64,000 nucleotides of DNA, taken from an uncultured Granulosicoccaceae bacterium (GTDB lineage: Bacteria > Pseudomonadota > Gammaproteobacteria > CALCKW01). A model generated the notes under the pieces. It was not told the origin of the DNA. It saw only the letters and a list, made by a program, of their open reading frames with translations, and searched no databases. Both the position numbers and the translations under genes were made by a program. Below are positions 1-64,000 of the stretch, piece after piece (positions within the stretch are counted from its first letter, which is position 1; each line of letters starts with the position of its first letter). The stretch is from NCBI GenBank assembly GCA_937965695.1, contig CALCKW010000030.1, positions 8,951 through 72,950 of the forward strand, in the 5' to 3' direction.

Positions 1-2
1 GG

Positions 3-164
3 CGCTATTACAGCAAACTTATGCTTGAACAACGCCTATACGAGTCAGAGCATGAAATCGAGAGCAATTCTATTGAAGTTCATATCTCGAGCTTGCGTAA
101 GAAACTTGGCAAATCGATTATTAAGACAACTCGTGGCCTTGGCTACATCATAGAGAAACAGTAG
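3..164 (+). CDS. 3' end of an OmpR-family response regulator (QseB/PmrA-like), truncated by the window edge
   Basis: Frame 3 reads RYYSKLMLEQRLYESEHEIESNSIEVHISSLRKKLGKSIIKTTRGLGYIIEKQ*, the winged-helix tail (N-x-IEVHI-x-x-LRKKLG...RGLGY); stop lies 4 bp before the kinase ATG. Confidence 0.9.
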   Translation, partial: RYYSKLMLEQRLYESEHEIESNSIEVHISSLRKKLGKSIIKTTRGLGYIIEKQ

Positions 165-168
165 AGCC

Positions 169-1569
169 ATGCATATTCCTTCTCTTTGGCGTCGCAGTAT
201 CGCTTGGCGATTAAGTTTTTTTGTCTTACTACCAGTCCTTATTCTACTGGTACTTGCAGGTAGCCTCACCGCATACCGTTCTGAGCTTTCTGTCGATAAA
301 CTGTACGATCAACAAATGCAACAGAACGCTAGTATCTTGATAGCGTTCTTGGGCCATGAACAAAGAGAAGAATCATTTGACGAACATGAAGATGAGGACG
401 AAAATGAAGAGGAGGACTTAGGCGTCGAGATGGACTCAATCGTCGGGGGAATAGAAAAAGAACAACAGCGAGTGGTTGACTACCGAGTGTTTTTAGGCGA
501 AAGCGTATTGTTTTCTACCGACGCAGCTGCCAATCTTCCTAGATGTTCATCTGGCTTCAGCACATTCAAAACCATAGCTGAAAACGAGTGGCGATGTTAC
601 AAACGAGACCTTAAGGCAAGCACACCTGCGAACATTATTGAAGTCGAGTTTTTTGACAAATTGCAAAGACGCCGAGACTCAAATCACGCATTACTTTTTT
701 CCACCTTCGCACCCTTCCTTTTTCTCCCTTTGATAATTGTTTTTATTGTTCTCTGGGCTGTTCGCCGTGGTTTAACCCCCCTTAGAGCTGTGTCCGCACA
801 GATTGAAGAGCGCTCAGTAAGTAACTTACAAAGGTTGCCAACAGAAGATCTAGCTCGAGAACTGGCGCCCGTTGTACATTCGGTTAACGGCCTACTCGAA
901 AGCATTAACAACGGCATTGAAAGAGAGAAGCGTTTTAGTGATGATGCTGCGCACGAGTTGCGCACACCGCTTACGTCTATGAGCATGCTTGAACAACTTC
1001 TTCGAAGAGAGAACACTGACCCAAGACTGACTCAACATCTTGATGGCTTGCAAAAGAGTATTGAAAAAGGTCAGCGAATGGTTAATCAACTGTTGCTGTT
1101 TGCGCGTTTACAGAGCTCCCAGTCTCTAGTTTTCGAAACCTTACTACTAAACGATTTGGTAGAAGAACAATTGGGCAGTCTCTCATCGCAAATCACAGAA
1201 AAAGAACTATCTATTACACTCGACCTTGGAGAGCCTTTGTATATAAGTGCTAATCGAGATGCGATGGAACTGTTGTTGACCAACATAATTGGTAACGCGA
1301 TAAAGTTTGTTGGATACCGTGGCCATATAGACATTGGAAGAAGCGGCTCTCGCTTGCACATAGAAGACGACGGCCCTGGGGTACCAGATAGCGAAAAAGA
1401 GCGAATTTTTGATCGCTTTTACCGAAGTTCTAAAACCACGGATCGCAGAGGAAGTGGACTAGGCTTGTCATTGTCAAAATGGGCTGCAGACCGACACAAG
1501 TTCATCCTAAGCTGCGTACAAGCGAAGCAAGGAACAGGCGCTAGATTTGTTTTGGACACTAAACATTGA
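169..1569 (+). CDS. Sensor histidine kinase, QseC/PmrB-like (2 TM, HAMP, HisKA, HATPase)
   Basis: H-box AAHELRTPL, N-box NIIGNAIKF, G1 EDDGPGV, F-box IFDRFYR, G2 GSGLGLS; two hydrophobic segments. Confidence 0.92.
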   Translation: MHIPSLWRRSIAWRLSFFVLLPVLILLVLAGSLTAYRSELSVDKLYDQQMQQNASILIAFLGHEQREESFDEHEDEDENEEEDLGVEMDSIVGGIEKEQQRVVDYRVFLGESVLFSTDAAANLPRCSSGFSTFKTIAENEWRCYKRDLKASTPANIIEVEFFDKLQRRRDSNHALLFSTFAPFLFLPLIIVFIVLWAVRRGLTPLRAVSAQIEERSVSNLQRLPTEDLARELAPVVHSVNGLLESINNGIEREKRFSDDAAHELRTPLTSMSMLEQLLRRENTDPRLTQHLDGLQKSIEKGQRMVNQLLLFARLQSSQSLVFETLLLNDLVEEQLGSLSSQITEKELSITLDLGEPLYISANRDAMELLLTNIIGNAIKFVGYRGHIDIGRSGSRLHIEDDGPGVPDSEKERIFDRFYRSSKTTDRRGSGLGLSLSKWAADRHKFILSCVQAKQGTGARFVLDTKH

Positions 1570-1663
1570 TACATGGCTTAGTTTGATCTAATTGCTTCCA
1601 AGAATTGATAGACTTTAAACAAGTCAAATCAGAACAGCTAACCATAAAACAGGGAGTCACTCA

Positions 1664-2002
1664 GTGGCAAGACAGCTTAATAGGGATGAGCGTCGATTGG
1701 CAGAAACAGTGGAAGATTTCCATAGCTACCTGCAATCGCCTTGGCGGCTGATTTGGTTGAATTTTGTCGGTGGAATATTTCGAGGGCTAGGGACGGCGAT
1801 AGGCGCGACAGTTGTTTTCGCAATTTTACTGTGGATCTTGGCCTCGCTTGTCGATGTGCCTTTGATCGGCGACTACGTCATGACAGTGCAAGACGAGGTT
1901 AAGGGCTACGCAGAGGCAACACAATATAGTGATGACTTCGTGCGTTTGGAGAACGAGCTTCGCGCTATTCGAGAAGCCGTGGCTGGCGAAGCTAGCTACT
2001 AG
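1664..2002 (+). CDS. Small membrane protein, DUF5665-like
   Basis: GTG start after GGGAG; LNFVGGIFRGLGTAIGATVV...VPLIG pattern recalled for DUF5665. Confidence 0.65.
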   Translation: MARQLNRDERRLAETVEDFHSYLQSPWRLIWLNFVGGIFRGLGTAIGATVVFAILLWILASLVDVPLIGDYVMTVQDEVKGYAEATQYSDDFVRLENELRAIREAVAGEASY

Positions 2003-2020
2003 AAAGAAACCATCAGCTAT

Positions 2021-2052
2021 GTCACCTACGAATCATCCGTGATTCGCATGAC
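2021..2052. terminator. Hairpin between convergent genes
   Basis: CGAATCA-TCCG-TGATTCG stem with outer GTCA/TGAC; no strong U-tract. Confidence 0.4.
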
Positions 2053-2096
2053 GAGAGAGAGGAGCCGATATGTTTCATGCACTTGATACGCAAGTT

Positions 2097-3246
2097 CTAT
2101 CGATCAGAAAGAGTTTGCAAAAACGCTGTCAAATCCAGTACACCTTGTGCACTTAAATTCAGACTGCCTAAGTCACGCCCTCCTTCTACATTTTGTGGAA
2201 CTTCCGCAACTATTGAATCCACATCTCTACGGTTATAGAAGTTAACAACTTCTTCCAAAGTATCGAAAACACCGTTGTGCATATAAGGTCCAGTTTCGGA
2301 TACATTTCTCAACGTTGGCGTGCGAAATTTCCCGTTTTGATCAGCGTCATTTATTACAGCACCTAGTCCAAGGTCGACAAAGTTCTGGCCATCTGGATTC
2401 AGACTGAGATCAAGCGAGAGGAACGGATTATTGGGATTGGCGGGAATCCCGATATTTTTATATTGAAAGTCAGTGAATAGCTGCGAAGTCCCATCTGTAT
2501 TATGGCAGGTTTGGCATCGTGCCCTTCCGTTAAACAGGTTCTGACCACGTTGCTCAGAGACGCTATATACCTCCGTGTTAGCTTGCACCGCATCAAACTT
2601 AGAGCTAAACGGCGAAAACTCAGATGTGCGCTCGAATTCCGCAATTGCTTGGGCGATTTGTTCAAAAGCGGTATCGCTATCGCTGAACGCATCTTCCCCA
2701 AACACGGATCTAAAATCGCTAGCGTAGTCAGCCAACCTAACTTGATCTACAACCGCTGCACCATCTGCCATGTTCATTTCAAGAGGATTAATAAATGGTT
2801 GTAGGGCTTGTTGCTCTAACGTATCTGCTCGTCCATCCAAAAACTGCCCACCCAGAAATCCATTTCTAATCCCAGTAAATTCTGGGATGAATGCAGCATA
2901 ACTCGCAGTCGGGGTGTTGCGGTTGCCAAATCGCCCTGCGACGGCCCCTTCAGACACAGGAAAGTGCGCGTCGGCATCTGCAAACCCACTAGTCGAGAGA
3001 TGGCAGCTAGCACAAGACTGGCCAGGTGGGTTTGATAAACTTTGGTCCAAGTATAGTTTTTCACCCAATTGGGCCAAAGAGCTTTGAGTTATATCTACAA
3101 TAATGGATTGCGATTGGTTTGCCACGAGTTCAGTACTGGCACTATTGCTCTCACCATCACAAGCAAATAAAGATGCCGCAGAAAAAACAATTAGTAAGTG
3201 TTTTGACAGAAAATAACGTGAACGTTTTTTTAGTTATATTATTCAT
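2097..3246 (-). CDS. Di-heme cytochrome c peroxidase/MauG-family lipoprotein; N-terminal signal frameshifted (uninterrupted ORF 2097-3125)
   Basis: CASCH and CQTCH; RNTPT; QALQPFINPLEM; FRTPTLRNV; PYMHNGVF..VVNFYN. In-frame upstream lipobox LFA-C joins ATG 3246 only if one A of the A7 run (3225-3231) is removed. Confidence 0.85.
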
Positions 3247-3638
3247 ATTTTCATCAATAATTTCGTAACACATTGAATTCCAATTTTTTAAACTGCCAAT
3301 CATCTTGGATATCTAATTAAGCATCCTGCCAAATCAAAAAATCTTATTGCAATGACTTGAAGTCAATCGTCGCCATGCGCCGTCAGTCAAAAAACAGTAT
3401 CGGCGGAATTTTTAAGAGATTCAAATTTTTACCTAAACTGACAATTACTGCGAATTTGAATTATTCAATCTCAATAGCATGGGAATAGGCCACCAAAGCC
3501 GGAGCTGACAATACATAAACGCCGTTAAGAGGATTTGGTTGACACGCTAGCTGTATTTGCAGCAAAAACCTCAACACGGCGCAGTTTAGCGTCTGTCTGA
3601 ACATAAAAGAACGAGAATAGAGAGAAGATTTTGTTATG

Positions 3639-3671
3639 AAAATCGCTGACAAGGGATTTGCCCCTGCCAGC
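3639..3671 (-). terminator. Probable intrinsic terminator after efpL
   Basis: Minus strand GCTGGCAGGGG-CAAAT-CCCTTGTCAGC followed by GATTTT. Confidence 0.5.
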
Positions 3672-3720
3672 AACATATGAATACTGCGAATAACTTCAGA
3701 GAGAAGCCAAAGCTAAATAC

Positions 3721-4296
3721 TTATTTGGAATCAGCACGGCTGACGAATTTGCGCTCTTCGACGCTCACTTTCAGCTTTTCGCCCGTAGAGATGTATTCAG
3801 GGACTTGTACCACTAAGCCCGTGGTCAAAGTTGCGGGCTTTGTTCTTGCCGTTGCTGAACCACCCTTTATTGAGGGGTCCGTTTCCATCACTTCTAGATC
3901 GACGTTACTTGGCATATCGAGCGCAACAGGTACATCGTCTACGATCACAACTTGAATACCGGCAGTGTCCTCGGTGATAAAGAGAATTTCGTCAGCAATA
4001 GAGTCTTTGTTCAGGTTGTATGGCGTGTAGTCTTCCGAATCCATGAACACGTATTCGTCACCGTCAATGTAGGAGAACGTCGCAGGCTTGCGGATCAAGT
4101 CAGCCAAGTTAAGCATGTCAGAGTCTTTGAAGGTTTCATCTATTTTGCCACCTGTCACGACGTCATACATGCGCATTCGATACAGGCTGCCACCAGAGCG
4201 ACCCTGCGGCACTGAGCGCTCGATATCCCTGACGATGTAGGTCTTGCCGTTATATTCAACAGCAGCGTTCTTCTTGATGTCACTTGCCTTCGGCAT
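3721..4296 (-). CDS. efpL: Elongation factor P-like protein EfpL/YeiP
   Basis: MPKASDIKK start, Arg-tipped loop PQGRSGG, C-terminal [17 protein letters not shown]. Confidence 0.88.
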
Positions 4297-4554
4297 AACT
4301 TTAAGTCCTCGGGATAAAACGACGTATTCTAGCTGATCTGTCCTCCCGAACCACTCAATTATTTGGGCCTGAGAATATTTGGCTCAACCTCAATCGTTAG
4401 TGCTGTGTACCTCCTTGGCACCGCACAAGTGATGCTTTGCCCCTAGCTTAGAGCCTAAGAAGCAAGGGCAACAGCCCTTACACCAGCAAACACTGGACGT
4501 TAGCACTTTTTACAGCCAACCACTGCAAACTGGAAAAAACGCTGTCCGTCATGC

Positions 4555-4586
4555 AAAAACGGCGGACCAAAAGGCCCGCCGTTTTT
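4555..4586 (-). terminator. Intrinsic terminator after sucD
   Basis: AAAAACGGCGGACC-AAAA-GGCCCGCCGTTTTT, GC stem flanked by A/T tracts. Confidence 0.8.
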
Positions 4587-4609
4587 GTCTAGTGCCTGAA
4601 GGCTAAGAA

Positions 4610-5512
4610 CTAGCCATTCAGTACTTTCAGCAAAGTCTCGCCCAGTTTGGCTGGGCTTGGTGATACTGCGATACCGGCCGCTTCCATGGCCGCTATTTTA
4701 TCGTCGGCGCCACCTTTGCCACCGGAGATGACAGCACCCGCATGACCCATCGTACGCCCAGGAGGCGCGGTACGACCGGCAATAAAACCAGCGATCGGCT
4801 TACTGCGACCTTTTTTGGCCTCATCGGCGATGAACTGAGCGGCTTCCTCTTCTGCAGAACCACCTATTTCACCAATCATGATGATAGATTTGGTTTCATC
4901 GTCAGCCAAGAACATTTCCAGCATATCGATAAATTCGGTGCCTTTCACAGGGTCACCACCAATACCAACCGCCGTGGTTTGACCCAAGCCCGCGTTAGTG
5001 GTCTGAAAGACGGCTTCGTATGTTAAAGTGCCGGAGCGCGAGACGACACCAACAGAACCCTTACTGAAAATGCTGCCTGGCATGATGCCGATTTTGCATT
5101 GCTCTGGTGTCAATACACCGGGGCAATTAGGACCAATCAAGCGCGAGTTAGACTTCGCTAAACGCGCTTTAACCCTCACCATGTCTGAAACCGGAACGCC
5201 TTCTGTAATGCATGTGATCAGAGGAATTTCAGCGTCGATGGCCTCGATAATGGCCGCAGCTGCTCCAGCAGGTGGCACGTAAATAACGGATGAATTAGCA
5301 CCAGTGACTTCTTTACCCTCTGCAACGCTTGCGAAAATGGGTAGCTCTTGGCCACCCGCTGAAGTCCACTTGCTGCCGCCTTTCTTCGGATGAATACCAC
5401 CGACCATTTGTGTGCCGTGATAAGCAAGCGCTTGCTCGGTGTGAAATGTGCCGGTCTTGCCGGTCATTCCCTGGACCAAGACTTTGGTATTTTTATCGAC
5501 CAAGATGGACAT
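4610..5512 (-). CDS. sucD: Succinate--CoA ligase alpha subunit
   Basis: [26 protein letters not shown], phospho-His motif MGHAGA. Confidence 0.97.
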
Positions 5513-6711
5513 TAGGCACCTCCCTTGATGGCAGAAACAATTTTCTGGGCGGCGTCGTCCAGATCATCCGCAGCGACAACATCAACATCACTGTTATCAA
5601 TGATAGCTTTGCCTTCCGCCACTTTAGTGCCTTCTAGGCGCACAACCAACGGCACTTGCAGACCCACGTCTTTAACGGCTTGCACAACACCTTCAGCGAT
5701 CACGTCGCAGCGCATAATGCCGCCGAAGATATTAACTAGAATACCTTTGACGTTTGGATCAGCGGTGATGATTTTAAAAGCAGCTGTTACTTTCTCAGTA
5801 GTGGCACCGCCACCTACGTCGAGGAAGTTGGCCGGCTCTTCACCGTAGAGTTTGATGATATCCATTGTGGCCATTGCCAGGCCAGCGCCGTTAACCATAC
5901 AACCAATATTGCCGTCGAGTGCGACATATGCCAAGTCGTGCTTAGAGGCTTCAATTTCTTTAGCGTCTTCTTCGGTCGTATCGCGAAGCGCCATCACATC
6001 ATCGTGACGAAATAAAGCGTTGCCGTCGAAAGACATTTTGGCGTCCAGCACCCGCAACGAACCGTTTTTCATCACGATCAAGGGGTTAACTTCTAATAGG
6101 CTCATGTCTTTTTCAACAAAGGCCTTGTAGAGCAAGCTAAAAAGCGCTGGACCTTCGTCAGCAGCGGTATCGGTCAACTCAAAAGCGGCAACCAGTTTTG
6201 CAGCGGTATCGGCATCAACACCCGTTTCTACGTCTACATCGATGGTATGAATTTTGTCAGGTGTATCTTCAGCAACAGCCTCGATATCCATGCCACCTTC
6301 GGTAGAGGCGACAAAAGATACTTTACCCGTCTCACGGTTAACCAAGATCGACAAGTACAGCTCCGACTCTATGTCAGCGCCATCTTCTAAGTAGAGACGA
6401 TTGACTTGCTTGCCAGCAGGACCCGTCTGCTTGGTCACCAAGGTGTTACCAAACATTTCTTCTATATGAGAGCGTGCTTCATCGGCACTGAACGCTAAAC
6501 GCACTCCGCCTGCAGCATCTGCTGGCAGCTCTTTAAATTTTCCTTTACCGCGTCCGCCAGCGTGAATCTGGCTTTTGACCACATATACAGGCCCGGGTAG
6601 TGCTGCTATGGCAGCTTCAACATCGTCCTTGCTCAGGATAGGCTCACCGGCGGCCACGGGGGCCCCGAACTGCTTCAGCAGTTGCTTTGCCTGGTACTCA
6701 TGTATGTTCAT
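5512..6711 (-). CDS. sucC: Succinate--CoA ligase beta subunit
   Basis: [54 protein letters not shown]; 1-bp overlap with sucD. Confidence 0.97.
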
Positions 6712-7240
6712 GAAGTAGCTCTCGCTCTGGGTTTACAGAATGTGCCGTTGAAGTCACACACCGACAGAAATTAACTAAAGACAATCCACAACTTTAAAGT
6801 GTTAAATGATCATCGACGATAAGGTTGCTTACTTGTACTACGTAGAAAATATCCTGCGGGTCGGCTGTCTCCAAACGACTAGATCGGATAGTGTTCAATC
6901 CCCCCATTGTGACAAAAAACACTGAGGAATTGGACTTAAAGGCACAACGTAAGTATACAAATCAGAGATTTGCGCAGTAAATTGCTACATGCCACTGCAG
7001 AGCATCGGCAGATTGCACTATAACGTTTGGAAAGACGGTGATTTTTTGCTTTAAGATGTTCCATCTCTGGACGATAGAGCGCCATTTCCGCGACTAAAAA
7101 GTGTTAAAACACTATTTTTTGGATCCAAAACTCTTTATTCACTAGGCTCGAGAGATTTGAATCTCGCCTGTGCAAATGTTTGCCTTCATTGTTCGACTAG
7201 AGTGGCCCCCATTCCTAGAGTGGAAATGGGAACCCCAAGA

Positions 7241-7936
7241 TCACGCTTGTTGCTGATCCAATTGCTGATGGATTTCCGCCACCAGTGTAGCGTCTAGCCC
7301 AAGCGCCTTAGCCAGCTGTAGTAAATAAGCTTCTTCCATGGGGTTGTCTAGATCCAAAGCCATCAGCGAGAACAGATAGATTTCAGCACCCTCTTCAATG
7401 CTTTGCACGCCTACCGCCATATCTTGAGGATTCAATGGCTTGCCCAACTCTTCTTGAATAAAATCCGCTGCAGAGGCGTCCAACCCCAGACGCACAATCT
7501 GTTCGTTGATACGGCTGCGCTCAGCCGTGTCAATATGGCCGTCGGCACGAGCAGCAGCAACCATAGCGCGCAGAAGACGCATACCGCGCTCATCTGCATT
7601 GGTGCCTGAATCTCGATTGACCGGTACCACAGCGACTTCTTCTACTTGAGCATTAGTCTCTTGGTAGTTTTGATAAGCCTTATAAGCGACACCACCTAAA
7701 GCAGCAAGACTGCCCAGCTTGACGGCATTACCACCGAGTTTTCGTCCGGTTTTAGTGCCTAACAGCAGAGCCAAAACACCTGCTGCCGCGGCGCCTTTAC
7801 CCATGTTTGAAAGCATCGCATCACGCTCTTGCCCTTCAGCAGGCAAATCAAATTTCTGCTCGGCATAGTCCCGGCCGCGTACGCTCAGATCGCGTCCTGC
7901 ACCGAGTAATTCTTCAACAATTCTTTTTGCATCCAT
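7241..7936 (-). CDS. DUF533 / YebE (TerB-like) family protein
   Basis: LLLGTKTGRKLGG, LGGVAYKAYQ, LLRAMVAAARADGHID..ER. Confidence 0.82.
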   Translation of the reverse strand: MDAKRIVEELLGAGRDLSVRGRDYAEQKFDLPAEGQERDAMLSNMGKGAAAAGVLALLLGTKTGRKLGGNAVKLGSLAALGGVAYKAYQNYQETNAQVEEVAVVPVNRDSGTNADERGMRLLRAMVAAARADGHIDTAERSRINEQIVRLGLDASAADFIQEELGKPLNPQDMAVGVQSIEEGAEIYLFSLMALDLDNPMEEAYLLQLAKALGLDATLVAEIHQQLDQQQA

Positions 7937-8026
7937 CGCCTTAGTCTCTCTATACGTTTTAAGCTATTGTGCAGCATAACGTCTGTAGTGCGCCATCTGC
8001 GCAAACAATTCCGCTTTATTGGCTGC

Positions 8027-8716
8027 TTATACCCCGAGGTATTGATCGCTTAGCTCAGATGAAAGTTCCGAAAAAGCGCCTGACCATACTGTGGAACCAC
8101 GCTGCACGATGGTGGCTTCGTCAGCAACAGTTGCAAGCTCTTTGAGTGATTTATCAACCACTAATATTGCTAAGCCTGTCTCACGTTTTAAGGCCGCGAT
8201 GGCAGCCCAGATTTCTCGTCTCACTAGCGGTGCTAAACCTTCAGTTGCCTCATCTAACACCAACAACTCAGGGTTTGTCATCAATGCGCGCGCAATCGCT
8301 AACATTTGCTGCTCGCCCCCAGACAGTGTTGCCGCAGATTGATGTCGGCGCTCTTCTAATCGCGGAAATAATTGACACACCTTATAAAAGTCCCAGTGCC
8401 CTGGTCTAGCAGCGGCCAGTAGATTTTCGTCAATGCTAAGGTTTGTGAAACAACGCCGACCCTCTGGCACCAAACCTACACCAAGTCTTGCTACTTGGTG
8501 AGAGGCTAACGCTTCTAAACTGCGTCCTTTAAAAAACAATTCACCACCGCCAACGGGCAGCATACGGCAAATTGTTTTTATCGCCGTTGTTTTGCCCATA
8601 CCGTTTCGGCCAAGCAATGCCATCACTGACCCTTCTTGAATTTGCAGATTAAAATCAAATAAAACTTGGCTCGCACCGTAAAAAACACAGAGCTTCTTAG
8701 CCAACAGCATGCTCAC
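8027..8716 (-). CDS. Liv-type ABC transporter ATPase (LivF-like)
   Basis: GRNGMGKTT, VPEGRRCF, LSGGEQQML, LDEATEGLAP. Confidence 0.92.
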   Translation of the reverse strand: MSMLLAKKLCVFYGASQVLFDFNLQIQEGSVMALLGRNGMGKTTAIKTICRMLPVGGGELFFKGRSLEALASHQVARLGVGLVPEGRRCFTNLSIDENLLAAARPGHWDFYKVCQLFPRLEERRHQSAATLSGGEQQMLAIARALMTNPELLVLDEATEGLAPLVRREIWAAIAALKRETGLAILVVDKSLKELATVADEATIVQRGSTVWSGAFSELSSELSDQYLGV

Positions 8717-9462
8717 TGCTCTTCTCCCAAATAGGCACGCTGTACTTCTAGATTCCCTCTGATCTCATCGACGGAGCCGGTGGCAATCACCTCGCCGTAG
8801 ACGAGCACACTGATTCGGTCTGCTAGAGCAAAAACGGCATCCATATCATGCTCGACCAGCAAGATGGGAGCTTCTTCCCGAAGCTTATCTAGAAGGCTAG
8901 TTAATTGCCGAGAGCCACTGCCTCCGAGACCTGCCATGGGTTCATCCATGACAAAAGCCTTTGGTTGCAGTGTCAGTGCCACAGCTACCTCCAATTGCCT
9001 TCGCTGACCGTGAGACAGTTCTGCGGTACAAACAGCGGCTTGCTGATCCAACCCGACCCGTGCCAAAGCATCATTTGCACGATCTAACAGTTCTTTGTCA
9101 TGCAGCACTGGACCGAAAAATCTAAATACGTTTCCTCGACTACCTAAAGCACCGAGCATCACGTTTTGTAGCACGGTGTCTTCCATGGCAAGAGAGGATA
9201 TTTGAAAAGTACGCGCAAGCCCTAAGTGGGCTCGTTTTGCAGCACTCAAGCCAGAGATATTTTTATTGCCGAAGTAAACGCTGCCAGAATCAGCTCGCAA
9301 TTCGCCAGATATTTGCTTTATGAGTGTCGACTTTCCTGCGCCATTGGGGCCAATGAGAGCGTGGATTTCGCCCGGGTAAAGCTCTAATGAAATATTGTAA
9401 CTGGCTCGCAGTCCAGCGAAGCTTTTACAAACATCTTTGACTTGGAGAATCGCTTTATCCAC
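8713..9462 (-). CDS. Liv-type ABC transporter ATPase (LivG-like)
   Basis: GPNGAGKST, ARTFQ, LSHGQRRQLE, MDEPMAG, VEHDM, AYLG. Confidence 0.92.
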   Translation of the reverse strand: MDKAILQVKDVCKSFAGLRASYNISLELYPGEIHALIGPNGAGKSTLIKQISGELRADSGSVYFGNKNISGLSAAKRAHLGLARTFQISSLAMEDTVLQNVMLGALGSRGNVFRFFGPVLHDKELLDRANDALARVGLDQQAAVCTAELSHGQRRQLEVAVALTLQPKAFVMDEPMAGLGGSGSRQLTSLLDKLREEAPILLVEHDMDAVFALADRISVLVYGEVIATGSVDEIRGNLEVQRAYLGEEQ

Positions 9463-10438
9463 GTTTCAGCCCACTTTCAGCTAATGTACCGACAATCCCA
9501 CCACGCGCAAACAAAACAACACCCAGCAAAATTAGCCCCAGATAAATATGCCAGAACTCGCTAAGGCCACCCAGCTGGTGCTCTAAAAAGACGAACAGAG
9601 CCGCACCCGCAACAGGCCCAAACAAACGACCGACACCACCTAAGATAACAAATATCATTATCTCGCCACTTGTCTGCCAACTGAACATTGTTGGGCTAAC
9701 AAAGCGATTGAGGTCTGCAAACAGCGCACCGGCTAAACCCGTGATTGCAGCGGATATAACAATGGCAAAAAGCTGAACTTTAAAAGGTCTGATGCCCACT
9801 GCTTGAACCCTACCGGGTGATTGCCGAGCCGCATTGAGTGTTAGGCCAAATGAAGAATTTGCAAGCCTTGAGAAAAACCACAACGCAATTCCCAATAACG
9901 CGTAGGTCAGCACCATATATTGCACAGGGTCCAAGGTATTTAGTCCAGGGAAGCCGTTACGCACGTAGATCGAAAGGCCGTCTTCACCGCCGTACGCAGG
10001 CCAACTTATCGCGAAGTAGTAAAACATTTGACCAAAGGCTAGGGTAATCATAATAAAATAGACCCCCGATGTGCGTAGACTCAACGCCCCGATTAAAAAA
10101 GCCACTAAGGCAGATACCGCCGTGGCAATTAGCCAAATGATCGGCATCGATTTTGTGCCTTCGATAAGAAAAGGCGATTCCATCAGCGGGGAGTATGTCT
10201 GGGCGTGGCTGGCAAGAATTCCCATCGTATATCCGCCCAAGCCGAAAAAGACGGCGTGACCAAAACTCACCAACCCACCTAATCCTAGAGCGATATTCAA
10301 CCCCACACCAGCAAGAGCCAATATTGCCATTCTCGTACATAGTGTCAGTGTAAAGGGCTCATCTTTGATCCATGCCCAAAGCGGCACTGTCAATAAAACG
10401 ATGACTAATGCAATATTAATCTGGCGCTCACGGCTCAT
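9455..10438 (-). CDS. Liv-type ABC permease (LivM-like)
   Basis: GLVSFGHAVFFGLGGY, GVYFIMITLAF, GGEDG, VILGGVG. Confidence 0.92.
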   Translation of the reverse strand: MSRERQINIALVIVLLTVPLWAWIKDEPFTLTLCTRMAILALAGVGLNIALGLGGLVSFGHAVFFGLGGYTMGILASHAQTYSPLMESPFLIEGTKSMPIIWLIATAVSALVAFLIGALSLRTSGVYFIMITLAFGQMFYYFAISWPAYGGEDGLSIYVRNGFPGLNTLDPVQYMVLTYALLGIALWFFSRLANSSFGLTLNAARQSPGRVQAVGIRPFKVQLFAIVISAAITGLAGALFADLNRFVSPTMFSWQTSGEIMIFVILGGVGRLFGPVAGAALFVFLEHQLGGLSEFWHIYLGLILLGVVLFARGGIVGTLAESGLKRG

Positions 10439-11355
10439 ACTCGTCTCCCATACAAGCCTGAAGGTTTAACAACCAGCACCACTGCCATCAGTATATAAAT
10501 CAGCATTGACGAGAACATCATCGCTATTGATTTCGCCTGCGCAGGTTCGAGAAACGAAGACAGCAAAGCAAGCAACAAAATACTACCGAGTTTCTCTGTT
10601 AGCCCAACTAAGAGAGCACCTATAAATGCCCCTTTGATCGATCCAATGCCGCCAATCACAATCACGACGAATGCAAGAATCAGCACTGGCTCTCCCATGC
10701 CCACCTGCACAGACTGCACCGCACCGACAAGAGCGCCAGCTAGTCCTGCAAGCGCGGCACCAATGGCAAAAACTGCGGTGTAGAGCTTCGAGATATCGAC
10801 ACCCAATGCCGCAATCATTTCCCTGTCGTTTTCCCCTGCCCTAATGCGAACACCAATTTTTGTCTTTGCTATTAGCAAGTAAAGTGCAATCGCCACAAGT
10901 AGCCCTATCAGAATAATTGTCAGGCGATACAACGGATATTGCAGTCCACCGGGTAATATCACCGCTCCTTTTAAATAGTCCGGAATATCTAGATAAAGCG
11001 GAAAAGAACCAAAGAGCCAGCGAGTCCCTTCAGAAAAAATAAGAATGAGCGCAAATGTCGCTAACACCTGATCTAAGTGATCGCGGTTGTAAAGACGTCG
11101 AATAACCAAAAACTCTACTAATGCTCCAGCCGCTGCAGCCACCCCTAAACTAGCGGCCAATGCCAGTAAAAAAGACCCAGTAGCATTCGCAACGGCTGCC
11201 GCCGCGAAGGCACCAATCATGTACAGAGAGCCATGTGCGAGATTGATTAATCCCATCACACCAAAAACTAGAGTCAGCCCTGCGGCCATCAAAAAGAGCA
11301 TTACCCCAAACTGAATGCCGTTGAGGATCTGTTCGAAGACCAACATCAGAGACAT
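10435..11355 (-). CDS. Liv-type ABC permease (LivH-like)
   Basis: GLTLVFGVMGLINLAHG, AFVVIVIGGIGS, KPSGLYG. Confidence 0.92.
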   Translation of the reverse strand: MSLMLVFEQILNGIQFGVMLFLMAAGLTLVFGVMGLINLAHGSLYMIGAFAAAAVANATGSFLLALAASLGVAAAAGALVEFLVIRRLYNRDHLDQVLATFALILIFSEGTRWLFGSFPLYLDIPDYLKGAVILPGGLQYPLYRLTIILIGLLVAIALYLLIAKTKIGVRIRAGENDREMIAALGVDISKLYTAVFAIGAALAGLAGALVGAVQSVQVGMGEPVLILAFVVIVIGGIGSIKGAFIGALLVGLTEKLGSILLLALLSSFLEPAQAKSIAMMFSSMLIYILMAVVLVVKPSGLYGRRV

Positions 11356-11400
11356 AGAAAAACGAACCTGTCGTTAGGTTGGGGATCAATGAGGAAGAGA

Positions 11401-11435
11401 TAGCCCATCCGCTGTGCCTGTCAGCGGCTGGGCTA
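11401..11435 (-). promoter_or_regulatory. Intercistronic stem-loop between binding-protein and permease genes
   Basis: TAGCCCATCCGCTG-TGCCTGT-CAGCGGCTGGGCTA inverted repeat. Confidence 0.55.
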
Positions 11436-11448
11436 GAAGCACATCTTT

Positions 11449-12588
11449 TTAGAACGAGCAATCGGCAGCATAGACGTCAGAATGCGCTATCAAAGCCGTT
11501 TCGATGATCTTATTGGTAAAAACATCACCTTCTTTTATCACTTCACGAACGTAGATATTTTGGATTGGATGATGATTGGACGCAAACGCAAACTCTCCTC
11601 TGACTGATTCAAAATCTGCGGCTTCTAACGCTGTGCGAAAAGCGTCTTGGTCATTGACATCAGCGGTTGCCATAGCACTTAACAATAAATTGGCGGTATC
11701 AAACCCTTGGCTTGCATACAGTGAAGGCAAACGATCGTATTTCTCTTTGAAGCTCTTAACAAAGGCCATGTTAGCTGGGTTTTCAATGTCTTTATTCCAT
11801 TGAGAAGTATTTTTCACACCCACGGCCGCTTCTCCAACTGCTTGTAATATACCTTGATCGAAACTAAACGCTGGTCCAATCAACGGAAGGTCTAGTCCGC
11901 TATTAGCGTATTGCTTTAGAAAAGAGATACCCATTCCACCCGGTAAGAAGAAAAACACTGAGTCTGCATCGGAAGCACGAATCTGTGCAATTTCAGCAGC
12001 GTAGTCATTTTGCCCAATTTTTGTAAACAGTTCGCCCGCGGGCTCACCATTAAACATGCGCTTATAACCAGTCAGTGCATCTACACCCGCTGGATAATTT
12101 GGCGCCATGATAAAGCTATTACTGTAACCCGCTTTGTTTGCGTATTCGCCAGCCGCTTCATGAAGCCCGTCGTTTTGCCAAGCTACATTAAAATAGTTAG
12201 CGTGGCAGCCTTTGCCTGCAAGCGCAGCTGGGCCTGCGTTAGGGGAGAGGTAAAACTTCCCCTGGGCGGTGGTGCTAGGCACAACTGCCATTGCTAAGTT
12301 GGACCAAATGATGCCTGTCAGTACGTCGACTTTTTCGGATTGAATCAATTTGTCTGCAAGCTGAACAGCGACATCGGGTTTGCGCTGATCGTCTTCAATC
12401 ACCACACTCAAACCTTCGACACCAGACTGCTCTACTGCCAGCATAAAGCCATCTCTGACATCTATGCCAAGTCCAGCCCCGCCGCCTGACAAAGTAGTGA
12501 TCATACCGACCTTGAGGTCTGCGCTGGCATTTGTTGCGCTCAGGGCGAGGGCCAGCGCGGCTGTAAACGTAAGCTTAGAGAATTTCAT
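11449..12588 (-). CDS. Liv-type ABC substrate-binding protein
   Basis: Sec signal (ASA-D), KVGMITTLSGGGAGLG, EDDQRKPD, type I periplasmic binding protein pattern. Confidence 0.9.
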   Translation of the reverse strand: MKFSKLTFTAALALALSATNASADLKVGMITTLSGGGAGLGIDVRDGFMLAVEQSGVEGLSVVIEDDQRKPDVAVQLADKLIQSEKVDVLTGIIWSNLAMAVVPSTTAQGKFYLSPNAGPAALAGKGCHANYFNVAWQNDGLHEAAGEYANKAGYSNSFIMAPNYPAGVDALTGYKRMFNGEPAGELFTKIGQNDYAAEIAQIRASDADSVFFFLPGGMGISFLKQYANSGLDLPLIGPAFSFDQGILQAVGEAAVGVKNTSQWNKDIENPANMAFVKSFKEKYDRLPSLYASQGFDTANLLLSAMATADVNDQDAFRTALEAADFESVRGEFAFASNHHPIQNIYVREVIKEGDVFTNKIIETALIAHSDVYAADCSF

Positions 12589-12707
12589 TGTTCATACCTC
12601 TTTTTATAAAGTGAAGCTGTGTCGTTAAGCAAAAGCTTGCTGCCTTACAACGTAAGGTTATACATGAAGATCTTCACCGAGTGATGTATTAACAATACGC
12701 CGCCCAG

Positions 12708-12732
12708 AATTATATTTCAATTATAAATAATT
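12708..12732. promoter_or_regulatory. AT-rich imperfect palindrome upstream of the ABC operon (possible operator)
   Basis: AATTATATTTCAATTATAAATAATT; core TATTT-N7-AAATA. Confidence 0.3.
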
Positions 12733-12763
12733 TAGATGTGAAGTAAAATGCTTGAATCCACTA

Positions 12764-14356
12764 TCAGTACCCTATGGCACAACCATCCTTGCGCGGGTCT
12801 GAGGCCCCCGTTAGCACACCTTGATCCCAGTCGATGGAAATCGCCTGCGAACCGCCAATAGGCCCAACAGCATCGGCAACCCTGTGTCCGCGATCTCGTA
12901 AGGCTGCGACCAGTGCTGCGTCTACGCTTGTTTCGATTTCTACGTCGCCCGAAAACGGATCGACCATAAATCGGGGCAAATCCATAGCTTCTTGCAAATC
13001 CAAGCCAAACTCGTAATGTCGACTGAGAAACTGCAGGTGTCCGAAAGCTTGGTACTGACCACCCATAACGCCGTAGCTCATCTGTACTTTGCCACCCTGA
13101 CTGATCATTCCCGGAATGATAGTGTGCAGCGGACGCTTACCCGGGGCTATTGCATTTGGGTGCCCTGCTTGCAAACTAAAGCCTTGGCCACGGTTTTGAA
13201 ATACAACGCCTGTATCCGGAGCCATCAACCCGCTACCAAAGCCGTGAAAGACCGTGTTAATAAAACTGCAAGAATTACGATCTTTGTCCACAACGGATAT
13301 ATACACGGTGTCGTTGTGACGCGGTAACATCCATTCTCGCGGAGGTTCAACCGCCCGGTCCGGGTCAATTTGTGCCAACAATTGCGCTGCATACTTTGGA
13401 CTGAGCAGCTCCTCAACAGGCACTTCCGCAAACTTCGGATCTGCCACATAGGCATTGCGCGCAGCGTAAGCCAAACGACACGCTTCCAGTTCAGCATGCA
13501 CACGCTCTTCGGCCAATGCACCTTTCGTTGTGTACGCCCCTTGAAGCATGTTGAGCAGTAACAGTGCAATAACACCTTGGCCATTGGGTGGACACTGATG
13601 TACTTGTCGACCTAAGTAGTCGCTATTAATGGGGTTGACGTACTCGCCTTGTGTATCCCGAAAATCGTCAACGCTGTGCAGCCCACCTTGTTGCTGTAAA
13701 TACGCAGCCATCGATTCTGCCAGCGCACCGTTGTAGAACCCTGCACGCCCTTCTCTAGCAATCAACTCTAAGCTGTCCGCCATCGCAGGCAGTCTATGCA
13801 ATTGACCCACTGCCGGAGCCTCACCGTCGACTAAATAAGCGGCAGCCGTGTTTTCATCTCGACTCAGGTGAGCAGTCGAGTTGTGCCAGTCATGTCTTAC
13901 ACGTGAAGACACGGGAAAACCTTCCCGTGCGTAGTGAATAGCAGGCTCCAGTACAGCAGCCAAAGGCAAAACGCCATGATCTCTGTTGAGCTGATACCAA
14001 CCGTCCACGGCGCCAGGTAAGGTGACTGCGTGCGGTGAATGTTGAGCTATTTCGGAAATACCTTGCTGCGCGTACCATTCAACGGTGGCAGCCTGCGGAG
14101 CCCTGCCAGAACCATTGAATGCTATCGGGGTGCCGCGCCCCCCCGGCGCATAGATACAGAAACAATCTCCTCCAATTCCCGTAGACCCGGGTTCCACGAC
14201 GCCTTGCACGGCAGCGGCAGCGATTGCACCATCTAACGCATTACCGCCAGCCTTCAACATATCTAGAGCGGCTTGACTAGCTAATGGTTGGGACGTGCAC
14301 GCCATGCCTTGCGTAGCGTGCACAGGTGAGCGACCGGGTAATTGGAAATCACGCAT
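12764..14356 (-). CDS. ggt: Gamma-glutamyltransferase family protein (Ntn hydrolase)
   Basis: GIGGDCF, PPNGQG, autoprocessing site HND-TVYISVVD, PGKRPLHTIIPG, GVMGGQYQ, GASDPRKDG. Confidence 0.9.
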   Translation of the reverse strand: MRDFQLPGRSPVHATQGMACTSQPLASQAALDMLKAGGNALDGAIAAAAVQGVVEPGSTGIGGDCFCIYAPGGRGTPIAFNGSGRAPQAATVEWYAQQGISEIAQHSPHAVTLPGAVDGWYQLNRDHGVLPLAAVLEPAIHYAREGFPVSSRVRHDWHNSTAHLSRDENTAAAYLVDGEAPAVGQLHRLPAMADSLELIAREGRAGFYNGALAESMAAYLQQQGGLHSVDDFRDTQGEYVNPINSDYLGRQVHQCPPNGQGVIALLLLNMLQGAYTTKGALAEERVHAELEACRLAYAARNAYVADPKFAEVPVEELLSPKYAAQLLAQIDPDRAVEPPREWMLPRHNDTVYISVVDKDRNSCSFINTVFHGFGSGLMAPDTGVVFQNRGQGFSLQAGHPNAIAPGKRPLHTIIPGMISQGGKVQMSYGVMGGQYQAFGHLQFLSRHYEFGLDLQEAMDLPRFMVDPFSGDVEIETSVDAALVAALRDRGHRVADAVGPIGGSQAISIDWDQGVLTGASDPRKDGCAIGY

Positions 14357-14836
14357 TTAAAACTTCCGCTGCAGAGGGTTCAACAGAAGTTTACAGCGGA
14401 TCAGCCTATTAGATAACTGGTAGGCAAATTATTAAACCAGCGGCTTAGGCTGCTTTGGGAAGAAAACGCTTAGCAGGAATGAAGCTAGGGGCACGCTGCA
14501 AGCCCACCGTCACGCTGCGGTCATGTCTAATAGTATGCCACCCGCGCATAGCAGCCAGGTCATACACACGTTTTAGCTTTGGAGCTGGTTTCATCCTTAA
14601 AGGCCTCTATCTTTGTAAATTCAACGAAATTGACTTATCAATGACTCCACTTTCAATTTTTTCGGCAACAATCTTCAATTCTGTAGTACTCAGATGCAGT
14701 TCCACTATAGGTACAAAGTAATCAAAAGTGTCGGTGTGTATTTTGCACTGATTGAACGTACAGCCAGAAAACAAAGACAACCGCACTGAATAGCATTCAA
14801 GCGACAAGAACAAAAAATAATATCAAAGAGATACAG

Positions 14837-15280
14837 ATGCCCTACCCGTCTAAAACTATAAAATTCAACGTCTTAAAAGCAATCGTTTTGACTGTTACCG
14901 CATTTTTTTGCAACCCTGCTGCGAGCTTTGCGGCAGACGCTCCGCCTTGGACAGTGAAAACAAAAAATCGTATTTTTGAAGTCACGCTTGGACCGCAAGA
15001 TGGGCCAATTCGTATTAATACAGTGCAGAAATGGATCGTGTCGATCCAAGACGCCAGTGGAAGAAAGATACATTCAGCAAACGTACAAATAGACGGGGGC
15101 ATGCGTGGCCACGGCCACGGTTTACCAACGCAACCACAAATCACTGAGAATTTGGGTGAAGGGCGTTATTTGATTGAGGGTCTGCGCCTGAACATGGTTG
15201 GCGCATGGACCTTGATGATTGGCGTAGAGTTGCTCGAAAGACGTGACGTAGCAACTTTTGAGTTTGAGATCGACTATTGA
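14837..15280 (+). CDS. Secreted YtkA/FixH-like protein with MxxHxH motif
   Basis: Signal peptide (SFA-A); DGGMRGHGHGLPTQP and GRYLIEGLRLNMVGAWTL. Confidence 0.7.
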   Translation: MPYPSKTIKFNVLKAIVLTVTAFFCNPAASFAADAPPWTVKTKNRIFEVTLGPQDGPIRINTVQKWIVSIQDASGRKIHSANVQIDGGMRGHGHGLPTQPQITENLGEGRYLIEGLRLNMVGAWTLMIGVELLERRDVATFEFEIDY

Positions 15281-16497
15281 TGAAAGTTCTTGTTGCATTA
15301 GCTTTGATAGTGAGCACTTCTGCAATTCTAGCTGACTCAGTTGTCTGGACCGAGCGAGAACTGAGAGTCCTACAGAGTTTTAATCTAAATAATTTAGGCC
15401 CCGCTCCTTATCAACCTTCAAATGCTTACGCAGATAATAAGGATGCGGCTGAGCTAGGCAAAAAACTGTTTTTTGACAAACGGTTGAGCGCGAATGGTGA
15501 GTTTTCTTGCGCCAGTTGTCATCTCCCAGAAAAACACTTCACTGACGGCAAACCACGTGCTGTTGGCCTAAAGGCCACTGGTAGAAATACGATGAGCATT
15601 GTTGGTAGCGCACACCAACGTTGGTTCTACTGGGACGGTCGCAGAGACTCACTGTGGTCGCAGGCGCTTATTCCATTCGAAGCACCAGAAGAGATGGGTA
15701 GCAGTCGCACTGAAGTCTTGAAACAAATCATGACTGACCCCCAATTGAGCCAGCACTACCGGCGAGTTTTTGGGGAGTTCCCCAAGGGAATAGACTCCGC
15801 AAAACTACCCGATCACGCCGGGCCATACGCTGACAAAAAAGGCAAGGACAGCTGGAATCGTTTGAACCCTATGCGCCAGCGAAAAATAAATAGCGCCTAC
15901 GCCAATGTCGGTAAAGCCATCGCTGCTTATGAAAGAACCCTTGAATATGCCCCCACCCGATTCGACCGATACCTAGACGAACTAGCAACGGGTAAAAAAG
16001 ATAGCAATGTGCTGAATTCTGAAGAGAAGTCTGGTGCCCGTTTATTCATTGACGCGGCTAAAACCCAGTGTTTGCAATGTCACAACGGACCAACATTCAG
16101 TAACGGAGATTTTCACAATATCGGCACGGGTAACTTCAGCGGCGAACATTTAGATTTTGGGCGTGTATTCGGACTTCAGGCGGTGCTGTTGGACGAGTTC
16201 AATTGCTTAGGTCCCTTTAGCGATGCGGCCAAAGGACAGTGCACAGAGTTGCGCTTTTTAAAACGCAATGCCCATGTTCCACTGGAAGGTTCTTTCAAAA
16301 CACCTAGCTTGCGCAACGTTTCAGAGACTGCTCCCTATTTTCACGACGGCAGTAAAACAACTCTGGAGTCCGTCATAAAGCATTACAACGTACCTCCAGA
16401 CAGAAAACAGGTTGGTGCTCACGAGTTGCGCAAACTTGAACTCAGTGTTGAAGAAGAAAAACAACTGGAGAGTTTCTTGCGGACATTGTCAGACTGA
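15277..16497 (+). CDS. Di-heme cytochrome c peroxidase-family protein (MbnH/MauG-like)
   Basis: Signal peptide; CASCH, CLQCH; YWDGRRDSLWSQA; FKTPSLRNV; PYFHDG..VIKHYN; 4-bp overlap with upstream gene. Confidence 0.88.
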   Translation: MMKVLVALALIVSTSAILADSVVWTERELRVLQSFNLNNLGPAPYQPSNAYADNKDAAELGKKLFFDKRLSANGEFSCASCHLPEKHFTDGKPRAVGLKATGRNTMSIVGSAHQRWFYWDGRRDSLWSQALIPFEAPEEMGSSRTEVLKQIMTDPQLSQHYRRVFGEFPKGIDSAKLPDHAGPYADKKGKDSWNRLNPMRQRKINSAYANVGKAIAAYERTLEYAPTRFDRYLDELATGKKDSNVLNSEEKSGARLFIDAAKTQCLQCHNGPTFSNGDFHNIGTGNFSGEHLDFGRVFGLQAVLLDEFNCLGPFSDAAKGQCTELRFLKRNAHVPLEGSFKTPSLRNVSETAPYFHDGSKTTLESVIKHYNVPPDRKQVGAHELRKLELSVEEEKQLESFLRTLSD

Positions 16498-16521
16498 CAT
16501 CACACAAGAGCAGAAAAGGGG

Positions 16522-16821
16522 TTAAGTGTTCGGATCAGTGTTATCAAGGAACTCTTTTACGAGTACCGGCGAGACACCGTGAAGCTGCCGAAGTCGCCTA
16601 TCACCCCATCCCCAGCGAGACCTGCACCAGCGTACAAGCGATCCTACCCAAGCAATCTCGAGAGCTATTAAGGCTGTGCCGATGAGCAGGAATAGCCACC
16701 CCAAAGGCAAAGGCAAAGGCACAAACACAAGCCCTAGAAAAAAGCTGCCGATACCAAGCAACAAACGCCCAATGTGGGGCCGTGCTTTTTTGTCCCTTTC
16801 AAATGTATTCACGTGATACAC
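16522..16821 (-). CDS. Small membrane protein, PGPGW-like
   Basis: Two hydrophobic helices linked by VPLPLPLGW, then LEIAW; start uncertain. Confidence 0.55.
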   Translation of the reverse strand: MYHVNTFERDKKARPHIGRLLLGIGSFFLGLVFVPLPLPLGWLFLLIGTALIALEIAWVGSLVRWCRSRWGWGDRRLRQLHGVSPVLVKEFLDNTDPNT

Positions 16822-17058
16822 ATAGCGTTTTAGATTTATAGGATTTTACTTAGCAGAACATCATAATACAGTTGCCATCAAATTAGCTGTTCCCGAGCCT
16901 CAAACTGGCGAATGCATCTCAAAATAGCTCCACACAAAAGCACAGCTCGAGTAAGAATCAGAACAGTCAAATCAAGAGACCGTGATTTTGCTCCAGTCTA
17001 AGAGACTAATAGAGCAATTTTACAATTATTTATCTATCGATATACATCAAACATCAAG

Positions 17059-17087
17059 TTGACGTTTACGTAAACGTTAATTAAGCT
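17059..17087 (+). promoter_or_regulatory. LiuR-type operator overlapping a sigma70 promoter
   Basis: 22-bp near-perfect palindrome TTGACGTTTACGTAAACGTTAA (two overlapping TT(T/G)ACGT-N2-ACGT(A/T)AA units); -35 TTGACG, 17 bp, -10 TAAGCT; upstream of an acyl-CoA dehydrogenase. Confidence 0.8.
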
Positions 17088-17146
17088 TAAAGACGCTACT
17101 GTAGCGCCAATAAAAAACTCATTCTAAAAGCTCTTGGGAGCTCTCG

Positions 17147-18280
17147 ATGTTACTCAATGAAGAACAACGATTGATGCAAGATACCGTCAAGCAATTTGTG
17201 CGTGATCGTGTAACACCCTATGCAGAACAGTGGGCCCATGCCAGGGCTGTATCCGCAGACGTATTAGCGCAAATGGGCCAGTTAGGCCTGCTCGGCATGA
17301 CGACGGATCCTGACTGGGGCGGCGCAGGTGCGGACTACGTCAGTTACGCACTTGCTCTGATGGAAGTCGCAGCTGGCGACGGTGGGCTATCAACTATCAT
17401 GAGCGTTAATAACGCTCCAATGTGCGCAGCACTTGCTCAGCTAGGCAGTGACACTCAGAAAAAACAGTTTTTAGCCCCCCTGGCACGTGGCGAGATGATC
17501 GGGGCCTTTTGCTTGACCGAATCTCACGCTGGCTCAGATGCATCAGCTATTCGGACACAGGCAAGTCGCGATGGCGATGAGTATGTCATTAACGGCAACA
17601 AGCAATTCATCACTTCAGGCAAACTGGCCGGTTGTGCACTCATTTTTGCAGTCACTGACAAAGGCGCGGGTAAACGCGGACTCTCCGCTTTCATCGTCTC
17701 CACGGACACCCCAGGCTACCAGGTGAGCAAAGTTGAAGAAAAACTGGGACAAGCCAGCTCCGACACCTGCTCATTGAACTTTGACAATATGCGTATACCT
17801 GCTGACAGCTTACTCGGTGAAGAAGGACAAGGCTACCGCATTGCTCTAGGAAATTTAGAGGCAGGACGCATCGGCATTGCCTCACAAAGTGTGGGAATGG
17901 CGCAAGCGGCCTTGGACTACGCCATTGCTTACGCAGGCGAACGTGAGAGCATGGGTGTGCCAATTATTGAGCATCAAGCTGTGGCATTTAGACTGGCAGA
18001 TATGCAGGCCAAGCTTGAAGCCGCACGCCAGCTAACATTACACGCCGCAGCCATTAAAGACTCGGGAGAACCCTGCCTTCAACAAGCCTGTATGGCAAAG
18101 CTGGTAGCTTCTGAGACGGCTGAACAAGTTTGCTCTGCTGCCATCCAAACCCTTGGTGGTTATGGTTATCTTTCTGATTTTCCTGTCGAAAGAATTTACC
18201 GAGACGTTAGAGTGTGTCAAATTTACGAAGGCACTTCCGATATCCAAAAATTAATTATCAGCCGCGGGTTTAATCGCTGA
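17147..18280 (+). CDS. Acyl-CoA dehydrogenase (short/branched-chain type)
   Basis: FCLTESHAGSD, INGNKQFITSG, GRIGIASQ, GGYGY, QIYEGTSDIQ. Confidence 0.93.
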   Translation: MLLNEEQRLMQDTVKQFVRDRVTPYAEQWAHARAVSADVLAQMGQLGLLGMTTDPDWGGAGADYVSYALALMEVAAGDGGLSTIMSVNNAPMCAALAQLGSDTQKKQFLAPLARGEMIGAFCLTESHAGSDASAIRTQASRDGDEYVINGNKQFITSGKLAGCALIFAVTDKGAGKRGLSAFIVSTDTPGYQVSKVEEKLGQASSDTCSLNFDNMRIPADSLLGEEGQGYRIALGNLEAGRIGIASQSVGMAQAALDYAIAYAGERESMGVPIIEHQAVAFRLADMQAKLEAARQLTLHAAAIKDSGEPCLQQACMAKLVASETAEQVCSAAIQTLGGYGYLSDFPVERIYRDVRVCQIYEGTSDIQKLIISRGFNR

Positions 18281-18296
18281 GTCGAGAGGCAACAAC

Positions 18297-19061
18297 ATGG
18301 AAATACAAGGCAATATAGCTGTCGTTACCGGTGGGGCCAGTGGACTGGGCGCAGCAACAGCCGCGCACTTCGCAAGCTTGGGATGCAAAGTTGCAATTTT
18401 TGATTTAGACCGAGAGCGCGGTGAGCAACACGCAAAGGATATTGATGGCTTGTTTGTTTCAGTGGATGTTAGCGATGAAGTGAGTGTCAGTGCAGGACTC
18501 GATGCTGTAGAGAATTGGGCGGGCTCCTCCGTGCGCGTGCTTGTCAATTGCGCAGGCATCGTTATTGGCAGCAAAACAGTTGGTAAGCATGGTGCGCATC
18601 CTCTAGCTGACTTTGAAAAAGTTATAAGAATAAATTTGATTGGAACTTTTAATTGCACTCGGCTAACAGCTGCACGCATGAGCGAAGCGCAGCCCTTGAA
18701 CTGCGGTGATCGAGGCGTTGTGGTCAGCACTGCAAGTGTGGCTGCGTTTGATGGCCAAGTGGGACAGGCGGCATACAGCGCTTCTAAAGCGGCTGTGGCG
18801 GGCATGACTTTGCCTATTGCGCGAGATTTGGCTAACAATGCCATTCGCGTATGCACTATCGCACCCGGAATTTTTATGACCCCAATGATGGCTGGTATGC
18901 CTGAATCAGTTAAACAAACTCTGGGAGACTCAGTACCCTACCCAAAACGCATGGGCGATCCCCGTGAGTTTGCCAAAACTGCAGCTCATATTGTCGATAA
19001 CCAATACCTCAATGGTGAAACGATTCGTATCGACGGCGCTATTCGTCTAGCACCTCGCTGA
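18297..19061 (+). CDS. Type II 3-hydroxyacyl-CoA dehydrogenase (SDR, HSD17B10-like)
   Basis: VTGGASGLG, VNCAGI, ASVAAFDGQVGQAAYSASK, YLNGETIRIDGAIRLAPR. Confidence 0.92.
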   Translation: MEIQGNIAVVTGGASGLGAATAAHFASLGCKVAIFDLDRERGEQHAKDIDGLFVSVDVSDEVSVSAGLDAVENWAGSSVRVLVNCAGIVIGSKTVGKHGAHPLADFEKVIRINLIGTFNCTRLTAARMSEAQPLNCGDRGVVVSTASVAAFDGQVGQAAYSASKAAVAGMTLPIARDLANNAIRVCTIAPGIFMTPMMAGMPESVKQTLGDSVPYPKRMGDPREFAKTAAHIVDNQYLNGETIRIDGAIRLAPR

Positions 19062-19168
19062 TTCATAGAGACTGTGTAGCCTAATTCTTTGGCAAACAGC
19101 CAATAGGAAATGACGCCGATGAATTCACGTTGCTCCACTACAGCTTGTACGCTTGGTCAACGCAAGCC

Positions 19169-20983
19169 ATGATATCTTTTTTAAGACAAGCAGAATCGCT
19201 GCTCGCGACTGCGGCAAACAATCGTCATCGCGTATTGATCACTTTTTCTGGTGAACAGCAATGGGCTGAGCAGCAAGCAACCGACCTTTTGGACCAACAG
19301 CAAACTACACCCTTATGGGTTAGCGACTCTTTAGAGAAACGACCAGAAGCAATTGATTTCAATAGCAGTCGGCGTTGGCTGGGCCGAGAAGTCGACGCTC
19401 TGGTATTTGACGCCCACTCAGGGTTTGATCCGAATATTTTTGCGTTGCTGTGTGGCACTGTTAAGGCGGGAGGAGCACTAATATTACTGACACCTGCTTT
19501 AGAACGCTGGGACCTGCATGCCGACCCTGTAAATAATCGATGCAGTATCTGGGGTCAGTCAGTCCAGCGCTCTCGCTACCTCGCTCGTTTGAGCCTACGG
19601 ATACCAGATACGTCACAACTATTGGTACAGCAGGGTAAAGAACCACGTTGCGTCAAACTGCTTAAAAACGAGTCCACCCCCTCCAGCTTTAACGAGCAAA
19701 AAAAGCTCGTGCACCAGCTAGCCGATCAGTTTGAAAATGCGCCTGTCCAGCTAGCGATAATAAGTGGCGATCGAGGGAGAGGTAAGTCAGCTGCCCTTGG
19801 GCAATTAGCCGCTGAGTTCGCTCGGCGCGGAGCTCACCGACTGCTGGTTAGCGCACCCCGCAAAGCAGCAGTAGATGTGTTGCTGGTACATGCCCGCAAT
19901 CATTGGCCAGACGATGCACCCAAACTGGAAACGTGTTTAAATTTTGTATCGCCAGACAGCTTAAGCTTAGAGCCACAAGCTTGTGATGTGTTACTGGTCG
20001 ACGAAATGGGTGGTATACATTTAGGTCTATTGACCAAGCTCTTAGCGCAGTACCCTAGATTAATCATGGCGGGCACCGTCCACGGTTACGAAGGCGCAGG
20101 AAGAGGATTTCATACGCGGCTTCGCAATCACGTTGTGGATCATTACCCGCACGGCTACTGGAGCAATCTACAGCAACCCATTCGCTGGGCCTCAGATGAT
20201 CCCTTAGAACGTAGTTGTAATGATTTGTTGATGCTAAATGCAGAAAGCAAAGCGATTGATACCGACTGCGCTGCGTTTGACTGGCTGGATCGAAATAGTC
20301 TAGCGATTGATGAGCCGCTCTTAAGGCAAATCTACGGGCTGCTCGCCACAGCACACTACCGCACCCGGCCACTGGATTTGCGCCAAATGCTAGATGGTCC
20401 AAACTTACGATTGGCCGTTTTGCGTCGCGAGGAAACAGTGCTCGCGGCTTGTTTGGTCGCTCAAGAAGGCCCAATAAACGACGACGAACTCATCGCCGAA
20501 ATTATGGCAGGGAGACGCAGGCCTTCCGGTCATCTGCTTCCGCAATTACTTTTACAAAAGCGGCAGATCCCACTAGCGGCGACGGGTACCTTTTGGCGTG
20601 TGGTGAGAATCGCCGTACAGCCTGAATGCCAGAACCAAGGGTTTGGCAGCGAACTGCTGCAACACCTACAGCGAGAAGCTAGGGCTGCAGGCATAAACTT
20701 CATCGGCAGTATTTTCGCAGCAGATGGTCGCGTCATTCGTTTTTGGACGCGAGCTGAGTATCATCCCGTGCTGTTGGGGGATAACTGCGAAGCCACCAGT
20801 GGGAGTTACGCGTTGACGGTTCTCAAGCCATTGACTTCAGCCGCTGACTTTATCTTTGCTAGCGCCAAAGATTGCTGGACCAAGTACCCGAATAAGGATT
20901 TAAAAAAGAGCCATCCCGCGCTGTCGGCAGAGTTGCGAACAGTTATCAAGCAGTCACAACGAACCGATACTATCCCCGAATAA
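19169..20983 (+). CDS. tmcA: tRNA(Met) cytidine acetyltransferase TmcA-like (helicase + GNAT), C-terminally short
   Basis: HRVLITFSG, GTVKAGGALILLTP, Walker A GDRGRGKS, GYEGAGRGF, PIRW..DPLE, AHYRT, GRRRPSGHLLPQ, RVVRIAVQP; ATG 19169 preferred over TTG 19130. Confidence 0.88.
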   Translation: MISFLRQAESLLATAANNRHRVLITFSGEQQWAEQQATDLLDQQQTTPLWVSDSLEKRPEAIDFNSSRRWLGREVDALVFDAHSGFDPNIFALLCGTVKAGGALILLTPALERWDLHADPVNNRCSIWGQSVQRSRYLARLSLRIPDTSQLLVQQGKEPRCVKLLKNESTPSSFNEQKKLVHQLADQFENAPVQLAIISGDRGRGKSAALGQLAAEFARRGAHRLLVSAPRKAAVDVLLVHARNHWPDDAPKLETCLNFVSPDSLSLEPQACDVLLVDEMGGIHLGLLTKLLAQYPRLIMAGTVHGYEGAGRGFHTRLRNHVVDHYPHGYWSNLQQPIRWASDDPLERSCNDLLMLNAESKAIDTDCAAFDWLDRNSLAIDEPLLRQIYGLLATAHYRTRPLDLRQMLDGPNLRLAVLRREETVLAACLVAQEGPINDDELIAEIMAGRRRPSGHLLPQLLLQKRQIPLAATGTFWRVVRIAVQPECQNQGFGSELLQHLQREARAAGINFIGSIFAADGRVIRFWTRAEYHPVLLGDNCEATSGSYALTVLKPLTSAADFIFASAKDCWTKYPNKDLKKSHPALSAELRTVIKQSQRTDTIPE

Positions 20984-20998
20984 TGGTAATATGACTTG

Positions 20999-21847
20999 AT
21001 GATCGAGCCTGCAGATATCACCGTTGTTATACCAAGTTTCAATCGCGCGCACTGCCTGCCACGAGCGCTCGACTCTGTATTAGCCCAAACACTGAAACCA
21101 CTAGAAATTATCGTCGTAGATGACGGCTCGACAGACACCACAACTCAGCTATTAGCTGATCAGTACCGCGGTATTAAAGCGATCTATCAGGACAATGCTG
21201 GTGTAAGTGCAGCAAGGAATACAGGCATTAGTGCTTCAAAAGGTGTTTGGATCGCTCTACTGGATTCAGACGATGCTTGGCACTGCGATAAGTTGAAACA
21301 ACAACTCGAAGCAGTCCAAGAATTCCCTCAATCGCGCTTGGTACATTGTGACGAACTCTGGATACGCAACGGAGTACGGGTCAATCCTAAAAATCGCCAC
21401 CGAAAATCTGGCGGTTGGATATTTGAGCAATGCCTGCCGTTGTGTGCCATTTCGCCCAGTGCAGCGCTGATTCGTCGCGATGTGTTTGAAGACATCGGCT
21501 TATTCGACGAAAACCTCCCCGCCTGCGAAGACTACGACTACTGGTTGCGTTTTACACATCAAGAGCCGGTGTTGTACATAGATAAAGCGCTGCTGAGTAA
21601 ATATGGCGGGCATGATGATCAGCTCTCGCGTGCTCACTGGGGAATGGATCGTTTTCGTATACAAGTACTTTTCAAGCTATTGCGTACTGCAACCCTCGAC
21701 AGCACACAACGCTGTGCTGCCATCGAGGTATTGAGCGGAAAAATCAAAGTATTTGCAGCAGGTGCCCGTAAGCGTGGCCGTGAAGAAGAGGCTCAACAAC
21801 TAGAGTCAGAACTCTCGATGATTGAATATACCGGTTCGGTGCAATGA
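20999..21847 (+). CDS. Glycosyltransferase family 2 (GT-A)
   Basis: VVIPSFNR, VVDDGSTD, GVSAARNTG, LDSDD, CEDYDYWLR, YGGHDDQLS. Confidence 0.93.
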   Translation: MIEPADITVVIPSFNRAHCLPRALDSVLAQTLKPLEIIVVDDGSTDTTTQLLADQYRGIKAIYQDNAGVSAARNTGISASKGVWIALLDSDDAWHCDKLKQQLEAVQEFPQSRLVHCDELWIRNGVRVNPKNRHRKSGGWIFEQCLPLCAISPSAALIRRDVFEDIGLFDENLPACEDYDYWLRFTHQEPVLYIDKALLSKYGGHDDQLSRAHWGMDRFRIQVLFKLLRTATLDSTQRCAAIEVLSGKIKVFAAGARKRGREEEAQQLESELSMIEYTGSVQ

Positions 21848-22656
21848 CCGTTTATGTCGTAGCATTGCCGGCGGAAGCTCGCCCAATCATTGACGCGCTG
21901 AAGCTCAAAAGAAAAATCGATAAGCCCTGGTCTACTTATAGCAACGGCGACGATCACTTGCTGGTCACCGGAATTGGTCAATTAAACGCCGCCGCTGCCT
22001 GCGGGTGGTTGATTGGACACGCTCCGAGCCTTGCACGTTTACCGTGGCTTAATATCGGCATTGCTGGTCACGCCTCGCATGCACTCGGTGAGCTTTTCTG
22101 GGTAGAGAAACTGCAAGGTGTACGTGGAGGTTACTACCCGGCACTGCACTGCACTAACGCTCTACCCGGAGCTGTATTGAAAACGGTGGACGAACCCTGC
22201 TCTCTGTATGTCGACGAAAAGCTGGTTGATATGGAAGGCCTCGCCTTCTATTTAACTTGCTCTCGTTTTGTGCCACTGGAACTCGTTCATCTACTCAAGG
22301 TCGTTTCGGACAACAGAGAAAATCCGCTTGAGAGTTTCGACAAAAAGTCAGTGCCGGGTCTAATCCAAAACAACATTGATAAAATAATTAGCTTCTCGAC
22401 AGCACTGACTCAGCTTGCCGATAGCTTGCCTGAGCCGACGCCCGTCGGCCTCGAGGAGTGCATACTAGAATACTCTAGCCGATGGCGCTTTAGTCATAGT
22501 CAGACTCAACAGTTATACAAATTGCTCAACCGCTACTACGCGTTGACACAATTATTGTTGAGCCCTAACGACTTAGAAACAAAGGCTAGGGATGCTAAAC
22601 AAGTTCTCTCGATGCTGGAGGTCGAGATAGAGAAACTTCCGGTGGTGCTGCGATGA
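21844..22656 (+). CDS. Nucleoside phosphorylase/nucleosidase-fold protein (MTAN/HpnG/MqnB-like) with C-terminal extension
   Basis: VVALPAEA, TGIG..NAA, LNIGIAG, VDMEG, KVVSD match the PNP_UDP_1 motif series; ATGA overlaps at both ends. Confidence 0.78.
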   Translation: MTVYVVALPAEARPIIDALKLKRKIDKPWSTYSNGDDHLLVTGIGQLNAAAACGWLIGHAPSLARLPWLNIGIAGHASHALGELFWVEKLQGVRGGYYPALHCTNALPGAVLKTVDEPCSLYVDEKLVDMEGLAFYLTCSRFVPLELVHLLKVVSDNRENPLESFDKKSVPGLIQNNIDKIISFSTALTQLADSLPEPTPVGLEECILEYSSRWRFSHSQTQQLYKLLNRYYALTQLLLSPNDLETKARDAKQVLSMLEVEIEKLPVVLR

Positions 22657-23660
22657 TAGATACAATTTACATTGAAGAAGCCGTTCAACAACACCCTCGC
22701 ACGTTGAAGGTTCTGGAGCGTTTTCCAAAAGCACGGCGAATAGTCTGCGAACGCTATGGTGAAATATTCAACAGAGCACAACAAAGTTTCAGGGTTCAAA
22801 AACAAAAACCTGCGCTCGTACTGGCTCACAAGTCAGGGAATCGAGTACTGCCTGCTCCAGCAGACTACGGTATCGGCGGCCAACACAATTTCTACTTTTC
22901 GCACCTGTACAATTGCCTGTACGATTGCCGTTATTGTTTTTTACAAGGCATGTACAGAAGCGCGAATTACGTCATGTTTGTCAACTACGAAGATTTTTTT
23001 GATGACATCAAAGAACAGCAGGACAAACTGGATGCGCCTGGTTGGTATTTTTCTGGTTACGACTGTGACTCACTCGCTTTGGAACCTGTCACTCACTTTG
23101 TGTCTGAGGCATTGCAGTGGTTTGCACACCAGCCACAGGCTAATCTCGAGCTTCGCACCAAGAGTACGCAGATAAGATCCCTTCTCAAGTTGGAACCCCT
23201 AGACAATGTGGTAGTTGCCTGTAGCTTGTCACCCGACCCTATTGCTAGATCTCTTGAGCATGACGCTCCTTCACTTGATCGTCGAATCGCAGCACTGGAG
23301 AAAGTTGCAGAGGCCGGTTGGAGAATAGGCTTACGCTTTGATCCGCTCATCTGGTGTGATGACTACAAAGAGGTGTACGCAAAATTCTTTGACGATGTTT
23401 TTTCCCGGTTACCCCAAGCCAGTATCCATTCAGTCAGTACCGGGAGTTTTCGCCTACCTCCTGAGTTTCAGCAAAAGCTAGCTAAGCTCTACCCGCGTGA
23501 TGCGTTGCTGGCTGGCCCATTAGCACGCAACGATCGATGGGTAGGATTCCCCGTAGAACGCGAGCAAGCGCTATTACAGTTTGCGCAAGACCAAGTCGTG
23601 GGTGCTGTGGGCCAAGATAGGTTCTTCCCCTGCCAGTTTTCTGCGGAGAACGTATCTTGA
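22653..23660 (+). CDS. Spore photoproduct lyase-family radical SAM protein
   Basis: NCLYDCRYCFLQ (CxxxCxxC), GYDCDSLALE, ELRTKS, SLSP, LEH..PSLDRRI, GLRFDP. Confidence 0.85.
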   Translation: MIDTIYIEEAVQQHPRTLKVLERFPKARRIVCERYGEIFNRAQQSFRVQKQKPALVLAHKSGNRVLPAPADYGIGGQHNFYFSHLYNCLYDCRYCFLQGMYRSANYVMFVNYEDFFDDIKEQQDKLDAPGWYFSGYDCDSLALEPVTHFVSEALQWFAHQPQANLELRTKSTQIRSLLKLEPLDNVVVACSLSPDPIARSLEHDAPSLDRRIAALEKVAEAGWRIGLRFDPLIWCDDYKEVYAKFFDDVFSRLPQASIHSVSTGSFRLPPEFQQKLAKLYPRDALLAGPLARNDRWVGFPVEREQALLQFAQDQVVGAVGQDRFFPCQFSAENVS

Positions 23661-23671
23661 ATGGCGCGAGA

Positions 23672-24391
23672 TCACTGCAGATCGGCAAACCAACTGTGCT
23701 GAGGCAGCATAATATTTTGCAAATCGCTCAAGAGGTTTTTCTCGCTGAGCAATTCGAGCGCTCCTTGGTGATCAGGAGAGAGCAGCAAAGCTACAACCAA
23801 AGCTATATACACCAGAGATGTCACAAACAAGTTTTTACGATCGTAAAACTTCAAGGCCGTGCCAAAGGATCTTTTAATGCGACGGCCCATCAAGTTGACC
23901 GAGACCATCTCGTCCAACAGGAGGTGCAGCAGGTACCCAATTGTGACAAAGCTGCCGTAGATCCAACTCAACAATCCGGTCATATTGAAACCATAAGCCA
24001 TCAAATTTGTGGTCAATACTCCTGCCAGAACCGCAGCTGGAATAGAGTGGAACATACCGCGGTGAACAGTGATCAGCTGAAACGATTTGAGCAACGCCAA
24101 ACGCACGACCAAATAGACAACGACCCACAGAACCAACATTTCAGCTACCGAGTAAGTCGCGGATTTGCTGAACATGATCACAAACGACACCACGATAGCA
24201 ACAGCATTAAACGTAATGGTTACCGGCGTAGAGTTTTCGGAATCGATATCGGGCAAAAAGCCACCGATCGTACCCAAACTAAATGCGACCATCGCTTCAG
24301 TACTGTCGATATGATTGAGCGCCAACAGCCCGCTAGAGGTTGCTCCGCTGAGCGCCGCCGCCGCCGCGAAGTGAGTTTTGAAGTTTGCCAT
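23672..24391 (-). CDS. YdjM/DUF457-family membrane metal-dependent hydrolase
   Basis: N-terminal TH, LPDID, HRGMFHS, HLLLDE; multiple TM helices. Confidence 0.82.
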   Translation of the reverse strand: MANFKTHFAAAAALSGATSSGLLALNHIDSTEAMVAFSLGTIGGFLPDIDSENSTPVTITFNAVAIVVSFVIMFSKSATYSVAEMLVLWVVVYLVVRLALLKSFQLITVHRGMFHSIPAAVLAGVLTTNLMAYGFNMTGLLSWIYGSFVTIGYLLHLLLDEMVSVNLMGRRIKRSFGTALKFYDRKNLFVTSLVYIALVVALLLSPDHQGALELLSEKNLLSDLQNIMLPQHSWFADLQ

Positions 24392-24513
24392 ATGATCTTT
24401 TTTTTAACTCGATACCTTGGCGTGATTGTAGTCCCTGAGCGAGCGCCGTGGAAATCAAATTGGTACTGGTGCGAAATATCTTTAACTGAACGTCGGCACA
24501 GGAGGACACGCCA

Positions 24514-25689
24514 GTGGAATATCGGTACACACAAGCCAAAGACCTAACGCGACCAACTCAGGTGTCAGTCAATCTCAGTGCTATCGCTCACAACTATCAA
24601 CAGTTTTGCGCCCATGTTGGCGACGCGAAAGTCATGCCGGTGGTTAAAGCAAACGCCTATGGTCATGGCTTAGAAGAAGTCGCTCTCTATTTACGCGAAC
24701 TTGCCCCTCCCTATTTTGGTGTGGCAACCTTCGAGGAGGCACTTAGCCTTCGTGACTGTGGCATCGATACGCCAATTTTAGTGTTTGGAGGTATGTTTGA
24801 TGAGCAAATACCGTTATATATCAAACGTAAACTGACCCTGACCGCTTCCTCTGTCAGCAAACTAAAATCTATCGATAAGGCAGCGGAAAAACTTGGAATT
24901 CGTCCGAATGTACATCTCAAGATAGACACAGGCATGGAACGGGTTGGCGTGCATTATTACAATGCTGACCATCTCCTTACAGCGGCTCGTCATTGCCAGC
25001 ATGTCACTGTCACAGGCATCTATACACATTTTGCCAGTGCTGACGAGGCCGACAGTTCTTTTTACAACACGCAATTGCTACGATTTAAGCAAGTCTGTGA
25101 ACGAGCAAAAACTGAGCTTGGGCAATTGATTATTTGCCATGCAGCCAATTCTGCAGCAGCAATTCGTTATCCAGAATCTCATCTGGATATGGTGAGAGTC
25201 GGCATCTCCCTATTTGGCGTTTTGCCCGCTTTAAATATTAGACACACGCTGAATCTTCGTCCAGCACTGACTTGGCATTCAAAAGTGGTTTATTTTAAAG
25301 TGGTTCGTGCTGGCGACACTGTGAGTTATGGTGGAACATGGGCTCCCAAAACAGACACTCGCATTGTCACCGTTCCTGTTGGTTATGCTGACGGTTATAG
25401 CAGACAGCTTTCGAATATAGCGCAAGTCCGGATCCATAATAAATACTATCCAGTCATTGGTAAAATATGCATGGATCAGCTTATGGTCGACATTGGTCAA
25501 GACAGCGCATTCAACGGGGATACCGTGACCTTGCTTGGCGAAGGCATAGACGCGCATCAACTAGCCAGCTGGCAGTCAAGCATTGCCTACGAGGTACTCA
25601 CAACTATTGGATCGAGAGTGCCTCGCGCCTATGTATTCGACAATGAATTAAACGATTCAGAAAAAAACGGACAATCTTATGATGAATGA
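24514..25689 (+). CDS. alr: Alanine racemase
   Basis: PLP motif VVKANAYGHG, HLKIDTGM, THFA, ANSAA, VSYG, GYADG, CMDQ. Confidence 0.95.
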   Translation: MEYRYTQAKDLTRPTQVSVNLSAIAHNYQQFCAHVGDAKVMPVVKANAYGHGLEEVALYLRELAPPYFGVATFEEALSLRDCGIDTPILVFGGMFDEQIPLYIKRKLTLTASSVSKLKSIDKAAEKLGIRPNVHLKIDTGMERVGVHYYNADHLLTAARHCQHVTVTGIYTHFASADEADSSFYNTQLLRFKQVCERAKTELGQLIICHAANSAAAIRYPESHLDMVRVGISLFGVLPALNIRHTLNLRPALTWHSKVVYFKVVRAGDTVSYGGTWAPKTDTRIVTVPVGYADGYSRQLSNIAQVRIHNKYYPVIGKICMDQLMVDIGQDSAFNGDTVTLLGEGIDAHQLASWQSSIAYEVLTTIGSRVPRAYVFDNELNDSEKNGQSYDE

Positions 25690-26866
25690 TCCTGTGGTTA
25701 TTGTTGGCGCTAAACGCACACCTATGGGCGGATTCCAAGGTGATTTAGCAGCATGCAGCGCTAGTGAACTAGGTGCCGTAGCGATACAAGCTGCTGTCGA
25801 ACAGAGCGGAATCAATGCACAACAAATAGATGAAGTTTATATGGGTTGCGTTTTGCCAGCCGGCCAAGGACAGGCACCAGCGCGCCAAGCAGCATTAGCT
25901 GCAGGTCTAGAACTAGGAACAGCCTGTACCACTGTCAATAAGATGTGCGGTTCGGGTATGCGAGCGGCAATGATCGCCTGTGATACTTTAACAGCGCGTT
26001 CAGCAGACGTTGTTGTCGCAGGCGGCATGGAAAGCATGAGCAACGCCCCTTATTTACTACAGAAAGCTCGTACGGGTATGCGCATGGGTCATGACAAGGT
26101 GATGGATCACATGTTTTTAGATGGTTTAGAAGACGCTTACGACAAAGGAAAATTGATGGGAAGCTTTGCCGACTCTTGTGCTACTCAATTTAAATTCAGT
26201 CGAGAATTACAAGATGAATATGCCTTACGCTCTTTGGCTAGAGCAAAATCTGCCATAGAAAACGGTGCATTTAGAGACGAGATTTCAGCCGTCAGTACTA
26301 TGGCAGGCAGAAAAGAGGTGCACACAGATACCGATGAGCAACCGGGGAAAGCCAGACCAGAAAAAATCCCTCAATTGCGCCCGGCGTTCAACAAAGACGG
26401 TACCGTGACAGCGGCAAACGCTAGTTCCATTTCGGACGGTGCCGCAGCCTTAGTGATGATGCGCGAGAGCGATGCAATAGCAAAGGGGTGTGTACCGCTG
26501 GCTCGTATTCTAGGTCACTGTAGCCACGCCCAAAAACCGAGTGATTTTGCTTCAGCCCCTATTGGCGCAATTCAGAAGCTTTTTGAGAAAACTCAAACCA
26601 ATGCAAGCGACTACGATTTGTTTGAGATCAATGAGGCTTTTGCAGTGGTTGCACTCACTGCGATACAAGAACTCTCTCTCGATTCTGAAAAGGTAAATGT
26701 CAATGGCGGTGCCTGCGCGCTTGGCCACCCCATTGGCGCATCTGGAGCTCGAATTATCACAACACTCATCTACGCGCTTAAAAATAGAGGCATGAAAACC
26801 GGCATTGCCAGTCTTTGCATTGGTGGCGGTGAGGCTACAGCGATAGCTATTGAATTGATACCATAA
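25679..26866 (+). CDS. Acetyl-CoA C-acyltransferase (thiolase)
   Basis: [32 protein letters not shown]. Confidence 0.95.
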
Positions 26867-26902
26867 AAAAACCGCCGCAAGCACAGCTTGGCGGCGGTTA
26901 TT
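26865..26902. terminator. Bidirectional intrinsic terminator between thiolase and the polysaccharide operon
   Basis: AAAAAAACCGCCGC-AAGCACAGCTTG-GCGGCGGTTATT. Confidence 0.75.
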
Positions 26903-26943
26903 CGGCTAGAGCCGTCGGACTCTTGCCTAAGCTCTAATGATAA

Positions 26944-29268
26944 TTAGAGCTTGCTGAAGTCATCTGGCTCTTCAATAACTTCACGTTTAACAGCAGCGTT
27001 GTCTTCAGAGTAACCGTAGTAATCATAGTAACCCTGATAGTAATGGTCACCACCGTAAGACTGGAGCTTTTCTACGTCTACCTGCGTGACAACTATGCCC
27101 TTTATCTTTGCGCCCACTTGCTTCATGCGAGAAACACCACGCTGTGCCAGCGGCATGGGTGTCACTACTGAGCGAACGACATATAGAACTGCATCAGCAC
27201 TTTGTGAAAGTACTAAGGAATCACTAACGGCCTGGACCGGAGCACAATCGATAATCACTCGATCGTAGTGCTTGCGTAGCTGATCAAGTAGATACGCGAA
27301 TCGTTTGCTTGATATCAATTCCAGAGGATTGCTAGGCACCCCTCCGGCAGTCATTACATCCAAGTTACCAATCACACCTTTCATAATGCAATCTTGTGCT
27401 TTGGCGGTTTTTTCGACCAAGTTGGCCAAGCCTACAGCATCAGCGGGCAAACCCAGCGTCTTATGAACACTTGGTCGACGCATGTCAGCGTCAATCAACA
27501 AGACTTTTTCAACCTGCGACATTGAATATGCCAGATTGATCGATAACGTCGATTTACCTTCGTTGGGAACAGATGACGTGATCATGATGACCTTGTCAGA
27601 CACATCCCCTGAATTGAGCGTGACACCTGTACGAATAGTCCGAATAGATTCAGAAAAAGTACCGCGTTGGTCATCAATTGCCTGCGGACTCAATGGCAAG
27701 TCTGTCGCCTTCCCAAAAAGACCTTTTCCGTATTTGAGTTGGGGGATTATCCCTAATAGAGGTAAGCCTAACTTCGCCTCAATGTCCTCTGCACCACGGA
27801 CAGAGTCATCCATGTATTCCCGCAAAAATGCAAATGCCAATGAACCGATCAAACCGGCCAAAAATGCTAATGCAACGACCAGAGCTTTCTTTGGCTTACT
27901 CGCGAAGAATGGCGGTACCGCCTGATCGGAGATATGAGCATTAGTAGAGTTCAAACTGCCGGTCTCGTCTGTCTCTCGGATACGGCTAAAAAATGTATCG
28001 TATAAATTTCGGTTTGCATCGACTTCGCGCTGAAGCTGATCCAATTCAAAAGACTTACGACCTATGTTTTGGATCTCAGCTTTACCGCTTGCAACCGAGC
28101 GCTGTAAAGTTCTGACATTTGTTCTCGCAAGATCAGCATCTTTTTCGATAGACGACATTATCCGTCGAATTTCCAAATCAAGATTTCTCTCAATAACAGC
28201 TAACCGCGATCGAGCATCAACCATCTTCGGATGGCGATCACCATACCTGTTGGCTAGCTCATCCAGTTCACGCTCTACACTTGCTCTCTCAACTTTGTAG
28301 GTTTGAACAATTCCACTTCTCTGAACTGCTGGCATATTTTCCAACAACTCGGGTGCCGATTGGCGCAAGCGCTTCACTTCATCGAGAAGTGCATTCTTTT
28401 CTGCAGACTCACGTTGCGCATCAATGAGCTTGCCTGAGAAGTTGGCAAGTTCTTGTTCATTATAACTAGTAACACCACCACCAAAGTCTACTAGCTGGTT
28501 GTCTTCCTTATACTGCTGAAGCTTGCGTTCCGACTCTTCCAAGGCGACTTTTAAGCCCGACAGCCTCTCCCCCATCCACGCTGACGCAGTCGCAGTCTGT
28601 TCTGCTTTGGTGTCGAGATAGTTCTCAATGTATGCCTCGCCAACAGAGTTTGCTGCTCGTGCAGCAAAGACAGGGTCTGGCGATTCAAAACTGATTTTTA
28701 CCAGTTTGGTTTTTCTTACAGGACTGATCGTCAATCTGCGTAGAAAGGTCTCAGCTGCGACCAAACTCTGTGTTTCAGAATCCATCTGAGCAAAGCGTCG
28801 TTCACCCTCTGTTTCACCGGCAGGAACAACTTCTTGCCCAACGCCGATACCTGCCAACATATTGGAAATAATTGAAGGCTGAGGTTTGCCATTAAATTCG
28901 GGGTGAGTAGTCAGGTCTAAATTCTGAACAATTTTTTCCGCAAGCTCTCTAGATTTCAATATTTCATACTGAGTCTGAAAGTAATCTGAGCTGGTCTTGT
29001 CGATACCATAGAGATCTTCTATGGATACAGCATTTTTCTTTTCGCCTTCAATCAAAAGTGTGCTTGTCGCTTCAAAAATCGGTGTAGCTGTCTGAGCATA
29101 TAACGCTGCAACACCCGTCAAAATCGACGTACAGGCAATAACAAGCCATTTGTTCTTAACGATTACACGCAAGTATTCGCGAAGGTTGACTTCTCCCTCG
29201 TCTCCGCCTTGCCTTGATGAGCCACTGTAGTATTGGTTGTCATCGTTTTGCTGATTAAAGATAGACAT
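26944..29268 (-). CDS. Fused polysaccharide co-polymerase/tyrosine autokinase (Wzc/GumC/VpsO-like)
   Basis: Wzz-type N-terminus, coiled periplasmic region, ESIRTIRT, Walker A SSVPNEGKS, LIDADMRRP, IIDCAP, Tyr cluster YYQGYYDYYGY. Confidence 0.93.
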   Translation of the reverse strand: MSIFNQQNDDNQYYSGSSRQGGDEGEVNLREYLRVIVKNKWLVIACTSILTGVAALYAQTATPIFEATSTLLIEGEKKNAVSIEDLYGIDKTSSDYFQTQYEILKSRELAEKIVQNLDLTTHPEFNGKPQPSIISNMLAGIGVGQEVVPAGETEGERRFAQMDSETQSLVAAETFLRRLTISPVRKTKLVKISFESPDPVFAARAANSVGEAYIENYLDTKAEQTATASAWMGERLSGLKVALEESERKLQQYKEDNQLVDFGGGVTSYNEQELANFSGKLIDAQRESAEKNALLDEVKRLRQSAPELLENMPAVQRSGIVQTYKVERASVERELDELANRYGDRHPKMVDARSRLAVIERNLDLEIRRIMSSIEKDADLARTNVRTLQRSVASGKAEIQNIGRKSFELDQLQREVDANRNLYDTFFSRIRETDETGSLNSTNAHISDQAVPPFFASKPKKALVVALAFLAGLIGSLAFAFLREYMDDSVRGAEDIEAKLGLPLLGIIPQLKYGKGLFGKATDLPLSPQAIDDQRGTFSESIRTIRTGVTLNSGDVSDKVIMITSSVPNEGKSTLSINLAYSMSQVEKVLLIDADMRRPSVHKTLGLPADAVGLANLVEKTAKAQDCIMKGVIGNLDVMTAGGVPSNPLELISSKRFAYLLDQLRKHYDRVIIDCAPVQAVSDSLVLSQSADAVLYVVRSVVTPMPLAQRGVSRMKQVGAKIKGIVVTQVDVEKLQSYGGDHYYQGYYDYYGYSEDNAAVKREVIEEPDDFSKL

Positions 29269-29342
29269 TTATATTCTCTAGAATTTTATTGCGCCGATTC
29301 GTCAATGATTCGACCACTACTGAAAATTGTTTACTGTAAGTG

Positions 29343-29882
29343 TTAGAAAAAACCTTCTTCAACAGTGACTATGTCGCCAGGCTCAATGGAGTGCTGAAAG
29401 CCGATTTTAGAACGCTTGTCAGAATCACCTCGAAGCAGATATATTTTTCGACGAGAAGCACGGTCTGTAAAACCTCCGGCTATAGAAACCGCTTTCTCGA
29501 GAGTCAAACCAGGTTGGTAAGGATAGTCCCCTGGGCTGCTAACCTCTCCATTAATAAAAAACGGACGGTATTCGAGCACCGTGACACTGACACTAGGGTT
29601 TAACAAAAAGCCTTCTTTCAGTTTATCTGAAACTAACTCTTCTACTTCCTCAGTCGTTTTCCCTGTTATTTCCAGCTCGCCCAAGTAAGAGTAGTTAATT
29701 CTTCCTCGATTATTTAGCCGCGTTTCTACCGTTAAGTCATTTTCGTCAAAAACTTTGATCAGGATCTTGTCACCCGTATCAAGCAAATAGTTATCACCAA
29801 CGTCTGCACTGTTTCCAAGCAAAGGAAAGCTAAGCATCACTAGAACAACAATACTTTTCAACCATCTAAACATCATGCTCAC
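29343..29882 (-). CDS. Short polysaccharide export (OPX) protein, VpsN-like
   Basis: YLLDTGDKILIKVF, GRINYSYLG, YRPFFINGEV..PG.YPY, AGGFTDRA, PGDIVTV; no lipobox or OM helix. Confidence 0.9.
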   Translation of the reverse strand: MSMMFRWLKSIVVLVMLSFPLLGNSADVGDNYLLDTGDKILIKVFDENDLTVETRLNNRGRINYSYLGELEITGKTTEEVEELVSDKLKEGFLLNPSVSVTVLEYRPFFINGEVSSPGDYPYQPGLTLEKAVSIAGGFTDRASRRKIYLLRGDSDKRSKIGFQHSIEPGDIVTVEEGFF

Positions 29883-29935
29883 ATCTCCAGAACTCTTTAA
29901 TACACTATAAATTTTTACAGGCAGCCTATTGGAAC

Positions 29936-31288
29936 CTACAGGTTCCCTTCCAAGCCTAAGTACAACAGTTGCCTCTGCGACTCAACATTATCTGAATCGA
30001 GGTCATCGGTCGTTGCACCAACCAACACATTAAGCCAGCGACGCACTGCCAATCGGCCTTCTAAAGAGAAAACACGCCGATCTGAAGACTCAAAATTCGC
30101 ATCATCCTTGCTCGTCTCACTACTCTTGTAAAATGCGATCGTCGTGTTGAATCGTTCACTCCAACCGTGCTTCCAACGAACACCTACATTGGATGTTTTT
30201 ACTGAGCCTGCAGATCCACCGTTCGTCGTGTCGTCGATAAACTGGCGAACAAAAAAGTTGGCTGTACTGTATGAGCGGATCGCCCAGTACAAGTTCGCAC
30301 CTAAGGTTGTGTCATTGCCACTTGTCGCAACATTGTTAGTAGCCTGTCGATTGCTGTACTCCCAATTCGAGGCAGCCACGAAAGCATCTCCGTACCAGAG
30401 TCCACCATCGCTCCAGTCGGCACTTAAAACCAGAGTTGTAGCATCTCTGTCACGACGGTCATTGTCGGAATTATCGTCGTCAGTGTATTCATAATTACGC
30501 TGACTAACTCTAGCAGACAAGGTGGTTTTTCCAGTCAATTTGTAGGAGAACCTCCCCCACAAAATACTCATATCACGGTTGTTTTCTTTTAGGAATTCTT
30601 CATTCTCGACGTATTCCAATGTCCCCAATGAAAAGCCACCTGTAAGCTCGCCCCTTGATCGCGGGTTGCCATACGAATACGTCAGTCCGATTCTGCTCAA
30701 CGTATAAGTATCTGAAGAGTCAATATCGCTAAAATCGGTTTCCCCACGAGTACGGCCCGTTCCTAATTCCTCGCTCAAAATAGAATGAGAGATTTCTGCA
30801 TCGACGCGATTACGGTTGTCCAAATCAAAATGAGCAAATCCCCGTAATCGAAAATCAGCGGTGTTGGCATTACTTCCTTCACCATCGTGCTGTCGAATAT
30901 CACCACGTAACAAGCCCCAAAAAACCGACTTGCTTCCTTCGGCGATTAGATCGAGCTTGGGGATCACACGAACTTGAACAGCGTTAGTCTGCTCCTCGCC
31001 TTCTTGGTAATACAAATTGTCTATTGATGTAACGCGGACAGCACCTGATGGGTAGAAGCCTGCTTCCCCTACAGGGACCGCGATTGCGTAGTCACCTGGA
31101 AATTCTTCGCTGCCATAATCTTCAGTGGTCAGTCGAGGCGCCAATTCAATGTCTGGCGCTGCTATTGCTGTTTGGCCCAGCCCTAAAAAGGCGCAAGACA
31201 AAACCATCAATCTAAAATTTAGATTATTTTTTACGAATTTAGAATACGATGATTTAGACGCAGACACGATTTTTCCTTTAGCAAGCAT
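29936..31288 (-). CDS. Outer-membrane beta-barrel of a polysaccharide locus (VpsM-like)
   Basis: Signal peptide, alternating amphipathic strands, C-terminal YLGLEGNL, position directly upstream of OPX and Wzc. Confidence 0.75.
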   Translation of the reverse strand: MLAKGKIVSASKSSYSKFVKNNLNFRLMVLSCAFLGLGQTAIAAPDIELAPRLTTEDYGSEEFPGDYAIAVPVGEAGFYPSGAVRVTSIDNLYYQEGEEQTNAVQVRVIPKLDLIAEGSKSVFWGLLRGDIRQHDGEGSNANTADFRLRGFAHFDLDNRNRVDAEISHSILSEELGTGRTRGETDFSDIDSSDTYTLSRIGLTYSYGNPRSRGELTGGFSLGTLEYVENEEFLKENNRDMSILWGRFSYKLTGKTTLSARVSQRNYEYTDDDNSDNDRRDRDATTLVLSADWSDGGLWYGDAFVAASNWEYSNRQATNNVATSGNDTTLGANLYWAIRSYSTANFFVRQFIDDTTNGGSAGSVKTSNVGVRWKHGWSERFNTTIAFYKSSETSKDDANFESSDRRVFSLEGRLAVRRWLNVLVGATTDDLDSDNVESQRQLLYLGLEGNL

Positions 31289-31347
31289 TTGAGGATCGCC
31301 ACGACTAGCGATCTTGCACCTAAAGCATCAACCAAAATACGTGCCAA

Positions 31348-32025
31348 CTAGTCCCATTCTTCCAACCCATGTTGAGAAAGCCACTCTCTATACGCATGGA
31401 CTTCAGGATTGTTTTCAGACCAAGGATAATGCTGAAGACGCCTATTCAACACATAGTCTGGCACAACACCATGTTTCTGCTCAGAATCTATGCGCTCAGA
31501 CCAGCCAATGACAGCAACTTTCACCGTCTTCGCGCCTTGTAGTATTAGCATGTCGACGGCGGCAGCAATTGACTGCCCGCTTTCTATCGCATCATCGACG
31601 AGCAGGATAGACCGATTGTTATGCGGGAGATCTTTTTGGTCTACATCCTCAGTTTCTAGTTTATTGACACCGTCAATTAAAGGCGCCACGAGACGAGCAA
31701 AAATTTGAGCACGGAAAAGTAACGAAAACGTTTCTCGTAGAAAAGGAATTTTTGCGGCACGACGCTTCCAGCGACTGCCTTGACGTCTCATTCGAATATA
31801 TTCAAAAGGTAACTGAAGCTCAGTGGCGACAACATGTGTAGGCAACAAAGCACCATTGGCAATGCCGATCACATAATCTGGTTTGAAATCGCCCTCTTCT
31901 ACTCTGCTTGCTAGTCCTTTAGAGATATCAATCGCCTCAACAAGGCTCATGTTGACCTTATGATCAATCTCAGCAAACTTTTGAACCACTCTTTCTACGT
32001 TGGATTGTTTGCAAACTTCACTCAT
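31348..32025 (-). CDS. Type I phosphoribosyltransferase-family protein
   Basis: VIGIANGA, PRPP loop ILLVDDAIESGQS, PDY...YPWS. Confidence 0.82.
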   Translation of the reverse strand: MSEVCKQSNVERVVQKFAEIDHKVNMSLVEAIDISKGLASRVEEGDFKPDYVIGIANGALLPTHVVATELQLPFEYIRMRRQGSRWKRRAAKIPFLRETFSLLFRAQIFARLVAPLIDGVNKLETEDVDQKDLPHNNRSILLVDDAIESGQSIAAAVDMLILQGAKTVKVAVIGWSERIDSEQKHGVVPDYVLNRRLQHYPWSENNPEVHAYREWLSQHGLEEWD

Positions 32026-32291
32026 GATGATTAAGACCTAGATCAATGAATCCAACCGTTAATAAGTAGTATCGCGGCACAGGAAACGTAAAAAAGACAG
32101 ACATTCACGACTTATTTCGACAGATATTGCAAAGTCTATAATTAAGCTTTGAAAATATGGCTGTTTTTCAAGATCAACCTCTGAACAAGAGATTTTAGCA
32201 AGGCATTACACATTAAAGGCTAGTTGCCAGAAAGCAATGTTGGAGCTTTAGATAATAATATGAACAGAGATTGGGCCAATTGGCCTATAGA

Positions 32292-32319
32292 AATGTCGGA
32301 GCAAAATGCAACCGACATT
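32292..32319 (-). terminator. Possible terminator hairpin after the ExeA-type ATPase
   Basis: AATGTCGG...CCGACATT inverted repeat about 50 bp past the stop. Confidence 0.45.
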
Positions 32320-32370
32320 GTTTGAGAGGCTGAGTTCTGATGGAGTTAAAAGATCATCCTCCGTACAGAA

Positions 32371-33300
32371 TTAATCCCAAAAGACACGTCTAGCGGAATT
32401 CTGAGCCGCTGCTTGCCCGGCAGCAAACCGATTGACGGCTGGCTGCATCAGAGTAGAACCAATACGTGGGTTGCCCGCACTGCTTTGTAGAGTGATTCCA
32501 CCAGAATTTCGGTCTTTGACGACTGACTTGATGGTTTCTTCATCCAATCGTTCAATTTGCCGCGCGTATCCATACACCAGCGCCAACTCACAAATTGTAT
32601 TAATCACTCGAGGAATGCCGCCAGAGTATTCGTGAACAGCATTGAGAGCTTCATCAGAAAACAGTTGCTGCGAACCACCACACTGCTCTAGTCGAAAGCG
32701 TACGTAGTGCAATACTTCCTCCTGGGTCAGAGGTGTCAGGTGATAATGTACGGAGATACGTTGCCTAAACTGAACCAGTCTAGGATGTTTTAACAACCGA
32801 CGAAGCTCCGGTTGTCCAACCAAAACTATCGTCAGGGCAGACTCTAGTTCATCATTCAAGTTGGCCATCAAACGGATGTTTTCCAAATCTCCAACATCTA
32901 GATTTTGAGCATCATCGAGCAGTAAAACCAACATCTTTCCGCGTTTTTTCTGTTCTTCGAGATAACTACGTAGATGAGTGACGAACTCGGACAAGCCCAC
33001 GTTTTTGGAATCAACGCCAAACGCAGCACAGAGTTGAGAAATCAAGTTGGAGCGATCACTGGGCATACAATTGACTTCGGCCACCACCGCGTTGCCTTCC
33101 AGTCGGTCAAGCACATAACGCAAAAGCGTCGTTTTACCCGTCCCGATATCCCCCGTAAGCACCGTAAAACCGGGGTTTTCAAGTACTCCATACTCCAACA
33201 TCGCGGTGGCCACACCGTGCTTGTCACCAAGAAAGACAGAATCCACTCCTGGGTACATTGAAAAAGGCTTGTCGCGAAGATTGTAAAAATCTAAATACAC
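32371..33300 (-). CDS. ExeA/GspA-family AAA ATPase (polysaccharide/PEP-CTERM-locus type)
   Basis: MYLDFYNLRDKPF, GDIGTGKTT, LLLDDAQNL, LVGQPEL, SGGIPRVINTIC. Confidence 0.9.
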   Translation of the reverse strand: MYLDFYNLRDKPFSMYPGVDSVFLGDKHGVATAMLEYGVLENPGFTVLTGDIGTGKTTLLRYVLDRLEGNAVVAEVNCMPSDRSNLISQLCAAFGVDSKNVGLSEFVTHLRSYLEEQKKRGKMLVLLLDDAQNLDVGDLENIRLMANLNDELESALTIVLVGQPELRRLLKHPRLVQFRQRISVHYHLTPLTQEEVLHYVRFRLEQCGGSQQLFSDEALNAVHEYSGGIPRVINTICELALVYGYARQIERLDEETIKSVVKDRNSGGITLQSSAGNPRIGSTLMQPAVNRFAAGQAAAQNSARRVFWD

Positions 33301-33312
33301 GTGCGTACGCTC

Positions 33313-34125
33313 CTAGTAGTACTTCGTCTTATAGCTATAGGCTGAATGCTTATCGCGCGATTTATTTAATACGGTACCTAAGAGGTTGTACTCACTGAGC
33401 AGATCTCGCGCGCGTTTAACTTCTTCACGATTGGAACCGCTTTCCTCTACAACCATTAACACTGAGTCTAAATGCGGCAATATAGTCAAAGCATCGTCAG
33501 TGGCTAAAACAGGTGGCAAATCAAAAACCACAATCCTAGATGAGTATCTGGAAATTACTTCGCGTGTGAGCTGTAAAACTTTGGGGGAAGACAGCAATTC
33601 TGAGGAACGTGATGTTGGCTTTCCACCGGGTAAAACAACCAAGCGATCTATTCCTGGATTAAACAGAACATCTTCTAGAGGCACTTGCTTAGTAATGTAG
33701 TGCGTTAGACCCATCGGGCCTTTATAGTCGAACAGCTTACGAATAGACGGACGTCGCAAATCGTAATCTACAAGCATGACGCTGTGGTTTACTTTCTGCG
33801 CAATACTAATCGCTAAGTTTGCTGCGGTTAAACTTTTACCTTGTCCAGGCCCAGTACTAGTAATACCGACAGAGGTCCAACCGTTTTGATTCAGTTTACG
33901 CAGCACACCCGCCCGTAACATGCGATACGAGTCAGCGTATTCATCACGTTCAAGTCCAGCAACCAATCGATGAGCCAGCAACTTTTCTTCCGGCACCTTC
34001 ACGACAGATGTCTGTGAATATTCGATTTGAAGCTCATCAATCACCTTGTGGCGACGAGAGCCTCGAATTTTGTCTGTCTTGCCAGAAGTCGAAGACTTGT
34101 TTACTGCATCTCTAAGAAATTCCAT
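33313..34125 (-). CDS. Stand-alone CpsD/CapB-family tyrosine kinase
   Basis: DSYRMLR, STGPGQGKS, VDYDLRRP, FDLPP, Tyr-rich tail AYSYKTKYY. Confidence 0.9.
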   Translation of the reverse strand: MEFLRDAVNKSSTSGKTDKIRGSRRHKVIDELQIEYSQTSVVKVPEEKLLAHRLVAGLERDEYADSYRMLRAGVLRKLNQNGWTSVGITSTGPGQGKSLTAANLAISIAQKVNHSVMLVDYDLRRPSIRKLFDYKGPMGLTHYITKQVPLEDVLFNPGIDRLVVLPGGKPTSRSSELLSSPKVLQLTREVISRYSSRIVVFDLPPVLATDDALTILPHLDSVLMVVEESGSNREEVKRARDLLSEYNLLGTVLNKSRDKHSAYSYKTKYY

Positions 34126-34161
34126 ACCACTATCTCAGACGGCTAACCGTCTCTCTGTTAA

Positions 34162-35703
34162 TCAAGCAAGGCGCAAAAACAAAAAAGCTGCGATTAGACA
34201 AGGGATCACAACAATTAGCAAAACGCCCATATTGCGAGAAAAAACATCCCCTGCCGAATCAATTCTTCCGATCACACCTAGAGGCGGCTCATTCATAATT
34301 TTAAGTAGGTCACTGACATCACGGACGGTACGATCCATCAGATCGGCCAACACTGCAATGGCTAGTCCAACAAACAAGGCAAGCAAAGACCCCAGCACAC
34401 CAATTGACAGACGAATCGGTTTGTCAGGTTCAACGGGTATGACAGGTTTCTCTATTAACGACAATCGGTCGCCCGTTTCACTGTCGCCTATCGCTACATT
34501 GAGCTCAGCGCTCGACACCTTATTTCGGGCATCGTTTAAATTAGAAATCGCTTCGTTGTACTCTCGCTCTAATGCCAAGTATTGTTTTTCAATTGCGGGA
34601 CTACCAACTGCCAGCTGCTCCATGCGAGACACTCTATTGCGAAGCTCTCCTCGGCTGGTCTGCAGTGAACCCAACCGCGCCTCTATGGAGCGGAGCTTCG
34701 AACGCAGGGTTATATACGCAGGGTTGTTAGCTCGCTCTGGTACGATCGGGTCACTGGTCCCGGCCGCAGCCTGCGCTTCACGAAGCTGGCGTTCCAATCG
34801 ACGGATATCAGGATGCTCGGCAGAATATTTTCGACGAGCTTCAGCCAGTTGAATATTAATCAAGCGGATGTTTTCCGAGTCGTTCAAAACCCGCTCACCA
34901 GTACTGGTGACTAAGCCACTGTATCTGTTGGTTGTTGCCAACTCCGCTTCAGCAAAAGCCTTCTCTTGTTGAAGAGAGCGAATTTCCGAATCTACCGAAA
35001 GCAACTGCGACTGAGTGCTTTGAATTGTTTGTAAATTTGAGGCTGATTGCTCAGGCAACTTACCTGCATTTACCCGGCGGAACTCAGCTAACTTAGCCTC
35101 TAGATCTCCGGCAATTTTTTCCATGCGAGCAGCATTTTTCGACAACACATCTGATGTCGCTGCTGAACTGCGCTGCCGACTTTCCTCTGAAAGCGTCATC
35201 ACTCTCTCCACGAGTTCCTGAGTGACCTGGTGCGCCATTGCTGGGTCTGGATGACGAAACGCCACATCAAATGCAACGGTTGTTGACGACTCACGCCCCG
35301 TTCTACTGTCTACGACCTCTGCATCCACTCGCTCAATCAACATCGATTTACGAAATCGATCCATCACTTTCAATTTATCTGCTTCAGTGAAATCATCACC
35401 AAAGACATTGAATTTACGTATGATTTCCTCGACAACGGCATTTGTCTGGATGGTTTGCTGAACGCGGACAAGGCGCTCATCCACTTCGTTAGCTGCGCTT
35501 TGACCACTAACAGCCTTGCGCTGAACTTCGATTGTTCCTTTTGATTGGTATTTTGGGGTCGCCAAGGTAATCGCGATGGCGACCAGAGCTAGCAAACCAT
35601 AGAACGGAAGAAAAAACGCCAGTTTACGGCGCCCTAGGATTTTGAATACTCGCGCCCCTTCGCGCTTGTCATCCATCGAATCCAAATAGTCTAAATCACT
35701 CAT
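34162..35703 (-). CDS. Polysaccharide chain-length determinant (GumC/Wzz-like, no kinase domain)
   Basis: Two TM flanking a long coiled region, KYSAEHPDI, IEKPVIPVEPDKP, DRTVR, extra C-terminal TM. Confidence 0.87.
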   Translation of the reverse strand: MSDLDYLDSMDDKREGARVFKILGRRKLAFFLPFYGLLALVAIAITLATPKYQSKGTIEVQRKAVSGQSAANEVDERLVRVQQTIQTNAVVEEIIRKFNVFGDDFTEADKLKVMDRFRKSMLIERVDAEVVDSRTGRESSTTVAFDVAFRHPDPAMAHQVTQELVERVMTLSEESRQRSSAATSDVLSKNAARMEKIAGDLEAKLAEFRRVNAGKLPEQSASNLQTIQSTQSQLLSVDSEIRSLQQEKAFAEAELATTNRYSGLVTSTGERVLNDSENIRLINIQLAEARRKYSAEHPDIRRLERQLREAQAAAGTSDPIVPERANNPAYITLRSKLRSIEARLGSLQTSRGELRNRVSRMEQLAVGSPAIEKQYLALEREYNEAISNLNDARNKVSSAELNVAIGDSETGDRLSLIEKPVIPVEPDKPIRLSIGVLGSLLALFVGLAIAVLADLMDRTVRDVSDLLKIMNEPPLGVIGRIDSAGDVFSRNMGVLLIVVIPCLIAAFLFLRLA

Positions 35704-35733
35704 TGAAAGCCTTTAGTTTTCAATTATTTAATG

Positions 35734-36873
35734 TCATGCCGCGTCAACAAAACGCAACGTATATTCACCCAACTGGATCTCATCCCCATCAACCAAGGAA
35801 TGCGAGCTCACTGCTACGCCATTCACGATGGCGCGATTGACGCTGCCCAGATCAATCAGTGTTGCTGACCCTGAATCCATTTCAATGCGCGCGTGATACC
35901 TACTGACGTGCGAACTGGCTAACTGCACGTCACAATCGTCAGCACGCCCTATTGAATAGACCCCATTGTCTAAGGCAATTTCAGCACTTTGTTGGCCTGA
36001 GCCATCAATGACCTCAAGCGAAGGCTTGCCGGACACCGCATGCCTTGTGACTCGCAGTGGCGCCTGAGTTTCCGGCACGGGTTCACCGCCAAAGCGCGCT
36101 AATGCTCTCACGATAATATCGGCACTTAAGTCTTCAGCCTGAGAAGCTGCCGCAACTGACAAGCAAGCGTCGATGATCTGTCCAAATTTGCGGGCGTTGC
36201 CGTCACAATGCCTGAATGCAACGCGAACAGCAGAGTCGTCGTACACGAGCTCAGTTTGAGAACCAGCCACACGCCAACGTGTCTTGATGTAAAGGGAGAT
36301 ATCCTCTTCTGATAGTCCACTTAACTTTGACTGAAAGCGTGTTCTGGCTTGGACTGAATCAGGTAGACCACCAATACTCGAGAAGTCACCAGCTAGTACC
36401 AAAGTCAAAGGCCGCACGCCTTGAATGACATAGTTGGTCAGCAGAATAAGTTGTTGTAGGGAGCGCTCATCCAACAAATGAGCATCGTCAATTAGCAGTA
36501 AGGAACGCTTACCCTGAGCATTTACCTCGTCCAGATACGCTCGAATCGCGAGAACATTGGACACCAGTTCACCACCGTCTGAGCTTGCGTCAAAACCATC
36601 GACCACATAGGCCAACACTTGCTCAAAGCTCAACGCACTGAAACTGACGAAGTGGGTATCGTTGCTATCATCTAGCTCTTGCATAAGGCGTTGCAGCAAC
36701 AAAGTTTTACCACTGCCTGCATCACCGTCCAGAACGACCACCGCGTCTTCACGCATGATCGAATAGACCAAATCCGCGTATACGCTTTCTGCTTCGCGAT
36801 GAGGGACATACCAGAGCGGGTCAGGAACATCCGCAAACGGGTAGGTTGAGAGATCGAAGTGCTCTAGATACAT
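35734..36873 (-). CDS. ExeA-family AAA ATPase fused to a C-terminal FHA domain
   Basis: MYLEHFDLSTYPF, GDAGSGKT, LIDDAH; FHA: IGRADDCDVQL..VSRYHA..DLGSVN..VNG..LVDGDEIQLG. Confidence 0.85.
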   Translation of the reverse strand: MYLEHFDLSTYPFADVPDPLWYVPHREAESVYADLVYSIMREDAVVVLDGDAGSGKTLLLQRLMQELDDSNDTHFVSFSALSFEQVLAYVVDGFDASSDGGELVSNVLAIRAYLDEVNAQGKRSLLLIDDAHLLDERSLQQLILLTNYVIQGVRPLTLVLAGDFSSIGGLPDSVQARTRFQSKLSGLSEEDISLYIKTRWRVAGSQTELVYDDSAVRVAFRHCDGNARKFGQIIDACLSVAAASQAEDLSADIIVRALARFGGEPVPETQAPLRVTRHAVSGKPSLEVIDGSGQQSAEIALDNGVYSIGRADDCDVQLASSHVSRYHARIEMDSGSATLIDLGSVNRAIVNGVAVSSHSLVDGDEIQLGEYTLRFVDAA

Positions 36874-37121
36874 AGGGTTTGATCACATACAGGCAGTGGT
36901 GTGCCTAGCACACCATCTGCGATTTAAATTACTGCCACCAACTGCTTAAGAAGCGTCTATCTGGACAATCAGTTGGCTGTATATACGGACGAGCGATCAT
37001 ATGCCCAATCCGAACGTGGCAGCCACTACTTAGAAATATAGACGTCGAGATCAAGGCTGGAGGTCTAAGCGACGAAAAAGGCGAGCCGATTGATAAAAAA
37101 TCTCCGTTTTGTAGCTTTCCG

Positions 37122-37631
37122 CTACAACGAAGCCTTTAATTCACGCAGGCCTAACTCTAAGCTCTTAGGATCTACAGCGCTGTTCAACACACAATGTTCC
37201 AATTTGCTCAAACGGTGCTCAAGACCATCAGGGGTTTCGCGGGGAATCGACAAGGCGTTAGAACAGCAATGCAATTGATCTAACCAAACTCGTACTGTGG
37301 TTCGGCACACACCCATCGTGTCGTTCTCACCAAGGCCATAAAAAGTAGCTAGAGCAGGGAAATAATCCGTTGCGCTTTCTGGGCTGCCTTGAGCACGTTC
37401 GACTGAGGCGACGCCTAGAGGTGTCAGACTGGCCACATGAATTTCAGGTTCCAGCTTGAGTAACCGACTTTCAGTAAGCCAGGCGACTGCACTTTGAATC
37501 TGTTGAAAAGAAAGCGCCTCAGCCTCGGGATTTTGCCAATATTTCACAGCAACTGCTGCCTCAGCCCCACTCCGCACATATAAGCGATTAAGCACCAAGA
37601 AGCATATTTCCCGTGAAGGATGACACGACAT
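37122..37631 (-). CDS. Hypothetical protein, possible winged-helix
   Basis: 169-aa ORF; AVAWLTESRLL...ASLTPLGVASVE resembles a wHTH wing (LTxxG). Confidence 0.5.
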   Translation of the reverse strand: MSCHPSREICFLVLNRLYVRSGAEAAVAVKYWQNPEAEALSFQQIQSAVAWLTESRLLKLEPEIHVASLTPLGVASVERAQGSPESATDYFPALATFYGLGENDTMGVCRTTVRVWLDQLHCCSNALSIPRETPDGLEHRLSKLEHCVLNSAVDPKSLELGLRELKASL

Positions 37632-37823
37632 TTTTTAAGATCTCTAAACTTTGGATAGACGGGAATAACCCGACAATTCTACCGTATATTTACACTCAAC
37701 GATGCATGTTAAGAAAACAAACGTATAGATATAGTTACAAAATCTCAGAATTGACCGAATCTGTAGCCGCATAGCTAAGCGACAGTTCCGCATATCGGAA
37801 CTCTAACCTGGTTGCGGAGAACG

Positions 37824-38699
37824 CTAATCCGTTTTTGCCCCTTGCAGCCTAGCTAATAAGCTTGAAGTGTCCCAACGATTGCCGCCCATGCGTTGAACAT
37901 CGCCATAGAAATTATCGACGACGGTGGTGATCGGTAGCTGGGCGCCATTACTGCGTGCTTCATCCAAAACGATCCCTAAGTCTTTTCGCATCCAATCAAC
38001 AGCGAAGCCAAAGTCATAACGACCTTCGATCATCGTCTCAGCTCTGTTTTCCATTTGCCAAGATTGCGCAGCACCCTTGCTTATGACATCAAAAACGGCA
38101 GCACTGTCCAAACCTGCTTTTTCTGCGAAATGAACCCCTTCAGAAAGACCTTGTAGAAGACCGGCAATGCAAATTTGATTGACCATTTTGGTCAGTTGGC
38201 CAGCACCAGCTGGGCCCATCAATCGCACGCGCTGTGCAAATGCACTAATAATCGGCTCAGCACGCTTAAAAACTTCGGGCTCACCACCAACCATCACTGT
38301 CAGCACGCCATTTTCAGCCCCAGCTTGACCACCAGACACAGGTGCATCTAAAAACCCAATTTCCCGCTCAGAAGCAGCACTAGAAATTTCGCGAGCCACA
38401 TCAGCAGAAGCCGTCGTGTGGTCAACTAGAATAGCGCCTTCGGTCAACCCAGCAAGTGCACCGGAATCGCCAAAAACCACACTGCGTAAATCATCGTCGT
38501 TGCCCACACAGACAAACACTATTTCGGCATGTTCCGCAGCTTCGCGCGGGGTTGTTGCAGATTGCCCACCGTGCTGCTCTACCCATGCTTGCGCTTTCTC
38601 CGCGCTGCGGTTGTAGACTGTGACTTCATGTCCGGTCGATGCTAGATGGCCGGCCATTGGATAGCCCATCACACCCATACCTAAAAAAGCTAGCTTCAC
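37824..38699 (-). CDS. NAD(P)-dependent beta-hydroxyacid dehydrogenase (MmsB/GarR family)
   Basis: FLGMGVMGYPMA, DAPVSGG, KMVNQ, WMRKDL. Confidence 0.9.
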   Translation of the reverse strand: MKLAFLGMGVMGYPMAGHLASTGHEVTVYNRSAEKAQAWVEQHGGQSATTPREAAEHAEIVFVCVGNDDDLRSVVFGDSGALAGLTEGAILVDHTTASADVAREISSAASEREIGFLDAPVSGGQAGAENGVLTVMVGGEPEVFKRAEPIISAFAQRVRLMGPAGAGQLTKMVNQICIAGLLQGLSEGVHFAEKAGLDSAAVFDVISKGAAQSWQMENRAETMIEGRYDFGFAVDWMRKDLGIVLDEARSNGAQLPITTVVDNFYGDVQRMGGNRWDTSSLLARLQGAKTD

Positions 38700-38738
38700 T
38701 GGATTGTCCTTTGAAAAATATTGGCGCTCAACAAACGG

Positions 38739-39251
38739 CTAAACGCGGTCCAAGGTATAAAAATCGACGGGCCAAGCAGCACTTTCGCTGATAGCCAAAG
38801 ATCGCTGTTCTGTGACATGCCAATCTTCGAAATCAAAACTGTCGAGCCAGGTATCACCTTCAAATTCACCATTAACAACGGTCAGATAAAGGCGTTCAGT
38901 GCCCTCCATCGCCTCTCGACACAGTTGCGCACCACCAATCACGTAACATTCAGGAGCGTCAGGTAACAACTTGGCGGCAATCTCATAGGCCTGCTCAAGA
39001 CTATGCGCAACCTCGACACCAGGGTGCCTCCATTCCTTATCACGCGTTACCACGATATTAAGACGCTTAGGTAGGGCTCGTTTAATGTCTTCGCTAAAAG
39101 TGCGTCGCCCCATTATAATCGCCTTGTCCAGCGTGGTTCTTTTGAAGTGTTTGGAATCTTCTGGGATACGCCAAGGCAAACCACCGGCTCTACCAATAAG
39201 TTTATTACGGTCCATCGCCATGACCATGGCGCGACGTGGCCGGCTGGTCAC
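38739..39251 (-). CDS. folA: Dihydrofolate reductase
   Basis: [43 protein letters not shown]; GTGA overlap with thyA. Confidence 0.93.
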
Positions 39252-40042
39252 ACGGCCACCGGCGCAGAAATATGCGCCTGAGGTTCGTAATTCTCAAGCG
39301 TGAAATCATCAAATTTAAAGGAAAAAAGATCTTCAACCTGAGGGTTAATATGCAAGCGCGGCAATTTACTTGGCTGACGGAGTAACTGTTTTTCCACCTG
39401 CTGTAAATGATTACTATACAAATGTGCATCCCCTAGAGTATGCACAAAATCCCCCAGTTCCAATTGGCAGACCTGCGCAACCATCATAGTCAATAGTGCA
39501 TAGCTTGCAATATTAAAGGGAACGCCTAAGAATATATCTGCACTGCGTTGATACAACTGGCAAGAAAGTTTTCCATCCGCGACATAAAACTGAAATAAGG
39601 CGTGGCAGGGAGCCAAAGCCATTTGATCAATCTGCGCAACATTCCAAGCACTGACAATAAGCCGGCGTGAGTCAGGGTTCTGTTTGATCTGCTCAACCAA
39701 CATTTGCAGCTGATCTATCGATTCACCGCCTGCTGCAGGCCAACTACGCCATTGCACGCCGTACACGGGCCCAAGGTCACCGCTTTCATCGGCCCACTCG
39801 TCCCAGATAGATACACCGTTTTCACGCAAGTAATGTACGTTGCTCTCACCTTTTAGAAACCAAAGCAACTCATGCACGATAGAACGCATATGTAACTTCT
39901 TCGTCGTCAGAAGTGGAAAGCCTTGCTTTAAGTCAAAGCGCATTTGATGACCAAAGACAGAGCGCGTACCCGTGCCCGTTCTGTCTGACTTATCCACGCC
40001 ATGATCGCGCACATGACGCATCAATTCCAAATACTGTTGCAT
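39248..40042 (-). CDS. thyA: Thymidylate synthase
   Basis: [34 protein letters not shown]. Confidence 0.98.
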
Positions 40043-40046
40043 CGAT

Positions 40047-40841
40047 TTATACCTCGGCTGCGACGTGATTACGTCTGTAAGACCAGACTAAAACAGCAAT
40101 ACCAATGGCAATCATTGGTAAGCAGAGAACTTGCCCTTTAGTCATCCAATCAAAAGCCACAAAACCCAAATGTTGATCGGGCATACGGAAAAATTCTACA
40201 AAAAACCTGAACATTCCGTATAGCAATACCAGCGTTGCGGCTAGCGCTCCCGTTGGCGGATTACGCTTTGAATAAATCAATAAACAGACAAACAACAAAA
40301 CCCCTTCCAAGGCGAACTCATAGAGCTGCGACGGGTGTCGTGGCAACGGACCACCGTTAGGGAAAACCACTCCCCACGATACATCGGTGGTTCGGCCCCA
40401 TAACTCGGCATTGATAAAATTACCGATACGACCTGCGCCAAGACCAATAGGTGTTACCAATGCCACGCGATCAGCAACTGCTAAAAACTCGTGGCCTGTT
40501 TTTCGAGCAAAAATATACATGGCAGCAGCCACGCCGAGGATGCCACCATGAAAAGACATACCACCCTCCCACAACCGAACAATCATCAACGGATCTTGCA
40601 AGAAAGCCGAGAAATTGTAAAAAAAGAGATACCCTAGGCGCCCACCCAAAATCACCCCGAGAGCACAGTAGAAGATCAGATCATCAACTTGCTGCAAGGT
40701 CCAGCTGTTATTCGTTTTTTGCGCCCATCGACGAATCAACCACCACGCAGACAGGAAACCCACCATGTACATCAGGCCGTACCAATGAATTTGTACAGGG
40801 CCTAATGCAATAGCTACGGGGTCAATATTGGGAAAGTCCAT
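40047..40841 (-). CDS. lgt: Prolipoprotein diacylglyceryl transferase
   Basis: [40 protein letters not shown]. Confidence 0.97.
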
Positions 40842-40886
40842 AATAACGGTCAGTGTCCTGAGTGCGGGTTTTGATTATTTTAACGC

Positions 40887-42071
40887 TTATTGATGACTAA
40901 CGTGGGCCACAAGAGTTTTCAAGTAGGCTGTTTCGGGCATTGCCAAATTCTCTGGATGGTCCATTCCCTGTTGGCCACGATCTAACAATCGAAGTTCGTG
41001 TCCCTGCTGACGCGAGGCTTGCAGTACAACATCTTGCAACTGTGCAGGTGATAAGTGATGTGAGCAGGAACAGCTGATTAAAACACCCGATTTGCCCAAC
41101 AATCGCATAGCCCATTGATTGAGACTGCGGTAATGATTACTGCCTTGCTTTGCGTCGCGCTTTCGCTTGATAAGCGCCGGAGGATCTAGGATGACCACGT
41201 CAAATTGTTCGCCTGCTCCGTGTAATTTTTTGAGTGCTTGTAGCGCATCGCCTTGCTCAGTACGTAACCGTAATCCATTCAGCTCAGCGTTGTTCTCAGC
41301 CTGCTGAAGCGCTGATGCCGAAGCATCTACACATAAGACATCGGATGCTCCACCTGCTGCTGCATTGAGGGCCCACCCTCCGACGTAGCTGCAAACGTCC
41401 AGAACTCTCGCACCTTTGCAATAGCGCCGAACGCCCAAGCGGTTCTCTCGCTGATCATAAAACCAGCCGGTCTTCTGCCCTTCTATGACATCGACAGCAA
41501 AGCGCAGTTCACCTTCTTCTATGACTACGGAGCCATCTACTTGACCATGAATCACTTCAACGCTCTGCGTGAGTCCTTCAAGTTCGCGAGTTGCAAGATC
41601 GTTTCGTAAGACAATAACTTCAGGTTTGAAAACAGACACGAGAGCTTCCATCAATTGCTCTCGCAATGCCTCCATACCGGCAGTACCGATCTGCACGACC
41701 AAAACTCGGTCATAGCGATCGACAATCAAACCTGGCAACCTATCCCCTTCTCCATGCACTACGCGATAGAAAGGACTCTCATACAAGCGTTCCCGAAGTG
41801 ATAGTGCTTCTTTGAGACGAGTTATCAGCCAAGACGTGTCGATGGCGGCATTCGATTGACGTGTCAACAAACGAGCGCAGATGAGCGATTGGGGATTGAC
41901 GTAGACCTTACCAAGTGGTTCACCACCTGCGGTGCACAAGGTCGCGATTTCTCCAGGCTCGAATTCACGAAGAGGAGTTTTATCTACGGCAATTTCATTG
42001 CTATAGACCCAGAGATGGCCAGCGCGCAAGCGACGGTCTTCTCTGCTTTTGAGGATGAGTTTTTTTTCCAA
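40887..42071 (-). CDS. rlmI: Class I SAM-dependent rRNA methyltransferase (RlmI family)
   Basis: GHLWVYSNE (PUA), GEGDRLPGLIVDRY, GQKTGWFYDQRENR, VILDPP, SCS, PETAYLK. Confidence 0.85.
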   Translation of the reverse strand: MEKKLILKSREDRRLRAGHLWVYSNEIAVDKTPLREFEPGEIATLCTAGGEPLGKVYVNPQSLICARLLTRQSNAAIDTSWLITRLKEALSLRERLYESPFYRVVHGEGDRLPGLIVDRYDRVLVVQIGTAGMEALREQLMEALVSVFKPEVIVLRNDLATRELEGLTQSVEVIHGQVDGSVVIEEGELRFAVDVIEGQKTGWFYDQRENRLGVRRYCKGARVLDVCSYVGGWALNAAAGGASDVLCVDASASALQQAENNAELNGLRLRTEQGDALQALKKLHGAGEQFDVVILDPPALIKRKRDAKQGSNHYRSLNQWAMRLLGKSGVLISCSCSHHLSPAQLQDVVLQASRQQGHELRLLDRGQQGMDHPENLAMPETAYLKTLVAHVSHQ

Positions 42072-42157
42072 AGTACGTGCTCCGAGGTGGGCACGTAGAA
42101 TATTACAGCAGGCGAGCGGTTACCATGTTTGTAACCACCACTACTTTATAAAGTTAG

Positions 42158-42667
42158 CTAGCCTTGCAAAGCGCTCAAGATTTTGTCTTCAAAATCGCTG
42201 CGCAAGCTGAGGGCCTTACCCACCTTGTTAAGATCGGCACGCAGTGTCTGGCATTCCTCGGAAGTACCATCAAATCGATCATACTTATCGTTAAATTCCA
42301 CCAAGAATTGCGTTGTCTCGGCAATGGTTGGGTAGAACTGTTGCGCGGCGCGCAAAACACCGTGGCGGCGCTCATGGCCGTCAATAATGCGCTGATATAA
42401 CTCAAAATGCCCGGACCCCAGGTAGTCCATTAATACTTCACAAAAAGCGGAGAGATCTTTCTCATTCGGCTGAAAGCCGACATCATCGGAATCTTCGTCC
42501 ACTTCTTCGGTTGCGGTCACACCTGCCAATTGACAGAACAACACCAACACTTCCTGTCGTTCATCAACCAACTTGCGCACCGTGCCACCAATGCTCTTGC
42601 GACGATCTACGCGGGGCGCTTCAGTGCTCGTTTTTTCGCTTGCCTGCTCGACACTTACCGGTTCCAT
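42158..42667 (-). CDS. rsd: Rsd/AlgQ anti-sigma70 factor
   Basis: ERQEVLVLFC, FCEVLMDYLGSGHFELY, FNDKYD, R..FEDKI. Confidence 0.87.
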   Translation of the reverse strand: MEPVSVEQASEKTSTEAPRVDRRKSIGGTVRKLVDERQEVLVLFCQLAGVTATEEVDEDSDDVGFQPNEKDLSAFCEVLMDYLGSGHFELYQRIIDGHERRHGVLRAAQQFYPTIAETTQFLVEFNDKYDRFDGTSEECQTLRADLNKVGKALSLRSDFEDKILSALQG

Positions 42668-42804
42668 AAAGTCCTACTCGAATTACTTAAACTATTTGAA
42701 AATGAGGCTAAAGTTTCTAGCTTCTATGACGCTTATGCAAATACTATTCCAAAAAAACAAACATTGCGCCAACTGAACCCTTAACGAATTGACATAAACC
42801 AGAG

Positions 42805-43272
42805 CTAGTCAGAAGGTGTGCTCAGCAGAGTCTCGTAGGCATCCAGTGTATCAAATCGCAAAGCTCGGCGCTCAGACACCGCCAATTCAGTTACAGAGAC
42901 ATTGGCTTGTCGAACGGTATCCGCATCGCCGGAGACCAAAGGATGCCAAGATGCCAACCCTTTTCCTTCTGCCAGTCGCCTATAAGCACAGCTCGCCGGC
43001 AGCCACGCATATTGCTTGGCCGGCATCTCGGCAGAAAGAACGAGGCAGTCTGGGACGAGCGTTTGTCGATTTCCATATTGGCTACAGCGGCATGCATCAA
43101 TGTCCAGCAGCCGACACGCAACACAGGTAAATGCAACAGACTTTGCGGCAACAATCTTGTGTAGGCAACAACGACCACAGCCGTCGCAAAGCGCCTCCCA
43201 CTGGTCAGAACTCATCTGCGACAGCGACAGCGACTGCCAAAAGGGGAGGCTATCGGCGATAGTAAGCCTCAA
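42805..43272 (-). CDS. ycgN: YcgN-family cysteine cluster protein
   Basis: [39 protein letters not shown]. Confidence 0.87.
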
Positions 43273-44230
43273 CTTCTGCTACTTCGTCTCGCGAACCCAG
43301 TACAACGGGAACGCGCTGGTGCAGATGCTCTGGGGCTATATCGACTATACGACCTCGCCCAGTACTCGCGGCTCCGCCCGCTTGCTCAACCAACATGGCC
43401 ATTGGATTAGCTTCATACATTAGCCGCAGTTTGCCACCTTGGTTTTTAGCTGAAAGTTTAGCGTCGATGGGATAGATAAAAATCCCACCGCGGGTCAAGA
43501 TGCGATGCACGTCAGCAACCATTGACGCAATCCATCGCATATTAAAGTCACGCTCACGCGGGCCTTCCTTGCCAGCCAAGCAATCAGCTATGTAAGCCTG
43601 CATCGGCTCTTCCCAGTGTCGCTGGTTAGAAGCGTTAATGGCGAACTCACTAGTCCTCTGTGGCACTTGCAGTGATTCCTTGGAAAGGATGAACTCCCCT
43701 ACGGCTCGGTCAAGCGTATAGCAATGTGTTCCCTGTCCAGTGGTCAGCACCATCACAGTTGCAGGACCGTAAACCACGTAGCCAGCGGCAACCTGCGTGT
43801 TACCCGCTTGCAGGTAGTCCTCAGTGGTGGGGTTGTTAGAAGGTGATTTCAGAACAGAAAATATGCTACCAACGGAGACATTCACGTCAATATTTGAAGA
43901 ACCATCGAGCGGATCAAACACGAGTAAGTATTCTCCATCACCGACCAACGGATAGATATCCTCCATCTCTTCAGACGCCAAACCGGCTGCAGCACCGCTC
44001 GCTTGCGCCGTGCTGATAAATATCTCATTCGAGACAATATCCAACTTCTTCTGTGTTTCACCCTGCACGTTCTCGGTTTCAGCTGTGCCTAGCGCGTCTC
44101 CAAGATCCCCTTGTGCAATACCATCGGCGATCACTTTACTAGCAGTAGCTACTCCGTCCATCAATCGCACGAGTGCTTCGTCCGTTCCTCTGACGCGCAA
44201 ATCTTGCGTCAATGTCGTGCCTGTTTGCAT
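43250..44230 (-). CDS. fbp: Fructose-1,6-bisphosphatase class 1
   Basis: [45 protein letters not shown]. Confidence 0.97.
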
Positions 44231-44382
44231 GTCTCACTCCGTAGGGCGCCGCTCGGCTGCCATAAACTCAGGGTTACATTAGCCCACTGAAAATAGTTGT
44301 TACTTTAAAAAAACAGGCGAATAACGCGCCACCGCATAGAAAACAAACAAAACAGCTGGATGCTCTCGGTCCAAGCTTGGGC

Positions 44383-44553
44383 CTATATTTCTACCATTTC
44401 AAAATCTTCTTTTGACGCACCGCAATCTGGGCACGTCCAATTCAACGGCACATCTTCCCATTTTGTCCCAGCCTCCAGTCCTTCACCAGGTGCGCCTAAC
44501 TCCTCGTCGTAGATCCATCCACAGACGATGCACATGTACTTTTTGAATTCCAC
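44383..44553 (-). CDS. Rubredoxin
   Basis: GTG 44553 after GGAG; YMCIVCGWIYDE..G...W..VP..WTCPDCG. Confidence 0.95.
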   Translation of the reverse strand: MEFKKYMCIVCGWIYDEELGAPGEGLEAGTKWEDVPLNWTCPDCGASKEDFEMVEI

Positions 44554-44854
44554 TGACAATCTGCTCCAACGTAATATTTTAGGTGTTAGCAAGGTAAACA
44601 TCAGCACAACTTGTGCAGCCATAAAAAAGGCGAGCAGTCGCTGGCAACTGGCACTTAAGCCAACCTACTTAAACAATCAATTCTCACACATGCCGCGCCA
44701 CCGTTAAACCGCCAATTACTGCCGCTAGTATTATTCGCGAAAATGTAAGTCCTAAATTATTTTTTACTAAGTTTGCGGCAACGAAGACGCCCTTCTAGGC
44801 CCACTCACTATTGCTCAGTTACACTAGGGGTTTTAGGACTAGACGGCACATCCT

Positions 44855-46147
44855 ATGGCAACTTCTGCTCAGCTTTTTGAACACGCCCAACAGCACATCC
44901 CAGGCGGAGTTAACTCTCCAGTACGTGCATTTCGTTCAGTCGACGGGACACCTGTTTTCATCGACAGAGCCTTCGGTGCACGCATGATAGATGTGGAAGG
45001 ACGCGAGTATCTCGACTACGTAGGATCTTGGGGCCCTATGATCCTGGGTCATGCCCACCCCGCAGTGATTGACGCCGTCTGCGAAACCGCAACACGCGGA
45101 CTGAGCTTTGGTGCACCTTGCGTTGCCGAAAACCACATGGCCGACAAAGTCTGCTCGATAGTACCCTCCATGGAAATGGTACGCATGGTCAGCTCAGGTA
45201 CCGAAGCGACTATGAGCGCCATTCGCTTAGCGAGAGGCTACACAGCTCGCGACAAAATAGTAAAGTTTGAGGGCTGCTATCACGGCCACGCCGATTCCTT
45301 GCTGGTTAAAGCAGGGTCGGGAGCGTTGACACTTGGCGTCCCAAACTCTCCAGGTGTCCCTGCAGACCTGGCAGCACATACCCTAACCCTGACGTTCAAT
45401 GACATCGAAGAGGTTCGCCGAACTTTCGCTGAGATTGGGGAACAAATCGCTTGCATCATCGTGGAACCGATAGCGGGAAATATGAATTGCATTCCGCCAG
45501 TTCCCGGATTCTTAGAAGCGCTGCGAGAGGTTTGTGATAACAGTGGCAGCGTGCTGATTTTTGACGAAGTCATGACCGGCTTTCGCGTTGCCTTAGGCGG
45601 CGCCCAATCAATTTATGGGATAACCCCTGACTTGACGACTTTGGGTAAAATTATCGGTGGCGGCATGCCAGTTGGTGCTTTTGGTGGCAAACGCGCGATC
45701 ATGGAACACATTGCCCCACTGGGTCCTGTCTACCAAGCGGGCACTCTATCAGGCAATCCGGTCGCTATGGCGGCAGGACTTAAAACGATGGAGTTAATCA
45801 GCGAACCGGGGTTCTACGACAAGCTTAACCAGAATGCAGCGAGGCTTGTTGATGGCATTGCAGCGGCAGCAAAGGAAGCGGGTATACCGCTCGCAACAGC
45901 ACAAGTAGGTGGAATGTACGGATTGTTCTTCACAGAAGCCAGTTCGGTCACGAGTTTTGCCGAGGCGACCACTTGCGACCTAGATAGCTTTAAACGCTTT
46001 TTTCACCTGATGTTAGAGCAAGGTATTTACTTAGCGCCTTCAGCCTTTGAAGCTGGTTTTATTTCTGCGGCGCACAGTTGCGATGATATAGATACCACCA
46101 TTGCAGCGGCAGCAAGTGCGTTTAAAACAATCTCGGCAGAGAAATAA
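44855..46147 (+). CDS. hemL: Glutamate-1-semialdehyde 2,1-aminomutase
   Basis: [55 protein letters not shown]. Confidence 0.98.
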
Positions 46148-46180
46148 AAAAGCCCGCCAGCAAGCTGCTGGCGGACTTTT
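46146..46180. terminator. Bidirectional terminator between hemL and dgkA
   Basis: AAAAAAGCCCGCCAGCA-AGC-TGCTGGCGGACTTTT. Confidence 0.82.
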
Positions 46181-46200
46181 ACATAAGGCTGGTTTGTGTA

Positions 46201-46563
46201 CTAAAAAATCAGTAACGCCACCCAAGTGACCACTGCAAGCGTTGTCGCCAAGAATACTGCAGCAGATCCCTGATCTTTAGCGCGACCTGAAAGTTCATGA
46301 TGTTCAAAACCAATACGATCCACCACAGACTCAACAGCGGTGTTCAACAACTCGACGATCAAAAGTAAAAACACCACACCGATCAACAGCAGCCGCTCTG
46401 CGGCTGTATCACCAATCCACAAACCCAACGGCAACGAGAACACCAACAGCACCACTTCTAGACGAAACGCCTCTTCATGCTGCCAAGCTGATTGGAACCC
46501 CGCCATGGAGTTTTTGGAGGCTGCCCAAAACCGCGCGAAACCCGAGAGTGAAGTGCCCGCCAT
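46201..46563 (-). CDS. dgkA: Diacylglycerol kinase
   Basis: EEAFRLE, ELLNTAVESVVDRIG, LSGRAKDQGSAAV. Confidence 0.94.
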   Translation of the reverse strand: MAGTSLSGFARFWAASKNSMAGFQSAWQHEEAFRLEVVLLVFSLPLGLWIGDTAAERLLLIGVVFLLLIVELLNTAVESVVDRIGFEHHELSGRAKDQGSAAVFLATTLAVVTWVALLIF

Positions 46564-46568
46564 CTGGC

Positions 46569-46955
46569 TTAGCCAGCCGTCACTGAATTTTCGTAATTTG
46601 CTGCGGACAACAGCTCTTCTAGCTCAAGCGGATTTCTCGGCTCGATAGAAAACAACCATCCTTCACCGTATACGTCGTCATTGACCAGTTCAGGGCCATC
46701 AACCAACGCTTCGTTAACAGCCTTTACAATACCGCTTACTGGGGCGTAAATATCGGAGGCCGTTTTCACTGACTCCACGACTGCAATCGCGTCTCCACTG
46801 GCGACCTCAGCGTCGATTTCTGGCACCTCAACAAATACCACATCACCCAATTGCTCTTGTGCGTGATCTGAGATTCCTACGGTGACGCTACCATCGTCTT
46901 CCAATCGGACCCACTCGTGGCTAGCGGCGTATTTAAGTTCTTCTGGCAAATTCAT
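46569..46955 (-). CDS. gcvH: Glycine cleavage system H protein
   Basis: [20 protein letters not shown], lipoyl site [13 protein letters not shown]. Confidence 0.96.
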
Positions 46956-47046
46956 GCTTAGCTCCCAAAATTTTGCATTGCTCCAGGGTCATTATCCGTC
47001 GCCGCGAATAATACCTGAAGCTGACTCATTCAACCACGCGGCCCGT

Positions 47047-48570
47047 TCATTTTTTGGCTTTTTGTTTCTGTAACAGCAAGAGCACCATCCAGCACAACAC
47101 TAGAATAGCGAACATTGGCCTATTAGCTAAACGCACAAAAACAGTCTGCCCTTGGCGAGGTTGCACCATGGAGTCCAATACTGCCGCTTCAAATTGTGGC
47201 GCGCTGGCTTGCACTTTTCCATGCCTATCGATAGAAGAAGTGATCCCCGTGTTAGTGGCTCGGAGCAAATGACGATCTGTTTCAACAGCTCTTAGGCGCG
47301 CAATCTCTTGATGCTGTAAGGGCGCCCAAGAATTTCCAAACCATGCATCGTTACTGACATTAACCAAATAATGGGCTTTGGGCAGTTGCTTAATTACTTC
47401 TGTTCCGAAAGCATCGTCGTAACAAATTGACACGGCGGCAAATGTTGCACCCACGGGCAGCGGCTGAGGCACACCTTGACCTGCGCTGATATCCGACATT
47501 GGAATCGCAACCCATCGGCGTAGAAAATTCAAGAGCCAGCGAAATGGCATATATTCGCCAAAGGGCACTAGGTTTCGTTTGTGGTAATCCACTGGTTCGT
47601 CGAGCGTCGCGACACGCACCGTATTAAATGTTTCTTGTGTGAGGTCACGCCAGCTAAATCCGCCCATGAGCCAAGTGGTTTCCTGAGCAATCAACTTTTC
47701 TCTAAACGGCTGTAAGAAGCCTTGCGCTTGATCAAAATAAATAGGTACTGCCGTTTCAGGCCAGATGATTAAATCAAAGGTTTCGTCGCCTTGCAGCGAA
47801 AGATCAACATATTTTTGCAAAGACGGCACCAGGTGCTGTGATTCAAATTTTATACCTTGCTCGACATTGCCTTGAACCATCCTAGTGCGCAAAGCAGGGC
47901 CTACATTTTCACCCCACTCTTGGAAACTCGCCAGTATAGAAAGCCCAAAAATTGATCCACCAATCGCCACACCCGCGAAAATTGTAGAAGCACTCCGATG
48001 TAGGAACATAGCCGCTAACACCCCAGCAAGCAGTGATGCTGCGAACGTCATCAACAAAACTCCACCCCAAGGCGCCAAATGTTGAAGAGGAGTATCTAAG
48101 CCAGCATATCCAGCTTGCAGCCAAGGGAAACCTACAAAAAACCACTCGCGAAACCACTCAAGGCTGAACCATAAAAGAGGAAGAGCGAAAAGCTCGCGCG
48201 AAGGACCAGTCCATTTAAATAACAATCGTGCTTGCATCCAAGCAAAAAAACTTGGATAGAGTGCCATCACTGCAACAAATGCAGCTGCGCCCAACAATGC
48301 CAGTGGCGCTATCGCTTGACCGAATAAATGCAAGCTGTGGTAAATCCAGTTGACGCCGACACCAAACATGCCAACCCCGAACAACCAACCTCTTTTAGCC
48401 GCAACATTTGAATCGACCCCACGAAGGCAGCACCAAAAAACAGCAAGCGCTATGACGGAAAGCGGCCGAATAGATACAGGAGCAAAGGCTAAAGGGTAAA
48501 TTGCTCCGGCTAGCAATGCGCAAACATGCAGGGGCCAAACCGATCTAAATAGAAATCGCGAAGAGGTCAA
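47047..48570 (-). CDS. lnt: Apolipoprotein N-acyltransferase
   Basis: GFPW, QGN, WPETA, K..LVPFGEY, ICYD, SNDAWF, RATNTG. Confidence 0.95.
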   Translation of the reverse strand: MTSSRFLFRSVWPLHVCALLAGAIYPLAFAPVSIRPLSVIALAVFWCCLRGVDSNVAAKRGWLFGVGMFGVGVNWIYHSLHLFGQAIAPLALLGAAAFVAVMALYPSFFAWMQARLLFKWTGPSRELFALPLLWFSLEWFREWFFVGFPWLQAGYAGLDTPLQHLAPWGGVLLMTFAASLLAGVLAAMFLHRSASTIFAGVAIGGSIFGLSILASFQEWGENVGPALRTRMVQGNVEQGIKFESQHLVPSLQKYVDLSLQGDETFDLIIWPETAVPIYFDQAQGFLQPFREKLIAQETTWLMGGFSWRDLTQETFNTVRVATLDEPVDYHKRNLVPFGEYMPFRWLLNFLRRWVAIPMSDISAGQGVPQPLPVGATFAAVSICYDDAFGTEVIKQLPKAHYLVNVSNDAWFGNSWAPLQHQEIARLRAVETDRHLLRATNTGITSSIDRHGKVQASAPQFEAAVLDSMVQPRQGQTVFVRLANRPMFAILVLCWMVLLLLQKQKAKK

Positions 48571-49418
48571 AGGCTTTTTACAAGTTCGGCAGGAGCCATC
48601 TGCAAGAGATGAATTCGACGCTTATCACCGGCTAATACGGTGACCAAATAGTCGCCCAGGTTCACTGACTCACCAGGACTAGGCAAGTAACCAAAAGCAT
48701 TAATAACCAACCCACCAACCGTGTCAAATTCGTCATCAGAAAACTCTAGATCAAGTAATTCATTGAGTTCTTCGATGGGAGTCAACGCACGAACAGAAAA
48801 CCGCCCGTCTTCATGCGGCCTGATATTGGCCACTTCTTCAGAGTCATGCTCATCATCTATGTCGCCGACAATGCGCTCGAGCACATCTTCGATGGTTACC
48901 ACCCCGGCAACACCGCCGTATTCATCAATGACAATCGCCATGTGCGTACGTCGATTACGAAAGTCACGGAGTAAAACGTTTAAACGCTTACTCTCTGGCG
49001 TGAGCTCCGCTTTACGCATATGGTCTTGGATTCTGAAATTTTCCGCATCGGCACCTAGTGCAAGACGCAGGAGGTCTTTCGCGAGAATAACCCCGAGTAC
49101 TTCATCTCTGCTTTCCCCAACAACAGGGAATCGAGAGTGACCGCTTTGAATGATCACGTCGAGAATTTCTTCTAACGGCGCGTCGACTTCAACACACACC
49201 ATTTGTGCGCGAGGTATCATGATGTCACGAACTTGCATGTCCGCCACCTCGAAAACACCGTTGATCATCGAAAGAGAATCTGTATCTATCAACGAGCGTT
49301 CGTGTGATGCTTCTAGGATTTCTTGCAAATCACCGCGATCACGCGGCTCGCCTCCAAATGCATGGGCGATGCGTTCCACAAAGGAACGCTGACTACTGTC
49401 AGGGTTATCGTCAGCCAT
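48567..49418 (-). CDS. corC: CBS/CorC_HlyC magnesium/cobalt protein (YbeX)
   Basis: VRDIMIPR, GHSRFPV, IDEYGGVAG.VTIEDVLE.IVG, FDTVGG. Confidence 0.93.
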   Translation of the reverse strand: MADDNPDSSQRSFVERIAHAFGGEPRDRGDLQEILEASHERSLIDTDSLSMINGVFEVADMQVRDIMIPRAQMVCVEVDAPLEEILDVIIQSGHSRFPVVGESRDEVLGVILAKDLLRLALGADAENFRIQDHMRKAELTPESKRLNVLLRDFRNRRTHMAIVIDEYGGVAGVVTIEDVLERIVGDIDDEHDSEEVANIRPHEDGRFSVRALTPIEELNELLDLEFSDDEFDTVGGLVINAFGYLPSPGESVNLGDYLVTVLAGDKRRIHLLQMAPAELVKSL

Positions 49419-49920
49419 GGCTGCTCGTGTTATCTCCAGGACAATCTATGTAAGGGCAGTCTATGCCCAGTAAGGCTAGCAACTGTGTTTCCAATTGCTC
49501 CATTTTTTTGGCTTCTTCGCTTTCTATATGGTCAAACCCGCGCAGATGTAGTACTCCATGAATCACCATATGCGCAAAGTGTTCATTTCTGGCTTTGTCT
49601 TGTGCTATCGCCTCATCGATCACAACGGGTACACAGATGACAATATCACCCAAGAACCCATCCGCAAACTCTGGCGGGATACCAGACTCAAACGACAACA
49701 CATTGGTTGCTGATTCTTTTTGGCGAAACTGGTGGTTTAATTCTGTAATTTCATGGCGATCAACAAATCGAACGGTGCAATAGATACCATCAGACTGCAA
49801 CGCTCGCGCAGCCCAATCAGCGACCAATTCAGCGCTTGGTGAAAGCTGTTTGAGCGAGTCATCAGCAAATTGCACGTCAATTGCCATTGACCGCTGATCA
49901 AAATTACCAGCGTCTAGCAT
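49411..49920 (-). CDS. ybeY: Endoribonuclease YbeY
   Basis: TNVLSF, LGDIVIC, HMVIHGVLHLRGFDH. Confidence 0.95.
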   Translation of the reverse strand: MLDAGNFDQRSMAIDVQFADDSLKQLSPSAELVADWAARALQSDGIYCTVRFVDRHEITELNHQFRQKESATNVLSFESGIPPEFADGFLGDIVICVPVVIDEAIAQDKARNEHFAHMVIHGVLHLRGFDHIESEEAKKMEQLETQLLALLGIDCPYIDCPGDNTSSHG

Positions 49921-50885
49921 TACTTTCGCTCTGGCTCGCGGCTCTCTTCAAATTCGTAAGCCCGCACAATACGCTTCACCAGAGGATGACGCACAACATC
50001 TCGAGCGCCAAATTTCACAAATCCAATACCTTCTACATCGCCGAGTAAGTCACGTGCGTGACTAAGACCTGACTGGCTTTTGTTTGGTAGGTCTATTTGA
50101 GATGTATCCCCGGTAACGATCGCTTTACTGCCGAAACCAATACGCGTTAGAAACATTTTCATCTGTTCGCGGGTGGTGTTTTGCGCCTCATCCATAATGA
50201 TGCAAGAGTGATTGAGTGTTCGACCTCGCATAAATGCCAAAGGAGCTACTTCTATGACACTGCGATCTATCAGCTTTGCAACGCGCTCGAAGCCCATGAA
50301 TTCATAGAGCGCATCGTAAATGGGTCGCAGGTACGGATCAATTTTCTGGGTTAAATCACCGGGCAAAAAACCCAATCTTTCGCCTGCCTCTACAGCTGGT
50401 CGAACCAGCACTAAGCGGCGCACCTGATCCTTTTCCAGCAATTCTACGGCAGCAGCTACGGCAAGATAAGTCTTTCCAGTGCCAGCCGGCCCTTCCCCAA
50501 AGGTTAAGTCATTTGCACGAATCGCACGTAGATAATCGCTTTGATTGTCTCCACGTGCACGCAACTTCATACGACGCAATGAGATTTGAACAGATAAGTC
50601 ATCAGCAGATGACTCGCCCTGCCCAGCATTGCTCAAATGCAAGTGCACGACCTCATCACTTAAAGCTTGCTCAGCCGCTAAAGCATATAGCTCATGCAGC
50701 ACGGCTTCAGCTTGCTCTACTGCATCTGCCTCCCCTTGCACAGCAAACAACTCACCTCGGTTGCTAATTTCTACAAGCAATCTAGATTCTATTTGTTTTA
50801 GATTGGCATTCAGCTGACCACAGAGTTCTGCCAGTTGATCATTGTCGACAGGATCGAGGCTAAACTCTCGACGTATAACCTCCAT
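49920..50885 (-). CDS. phoH: PhoH-family ATPase (YbeZ)
   Basis: GPAGTGKTYLA, RPAVEAGE.LGFLPG, PLAFMRGRTL, DEAQN; ATG 50885 avoids overlap with miaB. Confidence 0.93.
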   Translation of the reverse strand: MEVIRREFSLDPVDNDQLAELCGQLNANLKQIESRLLVEISNRGELFAVQGEADAVEQAEAVLHELYALAAEQALSDEVVHLHLSNAGQGESSADDLSVQISLRRMKLRARGDNQSDYLRAIRANDLTFGEGPAGTGKTYLAVAAAVELLEKDQVRRLVLVRPAVEAGERLGFLPGDLTQKIDPYLRPIYDALYEFMGFERVAKLIDRSVIEVAPLAFMRGRTLNHSCIIMDEAQNTTREQMKMFLTRIGFGSKAIVTGDTSQIDLPNKSQSGLSHARDLLGDVEGIGFVKFGARDVVRHPLVKRIVRAYEFEESREPERK

Positions 50886-50907
50886 TGGCAGGTCTTCGGA
50901 TAAAACT

Positions 50908-52269
50908 TCAGTCAAGTTTAATAGCCTCGGCTTTGGGGTCATTGATGCTCACCAACTCACCACGCAGCGAGTTTGGTCGTGCATCTGTAATGCGTACATC
51001 GACAAAGTAACCGATCAAACGTTCGCTGCCCGCAAAATTGACTACGCGATTATTTTCAGTGCGGCCTGCAATCTCACCCTCTCCACGTCGTGCAGCACGT
51101 TCAACCAGAATGCGCTGACGCGTACCTACCATGGCTTCACTGATGGCTGCCGCTTGCGTCGTAATTAATGCCTGAAGCTTAGCGAGTCGCTCTTTCTTCT
51201 CTGACATAGGAGTGTCGTCTTCAAGCGATGCAGCAGGAGTCCCAGGGCGGGAACTAAATATAAAGCTAAACGAATGATCAAAACCGATCTCTTCGATCAG
51301 TTTCATTGTGTCGTTAAAGTCTTTATCCGTCTCACCGGGGAATCCGATAATGAAATCCGAGGAGAGGCAAATATCCGGTCGTACTTCACGTAACTTACGA
51401 ATACGGCTTTTGTATTCGATTCTGGTATGGCCACGCTTCATCGCGGCCAAGATCCGATCTGCTCCACTCTGCACAGGTAAGTGAACAAAGCTAACAAGCT
51501 CTGGAACGTCACCATATGCTTCAATCAAACTGTCAGAGAATTCGACGGGGTGCGATGTGGTGTAACGAATGCGTTCGATACCGTCAACCGCAGCAACAAA
51601 ATGGATGAGGTGTGCTAGATCAGCAATCTCACCATCGTCCATCTCTCCGCGGTAAGCATTGACGTTTTGGCCAAGCAGATTGACTTCTCGAACGCCTTGA
51701 TCAGCCAGAGACGCGACTTCAGCGATAACATCATCGAAGGGGCGGCTGATTTCTTCGCCTCGGGTGTAAGGCACAACACAAAACGAACAGTACTTAGAAC
51801 AACCTTCCATAATGGAGACAAACGCCGTTGGCCCTTCCGCACGCGGCTCCGGCAGTCGATCAAATTTTTCTATCTCGGGGAAAGAGATATCCACAACCGA
51901 CCCACGTTTTGACTGCGCTTCTGCAAGCAAACTCGGCAAACGGTGCAAAGTTTGAGGGCCGAAAACCACATCAACCTGTGGAGCCCGTTGTTGGATAGCG
52001 ACACCTTCTTGGCTGGCCACACAACCGCCAACACCAATGACCAAATTAGGATTTTTCTCTTTATGCTTTGACCAACGACCCAATTCGGAGAACACCTTCT
52101 CCTGTGCTTTCTCTCTGATAGAACAGGTGTTCAGCAGCATAATATCCGCCTCTTCAGGCTGATCGGTCAGCTCCACACCTTCGGAATCATTGAGAACGTC
52201 CAGCATCTTGGCCGAATCGTATTCATTCATCTGGCAGCCGTGTGTTTTGATGTATAGCTTGCGGGTCAT
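50908..52269 (-). CDS. miaB: tRNA methylthiotransferase MiaB
   Basis: [35 protein letters not shown]-terminal TRAM domain. Confidence 0.98.
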
Positions 52270-52550
52270 CTAGGGAAACTCAGTTCGATTAAGGTCATGC
52301 AACAAGATCAGTCACCCTTTATTTAACTAAAGTCTAATATCGCCTGTACTGGAGACTCCATGCCTCGGAGCAATCAACTCAATAGACAGAAAAAGGATGT
52401 ATTGGCTACAAATCTAGACGGATTAAGTCAGGGTGAGAAGCCACAAATCTATTCGAATAACCGACGAAGGATACCTGCTCAAGCGCTCATAGTCATGGAG
52501 TTACGGAGCTATTTTCCCGAAAATATGGAAGATATCCGAGATTTCTGGCC

Positions 52551-53915
52551 TTAACCCGCGTTTTTATGGATTAAACCACGAGTTATGGTGAGGAGAATGA
52601 TCTTGAAATCAAACAACAGTGACCAGTGCTGAATGTAATAGAGGTCATGTTCAATGCGCTTGTTAAGGTCTGTATCACCGCGCCAACCATTGATCTGAGC
52701 CCAGCCGGTTATACCCGCTTTAACGCGATGCTTCTGCATATAGCCTGGAATTTCTTCCTTAAACTGCTTCACGAAAACAGGCCGTTCAGGCCGTGGACCG
52801 ACAATAGACATATCGCCAAAAAGCACATTAAAGAGCTGCGGGAGCTCGTCTAAGCTAGTGCTTCGCAGAAAATGCCCGAAAGGCGTCGCTCGCACTTCAC
52901 CTTTTTTATTCCATACGGGGCCGGAGCTACTTTCTGCATCAACTGGCATGGAACGAAATTTGAACATTCGAATTGGCGTACTGCCGACTCCAAGGCGCTC
53001 TTGCCGATAGAGTATTGGTCCAGGAGAGCTGACTTTGACGCCAACCGCGATGATAATCATCAATGGCGCTAAAATCAGTAAAAACAGCAGTGCCAGAACC
53101 CGATCTTCCACCTCTTTTAAAAAGCGGTTAAAGCCGTCTATTGGAGCTTCCGACAAGTTAAGAACCGGCATACCAGCGATGAATGATACTGATCTACCCA
53201 GTAGAACCATTCCGGCGGTGTCAGGCACATAGCGAACGTCTACAACGTAGCGACCAAGCCGTTCTGCATATTTTCTAAGGTGGTACTCGGAACGCAGAGG
53301 CACTGTTAGCCAAACCTGATCGACGTGGTTACGATCGAGAAATGCTTGAACATCGGGCCAAACATCTTGAACCTTGCCTTCGAACACCCTCAGCACCTCA
53401 AAACCCGCCCATTGCGCTTCTTCGAGCGACAGCTTAACGGGATCAACCATACCAGGTTCACCCACCACAATGACAAACCGACGGTTAAAGCCTGAACTGC
53501 GCAGTGAACGCAGTAAAGCCCGGCCTGCTATGCGATAAAAACACAGGGCTGAAAAACTAAAAAACCACCAGAGAAGGAACCAATTGCGATCAAAATGACC
53601 ATTGCCTTCACTCAAGGCATTGACAAGAGCCATACTGACGAAAACAGCAGACACTGCAAAGAACACCAATCGCAACTCGAGCAGCAAAGATTCGCCTCGT
53701 CGGGTTCGATAAAAGGCAGAAGCAGGAAAATAGGCCGCAGCAAGCAGGACTCCTACGCTTAGAGCCTCCCAATGCATGGAGCTGACATTTCTACTAACAA
53801 GTCCAAGCACAAGGCCAGACGCGAAAAAAGCTACAATGACGGCCAGCAAATCCACTAGCCACGTGAAAGCTATGACACTGCGTGAATGTTCTCGTAAAAA
53901 ACCTTCTTTCAACAC
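52551..53915 (-). CDS. wcaJ: Undecaprenyl-phosphate glucose phosphotransferase (WcaJ-like priming transferase)
   Basis: 4+1 TM, KFRSM, SLDELPQLFNVL.GDMS.VGPRPE, GITGWAQING.RG, DLYYI. Confidence 0.9.
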   Translation of the reverse strand: MLKEGFLREHSRSVIAFTWLVDLLAVIVAFFASGLVLGLVSRNVSSMHWEALSVGVLLAAAYFPASAFYRTRRGESLLLELRLVFFAVSAVFVSMALVNALSEGNGHFDRNWFLLWWFFSFSALCFYRIAGRALLRSLRSSGFNRRFVIVVGEPGMVDPVKLSLEEAQWAGFEVLRVFEGKVQDVWPDVQAFLDRNHVDQVWLTVPLRSEYHLRKYAERLGRYVVDVRYVPDTAGMVLLGRSVSFIAGMPVLNLSEAPIDGFNRFLKEVEDRVLALLFLLILAPLMIIIAVGVKVSSPGPILYRQERLGVGSTPIRMFKFRSMPVDAESSSGPVWNKKGEVRATPFGHFLRSTSLDELPQLFNVLFGDMSIVGPRPERPVFVKQFKEEIPGYMQKHRVKAGITGWAQINGWRGDTDLNKRIEHDLYYIQHWSLLFDFKIILLTITRGLIHKNAG

Positions 53916-54103
53916 TTGCTCCGTAGAACGACCATTTCAACCAGTTCCCATATCGGTATCATGGAAGTATAGAAGCAAAAAACACACCTGATAATACAAA
54001 AGTGTACACGGCGCATTTAGAAGCCTGCTCCCATTCAAAAAACGCAAATTCTCCGAATCAGAGGACTCAAGTTTCGATAAGCATCGCTCTACTGCCTAAA
54101 TCT

Positions 54104-55327
54104 CTACTTGTCCAGCTCTTCGAATATCCAAGAACTCAGCGTTTTAAGCTTGACCTTCCAATCCATTTTTTGTCGGAGTTGTTCTACAACTGTCGCAAAA
54201 TGGTCAGCGTCTAAATGCTTGCGCCAGCTTAATAAAGGCTCCAAAGCAAACACTTCGCACGTATTAGGCACCAGATAACACAACCGCGAGTCACCGCCGA
54301 CATCAACATCAGGCGCGGCACTTATCCAAGGTATGCCTGCTTCTAGGTACAGCCTAACTTTGAGCGTTGAGCTCTCACTCATTGCTAACTTATAAGTAGA
54401 TAAACTATCGATAGCCAAATGGCAACGCGACAATAACTGTAAAAGCTCGGCTTGCTCCAACTCGCCAACCCTAATAATCTGAACCTTTGAGCAAGAGTCT
54501 GTTGCAATTCGTACGTCTTCCACTTGTGTGCTATTCAAATGCCCAACTAAAAACACCTCAATATTACTTTCGCCGTCATAGTTTAGTAACGATGCGAGCA
54601 AGCGAGGCAGTCCGTGCCAAGGTCTAAAGCGATCGGCAACAAAAACAAAACGAAACACGCTTTCTATCGAATTGAGCTTTATCGGCCTGCTTGAAAACTT
54701 AGCGCCATTAGGTAAAACCAACAGTGGCATATTTAAAGGCAAACGAGCACGTTTCTGTTGATGCTCCAAAAATTCATTAGTCACGGCTACTATTCCGGAT
54801 GCATTTCGCAGTCCACGAGGTGCGAGAAAAATTTCGAAAAGATAAGTGATCAACTTTACCAATGACGGCATTCCACTTCGCCATACCTCTTGCAACTCTT
54901 TTGTGTGGTGTTCGAAAAATACTTTTCCCTGATGTTTTCTCATGAAACTCAACATACTCGGATCTGCAAAGCTGTACCTCAGAACCAACGCGTAATATTC
55001 ATTAGTGGGTACAAGACATGAAATATAGCGGTACTTAAGCCCACGTATTTTGAGCCCGGCAAAACGCCCGATAGAGGTATCGATTTTCACAAAAATCAGA
55101 TTGCCTTCCCTACCACTTTTTTCTCGGTTAAGAAGATAAAAGTCGATGGACAAGCCTGCAGAATTTGCTGCTTCTGCCATTTCAGTCAGCTTACGAACAA
55201 CTCCTGACATTCGCCCCTTTGAGAAAATAATACTTATATGTGCGATATTTTTGGAATTTATCGATTCTAAATTTCGGCCGGCCAAATGATTAGGTTTAAG
55301 CCTCATTAGAGCAATTCCAGCAATCAC
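54104..55327 (-). CDS. Glycosyltransferase, GT-B (GT4-like)
   Basis: SGVVRK, FEHH, LPNG, PWHG, SSTLKVRLYLEAGIP; start uncertain. Confidence 0.68.
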   Translation of the reverse strand: MIAGIALMRLKPNHLAGRNLESINSKNIAHISIIFSKGRMSGVVRKLTEMAEAANSAGLSIDFYLLNREKSGREGNLIFVKIDTSIGRFAGLKIRGLKYRYISCLVPTNEYYALVLRYSFADPSMLSFMRKHQGKVFFEHHTKELQEVWRSGMPSLVKLITYLFEIFLAPRGLRNASGIVAVTNEFLEHQQKRARLPLNMPLLVLPNGAKFSSRPIKLNSIESVFRFVFVADRFRPWHGLPRLLASLLNYDGESNIEVFLVGHLNSTQVEDVRIATDSCSKVQIIRVGELEQAELLQLLSRCHLAIDSLSTYKLAMSESSTLKVRLYLEAGIPWISAAPDVDVGGDSRLCYLVPNTCEVFALEPLLSWRKHLDADHFATVVEQLRQKMDWKVKLKTLSSWIFEELDK

Positions 55328-55644
55328 TAAGAGTTTGCAATATTTTCATGGCCCTGACATTCCAAGCTCTCTCGATTAAGAAATCCATGAGTAATTTTGT
55401 AAGTAGAAAAGCAGCCTTGTCCATTGAGAGCATAGCCACGCTTACAACGCCTTCTTCGTTTCCTGCTGCATTCATCGTAGAGCGCTACCCAACATATTTA
55501 ATACCTACTTCAACCATTCACTTGCTTAGCCGTGTAGGGCAATCATAGTACGCTTGTCGCTTAGCAAACGTACTCCGGTGCCAATTAGCCCTTTAAAGCA
55601 CTTAGTTGCCGCTGTAGTATCAGATCTTTTATACGAACGGCAAG

Positions 55645-56811
55645 ATGATGAGAAGTATTAAGGATCGCATTAAAAATCGCTTGAAGTCTGAGCTCGTAGA
55701 TATTACTCATGCGCTCTCTGACACGAGTGCTGATTGCTTTTTATTTTTACCCATAAACGGAGCCGGCTTAGGACACTTAACGAGGCTATTAGCCATTGCG
55801 GACGAATTAAAAATCCAGTATCCGAAAGCTAGGATCGTCTTTTTCACTACTAGTATCGGCGTACATTTAATTCACCAAGCGGGTTATGAGGCTCATCATA
55901 TTTCACCAATGGCTTTATGCGAGAAAAACATAAGTTTCAGAAGGTGGGAAAAGTTATTTCGAGACCAATTAGAGCTAATCCTAAAGCACGTGCCTGCTTC
56001 AACTTTGGTCTTTGATGGCTCAACGCCGTACCCAAGCCTTTTGAAGGTTATATCTGAACACAAGTCGCTCAAGTCAGTTTGGGTTAAAAGGGGCCTCAAC
56101 AAAGGCTACCAAAGCAATAGGAGAACTGAACAGGAAATTGCTGCGTTTGACCATTGCATAGTACCAGGAGAACTATGTATGCCAGTAACACAAGGCTTGC
56201 CAAGTATTACTGAGACTGACCCGATAGTATACAAAGTCGAACGGGAAGCACTAAGCCGGATAGATGCAATTAATAAACTCGGGCTTAGCTCCTGCGAAAC
56301 GAATATATATATCCAGCTTGGGGCTGGAAACATAAATGATATAGGCCAATTAGAAAAAAAAATAATCGAAATATGCCGTGAACGAAAAAATACACGAATC
56401 ACTATTGGTGATTCACCTATATCAATGAATAAAGAATACAATACGACAGACATAAAAAGGCTGACCTATTATCCAAACTCAGTCTTCTTTAGTGCTTTCG
56501 ATATTCTATTTTTGGCAGCAGGATATAATTCTGCTCACGAAGCAGCATACCTTTCCAGGCCAACAGTATTCTTTCCCAATGAAAGTACGGGATCTGACAA
56601 TCAAACTGCTAGAGCAGAGAACATCAGTTCCTATTCACCCGCTGTCGTTGTCAAAAAAATCGAGGATAGCCGCGAAGATATACTGAAATTCTTGGCCGAG
56701 CACAGTAAGGTTGATGAAAACAAAAAAGCAAGAAAGCAATTATTCACCAACGGTGCTCGCCAAGCTGCGACTACAATAATGCAAGTACATAGTGGCGAGA
56801 AAATTCCTTGA
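55645..56811 (+). CDS. GT-B fold glycosyltransferase (GT28/SpsG-like)
   Basis: NGAGLGHLTR, LVFDG, QLGAG, AAGYNSAHE, DNQTARA. Confidence 0.72.
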   Translation: MMRSIKDRIKNRLKSELVDITHALSDTSADCFLFLPINGAGLGHLTRLLAIADELKIQYPKARIVFFTTSIGVHLIHQAGYEAHHISPMALCEKNISFRRWEKLFRDQLELILKHVPASTLVFDGSTPYPSLLKVISEHKSLKSVWVKRGLNKGYQSNRRTEQEIAAFDHCIVPGELCMPVTQGLPSITETDPIVYKVEREALSRIDAINKLGLSSCETNIYIQLGAGNINDIGQLEKKIIEICRERKNTRITIGDSPISMNKEYNTTDIKRLTYYPNSVFFSAFDILFLAAGYNSAHEAAYLSRPTVFFPNESTGSDNQTARAENISSYSPAVVVKKIEDSREDILKFLAEHSKVDENKKARKQLFTNGARQAATTIMQVHSGEKIP

Positions 56812-57081
56812 ACTATAGCTGCATGCCTGACCTAGAACTGAAGCTCTCATTCCTGAGGCAAATGAAATAGTTTTTTCTGCAGCGTAAAATTACATTTAGC
56901 AGGAGTGTAATCTGACGCAATGCGCTTGTGAAGTTCTTGAGATTTCTTAGCGAATATTCCCCCATTTTCAGGTATGCACGTGTTTATATTCACTCCGTAA
57001 TTGGGATTGTTCGTTAACCCTAAAAGAATTTCAGAGTTTCACAAACCCATTCACTGCAGATGTTATTATTGTAACCAAACC

Positions 57082-58188
57082 CTAACTGGCACTAGAATAT
57101 TCCTCCAAGTACTTTCGATACATTACTCCAGCACTGTAGTCGCTCTCGATTAAGCTGTGTGCTCTACGTGTTATCGCATCGCTATTAAAAGAACTTTTCG
57201 AAATTTCTTCCATTAGAAAAATCAATTGACTAGAGCTTTGATAAAGGTAGCCATTCAAATCATTCTCTACCAGATCTCTGTTGCCAGGGCTATCTCGGGC
57301 TACCACCAATACACGACGAGCGAATGCTTCTAAAATAGATAGTGGCATGCCCTCTCTTAAACTCGGATGAAGCAGCACATCCGCCAAGGCCAAACGTTGC
57401 AATGCATGATCATGTGATAACCAGCCCGTAACCTCTATACCTTCGACCGTTAACTTTTCTTCTTGCTGAGCATCCCCGCCACCTATAACGGTCACGCGAT
57501 ACCTTTCGTAGTTTGATCGTTTTAAAAGAACCAAGTCTTTATAGTTCTTTTCATTACTTATTCGCCCAAGCGCCACAACCTGAAGAGGTGAATTGTCAGG
57601 TTTAATTTCAGACTTTAAATTTCCATTCGCCACCTCGATACCATTTGGTATCAATACCACTTTAGCTTTGCCCAAAGATTGAACAAGAATGTCATATTCA
57701 CTTCGAGAACACGCGACGTTGGTGGCTTTAGAAAACCAAGTAAAAATTCGCTCTAACTGACAGGCAAGTATCAACTTTATCGAAGCTTTTTCTGTGTGCA
57801 TGAAAACACAACCATGAGGCGTATAAACAATATGAGGTTTTCTAAAAAATGCGACTCTACCGATAGCACCGGCAATTGAGCTGTGTAGATGTGTATAGCG
57901 CCATCGTCTATTTTTGCGAAATTTCAGCATTTCAAATAATGCAGATACAAAAGATACGGCGTTTCGTTGACTAAAGCCTTGAATTTCAAAAAGCTCAACC
58001 CGGGGGTCAAATCCTTCATTGACAGGACATGGTGTGCCTTCAATGACTCCATGCAAAACGGCCACAGACAGGCCACTAGAAATTTGTTCATTAGCAAGAA
58101 GCCGCACAATTTCGCGACTTCCCGCAGAAAAGCTTTCGATAACATGGAGGATATCGAATTCGAAGTTGTTAACTTCTTCGCTTTTCAC
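57082..58188 (-). CDS. Glycosyltransferase family 4
   Basis: HLHSSIAG, YTPHG, IPNGI, GRISNEK, PSLREGMPLSILEA, NG. Confidence 0.88.
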   Translation of the reverse strand: MKSEEVNNFEFDILHVIESFSAGSREIVRLLANEQISSGLSVAVLHGVIEGTPCPVNEGFDPRVELFEIQGFSQRNAVSFVSALFEMLKFRKNRRWRYTHLHSSIAGAIGRVAFFRKPHIVYTPHGCVFMHTEKASIKLILACQLERIFTWFSKATNVACSRSEYDILVQSLGKAKVVLIPNGIEVANGNLKSEIKPDNSPLQVVALGRISNEKNYKDLVLLKRSNYERYRVTVIGGGDAQQEEKLTVEGIEVTGWLSHDHALQRLALADVLLHPSLREGMPLSILEAFARRVLVVARDSPGNRDLVENDLNGYLYQSSSQLIFLMEEISKSSFNSDAITRRAHSLIESDYSAGVMYRKYLEEYSSAS

Positions 58189-58198
58189 CGTCTAAAAA

Positions 58199-59614
58199 CT
58201 AGTAACGGTAGTGCTCCGCCTTATAAGGTCCATCTACCGGCACACTGATATAGTCCGCTTGTTCTTGGGTCAATTCAGTCAAATTGGCACCGATACGCTC
58301 TAGGTGTAAGCGAGCCACTTTTTCATCCAAGTGCTTAGGCAGGACATAAACTTCTTTGCCGTAGTTGTCGCCATTCTGCCAGAGCTCAATTTGCGCTAGG
58401 GTTTGATTGGTGAACGAATTTGACATCACAAAACTAGGGTGACCTGTGCCACAGGCCAAGTTAACCAAGCGACCTTCAGCCAACAGGATGATTCGCTTAC
58501 CATCCGGGAAAATAACGTGATCTACTTGCGGTTTGATGTTGTCCCACTCGTAGTTGCGCAGGCTGGCGACATCGATTTCGTTATCGAAGTGTCCAATGTT
58601 GCAAACGATCGCCTGATCTTTCATCCCACGCATGTGATCTTGAGTAATCACATTGGCATTGCCTGTGGTGGTGACGAAAATATCTACCTCGCCAACGACA
58701 TCGTTTAGACGAACAACACGGTAGCCTTCCATCGCAGCTTGCAATGCGCAAATGGGGTCAACTTCGGTAATCATGACAGAGGCACCAAGTCCACGCAGAG
58801 ACTGCGCAGAGCCTTTGCCTACATCACCGTAACCACAGACAACCGCTACCTTGCCAGCGATCATGACGTCGGTGGCACGCTTGATCGCGTCTACCAAGGA
58901 TTCACGGCAGCCATAGAGGTTATCGAATTTTGATTTAGTCACCGAGTCGTTCACATTGATGGCAGGGAACGGCAGCTCGCCAGTCTTTTGCAGCTGGTAC
59001 AAGCGATGAACTCCAGTAGTGGTCTCTTCTGTCACACCCTGGATTTGTGCCAAACGGGTGGAGTACCAGCTACCGTCTTTTTCGAGGCGAGCTTTGATAG
59101 CACCAAAAAGAGCTACGTGCTCTTCCGTTTCAGGGTTGTCCAATACGGTGATATCTTTTTCTGCCTTACTACCAATCATCAATAACATGGTAGCGTCGCC
59201 ACCATCGTCAAGAATCATATTGGCCTGGTCGCCCTGCCAGTCAAATATAGCGTGCGTGTAATCCCAATACTCTTCTAGCGTTTCACCTTTAAATGCAAAA
59301 ACTGGCGTACCACCGGCAGCAATAGCAGCAGCAGCGTGGTCTTGCGTTGAGAAAATATTGCAGCTTGCCCAGCGTACTTCTGCACCCAAGGCTTTGAGCG
59401 TTTCAATCAAAACGGCTGTTTGGATAGTCATGTGCAAAGAGCCTGCGATACGGGCACCTTTCAGTGGCTGTGCAGTTTTGTACTCTTTTCGAATATCAAC
59501 CAAACCTGGCATTTCAGTTTCAGCGATGGCTATTTCTTTGCGGCCAAAATCCGCCAATCCGATATCGGCGACTAAGTAGTCCTTGCCCTCGGCAGAACGT
59601 TCAACAGTTGTCAT
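58199..59614 (-). CDS. ahcY: Adenosylhomocysteinase
   Basis: [49 protein letters not shown]. Confidence 0.98.
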
Positions 59615-59640
59615 GCGGTCTTACTCCAATAAATTAAATC

Positions 59641-60807
59641 TTAAATACCGGCAGCACTTTTAAGCGCTTCAGCTAAATCTGTTCGCTCCCAAGTAAACTC
59701 AGGCTCAGTGCGGCCAAAGTGGCCATAGCTGGCTGTCTTGCGATAAATGGGTCGCTCAAGATCCAGCATTTTCAAAATACCGTAGGGTCGTAAATCAAAG
59801 AATTCAGCGACCAGCTGTTCAATACGCTCATCCGAAACCGCACCAGTACCAAAAGTATCAACCGTAATAGACGTTGGACGAGCAACACCTATCGCATAAG
59901 AAACCTGAATTTCAGCTTGGCGAGCCAGACCAGCAGCAACGATGTTTTTAGCAACATATCGACCGGCGTAAGCTGCAGATCTATCAACTTTTGATGGATC
60001 TTTTCCAGAAAAGGCTCCACCGCCGTGGCGCGCCATTCCACCATAGGTGTCTACTATAATTTTACGACCGGTCAAGCCTGCATCCCCGACAGGGCCGCCA
60101 ATTTCAAAAATCCCTGTTGGATTAATGTGAATATTCTCTTGCGGACATTTAGCCATCCACTCAGCCGGTAAAACAGGTTTAATAATCTGCTCCATAACGG
60201 CTTCCTTAAGATCACTTTGTGTAATCTCAGGTGAGTGCTGAGTCGATAGAACGACCGCTTCAATGCCGCTCGGCACACCGTTTTCGTAGCGTAAAGTCAC
60301 CTGACTTTTTGCATCAGGGCGCAACCAAGTTAAACCGCCATTGCGGCGCATCTCTGCTTGTTTCTGCACCAATCGATGTGAATAAGTGATCGGTGCCGGC
60401 ATCAGCACATCGGTTTCATCAGTGGCATAACCGAACATTAAGCCTTGATCACCTGCCCCCTGTTCTTCATCGCGCTCACGATCAACGCCTTGAGCGATGT
60501 CGGGCGACTGTTTGCCAATAGCGTTTAGAACCGCACAAGTGTTACCGTCAAAACCGACTTCGGAACAGTCATAGCCAATATCACAGACAACCTCGCGAAC
60601 GACCGCTTCCATATCAACCCAAGCAGAGGTGGTGACCTCTCCGGCGACGATTATCATGCCGGTTTTTGCCATCGTTTCACAGGCAACACGCGCGTGTTTA
60701 TCCTGGGCCAATATGCCATCAAGAATCGCATCTGAAACTTGGTCACAAAGTTTATCAGGGTGTCCTTCTGACACAGACTCAGAAGTGAAGATAAAGTCCT
60801 TACGCAT
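59641..60807 (-). CDS. metK: S-adenosylmethionine synthetase
   Basis: [42 protein letters not shown]. Confidence 0.98.
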
Positions 60808-60893
60808 GTTGTTTTTCTCTTAGCAAACAATTGGTTAATACAGCACACAAGCTAGGCAAATAAGACTAATTGGTGCGTGCTACATAAAAGTCA

Positions 60894-60902
60894 ATTATAT
60901 CA
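60894..60902 (-). promoter_or_regulatory. Candidate extended -10 promoter of metK-ahcY
   Basis: Minus strand TG-A-TATAAT about 87 bp upstream of the metK ATG. Confidence 0.45.
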
Positions 60903-61041
60903 GGAAGGCGGTAGAACTGCGCATTGAGAGAAGGCAGTGATTCACAAACTAACGAGAAGAAATGACACTTTTAGCAAGGAATGAGAAGGAATCGACGCAA
61001 ATCGTGTATCCGCGTCAAATCAACAGGGAATCAGCGACAAA

Positions 61042-61539
61042 CTAGAAAGGGATATCGTCGTCAAAATCAGCTTCCGGGCCAGCTGGCATTGGCGCTGGAG
61101 AGCTCTGCTGTTGCGGGTAACTACCGCCTGATGCCTGAGCAGTTGGACGATTTTGAGGCTGAGCGTTACCTTGCTGATATTCAGCAGAACCTCCACCACC
61201 TCCATTGCGACCGCCAAGCATTTGCATATCGCTGGCAATAATTTCTGTCGAATAGCGCTCTACGCCATCTTTTTCCCACTTACGTGTCTGTAAACGGCCT
61301 TCTACATACACCTGAGAACCCTTGCGCAAATACTCTCCAACAATCTCTGCTAATTTGTTAAAGAATACGACCCGGTGCCATTCAGTACGCTCCTGGCGCT
61401 GGCCCGAACCTTTATCCATCCATGAGTCGGCCGTGGCCACGCTAACGTTTGCAACGGCTCCACCGTTAGGCATATAGCGCACCTCGGGGTCATTGCCTAA
61501 ATTGCCCACCAAAATGACCTTATTTATACCTCTCGCCAT
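61042..61539 (-). CDS. ssb: Single-stranded DNA-binding protein
   Basis: [26 protein letters not shown] tail. Confidence 0.98.
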
Positions 61540-61599
61540 ATCTTTTCTCTCTACCTGTCTTTAGGCACCACTGAATATGATGCAGATTCCGCTATTCTA

Positions 61600-63009
61600 T
61601 CAGTCTGATTGGCACAACGCCCGCAAGCCATCTGTGTTAGCCAGGTCCTTATTCAGTTTTAAGTGAAAGACACCCGCCACTGTATCGAAATAGGTATCGA
61701 GAACCCCTGGCTGGCTTTGCAGCTGACACTTCAAGTCTTCTGCTGCTGCACCTGTGAAACCGCTGCGTATTAACACGACGACTGTACGTGCTGGCAATTT
61801 CATGCCCCAAGCAACACACAACCAAACGACCGCAGCAGCGGCTGAGGCAAAGAACACAGCGGTAGCGCCGTAGCTGCCAAACAATATTCCACCAACCGTA
61901 CCACCGACAAAGGCACCTAGAAACTGGCCTGAAGAATATACCCCCATTGCCGTCCCTTTGGCCCCTGCAGGTGCCATCTTAGAGACCAAGGACGGCAACA
62001 TGGCTTCTAACACGCTAAAAAACCCGAAAAACAAACCGATAGCTAACATCAGATGAGAAGAGCTGCTCGCGTAACCAAAGCCCACCTGCACAATCACCAA
62101 CGCTACGATGCACCCAAGAAATACTTCTCGACCTAAGCCCTTGCTTTCTGCCAAACCCATCAAAGGAACAAGAATAAGCAATGCAATAGCGACCGCAGGT
62201 AAGTATGTTCGCCAATGCTCATCTGCGGCGACTCCCACTTCGATCAGCGACAAGGGCAACACGACAAAGCAGGCTGTCATCATTGCATGCAGAAAAAAGA
62301 TACCGAAATCCAAACGTAAGAGCGATGCATTTCGCACGACACCGTCCAATTGATCCCGATGGCTTTGGGCATCACGGTGACGCCTATTCTCTGCTGGTGT
62401 GGGTACTACAAAATAAATGGACAAGATTGCCACTACACCCAACAAGGCTGTCAAGTAGAAAACACCACTCAAACCCCACTGACTCGCTATCCATGGGCCA
62501 AGGACCAGCGAAATCACAAACGCCATTCCAATACTCGCGCCAAGAATCGCCATGATTTTAGTGCGTTGCTCTTCGCGCGTAAGGTCTGCAGCTAATGCCA
62601 ATACTGCTGCAGCGACGGCGCCAGCTCCTTGCAGTGCTCGACCAACGATCAACATTTCAATGGATTCAGCGTAGGCCGCGACCAAACTTCCAAGGATAAA
62701 GATCACCAACCCCAGGGTAATTAACGGCTTACGTCCAAAGCGATCGGATGCCATACCGAAAGGTACTTGCAAAAGCGCCTGAAGCAACCCGTATATTCCA
62801 AGCGCTAAGCCTAACAGCGCCGGGGTAGCTCCGGCCAAATCTGTCCCATATGCACTTAACACCGGCAGAACCATAAACAGGCCGAGCATCCGACTGACGT
62901 AAACCATCATCAATCCACTGGCTGCTTTTCGCTCAGTGTTGGTCATTTTTTGCAGTCTTAAAGGACTACTAAGCTCAACTGAATGGTTAGTATTCTCTAC
63001 TTTGCTCAT
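61600..63009 (-). CDS. yajR: MFS transporter, YajR-like (start may be ATG 62946)
   Basis: RMLGLFMVLPV, SDRFGRK, ALAADLTREEQRTK, GVYSS.QFLGAF, C-terminal soluble domain; usual position between ssb and uvrA. Confidence 0.82.
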   Translation of the reverse strand: MSKVENTNHSVELSSPLRLQKMTNTERKAASGLMMVYVSRMLGLFMVLPVLSAYGTDLAGATPALLGLALGIYGLLQALLQVPFGMASDRFGRKPLITLGLVIFILGSLVAAYAESIEMLIVGRALQGAGAVAAAVLALAADLTREEQRTKIMAILGASIGMAFVISLVLGPWIASQWGLSGVFYLTALLGVVAILSIYFVVPTPAENRRHRDAQSHRDQLDGVVRNASLLRLDFGIFFLHAMMTACFVVLPLSLIEVGVAADEHWRTYLPAVAIALLILVPLMGLAESKGLGREVFLGCIVALVIVQVGFGYASSSSHLMLAIGLFFGFFSVLEAMLPSLVSKMAPAGAKGTAMGVYSSGQFLGAFVGGTVGGILFGSYGATAVFFASAAAAVVWLCVAWGMKLPARTVVVLIRSGFTGAAAEDLKCQLQSQPGVLDTYFDTVAGVFHLKLNKDLANTDGLRALCQSD

Positions 63010-63125
63010 GGACTTTGCGGGCCATCTGACAAAGCGCGTATAGTACCAGTTTGGTCGACCTTATCGCAGATCAAAAACGTTGCCCCATATTATTTCAACA
63101 ACAAATTAGAGACTAAACCACACAG

Positions 63126-64000
63126 ATGGATTCCATCTCGATACGGGGTGCTCGTACCCACAATCTGAAAAACATCGACCTCGACTTGCCCCGCAATAAG
63201 CTAATTGTGATCACCGGCCTGTCAGGCTCAGGAAAATCTTCGCTAGCTTTTGATACTATTTTCGCCGAAGGACAGCGTCGTTACGTGGAGTCGCTCTCGG
63301 CTTACGCAAGACAGTTTCTGTCGGTTATGGAAAAACCGGATGTAGACCATATCGAAGGTCTATCTCCCGCGATCGCCATTGAGCAAAAAAGCACATCTCA
63401 CAATCCGCGTTCAACGGTCGGAACGATCACCGAAATTCACGACTATTTAAGATTGCTCTACGCGCGAGTTGGCATCCCGCGCTGCCCTGATCACGGTGCA
63501 GCGTTGGCAGCACAGACAATTAGCCAAATGGTTGATGCTACAGCTGCACTTCCTTCGGGCAGTCGCCATATGGTTTTGGCACCGCTGGTCTCCGATCGAA
63601 AAGGCGAGCATCAAGGCATACTGGAAACTCTTCAGATCCAAGGGTTTGTCAGGGTCAGAGTCGATGGCGTGGTGCACGACCTTCACGACGACATTAGTCT
63701 TGATCCAAAAAAACGTCACCGCATTGAAGTTGTGGTCGACAGGTTTAAAGTTCGGGAAGGCATTCAGCAGCGACTGGCTGAGTCGTTCGAAACGGCCATT
63801 GGTTTAAGCGACGGCACTGCACTCGTCGCGCCACTTGATGGCGATGGCGAAGAGCTGGTTTTTTCTTCCCGTTTTGCTTGCCCGCAATGTGGATATGCAA
63901 TTAGCGAGTTAGAACCACGCATGTTCTCTTTTAACAGTCCGCAAGGAGCCTGTGAGAGCTGCGATGGGATCGGCAACGAGCAGTATTTCGATCCAGAACG
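63126..64000 (+). CDS. uvrA: Excinuclease ABC subunit A (5' part, runs off the window)
   Basis: [58 protein letters not shown]...[14 protein letters not shown]. Confidence 0.98.

Follow-up and report, generated by a model that had tools for sequence, protein, structure and literature searches.

The three overlapping genes of this locus, which encode a glycosyltransferase (GT2), an MTAN-fold adenine nucleosidase-like protein (NUC) and a radical SAM enzyme of the spore photoproduct lyase (SPL) family, are strongly supported as one variant of a conserved module of up to four genes. There is strong support, on the basis of modelling, for an invariant core in which the nucleosidase and the SPL enzyme would form a heterocomplex, held together by the nucleosidase through its helical tail and two patches on its surface. 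Equally strong support ties GT2 tightly to the nucleosidase and links a classical short-chain reductase (SDR) to the radical SAM enzyme in numerous other lineages. As the radical SAM enzyme appears to need the adenine-releasing nucleosidase as a bound partner, the product of the module is probably a SAM-derived sugar compound, and DNA repair is the less likely function. The reading that we prefer, with a probability of about 0.4 and by analogy with known pathways, is that the SPL enzyme would make a 5'-deoxyadenosyl compound, the nucleosidase would remove adenine from it and GT2 (together with the reductase in other genomes) would tailor the ribose product.

The window (the whole stretch of DNA analysed, 64,000 nucleotides) comes from a marine gammaproteobacterium, of Granulosicoccaceae type to judge by how its nearest homologues are named, and the features discussed here are collected in Table 1. 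The first-pass annotation had described three soluble enzymes encoded by overlapping genes and this description held: the reading frames were recovered, the ATGA stop/start overlaps lie at 21844–21847 (GT2/nucleosidase) and 22653–22656 (nucleosidase/SPL), and no 19-residue window in any of the three proteins exceeds 1.5 on the Kyte–Doolittle scale (the YdjM-like membrane protein used as a control reaches 2.38), so that all three are predicted from hydropathy to be soluble. The operon also takes in the upstream TmcA-like gene, beyond the trio originally described. This gene adjoins the module in same-genus loci, but it was rejected as a module member as homologues occur in three families without the module and none was found in the carrier genomes G007, G017 and G019; it shares the operon in this genus alone and probably lies outside the module. 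A plus-strand reading frame at 23657–24547 is spurious, the true gene there being the convergent YdjM-like one. No LexA box lies near the operon (the sole match in the window, at 44952, is at chance level) and the defence models of PADLOC-DB 2.0 gave no family for GT2, the nucleosidase, the SPL enzyme, the linked SDR or the long form of SPL. The ahcY gene was found within the window as had been annotated, and the associated claim that the MTAN-fold protein is not needed for routine SAH/MTA recycling also stands, AhcY, S-methyl-5'-thioinosine phosphorylase and AMP nucleosidase all being present.

Table 1. Features of the locus and its context (positions are those of the window).
Feature	Position	Strand	Remarks
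TmcA-like RNA cytidine acetyltransferase gene	19130..20983	+	PF05127, PF13718, PF08351; 12 nt upstream of GT2
GT2 glycosyltransferase gene	20996..21847	+	start TTG at 20996, ATG at 20999; 283 aa
MTAN-fold adenine nucleosidase-like gene	21844..22656	+	270 aa; start overlaps GT2 stop (ATGA)
Nucleosidase C-terminal helical tail, about residues 190–270	22411..22653	+	conserved RWRFSxSQxxQL motif; predicted docking on radical SAM enzyme
SPL-family radical SAM gene	22653..23660	+	335 aa; start overlaps nucleosidase stop (ATGA)
CX3CX2C [4Fe-4S]/SAM motif, residues 88–95 (C88, C92, C95, with Y94 and F96)	22914..22937	+	read from sequence
YdjM-like inner-membrane protein gene	23672..24391	-	PF04307, 38.7 bits; convergent, marks operon end
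Terminator-like hairpin	23695..23711	both	consensus match only; right after radical SAM stop, between convergent genes
ahcY (S-adenosylhomocysteine hydrolase)	58199..59614	-	PF05221, 490 bits; adjoins metK; context, outside module

Linkage was followed in a class sample of 400 Gammaproteobacteria genomes. The tailed nucleosidase occurs in 49 of these, distributed over 35 GTDB families, and 48 of the 49 have an SPL orthologue (in the remaining one the SPL gene is cut by a contig end). The two genes are adjacent in 43 of the 48 genomes, and where they lie apart (as in G343 and G163) both are still present. This linkage is far beyond chance, and the independent assortment of genes that the first-pass annotation had named as counting against its proposal was not seen for the nucleosidase and SPL. 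Of 30 loci taken from different gammaproteobacterial genomes in the class scan, 21 show the order GT2>NUC>SPL on one strand. The trio as a unit fared less evenly: its genes are linked across genomes, but only the nucleosidase and the radical SAM enzyme make up the invariant core, a GT2 orthologue not being found in 8 of 50 carrier genomes. Recurrent linkage had been suggested as a check, as had fusions of the nucleosidase with SPL, and these also exist: one natural fusion protein has 657 aa (L079/P0199), and of the 4487 library proteins that match one such fusion the top 150 contain a further 41 NUC–SPL fusions. A word-indexed search for longer SPL proteins gave a single fusion, a limit of sensitivity that the full HMMER scan exposed. 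Fusions of the nucleosidase with GT2 (493–501 aa) occur in three genomes.

The reductase is a frequent fourth member in other lineages. SPL>SDR, seen at 36 of 80 loci, is the local gene order met most often, although a linked reductase is missing from 12 of 25 SPL-orthologue loci and the genome under study has no reductase orthologue (best match 116.7 bits vs 297–372 for linked copies). Pfam searches of two genes on each side in 33 loci (127 ORFs) gave no further conserved member; sporadic flanking genes encode HAD or PTP-like phosphatases, Usp, rhomboid and SSF/MFS transporters, and in three lineages genes for tRNA modification directly adjoin the module, in some cases overlapping it (TmcA in the genus under study, Dus in L045/L059 and TrmO in L064). 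Signature motifs of the subfamily are present in at least 591 species-level genomes, and among the carriers are Granulosicoccus and cultured methanotrophs, for example Methylobacter tundripaludum. In a phylum-wide sample the subfamily was found in 2 of 281 genomes, counting the one under study, and it is patchy outside the lineages of the class sample. No description of the module was found in the literature searched, and none of its members carries a curated family name or has had its function described.

Modelling of the nucleosidase with the SPL enzyme gave a complex with an ipSAE of 0.85 (0.84–0.85 between runs) vs 0.01 for the best control, with at least 93% of contacts shared between runs and a pLDDT of at least 90 for each partner. 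Of 80 solved complexes 58 attain this ipSAE mark, as do 2 of 110 mismatched pairs; these counts are only rough here because our own alignments were used. The predicted interface is formed by residues 191–197, 229–234 and 262–270 of the nucleosidase and by residues 196–201 and 278–289 of the SPL enzyme, which flank the positions turned towards lesion and DNA hairpin in SP lyase. An independent check comes from three congeners that retain the nucleosidase gene without its catalytic residues, with GT2 and the radical SAM gene intact; in these catalytically dead proteins family-conserved residues survive in 20 of 24 predicted-interface cells vs 50 of 210 elsewhere. The E/ME/SD catalytic-type residues are all kept in 25 of the 41 fusions and the active site is decayed in about 9. 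As catalytic residues are lost in congeners and fusions alike while the nucleosidase stays, its structural role is the more constant of the two.

The nucleosidase itself has no Pfam match at E 1e-3, and its matches to futalosine hydrolase and nucleosidase models, the closest named families, are all below threshold. Its AF2 model (pLDDT 93.9) matches structures of MTA/SAH nucleosidases (Foldseek E 2e-11 to 1e-9; TM 0.5–0.7 normalized to the target) at 14–24% identity to solved MTANs. It has the MTAN fold together with the catalytic Glu, Met-Glu and Ser-Asp residues: E11, M130-E131 and S155-D156 are invariant among 31 homologues and line up with EME and VSD, the corresponding motifs in solved MTAN structures. 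The roles of MTAN Glu12 and Asp197 are taken from the titles of mutant structures, and for the remainder we take the Glu to serve in water activation, Met-Glu to act at the ribose and Ser-Asp to protonate N7. The protein is not among the three PF01048 matches of its own genome, neither TIGR01704 nor the HpnG model TIGR03468 is listed among its NCBIfam matches, and it falls below the cut-off for MqnB (TIGR03664, 24.2 vs 124.7 bits); in a protein atlas its only matches were proteobacterial clusters that are unnamed or of the MTAN family. It therefore resembles MtnN/Pfs (MTA/SAH nucleosidase) in fold and catalytic-type residues but differs in matching neither TIGR01704 nor PF01048 at the thresholds applied, in its extra 80 aa and in having a dedicated radical SAM partner.

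That extra tail, already remarked on in the first-pass annotation, is helical at residues ~190–270 of the model (helices 178–194, 203–213, 218–235 and 251–263) and is missing from relatives of 189–205 aa. In the 400-genome sample it is confined to genomes with an SPL orthologue (48 of 49 with the tailed form vs none of eight with the tail-less form). All eight tail-less genomes have GT2 alongside the nucleosidase and six have the reductase too; an SPL-family gene is sited elsewhere in six of the eight. The N-terminal extension of ‘long’ SPL forms aligns end-to-end with the tail in a profile–profile comparison (E 0.006, probability 6%), with a common YRF[ST]xQ/RWRFSxSQ motif. Single-sequence hhalign of the two gave nothing and the tail HMM matched none of the long proteins; homology of tail and extension is suggestive only.

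The radical SAM enzyme matches PF20903 (SPL) with 77.9 bits (gathering threshold 27) and remains below the cut-offs of the SPL equivalogs, with 89.1 vs 400 for TIGR04070 and 76.1 vs 437.55 for TIGR03886, the ‘spore photoproduct lyase family protein’ of non-sporeformers. Its best solved relative is the SP lyase of G. thermodenitrificans (E 2e-11). The 60 columns that are invariant in 34 orthologues include C88, C92, Y94 and C95, which align with C90, C94, Y96 and C97 of SP lyase, and the equivalents of the SAM-binding residues D143, K174, S195 and R273 are conserved. In SP lyase Arg193 and Glu268 bind the dihydrothymine base and Cys140 and Tyr98 form a radical relay. In the module family R193 is replaced by Ala189, E268 by Gly264 and Y98 by Phe96, all three invariantly, and the column of the H-donor Cys140 holds an invariant Tyr136 with a nearly invariant Cys138 two residues later. 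Tyr339, Lys309 and the hairpin tip of SP lyase fall outside the HMMER alignment, just beyond which, by eye, an aromatic Y/F299 may persist at the hairpin-tip position. The closest solved relative is thus SplB (EC 4.1.99.14; G. thermodenitrificans structures 4FHC–4FHG); the module enzyme shares with it the CX3CX2C loop, Tyr96 and the SAM-binding residues and departs from it in these substitutions, with Cys140 in effect shifted by two; the family is also unlike SplB in being acidic (median pI 6.3, net charge −3.5, 34 sequences) and non-sporulating and in its predicted obligate nucleosidase partner. The replacement of two residues that bind thymine in SP lyase weakens the ‘simpler alternative’ offered in the first-pass annotation, repair of DNA lesions. 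Whichever of the two leading readings below is right, the labels ‘DNA photolyase’ and ‘spore photoproduct lyase’ that these genes carry in public records are probably wrong.

GT2 belongs to PF00535 by family score (111.2 bits vs a cut-off of 23.3), by its DxD motif and by the GT-A fold of its AF2 model (pLDDT 91.3); it carries DDGS, DSDD and CEDYD motifs and reaches no NCBIfam equivalog (the best, TuaG, scores 90.5 vs a cut-off of 400). Orthologues are 44–66% identical with 60 invariant columns, among them D90-x-D92-D93 and E178-D179. The fold search could not narrow the acceptor because the top matches at Z 22–25 were tied (CgT, WrtF, SpsA, K4CP, TarS and TarP; Z 24.9 to 22 over 216–268 residues).

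On the preferred reading the SPL enzyme would cleave SAM, and the 5'-deoxyadenosyl radical would be attached to a soluble acceptor at an sp2 carbon, with the conserved Cys138 and Tyr residues quenching the adduct radical. The bound nucleosidase would then take the 5'-substituted adenosine and hydrolyse off adenine to leave a 5-C-substituted ribose, GT2 would glycosylate the ribose-derived part and the reductase, where present, would reduce the ribose to an open-chain polyol. The logic would be that of HpnH/HpnG/(reduction)/HpnI and of MqnE/MqnB, but the radical SAM fold would be unrelated to theirs and the substrate other than a hopanoid. In PMC13459092, HpnH is described as adding the 5'-dA radical to an olefin, the adduct radical then taking a hydrogen from an active-site residue, after which HpnG removes adenine and the glycosyltransferase HpnI follows; MqnE is said there to work as HpnH does. 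So described, the bacteriohopanepolyol side-chain pathway parallels the proposed scheme in its enzymes (the radical SAM adenosylhopane synthase HpnH, the PNP-family nucleosidase/phosphorylase HpnG, a small enzyme of PNP/MTAN fold that takes off adenine, a step of ring opening/reduction, and the GT2 HpnI), in the proposed order and in needing an active-site H donor after radical addition. It differs in its HpnH-type radical SAM enzyme, that of the module being SPL-fold (PF20903), and in that the module proteins are all predicted to be soluble; the module nucleosidase is unlike HpnG in being tailed, a predicted bound subunit and fused in many relatives. A link to hopanoids was rejected, the genome (93.6% complete) having no squalene-hopene cyclase (TIGR01507), and GT2 is not HpnI-type, its only Hpn match being HpnB (28 vs 379 bits). 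We know of no report of HpnG as a bound or fused subunit. The futalosine route also resembles the proposed scheme in that MqnE (aminofutalosine synthase) adds a 5'-deoxyadenosyl radical to a C=C bond and the MTAN-fold MqnB/MTAN (futalosine hydrolase) then removes the base; the best named matches of the nucleosidase are futalosine hydrolase models, and the futalosine hydrolase of H. pylori and CT263 of Chlamydia are among its structural matches. That route differs in that no other mqn genes lie at the locus, GT2 and a reductase are attached to the module and the radical SAM fold is not the same.

That the nucleosidase is a pathway enzyme is supported by its invariant catalytic residues, kept in most fusions, by the tail-less form, which stays with GT2 in all eight genomes and with the reductase in six although the SPL-family gene is mostly elsewhere, and by the futalosine hydrolase-type nucleosidases being its nearest named families, below cut-off. 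Against the preferred reading stands the decay of the nucleosidase in the three congeners and about 9 of the 41 fusions, where an obligatory step would need another nucleosidase; distant candidates that might take it over exist. The gaps in the distribution of the reductase and GT2 also argue against it, as does the fact that HpnH and MqnE are not SPL-fold whereas the two characterized SPL-fold enzymes act on DNA. The sequence of adenosylation, de-adenylation and glycosylation put forward in the first-pass annotation is thus chemistry that we infer only by analogy, and it is complicated by the carriers without GT2, by the reductase, which had not been seen, and by the decayed active sites. More tentatively still, the module may represent a third, independently evolved SAM-ribose grafting pathway, in which an SPL-fold enzyme, active only as a holoenzyme with an MTAN-fold subunit, would hand the adduct of a soluble metabolite over directly and a new class of C5-extended ribose or ribitol glycosides would be made in hundreds of marine and methane-oxidizing Proteobacteria. 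To our knowledge it would then also be the first case of a nucleosidase as an obligate subunit of a radical SAM enzyme.

A different division of labour, the main rival and in our view somewhat less probable than the preferred reading, would have the SPL enzyme abstract hydrogen from a sugar or glycoside that GT2 makes or uses and the reductase reduce the keto product, in tailoring of the deoxygenation or epimerization type, with the nucleosidase as an obligate structural subunit and scavenger of inhibitory 5'-deoxyadenosine. MTAN relieves inhibition of BioB, LipA and ThiH by 5'-dAdo, and AprD4/AprD3 is a pair of radical SAM dehydratase and reductase. Repeated loss of nucleosidase catalysis with the contact surface kept fits a dispensable clean-up combined with an essential structural role, and both the frequency of SPL>SDR and the lack of a canonical MTAN above cut-off in the genome under study point the same way. 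A scavenger should, however, travel with the radical SAM gene, and in six of the eight tail-less genomes the nucleosidase is instead in an operon with GT2 and SDR while the SPL-family gene is elsewhere; NUC–GT2 fusions would have no rationale beyond scaffolding; and there is no signal of compensation, canonical MTAN (33 of the 400 genomes) being rare both with the module (2 of 50) and without it (31 of 350).

Modification of nucleic acid, with the SPL enzyme acting on a pyrimidine in DNA or tRNA and the other enzymes building or trimming a sugar-bearing hypermodification, seems improbable to us. The only characterized SPL-fold enzymes, SP lyase and gp53 of phage M6, both act on thymine derivatives in DNA according to PMC3467042 and PMC8989533, and gp53, which as an SPL-like radical SAM enzyme isomerizes glycinyl-thymidine, shows that the fold has been recruited beyond SP repair; the tRNA-modification neighbours and the possible aromatic residue at the hairpin tip also fit. 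Yet gp53, likened here by its description, has phage DNA as its target and belongs to a hypermodification cluster whose other members (kinase, aGPT-Pplase, PLP enzyme) have no counterpart at the module and for which that description mentions no nucleosidase, GT2 or SDR. In the module family the base-binding arginine and glutamate are invariant Ala and Gly, the protein is acidic and the predicted nucleosidase contact flanks the lesion and DNA-hairpin positions; moreover TmcA assorts independently outside the genus, the flanking genes in the 33 loci are heterogeneous and no LexA box is near. We give very little credence to a genuine spore photoproduct lyase for UV or desiccation damage that lies beside unrelated genes by chance of position: the Pfam match, the cluster cysteines and the conserved SAM-binding residues would suit it, but the enzyme scores far under both curated equivalogs, its lesion-binding residues are replaced, with Tyr in the Cys140 column and Phe for Tyr98, and the genes beside it are conserved, occur together with it, take part in fusions and encode proteins for which binding is predicted.

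For all its wide distribution (signature motifs in 591 or more species-level genomes, and 4487 library proteins matching the fused form), the module has gone undescribed in the literature searched. Were the nucleosidase a helper and scaffold, it would be the first dedicated, physically coupled scavenger of 5'-deoxyadenosine. If the preferred reading is true, it would provide a testable case of a radical SAM enzyme with a nucleosidase as structural subunit, a new radical SAM fold would join the few enzymes for which the entire 5'-deoxyadenosyl group serves as a building block, and an unrecorded class of metabolite would be indicated.

The trio of genes for a GT2 glycosyltransferase, a nucleosidase-like protein (NUC) and an SPL-family radical SAM enzyme (SPL) is gapless as had been claimed, both junctions consisting of an ATGA overlap on the + strand. 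GT2 is not the first gene of the operon, as a TmcA-like gene stops 12 nt before it; the radical SAM gene is the last. A TmcA-dependent system was considered and rejected, since the adjacency of TmcA is limited to the genus of the source organism. An open reading frame of 296 aa and odd composition that follows SPL is spurious, being antisense to the YdjM-like gene. No transmembrane-grade hydrophobic windows are present in the GT2, NUC or SPL proteins of the window.

Features of the window discussed in the text (window positions)
Feature	Position	Strand	Remark
Gamma-glutamyltranspeptidase gene	12764-14356	-	
YtkA-like and MauG/MbnH-type di-haem peroxidase genes	14837-16497	+	
SDR gene	18297-19061		FabG-like
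TmcA-like gene	19130-20983		
GT2 gene	20996/20999-21847	+	ORF reading
Nucleosidase-like gene (NUC)	21844-22656	+	ORF reading, 270 aa
Radical SAM gene (SPL)	22653-23660	+	ORF reading, 335 aa
Spurious ORF	23657-24547	+	
YdjM-like membrane gene	23672-24391	-	convergent to operon
Terminator-like hairpin	23695-23711		between SPL and YdjM-like genes
Wzc-type and BBP2_2 genes	26944-31288	-	
G+C dip	54001-58000		
GT4 glycosyltransferase gene	57082-58188		
ahcY and metK	58199-60807		

Elsewhere in the window the gene of a YtkA-like protein precedes that of a MauG/MbnH-type di-haem peroxidase, whose 162.6 bits fall short of the 362.85 required for MbnH. An exopolysaccharide export locus begins with a Wzc-type polysaccharide co-polymerase/tyrosine kinase and a BBP2_2 beta-barrel porin. 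The G+C content dips to 0.41-0.43 (about 0.48-0.50 around) in a stretch adjoining a GT4 glycosyltransferase gene and the metK-ahcY pair. Two unrelated genomes, the present one and that of another locus (L052:5885-7588), have a gamma-glutamyltranspeptidase gene a few kb 5' of the module.

The 270-aa middle protein has no Pfam matches; its AF2 model (pLDDT 93.9) has the fold of MTA/SAH nucleosidases (Foldseek E 2e-11), with the extra tail of about 80 aa noted by the first-pass annotation appearing as an added helical region at residues ~190-270. E11, M130-E131 and S155-D156, which line up with EME and VSD, two motifs of MTANs with solved structures, are kept in 31/31 aligned NUC homologues. The earlier argument that routine SAH recycling is covered without NUC stands, as ahcY is present in the window and the source genome has AhcY. 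The same genome also encodes S-methyl-5'-thioinosine phosphorylase (354 bits versus 223), AMP nucleosidase and another small nucleosidase, and together with AhcY these rule out a housekeeping recycling role for NUC.

The third protein falls in the Pfam SPL family (77.9 bits) and scores well below the cut-offs of two curated SPL equivalogs (89 versus 400 and 76 versus 438). It was aligned to the spore photoproduct (SP) lyase of G. thermodenitrificans, with residue roles as given in PMC3467042. The two have in common the cysteines of the cluster, Tyr96 and four residues that bind SAM, Asp143, Lys174, Ser195 and Arg273 (SP lyase numbering), whereas the dihydrothymine-binding Arg193 and Glu268 are replaced throughout the trio family by invariant Ala189 and Gly264, Tyr98 by Phe96, and the Cys140 column is occupied by Tyr136, followed two positions on by a near-invariant Cys. 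The family is acidic (median pI 6.3). GT2 is an ordinary soluble enzyme of the GT-A type (PF00535, 111 bits; AF2 model pLDDT 91.3) that reaches none of the NCBIfam equivalog cut-offs and has structural matches tied at Z 22-25 (CgT, WrtF, SpsA, K4CP, TarS and TarP). Conservation among its orthologues is unusually high (44-66% identity, 60 invariant columns).

In a sample of 400 Gammaproteobacteria drawn evenly over families, the NUC profile matched 57 genomes, SPL orthologues (E below 1e-80) were found in 50 and GT2 orthologues (E 1e-58 or better) in 54. The recurrent linkage that was looked for was found: an SPL orthologue is present in 48 of the 49 genomes with a tailed NUC (35 GTDB families), and in the 49th a contig end cuts SPL. 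Only two SPL-positive genomes have no NUC match, both congeners carrying a decayed copy. NUC and SPL are adjacent in 43 of the 48 genomes holding both, and in two genomes (G343 and G163) they are 430 and 271 kb apart with both still kept. With 1.5-kb flanks the order is GT2>NUC>SPL in 21 of 30 loci, the rest being NUC>SPL (6), GT2>NUC (2) and NUC alone (1). GT2 orthologues accompany SPL in 42/50 SPL-positive genomes, and a scan for motifs, with each species represented by one genome, shows that the SPL subfamily is encoded in at least 591 genomes.

Fusions were likewise found. A NUC-tail-SPL protein of 657 aa occurs once in the class sample and gave 4487 matches when searched against 1.84 billion representatives; 41 of the best 150 of these are NUC-SPL fusions, always with NUC first, which is a count and not a frequency because a fusion query favours fusions in the ranking. 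Of these 41, 35 are at least 560 aa long, and all three catalytic-type motifs are kept in 25, two in 7 and one or none in 9. NUC-GT2 fusions (493-501 aa) occur in three genomes.

In 13 of the 25 long-flank loci that have an SPL orthologue, a classical short-chain reductase (SDR, 233-247 aa) lies directly 3' of SPL. Among the best 80 species loci the arrangements are SPL>SDR (36), GT2>NUC>SPL (17, plus one with TmcA and one with a decayed NUC), NUC>SPL>SDR (15), GT2>NUC>SPL>SDR (5), NUC>SPL (2) and SPL alone (3, short flanks). The genes flanking the four-gene set are heterogeneous between loci. The source genome has no orthologue of the linked SDR (top match 116.7 bits versus 297-372 for linked copies), the SDR encoded in the window being a different one. 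Eight genomes of the sample carry a tail-less NUC (189-205 aa). None of the eight has an SPL orthologue; all have a GT2 orthologue, which adjoins NUC in seven, and the linked SDR follows NUC in six. Seven of them encode a 'long' SPL-family protein (411-476 aa) with an N-terminal extension, unlinked to NUC in six. This extension and the NUC tail have a motif in common, the profile comparison being weak (E 0.006). Five library proteins (P0294, P0303, P0306, P0310 and P0330; 460-506 aa) are SPL-family proteins with a truncated N-terminal NUC remnant matching only profile positions ~12-110 or 12-182, and by their sequences look like intermediates between the full fusion and the long form.

Modelling of NUC with SPL gave an ipSAE of 0.85 (three runs, at least 93% of contacts in common, partner pLDDT at least 90) and the best of three controls gave 0.01; the ipSAE mark is reached by 58/80 solved complexes and 2/110 mismatched pairs, a rough calibration as our own alignments were used. 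No solved SPL-MTAN complex was among the solved-structure search matches. The predicted contact involves NUC residues 88-104, 140-147, 191-197, 229-234 and 262-270 (the last three in the tail) and SPL residues 3-54, 196-201, 233-241 and 278-289. In three congeners (G001, G005 and G004; loci L041, L042 and L087) the gene between GT2 and SPL is a decayed NUC of ~220 aa (hhalign probability 97%) that has lost E11, ME and SD. Its YPxIHF loop, ELV helix and tail survive, and these are the parts in predicted SPL contact. Family-conserved residues are kept at 20/24 predicted-interface cells versus 50/210 elsewhere (11/12 versus 25/114 at an 80% conservation threshold), which at the sequence level is an independent check on the putative interface. 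NUC thus appears usually to be an active enzyme, but its constant role would be that of a bound partner.

No description of the gene set was found by full-text literature search and there were no PADLOC matches to known defence systems. Taken in pairs, the genes are linked as in a chain, GT2 to NUC by fusion and adjacency, NUC to SPL by fusion and predicted complex, and SPL to SDR by adjacency. The adenosylation route proposed by the first-pass annotation, extended by the reductase, is the reading that would give each enzyme a job, and we put its probability at roughly 0.4. A 5'-deoxyadenosyl group would be added by radical chemistry onto an acceptor, bound NUC would take off adenine, SDR, where present, would reduce the freed ribose, and glycosylation would follow. 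This order is modelled on HpnH/HpnG/HpnI and MqnE/MqnB (PMC13459092). Hopanoid synthesis was rejected, as no hopene cyclase was found in the source genome. Two lineages carry a dual-specificity-phosphatase-like gene (153-168 aa, PF22741/PF22785) between GT2 and NUC (L043:8457-8963 and L056:8191-8652) and HAD-family phosphatases flank the module in three loci (L047, L048 and L060), which hints at a phosphorylated intermediate.

A nucleic-acid substrate for the SPL enzyme is less likely because the base-binding residues are lost, the surface is acidic and the partner is docked beside the former lesion site in the predicted complex. In other lineages the end of the module is overlapped or directly adjoined by genes for tRNA modification (Dus in the related genomes of L045:10777-11739 and L059:10540-11502, TrmO in L064:6313-7035) and TmcA stands at its start in the source genus; though recurrent, these neighbours are probably there by chance. 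The main rival reading, somewhat less probable than the adenosylation route, casts NUC as a helper of a sugar-modifying radical enzyme, to which it would serve as scaffold and as scavenger of 5'-deoxyadenosine. That NUC has repeatedly lost its catalytic residues fits such a role, but GT2-NUC-SDR operons with a tail-less NUC stay whole. Because these operons persist while the radical SAM gene sits elsewhere, we argue from gene content that NUC would be a true enzyme of the pathway.
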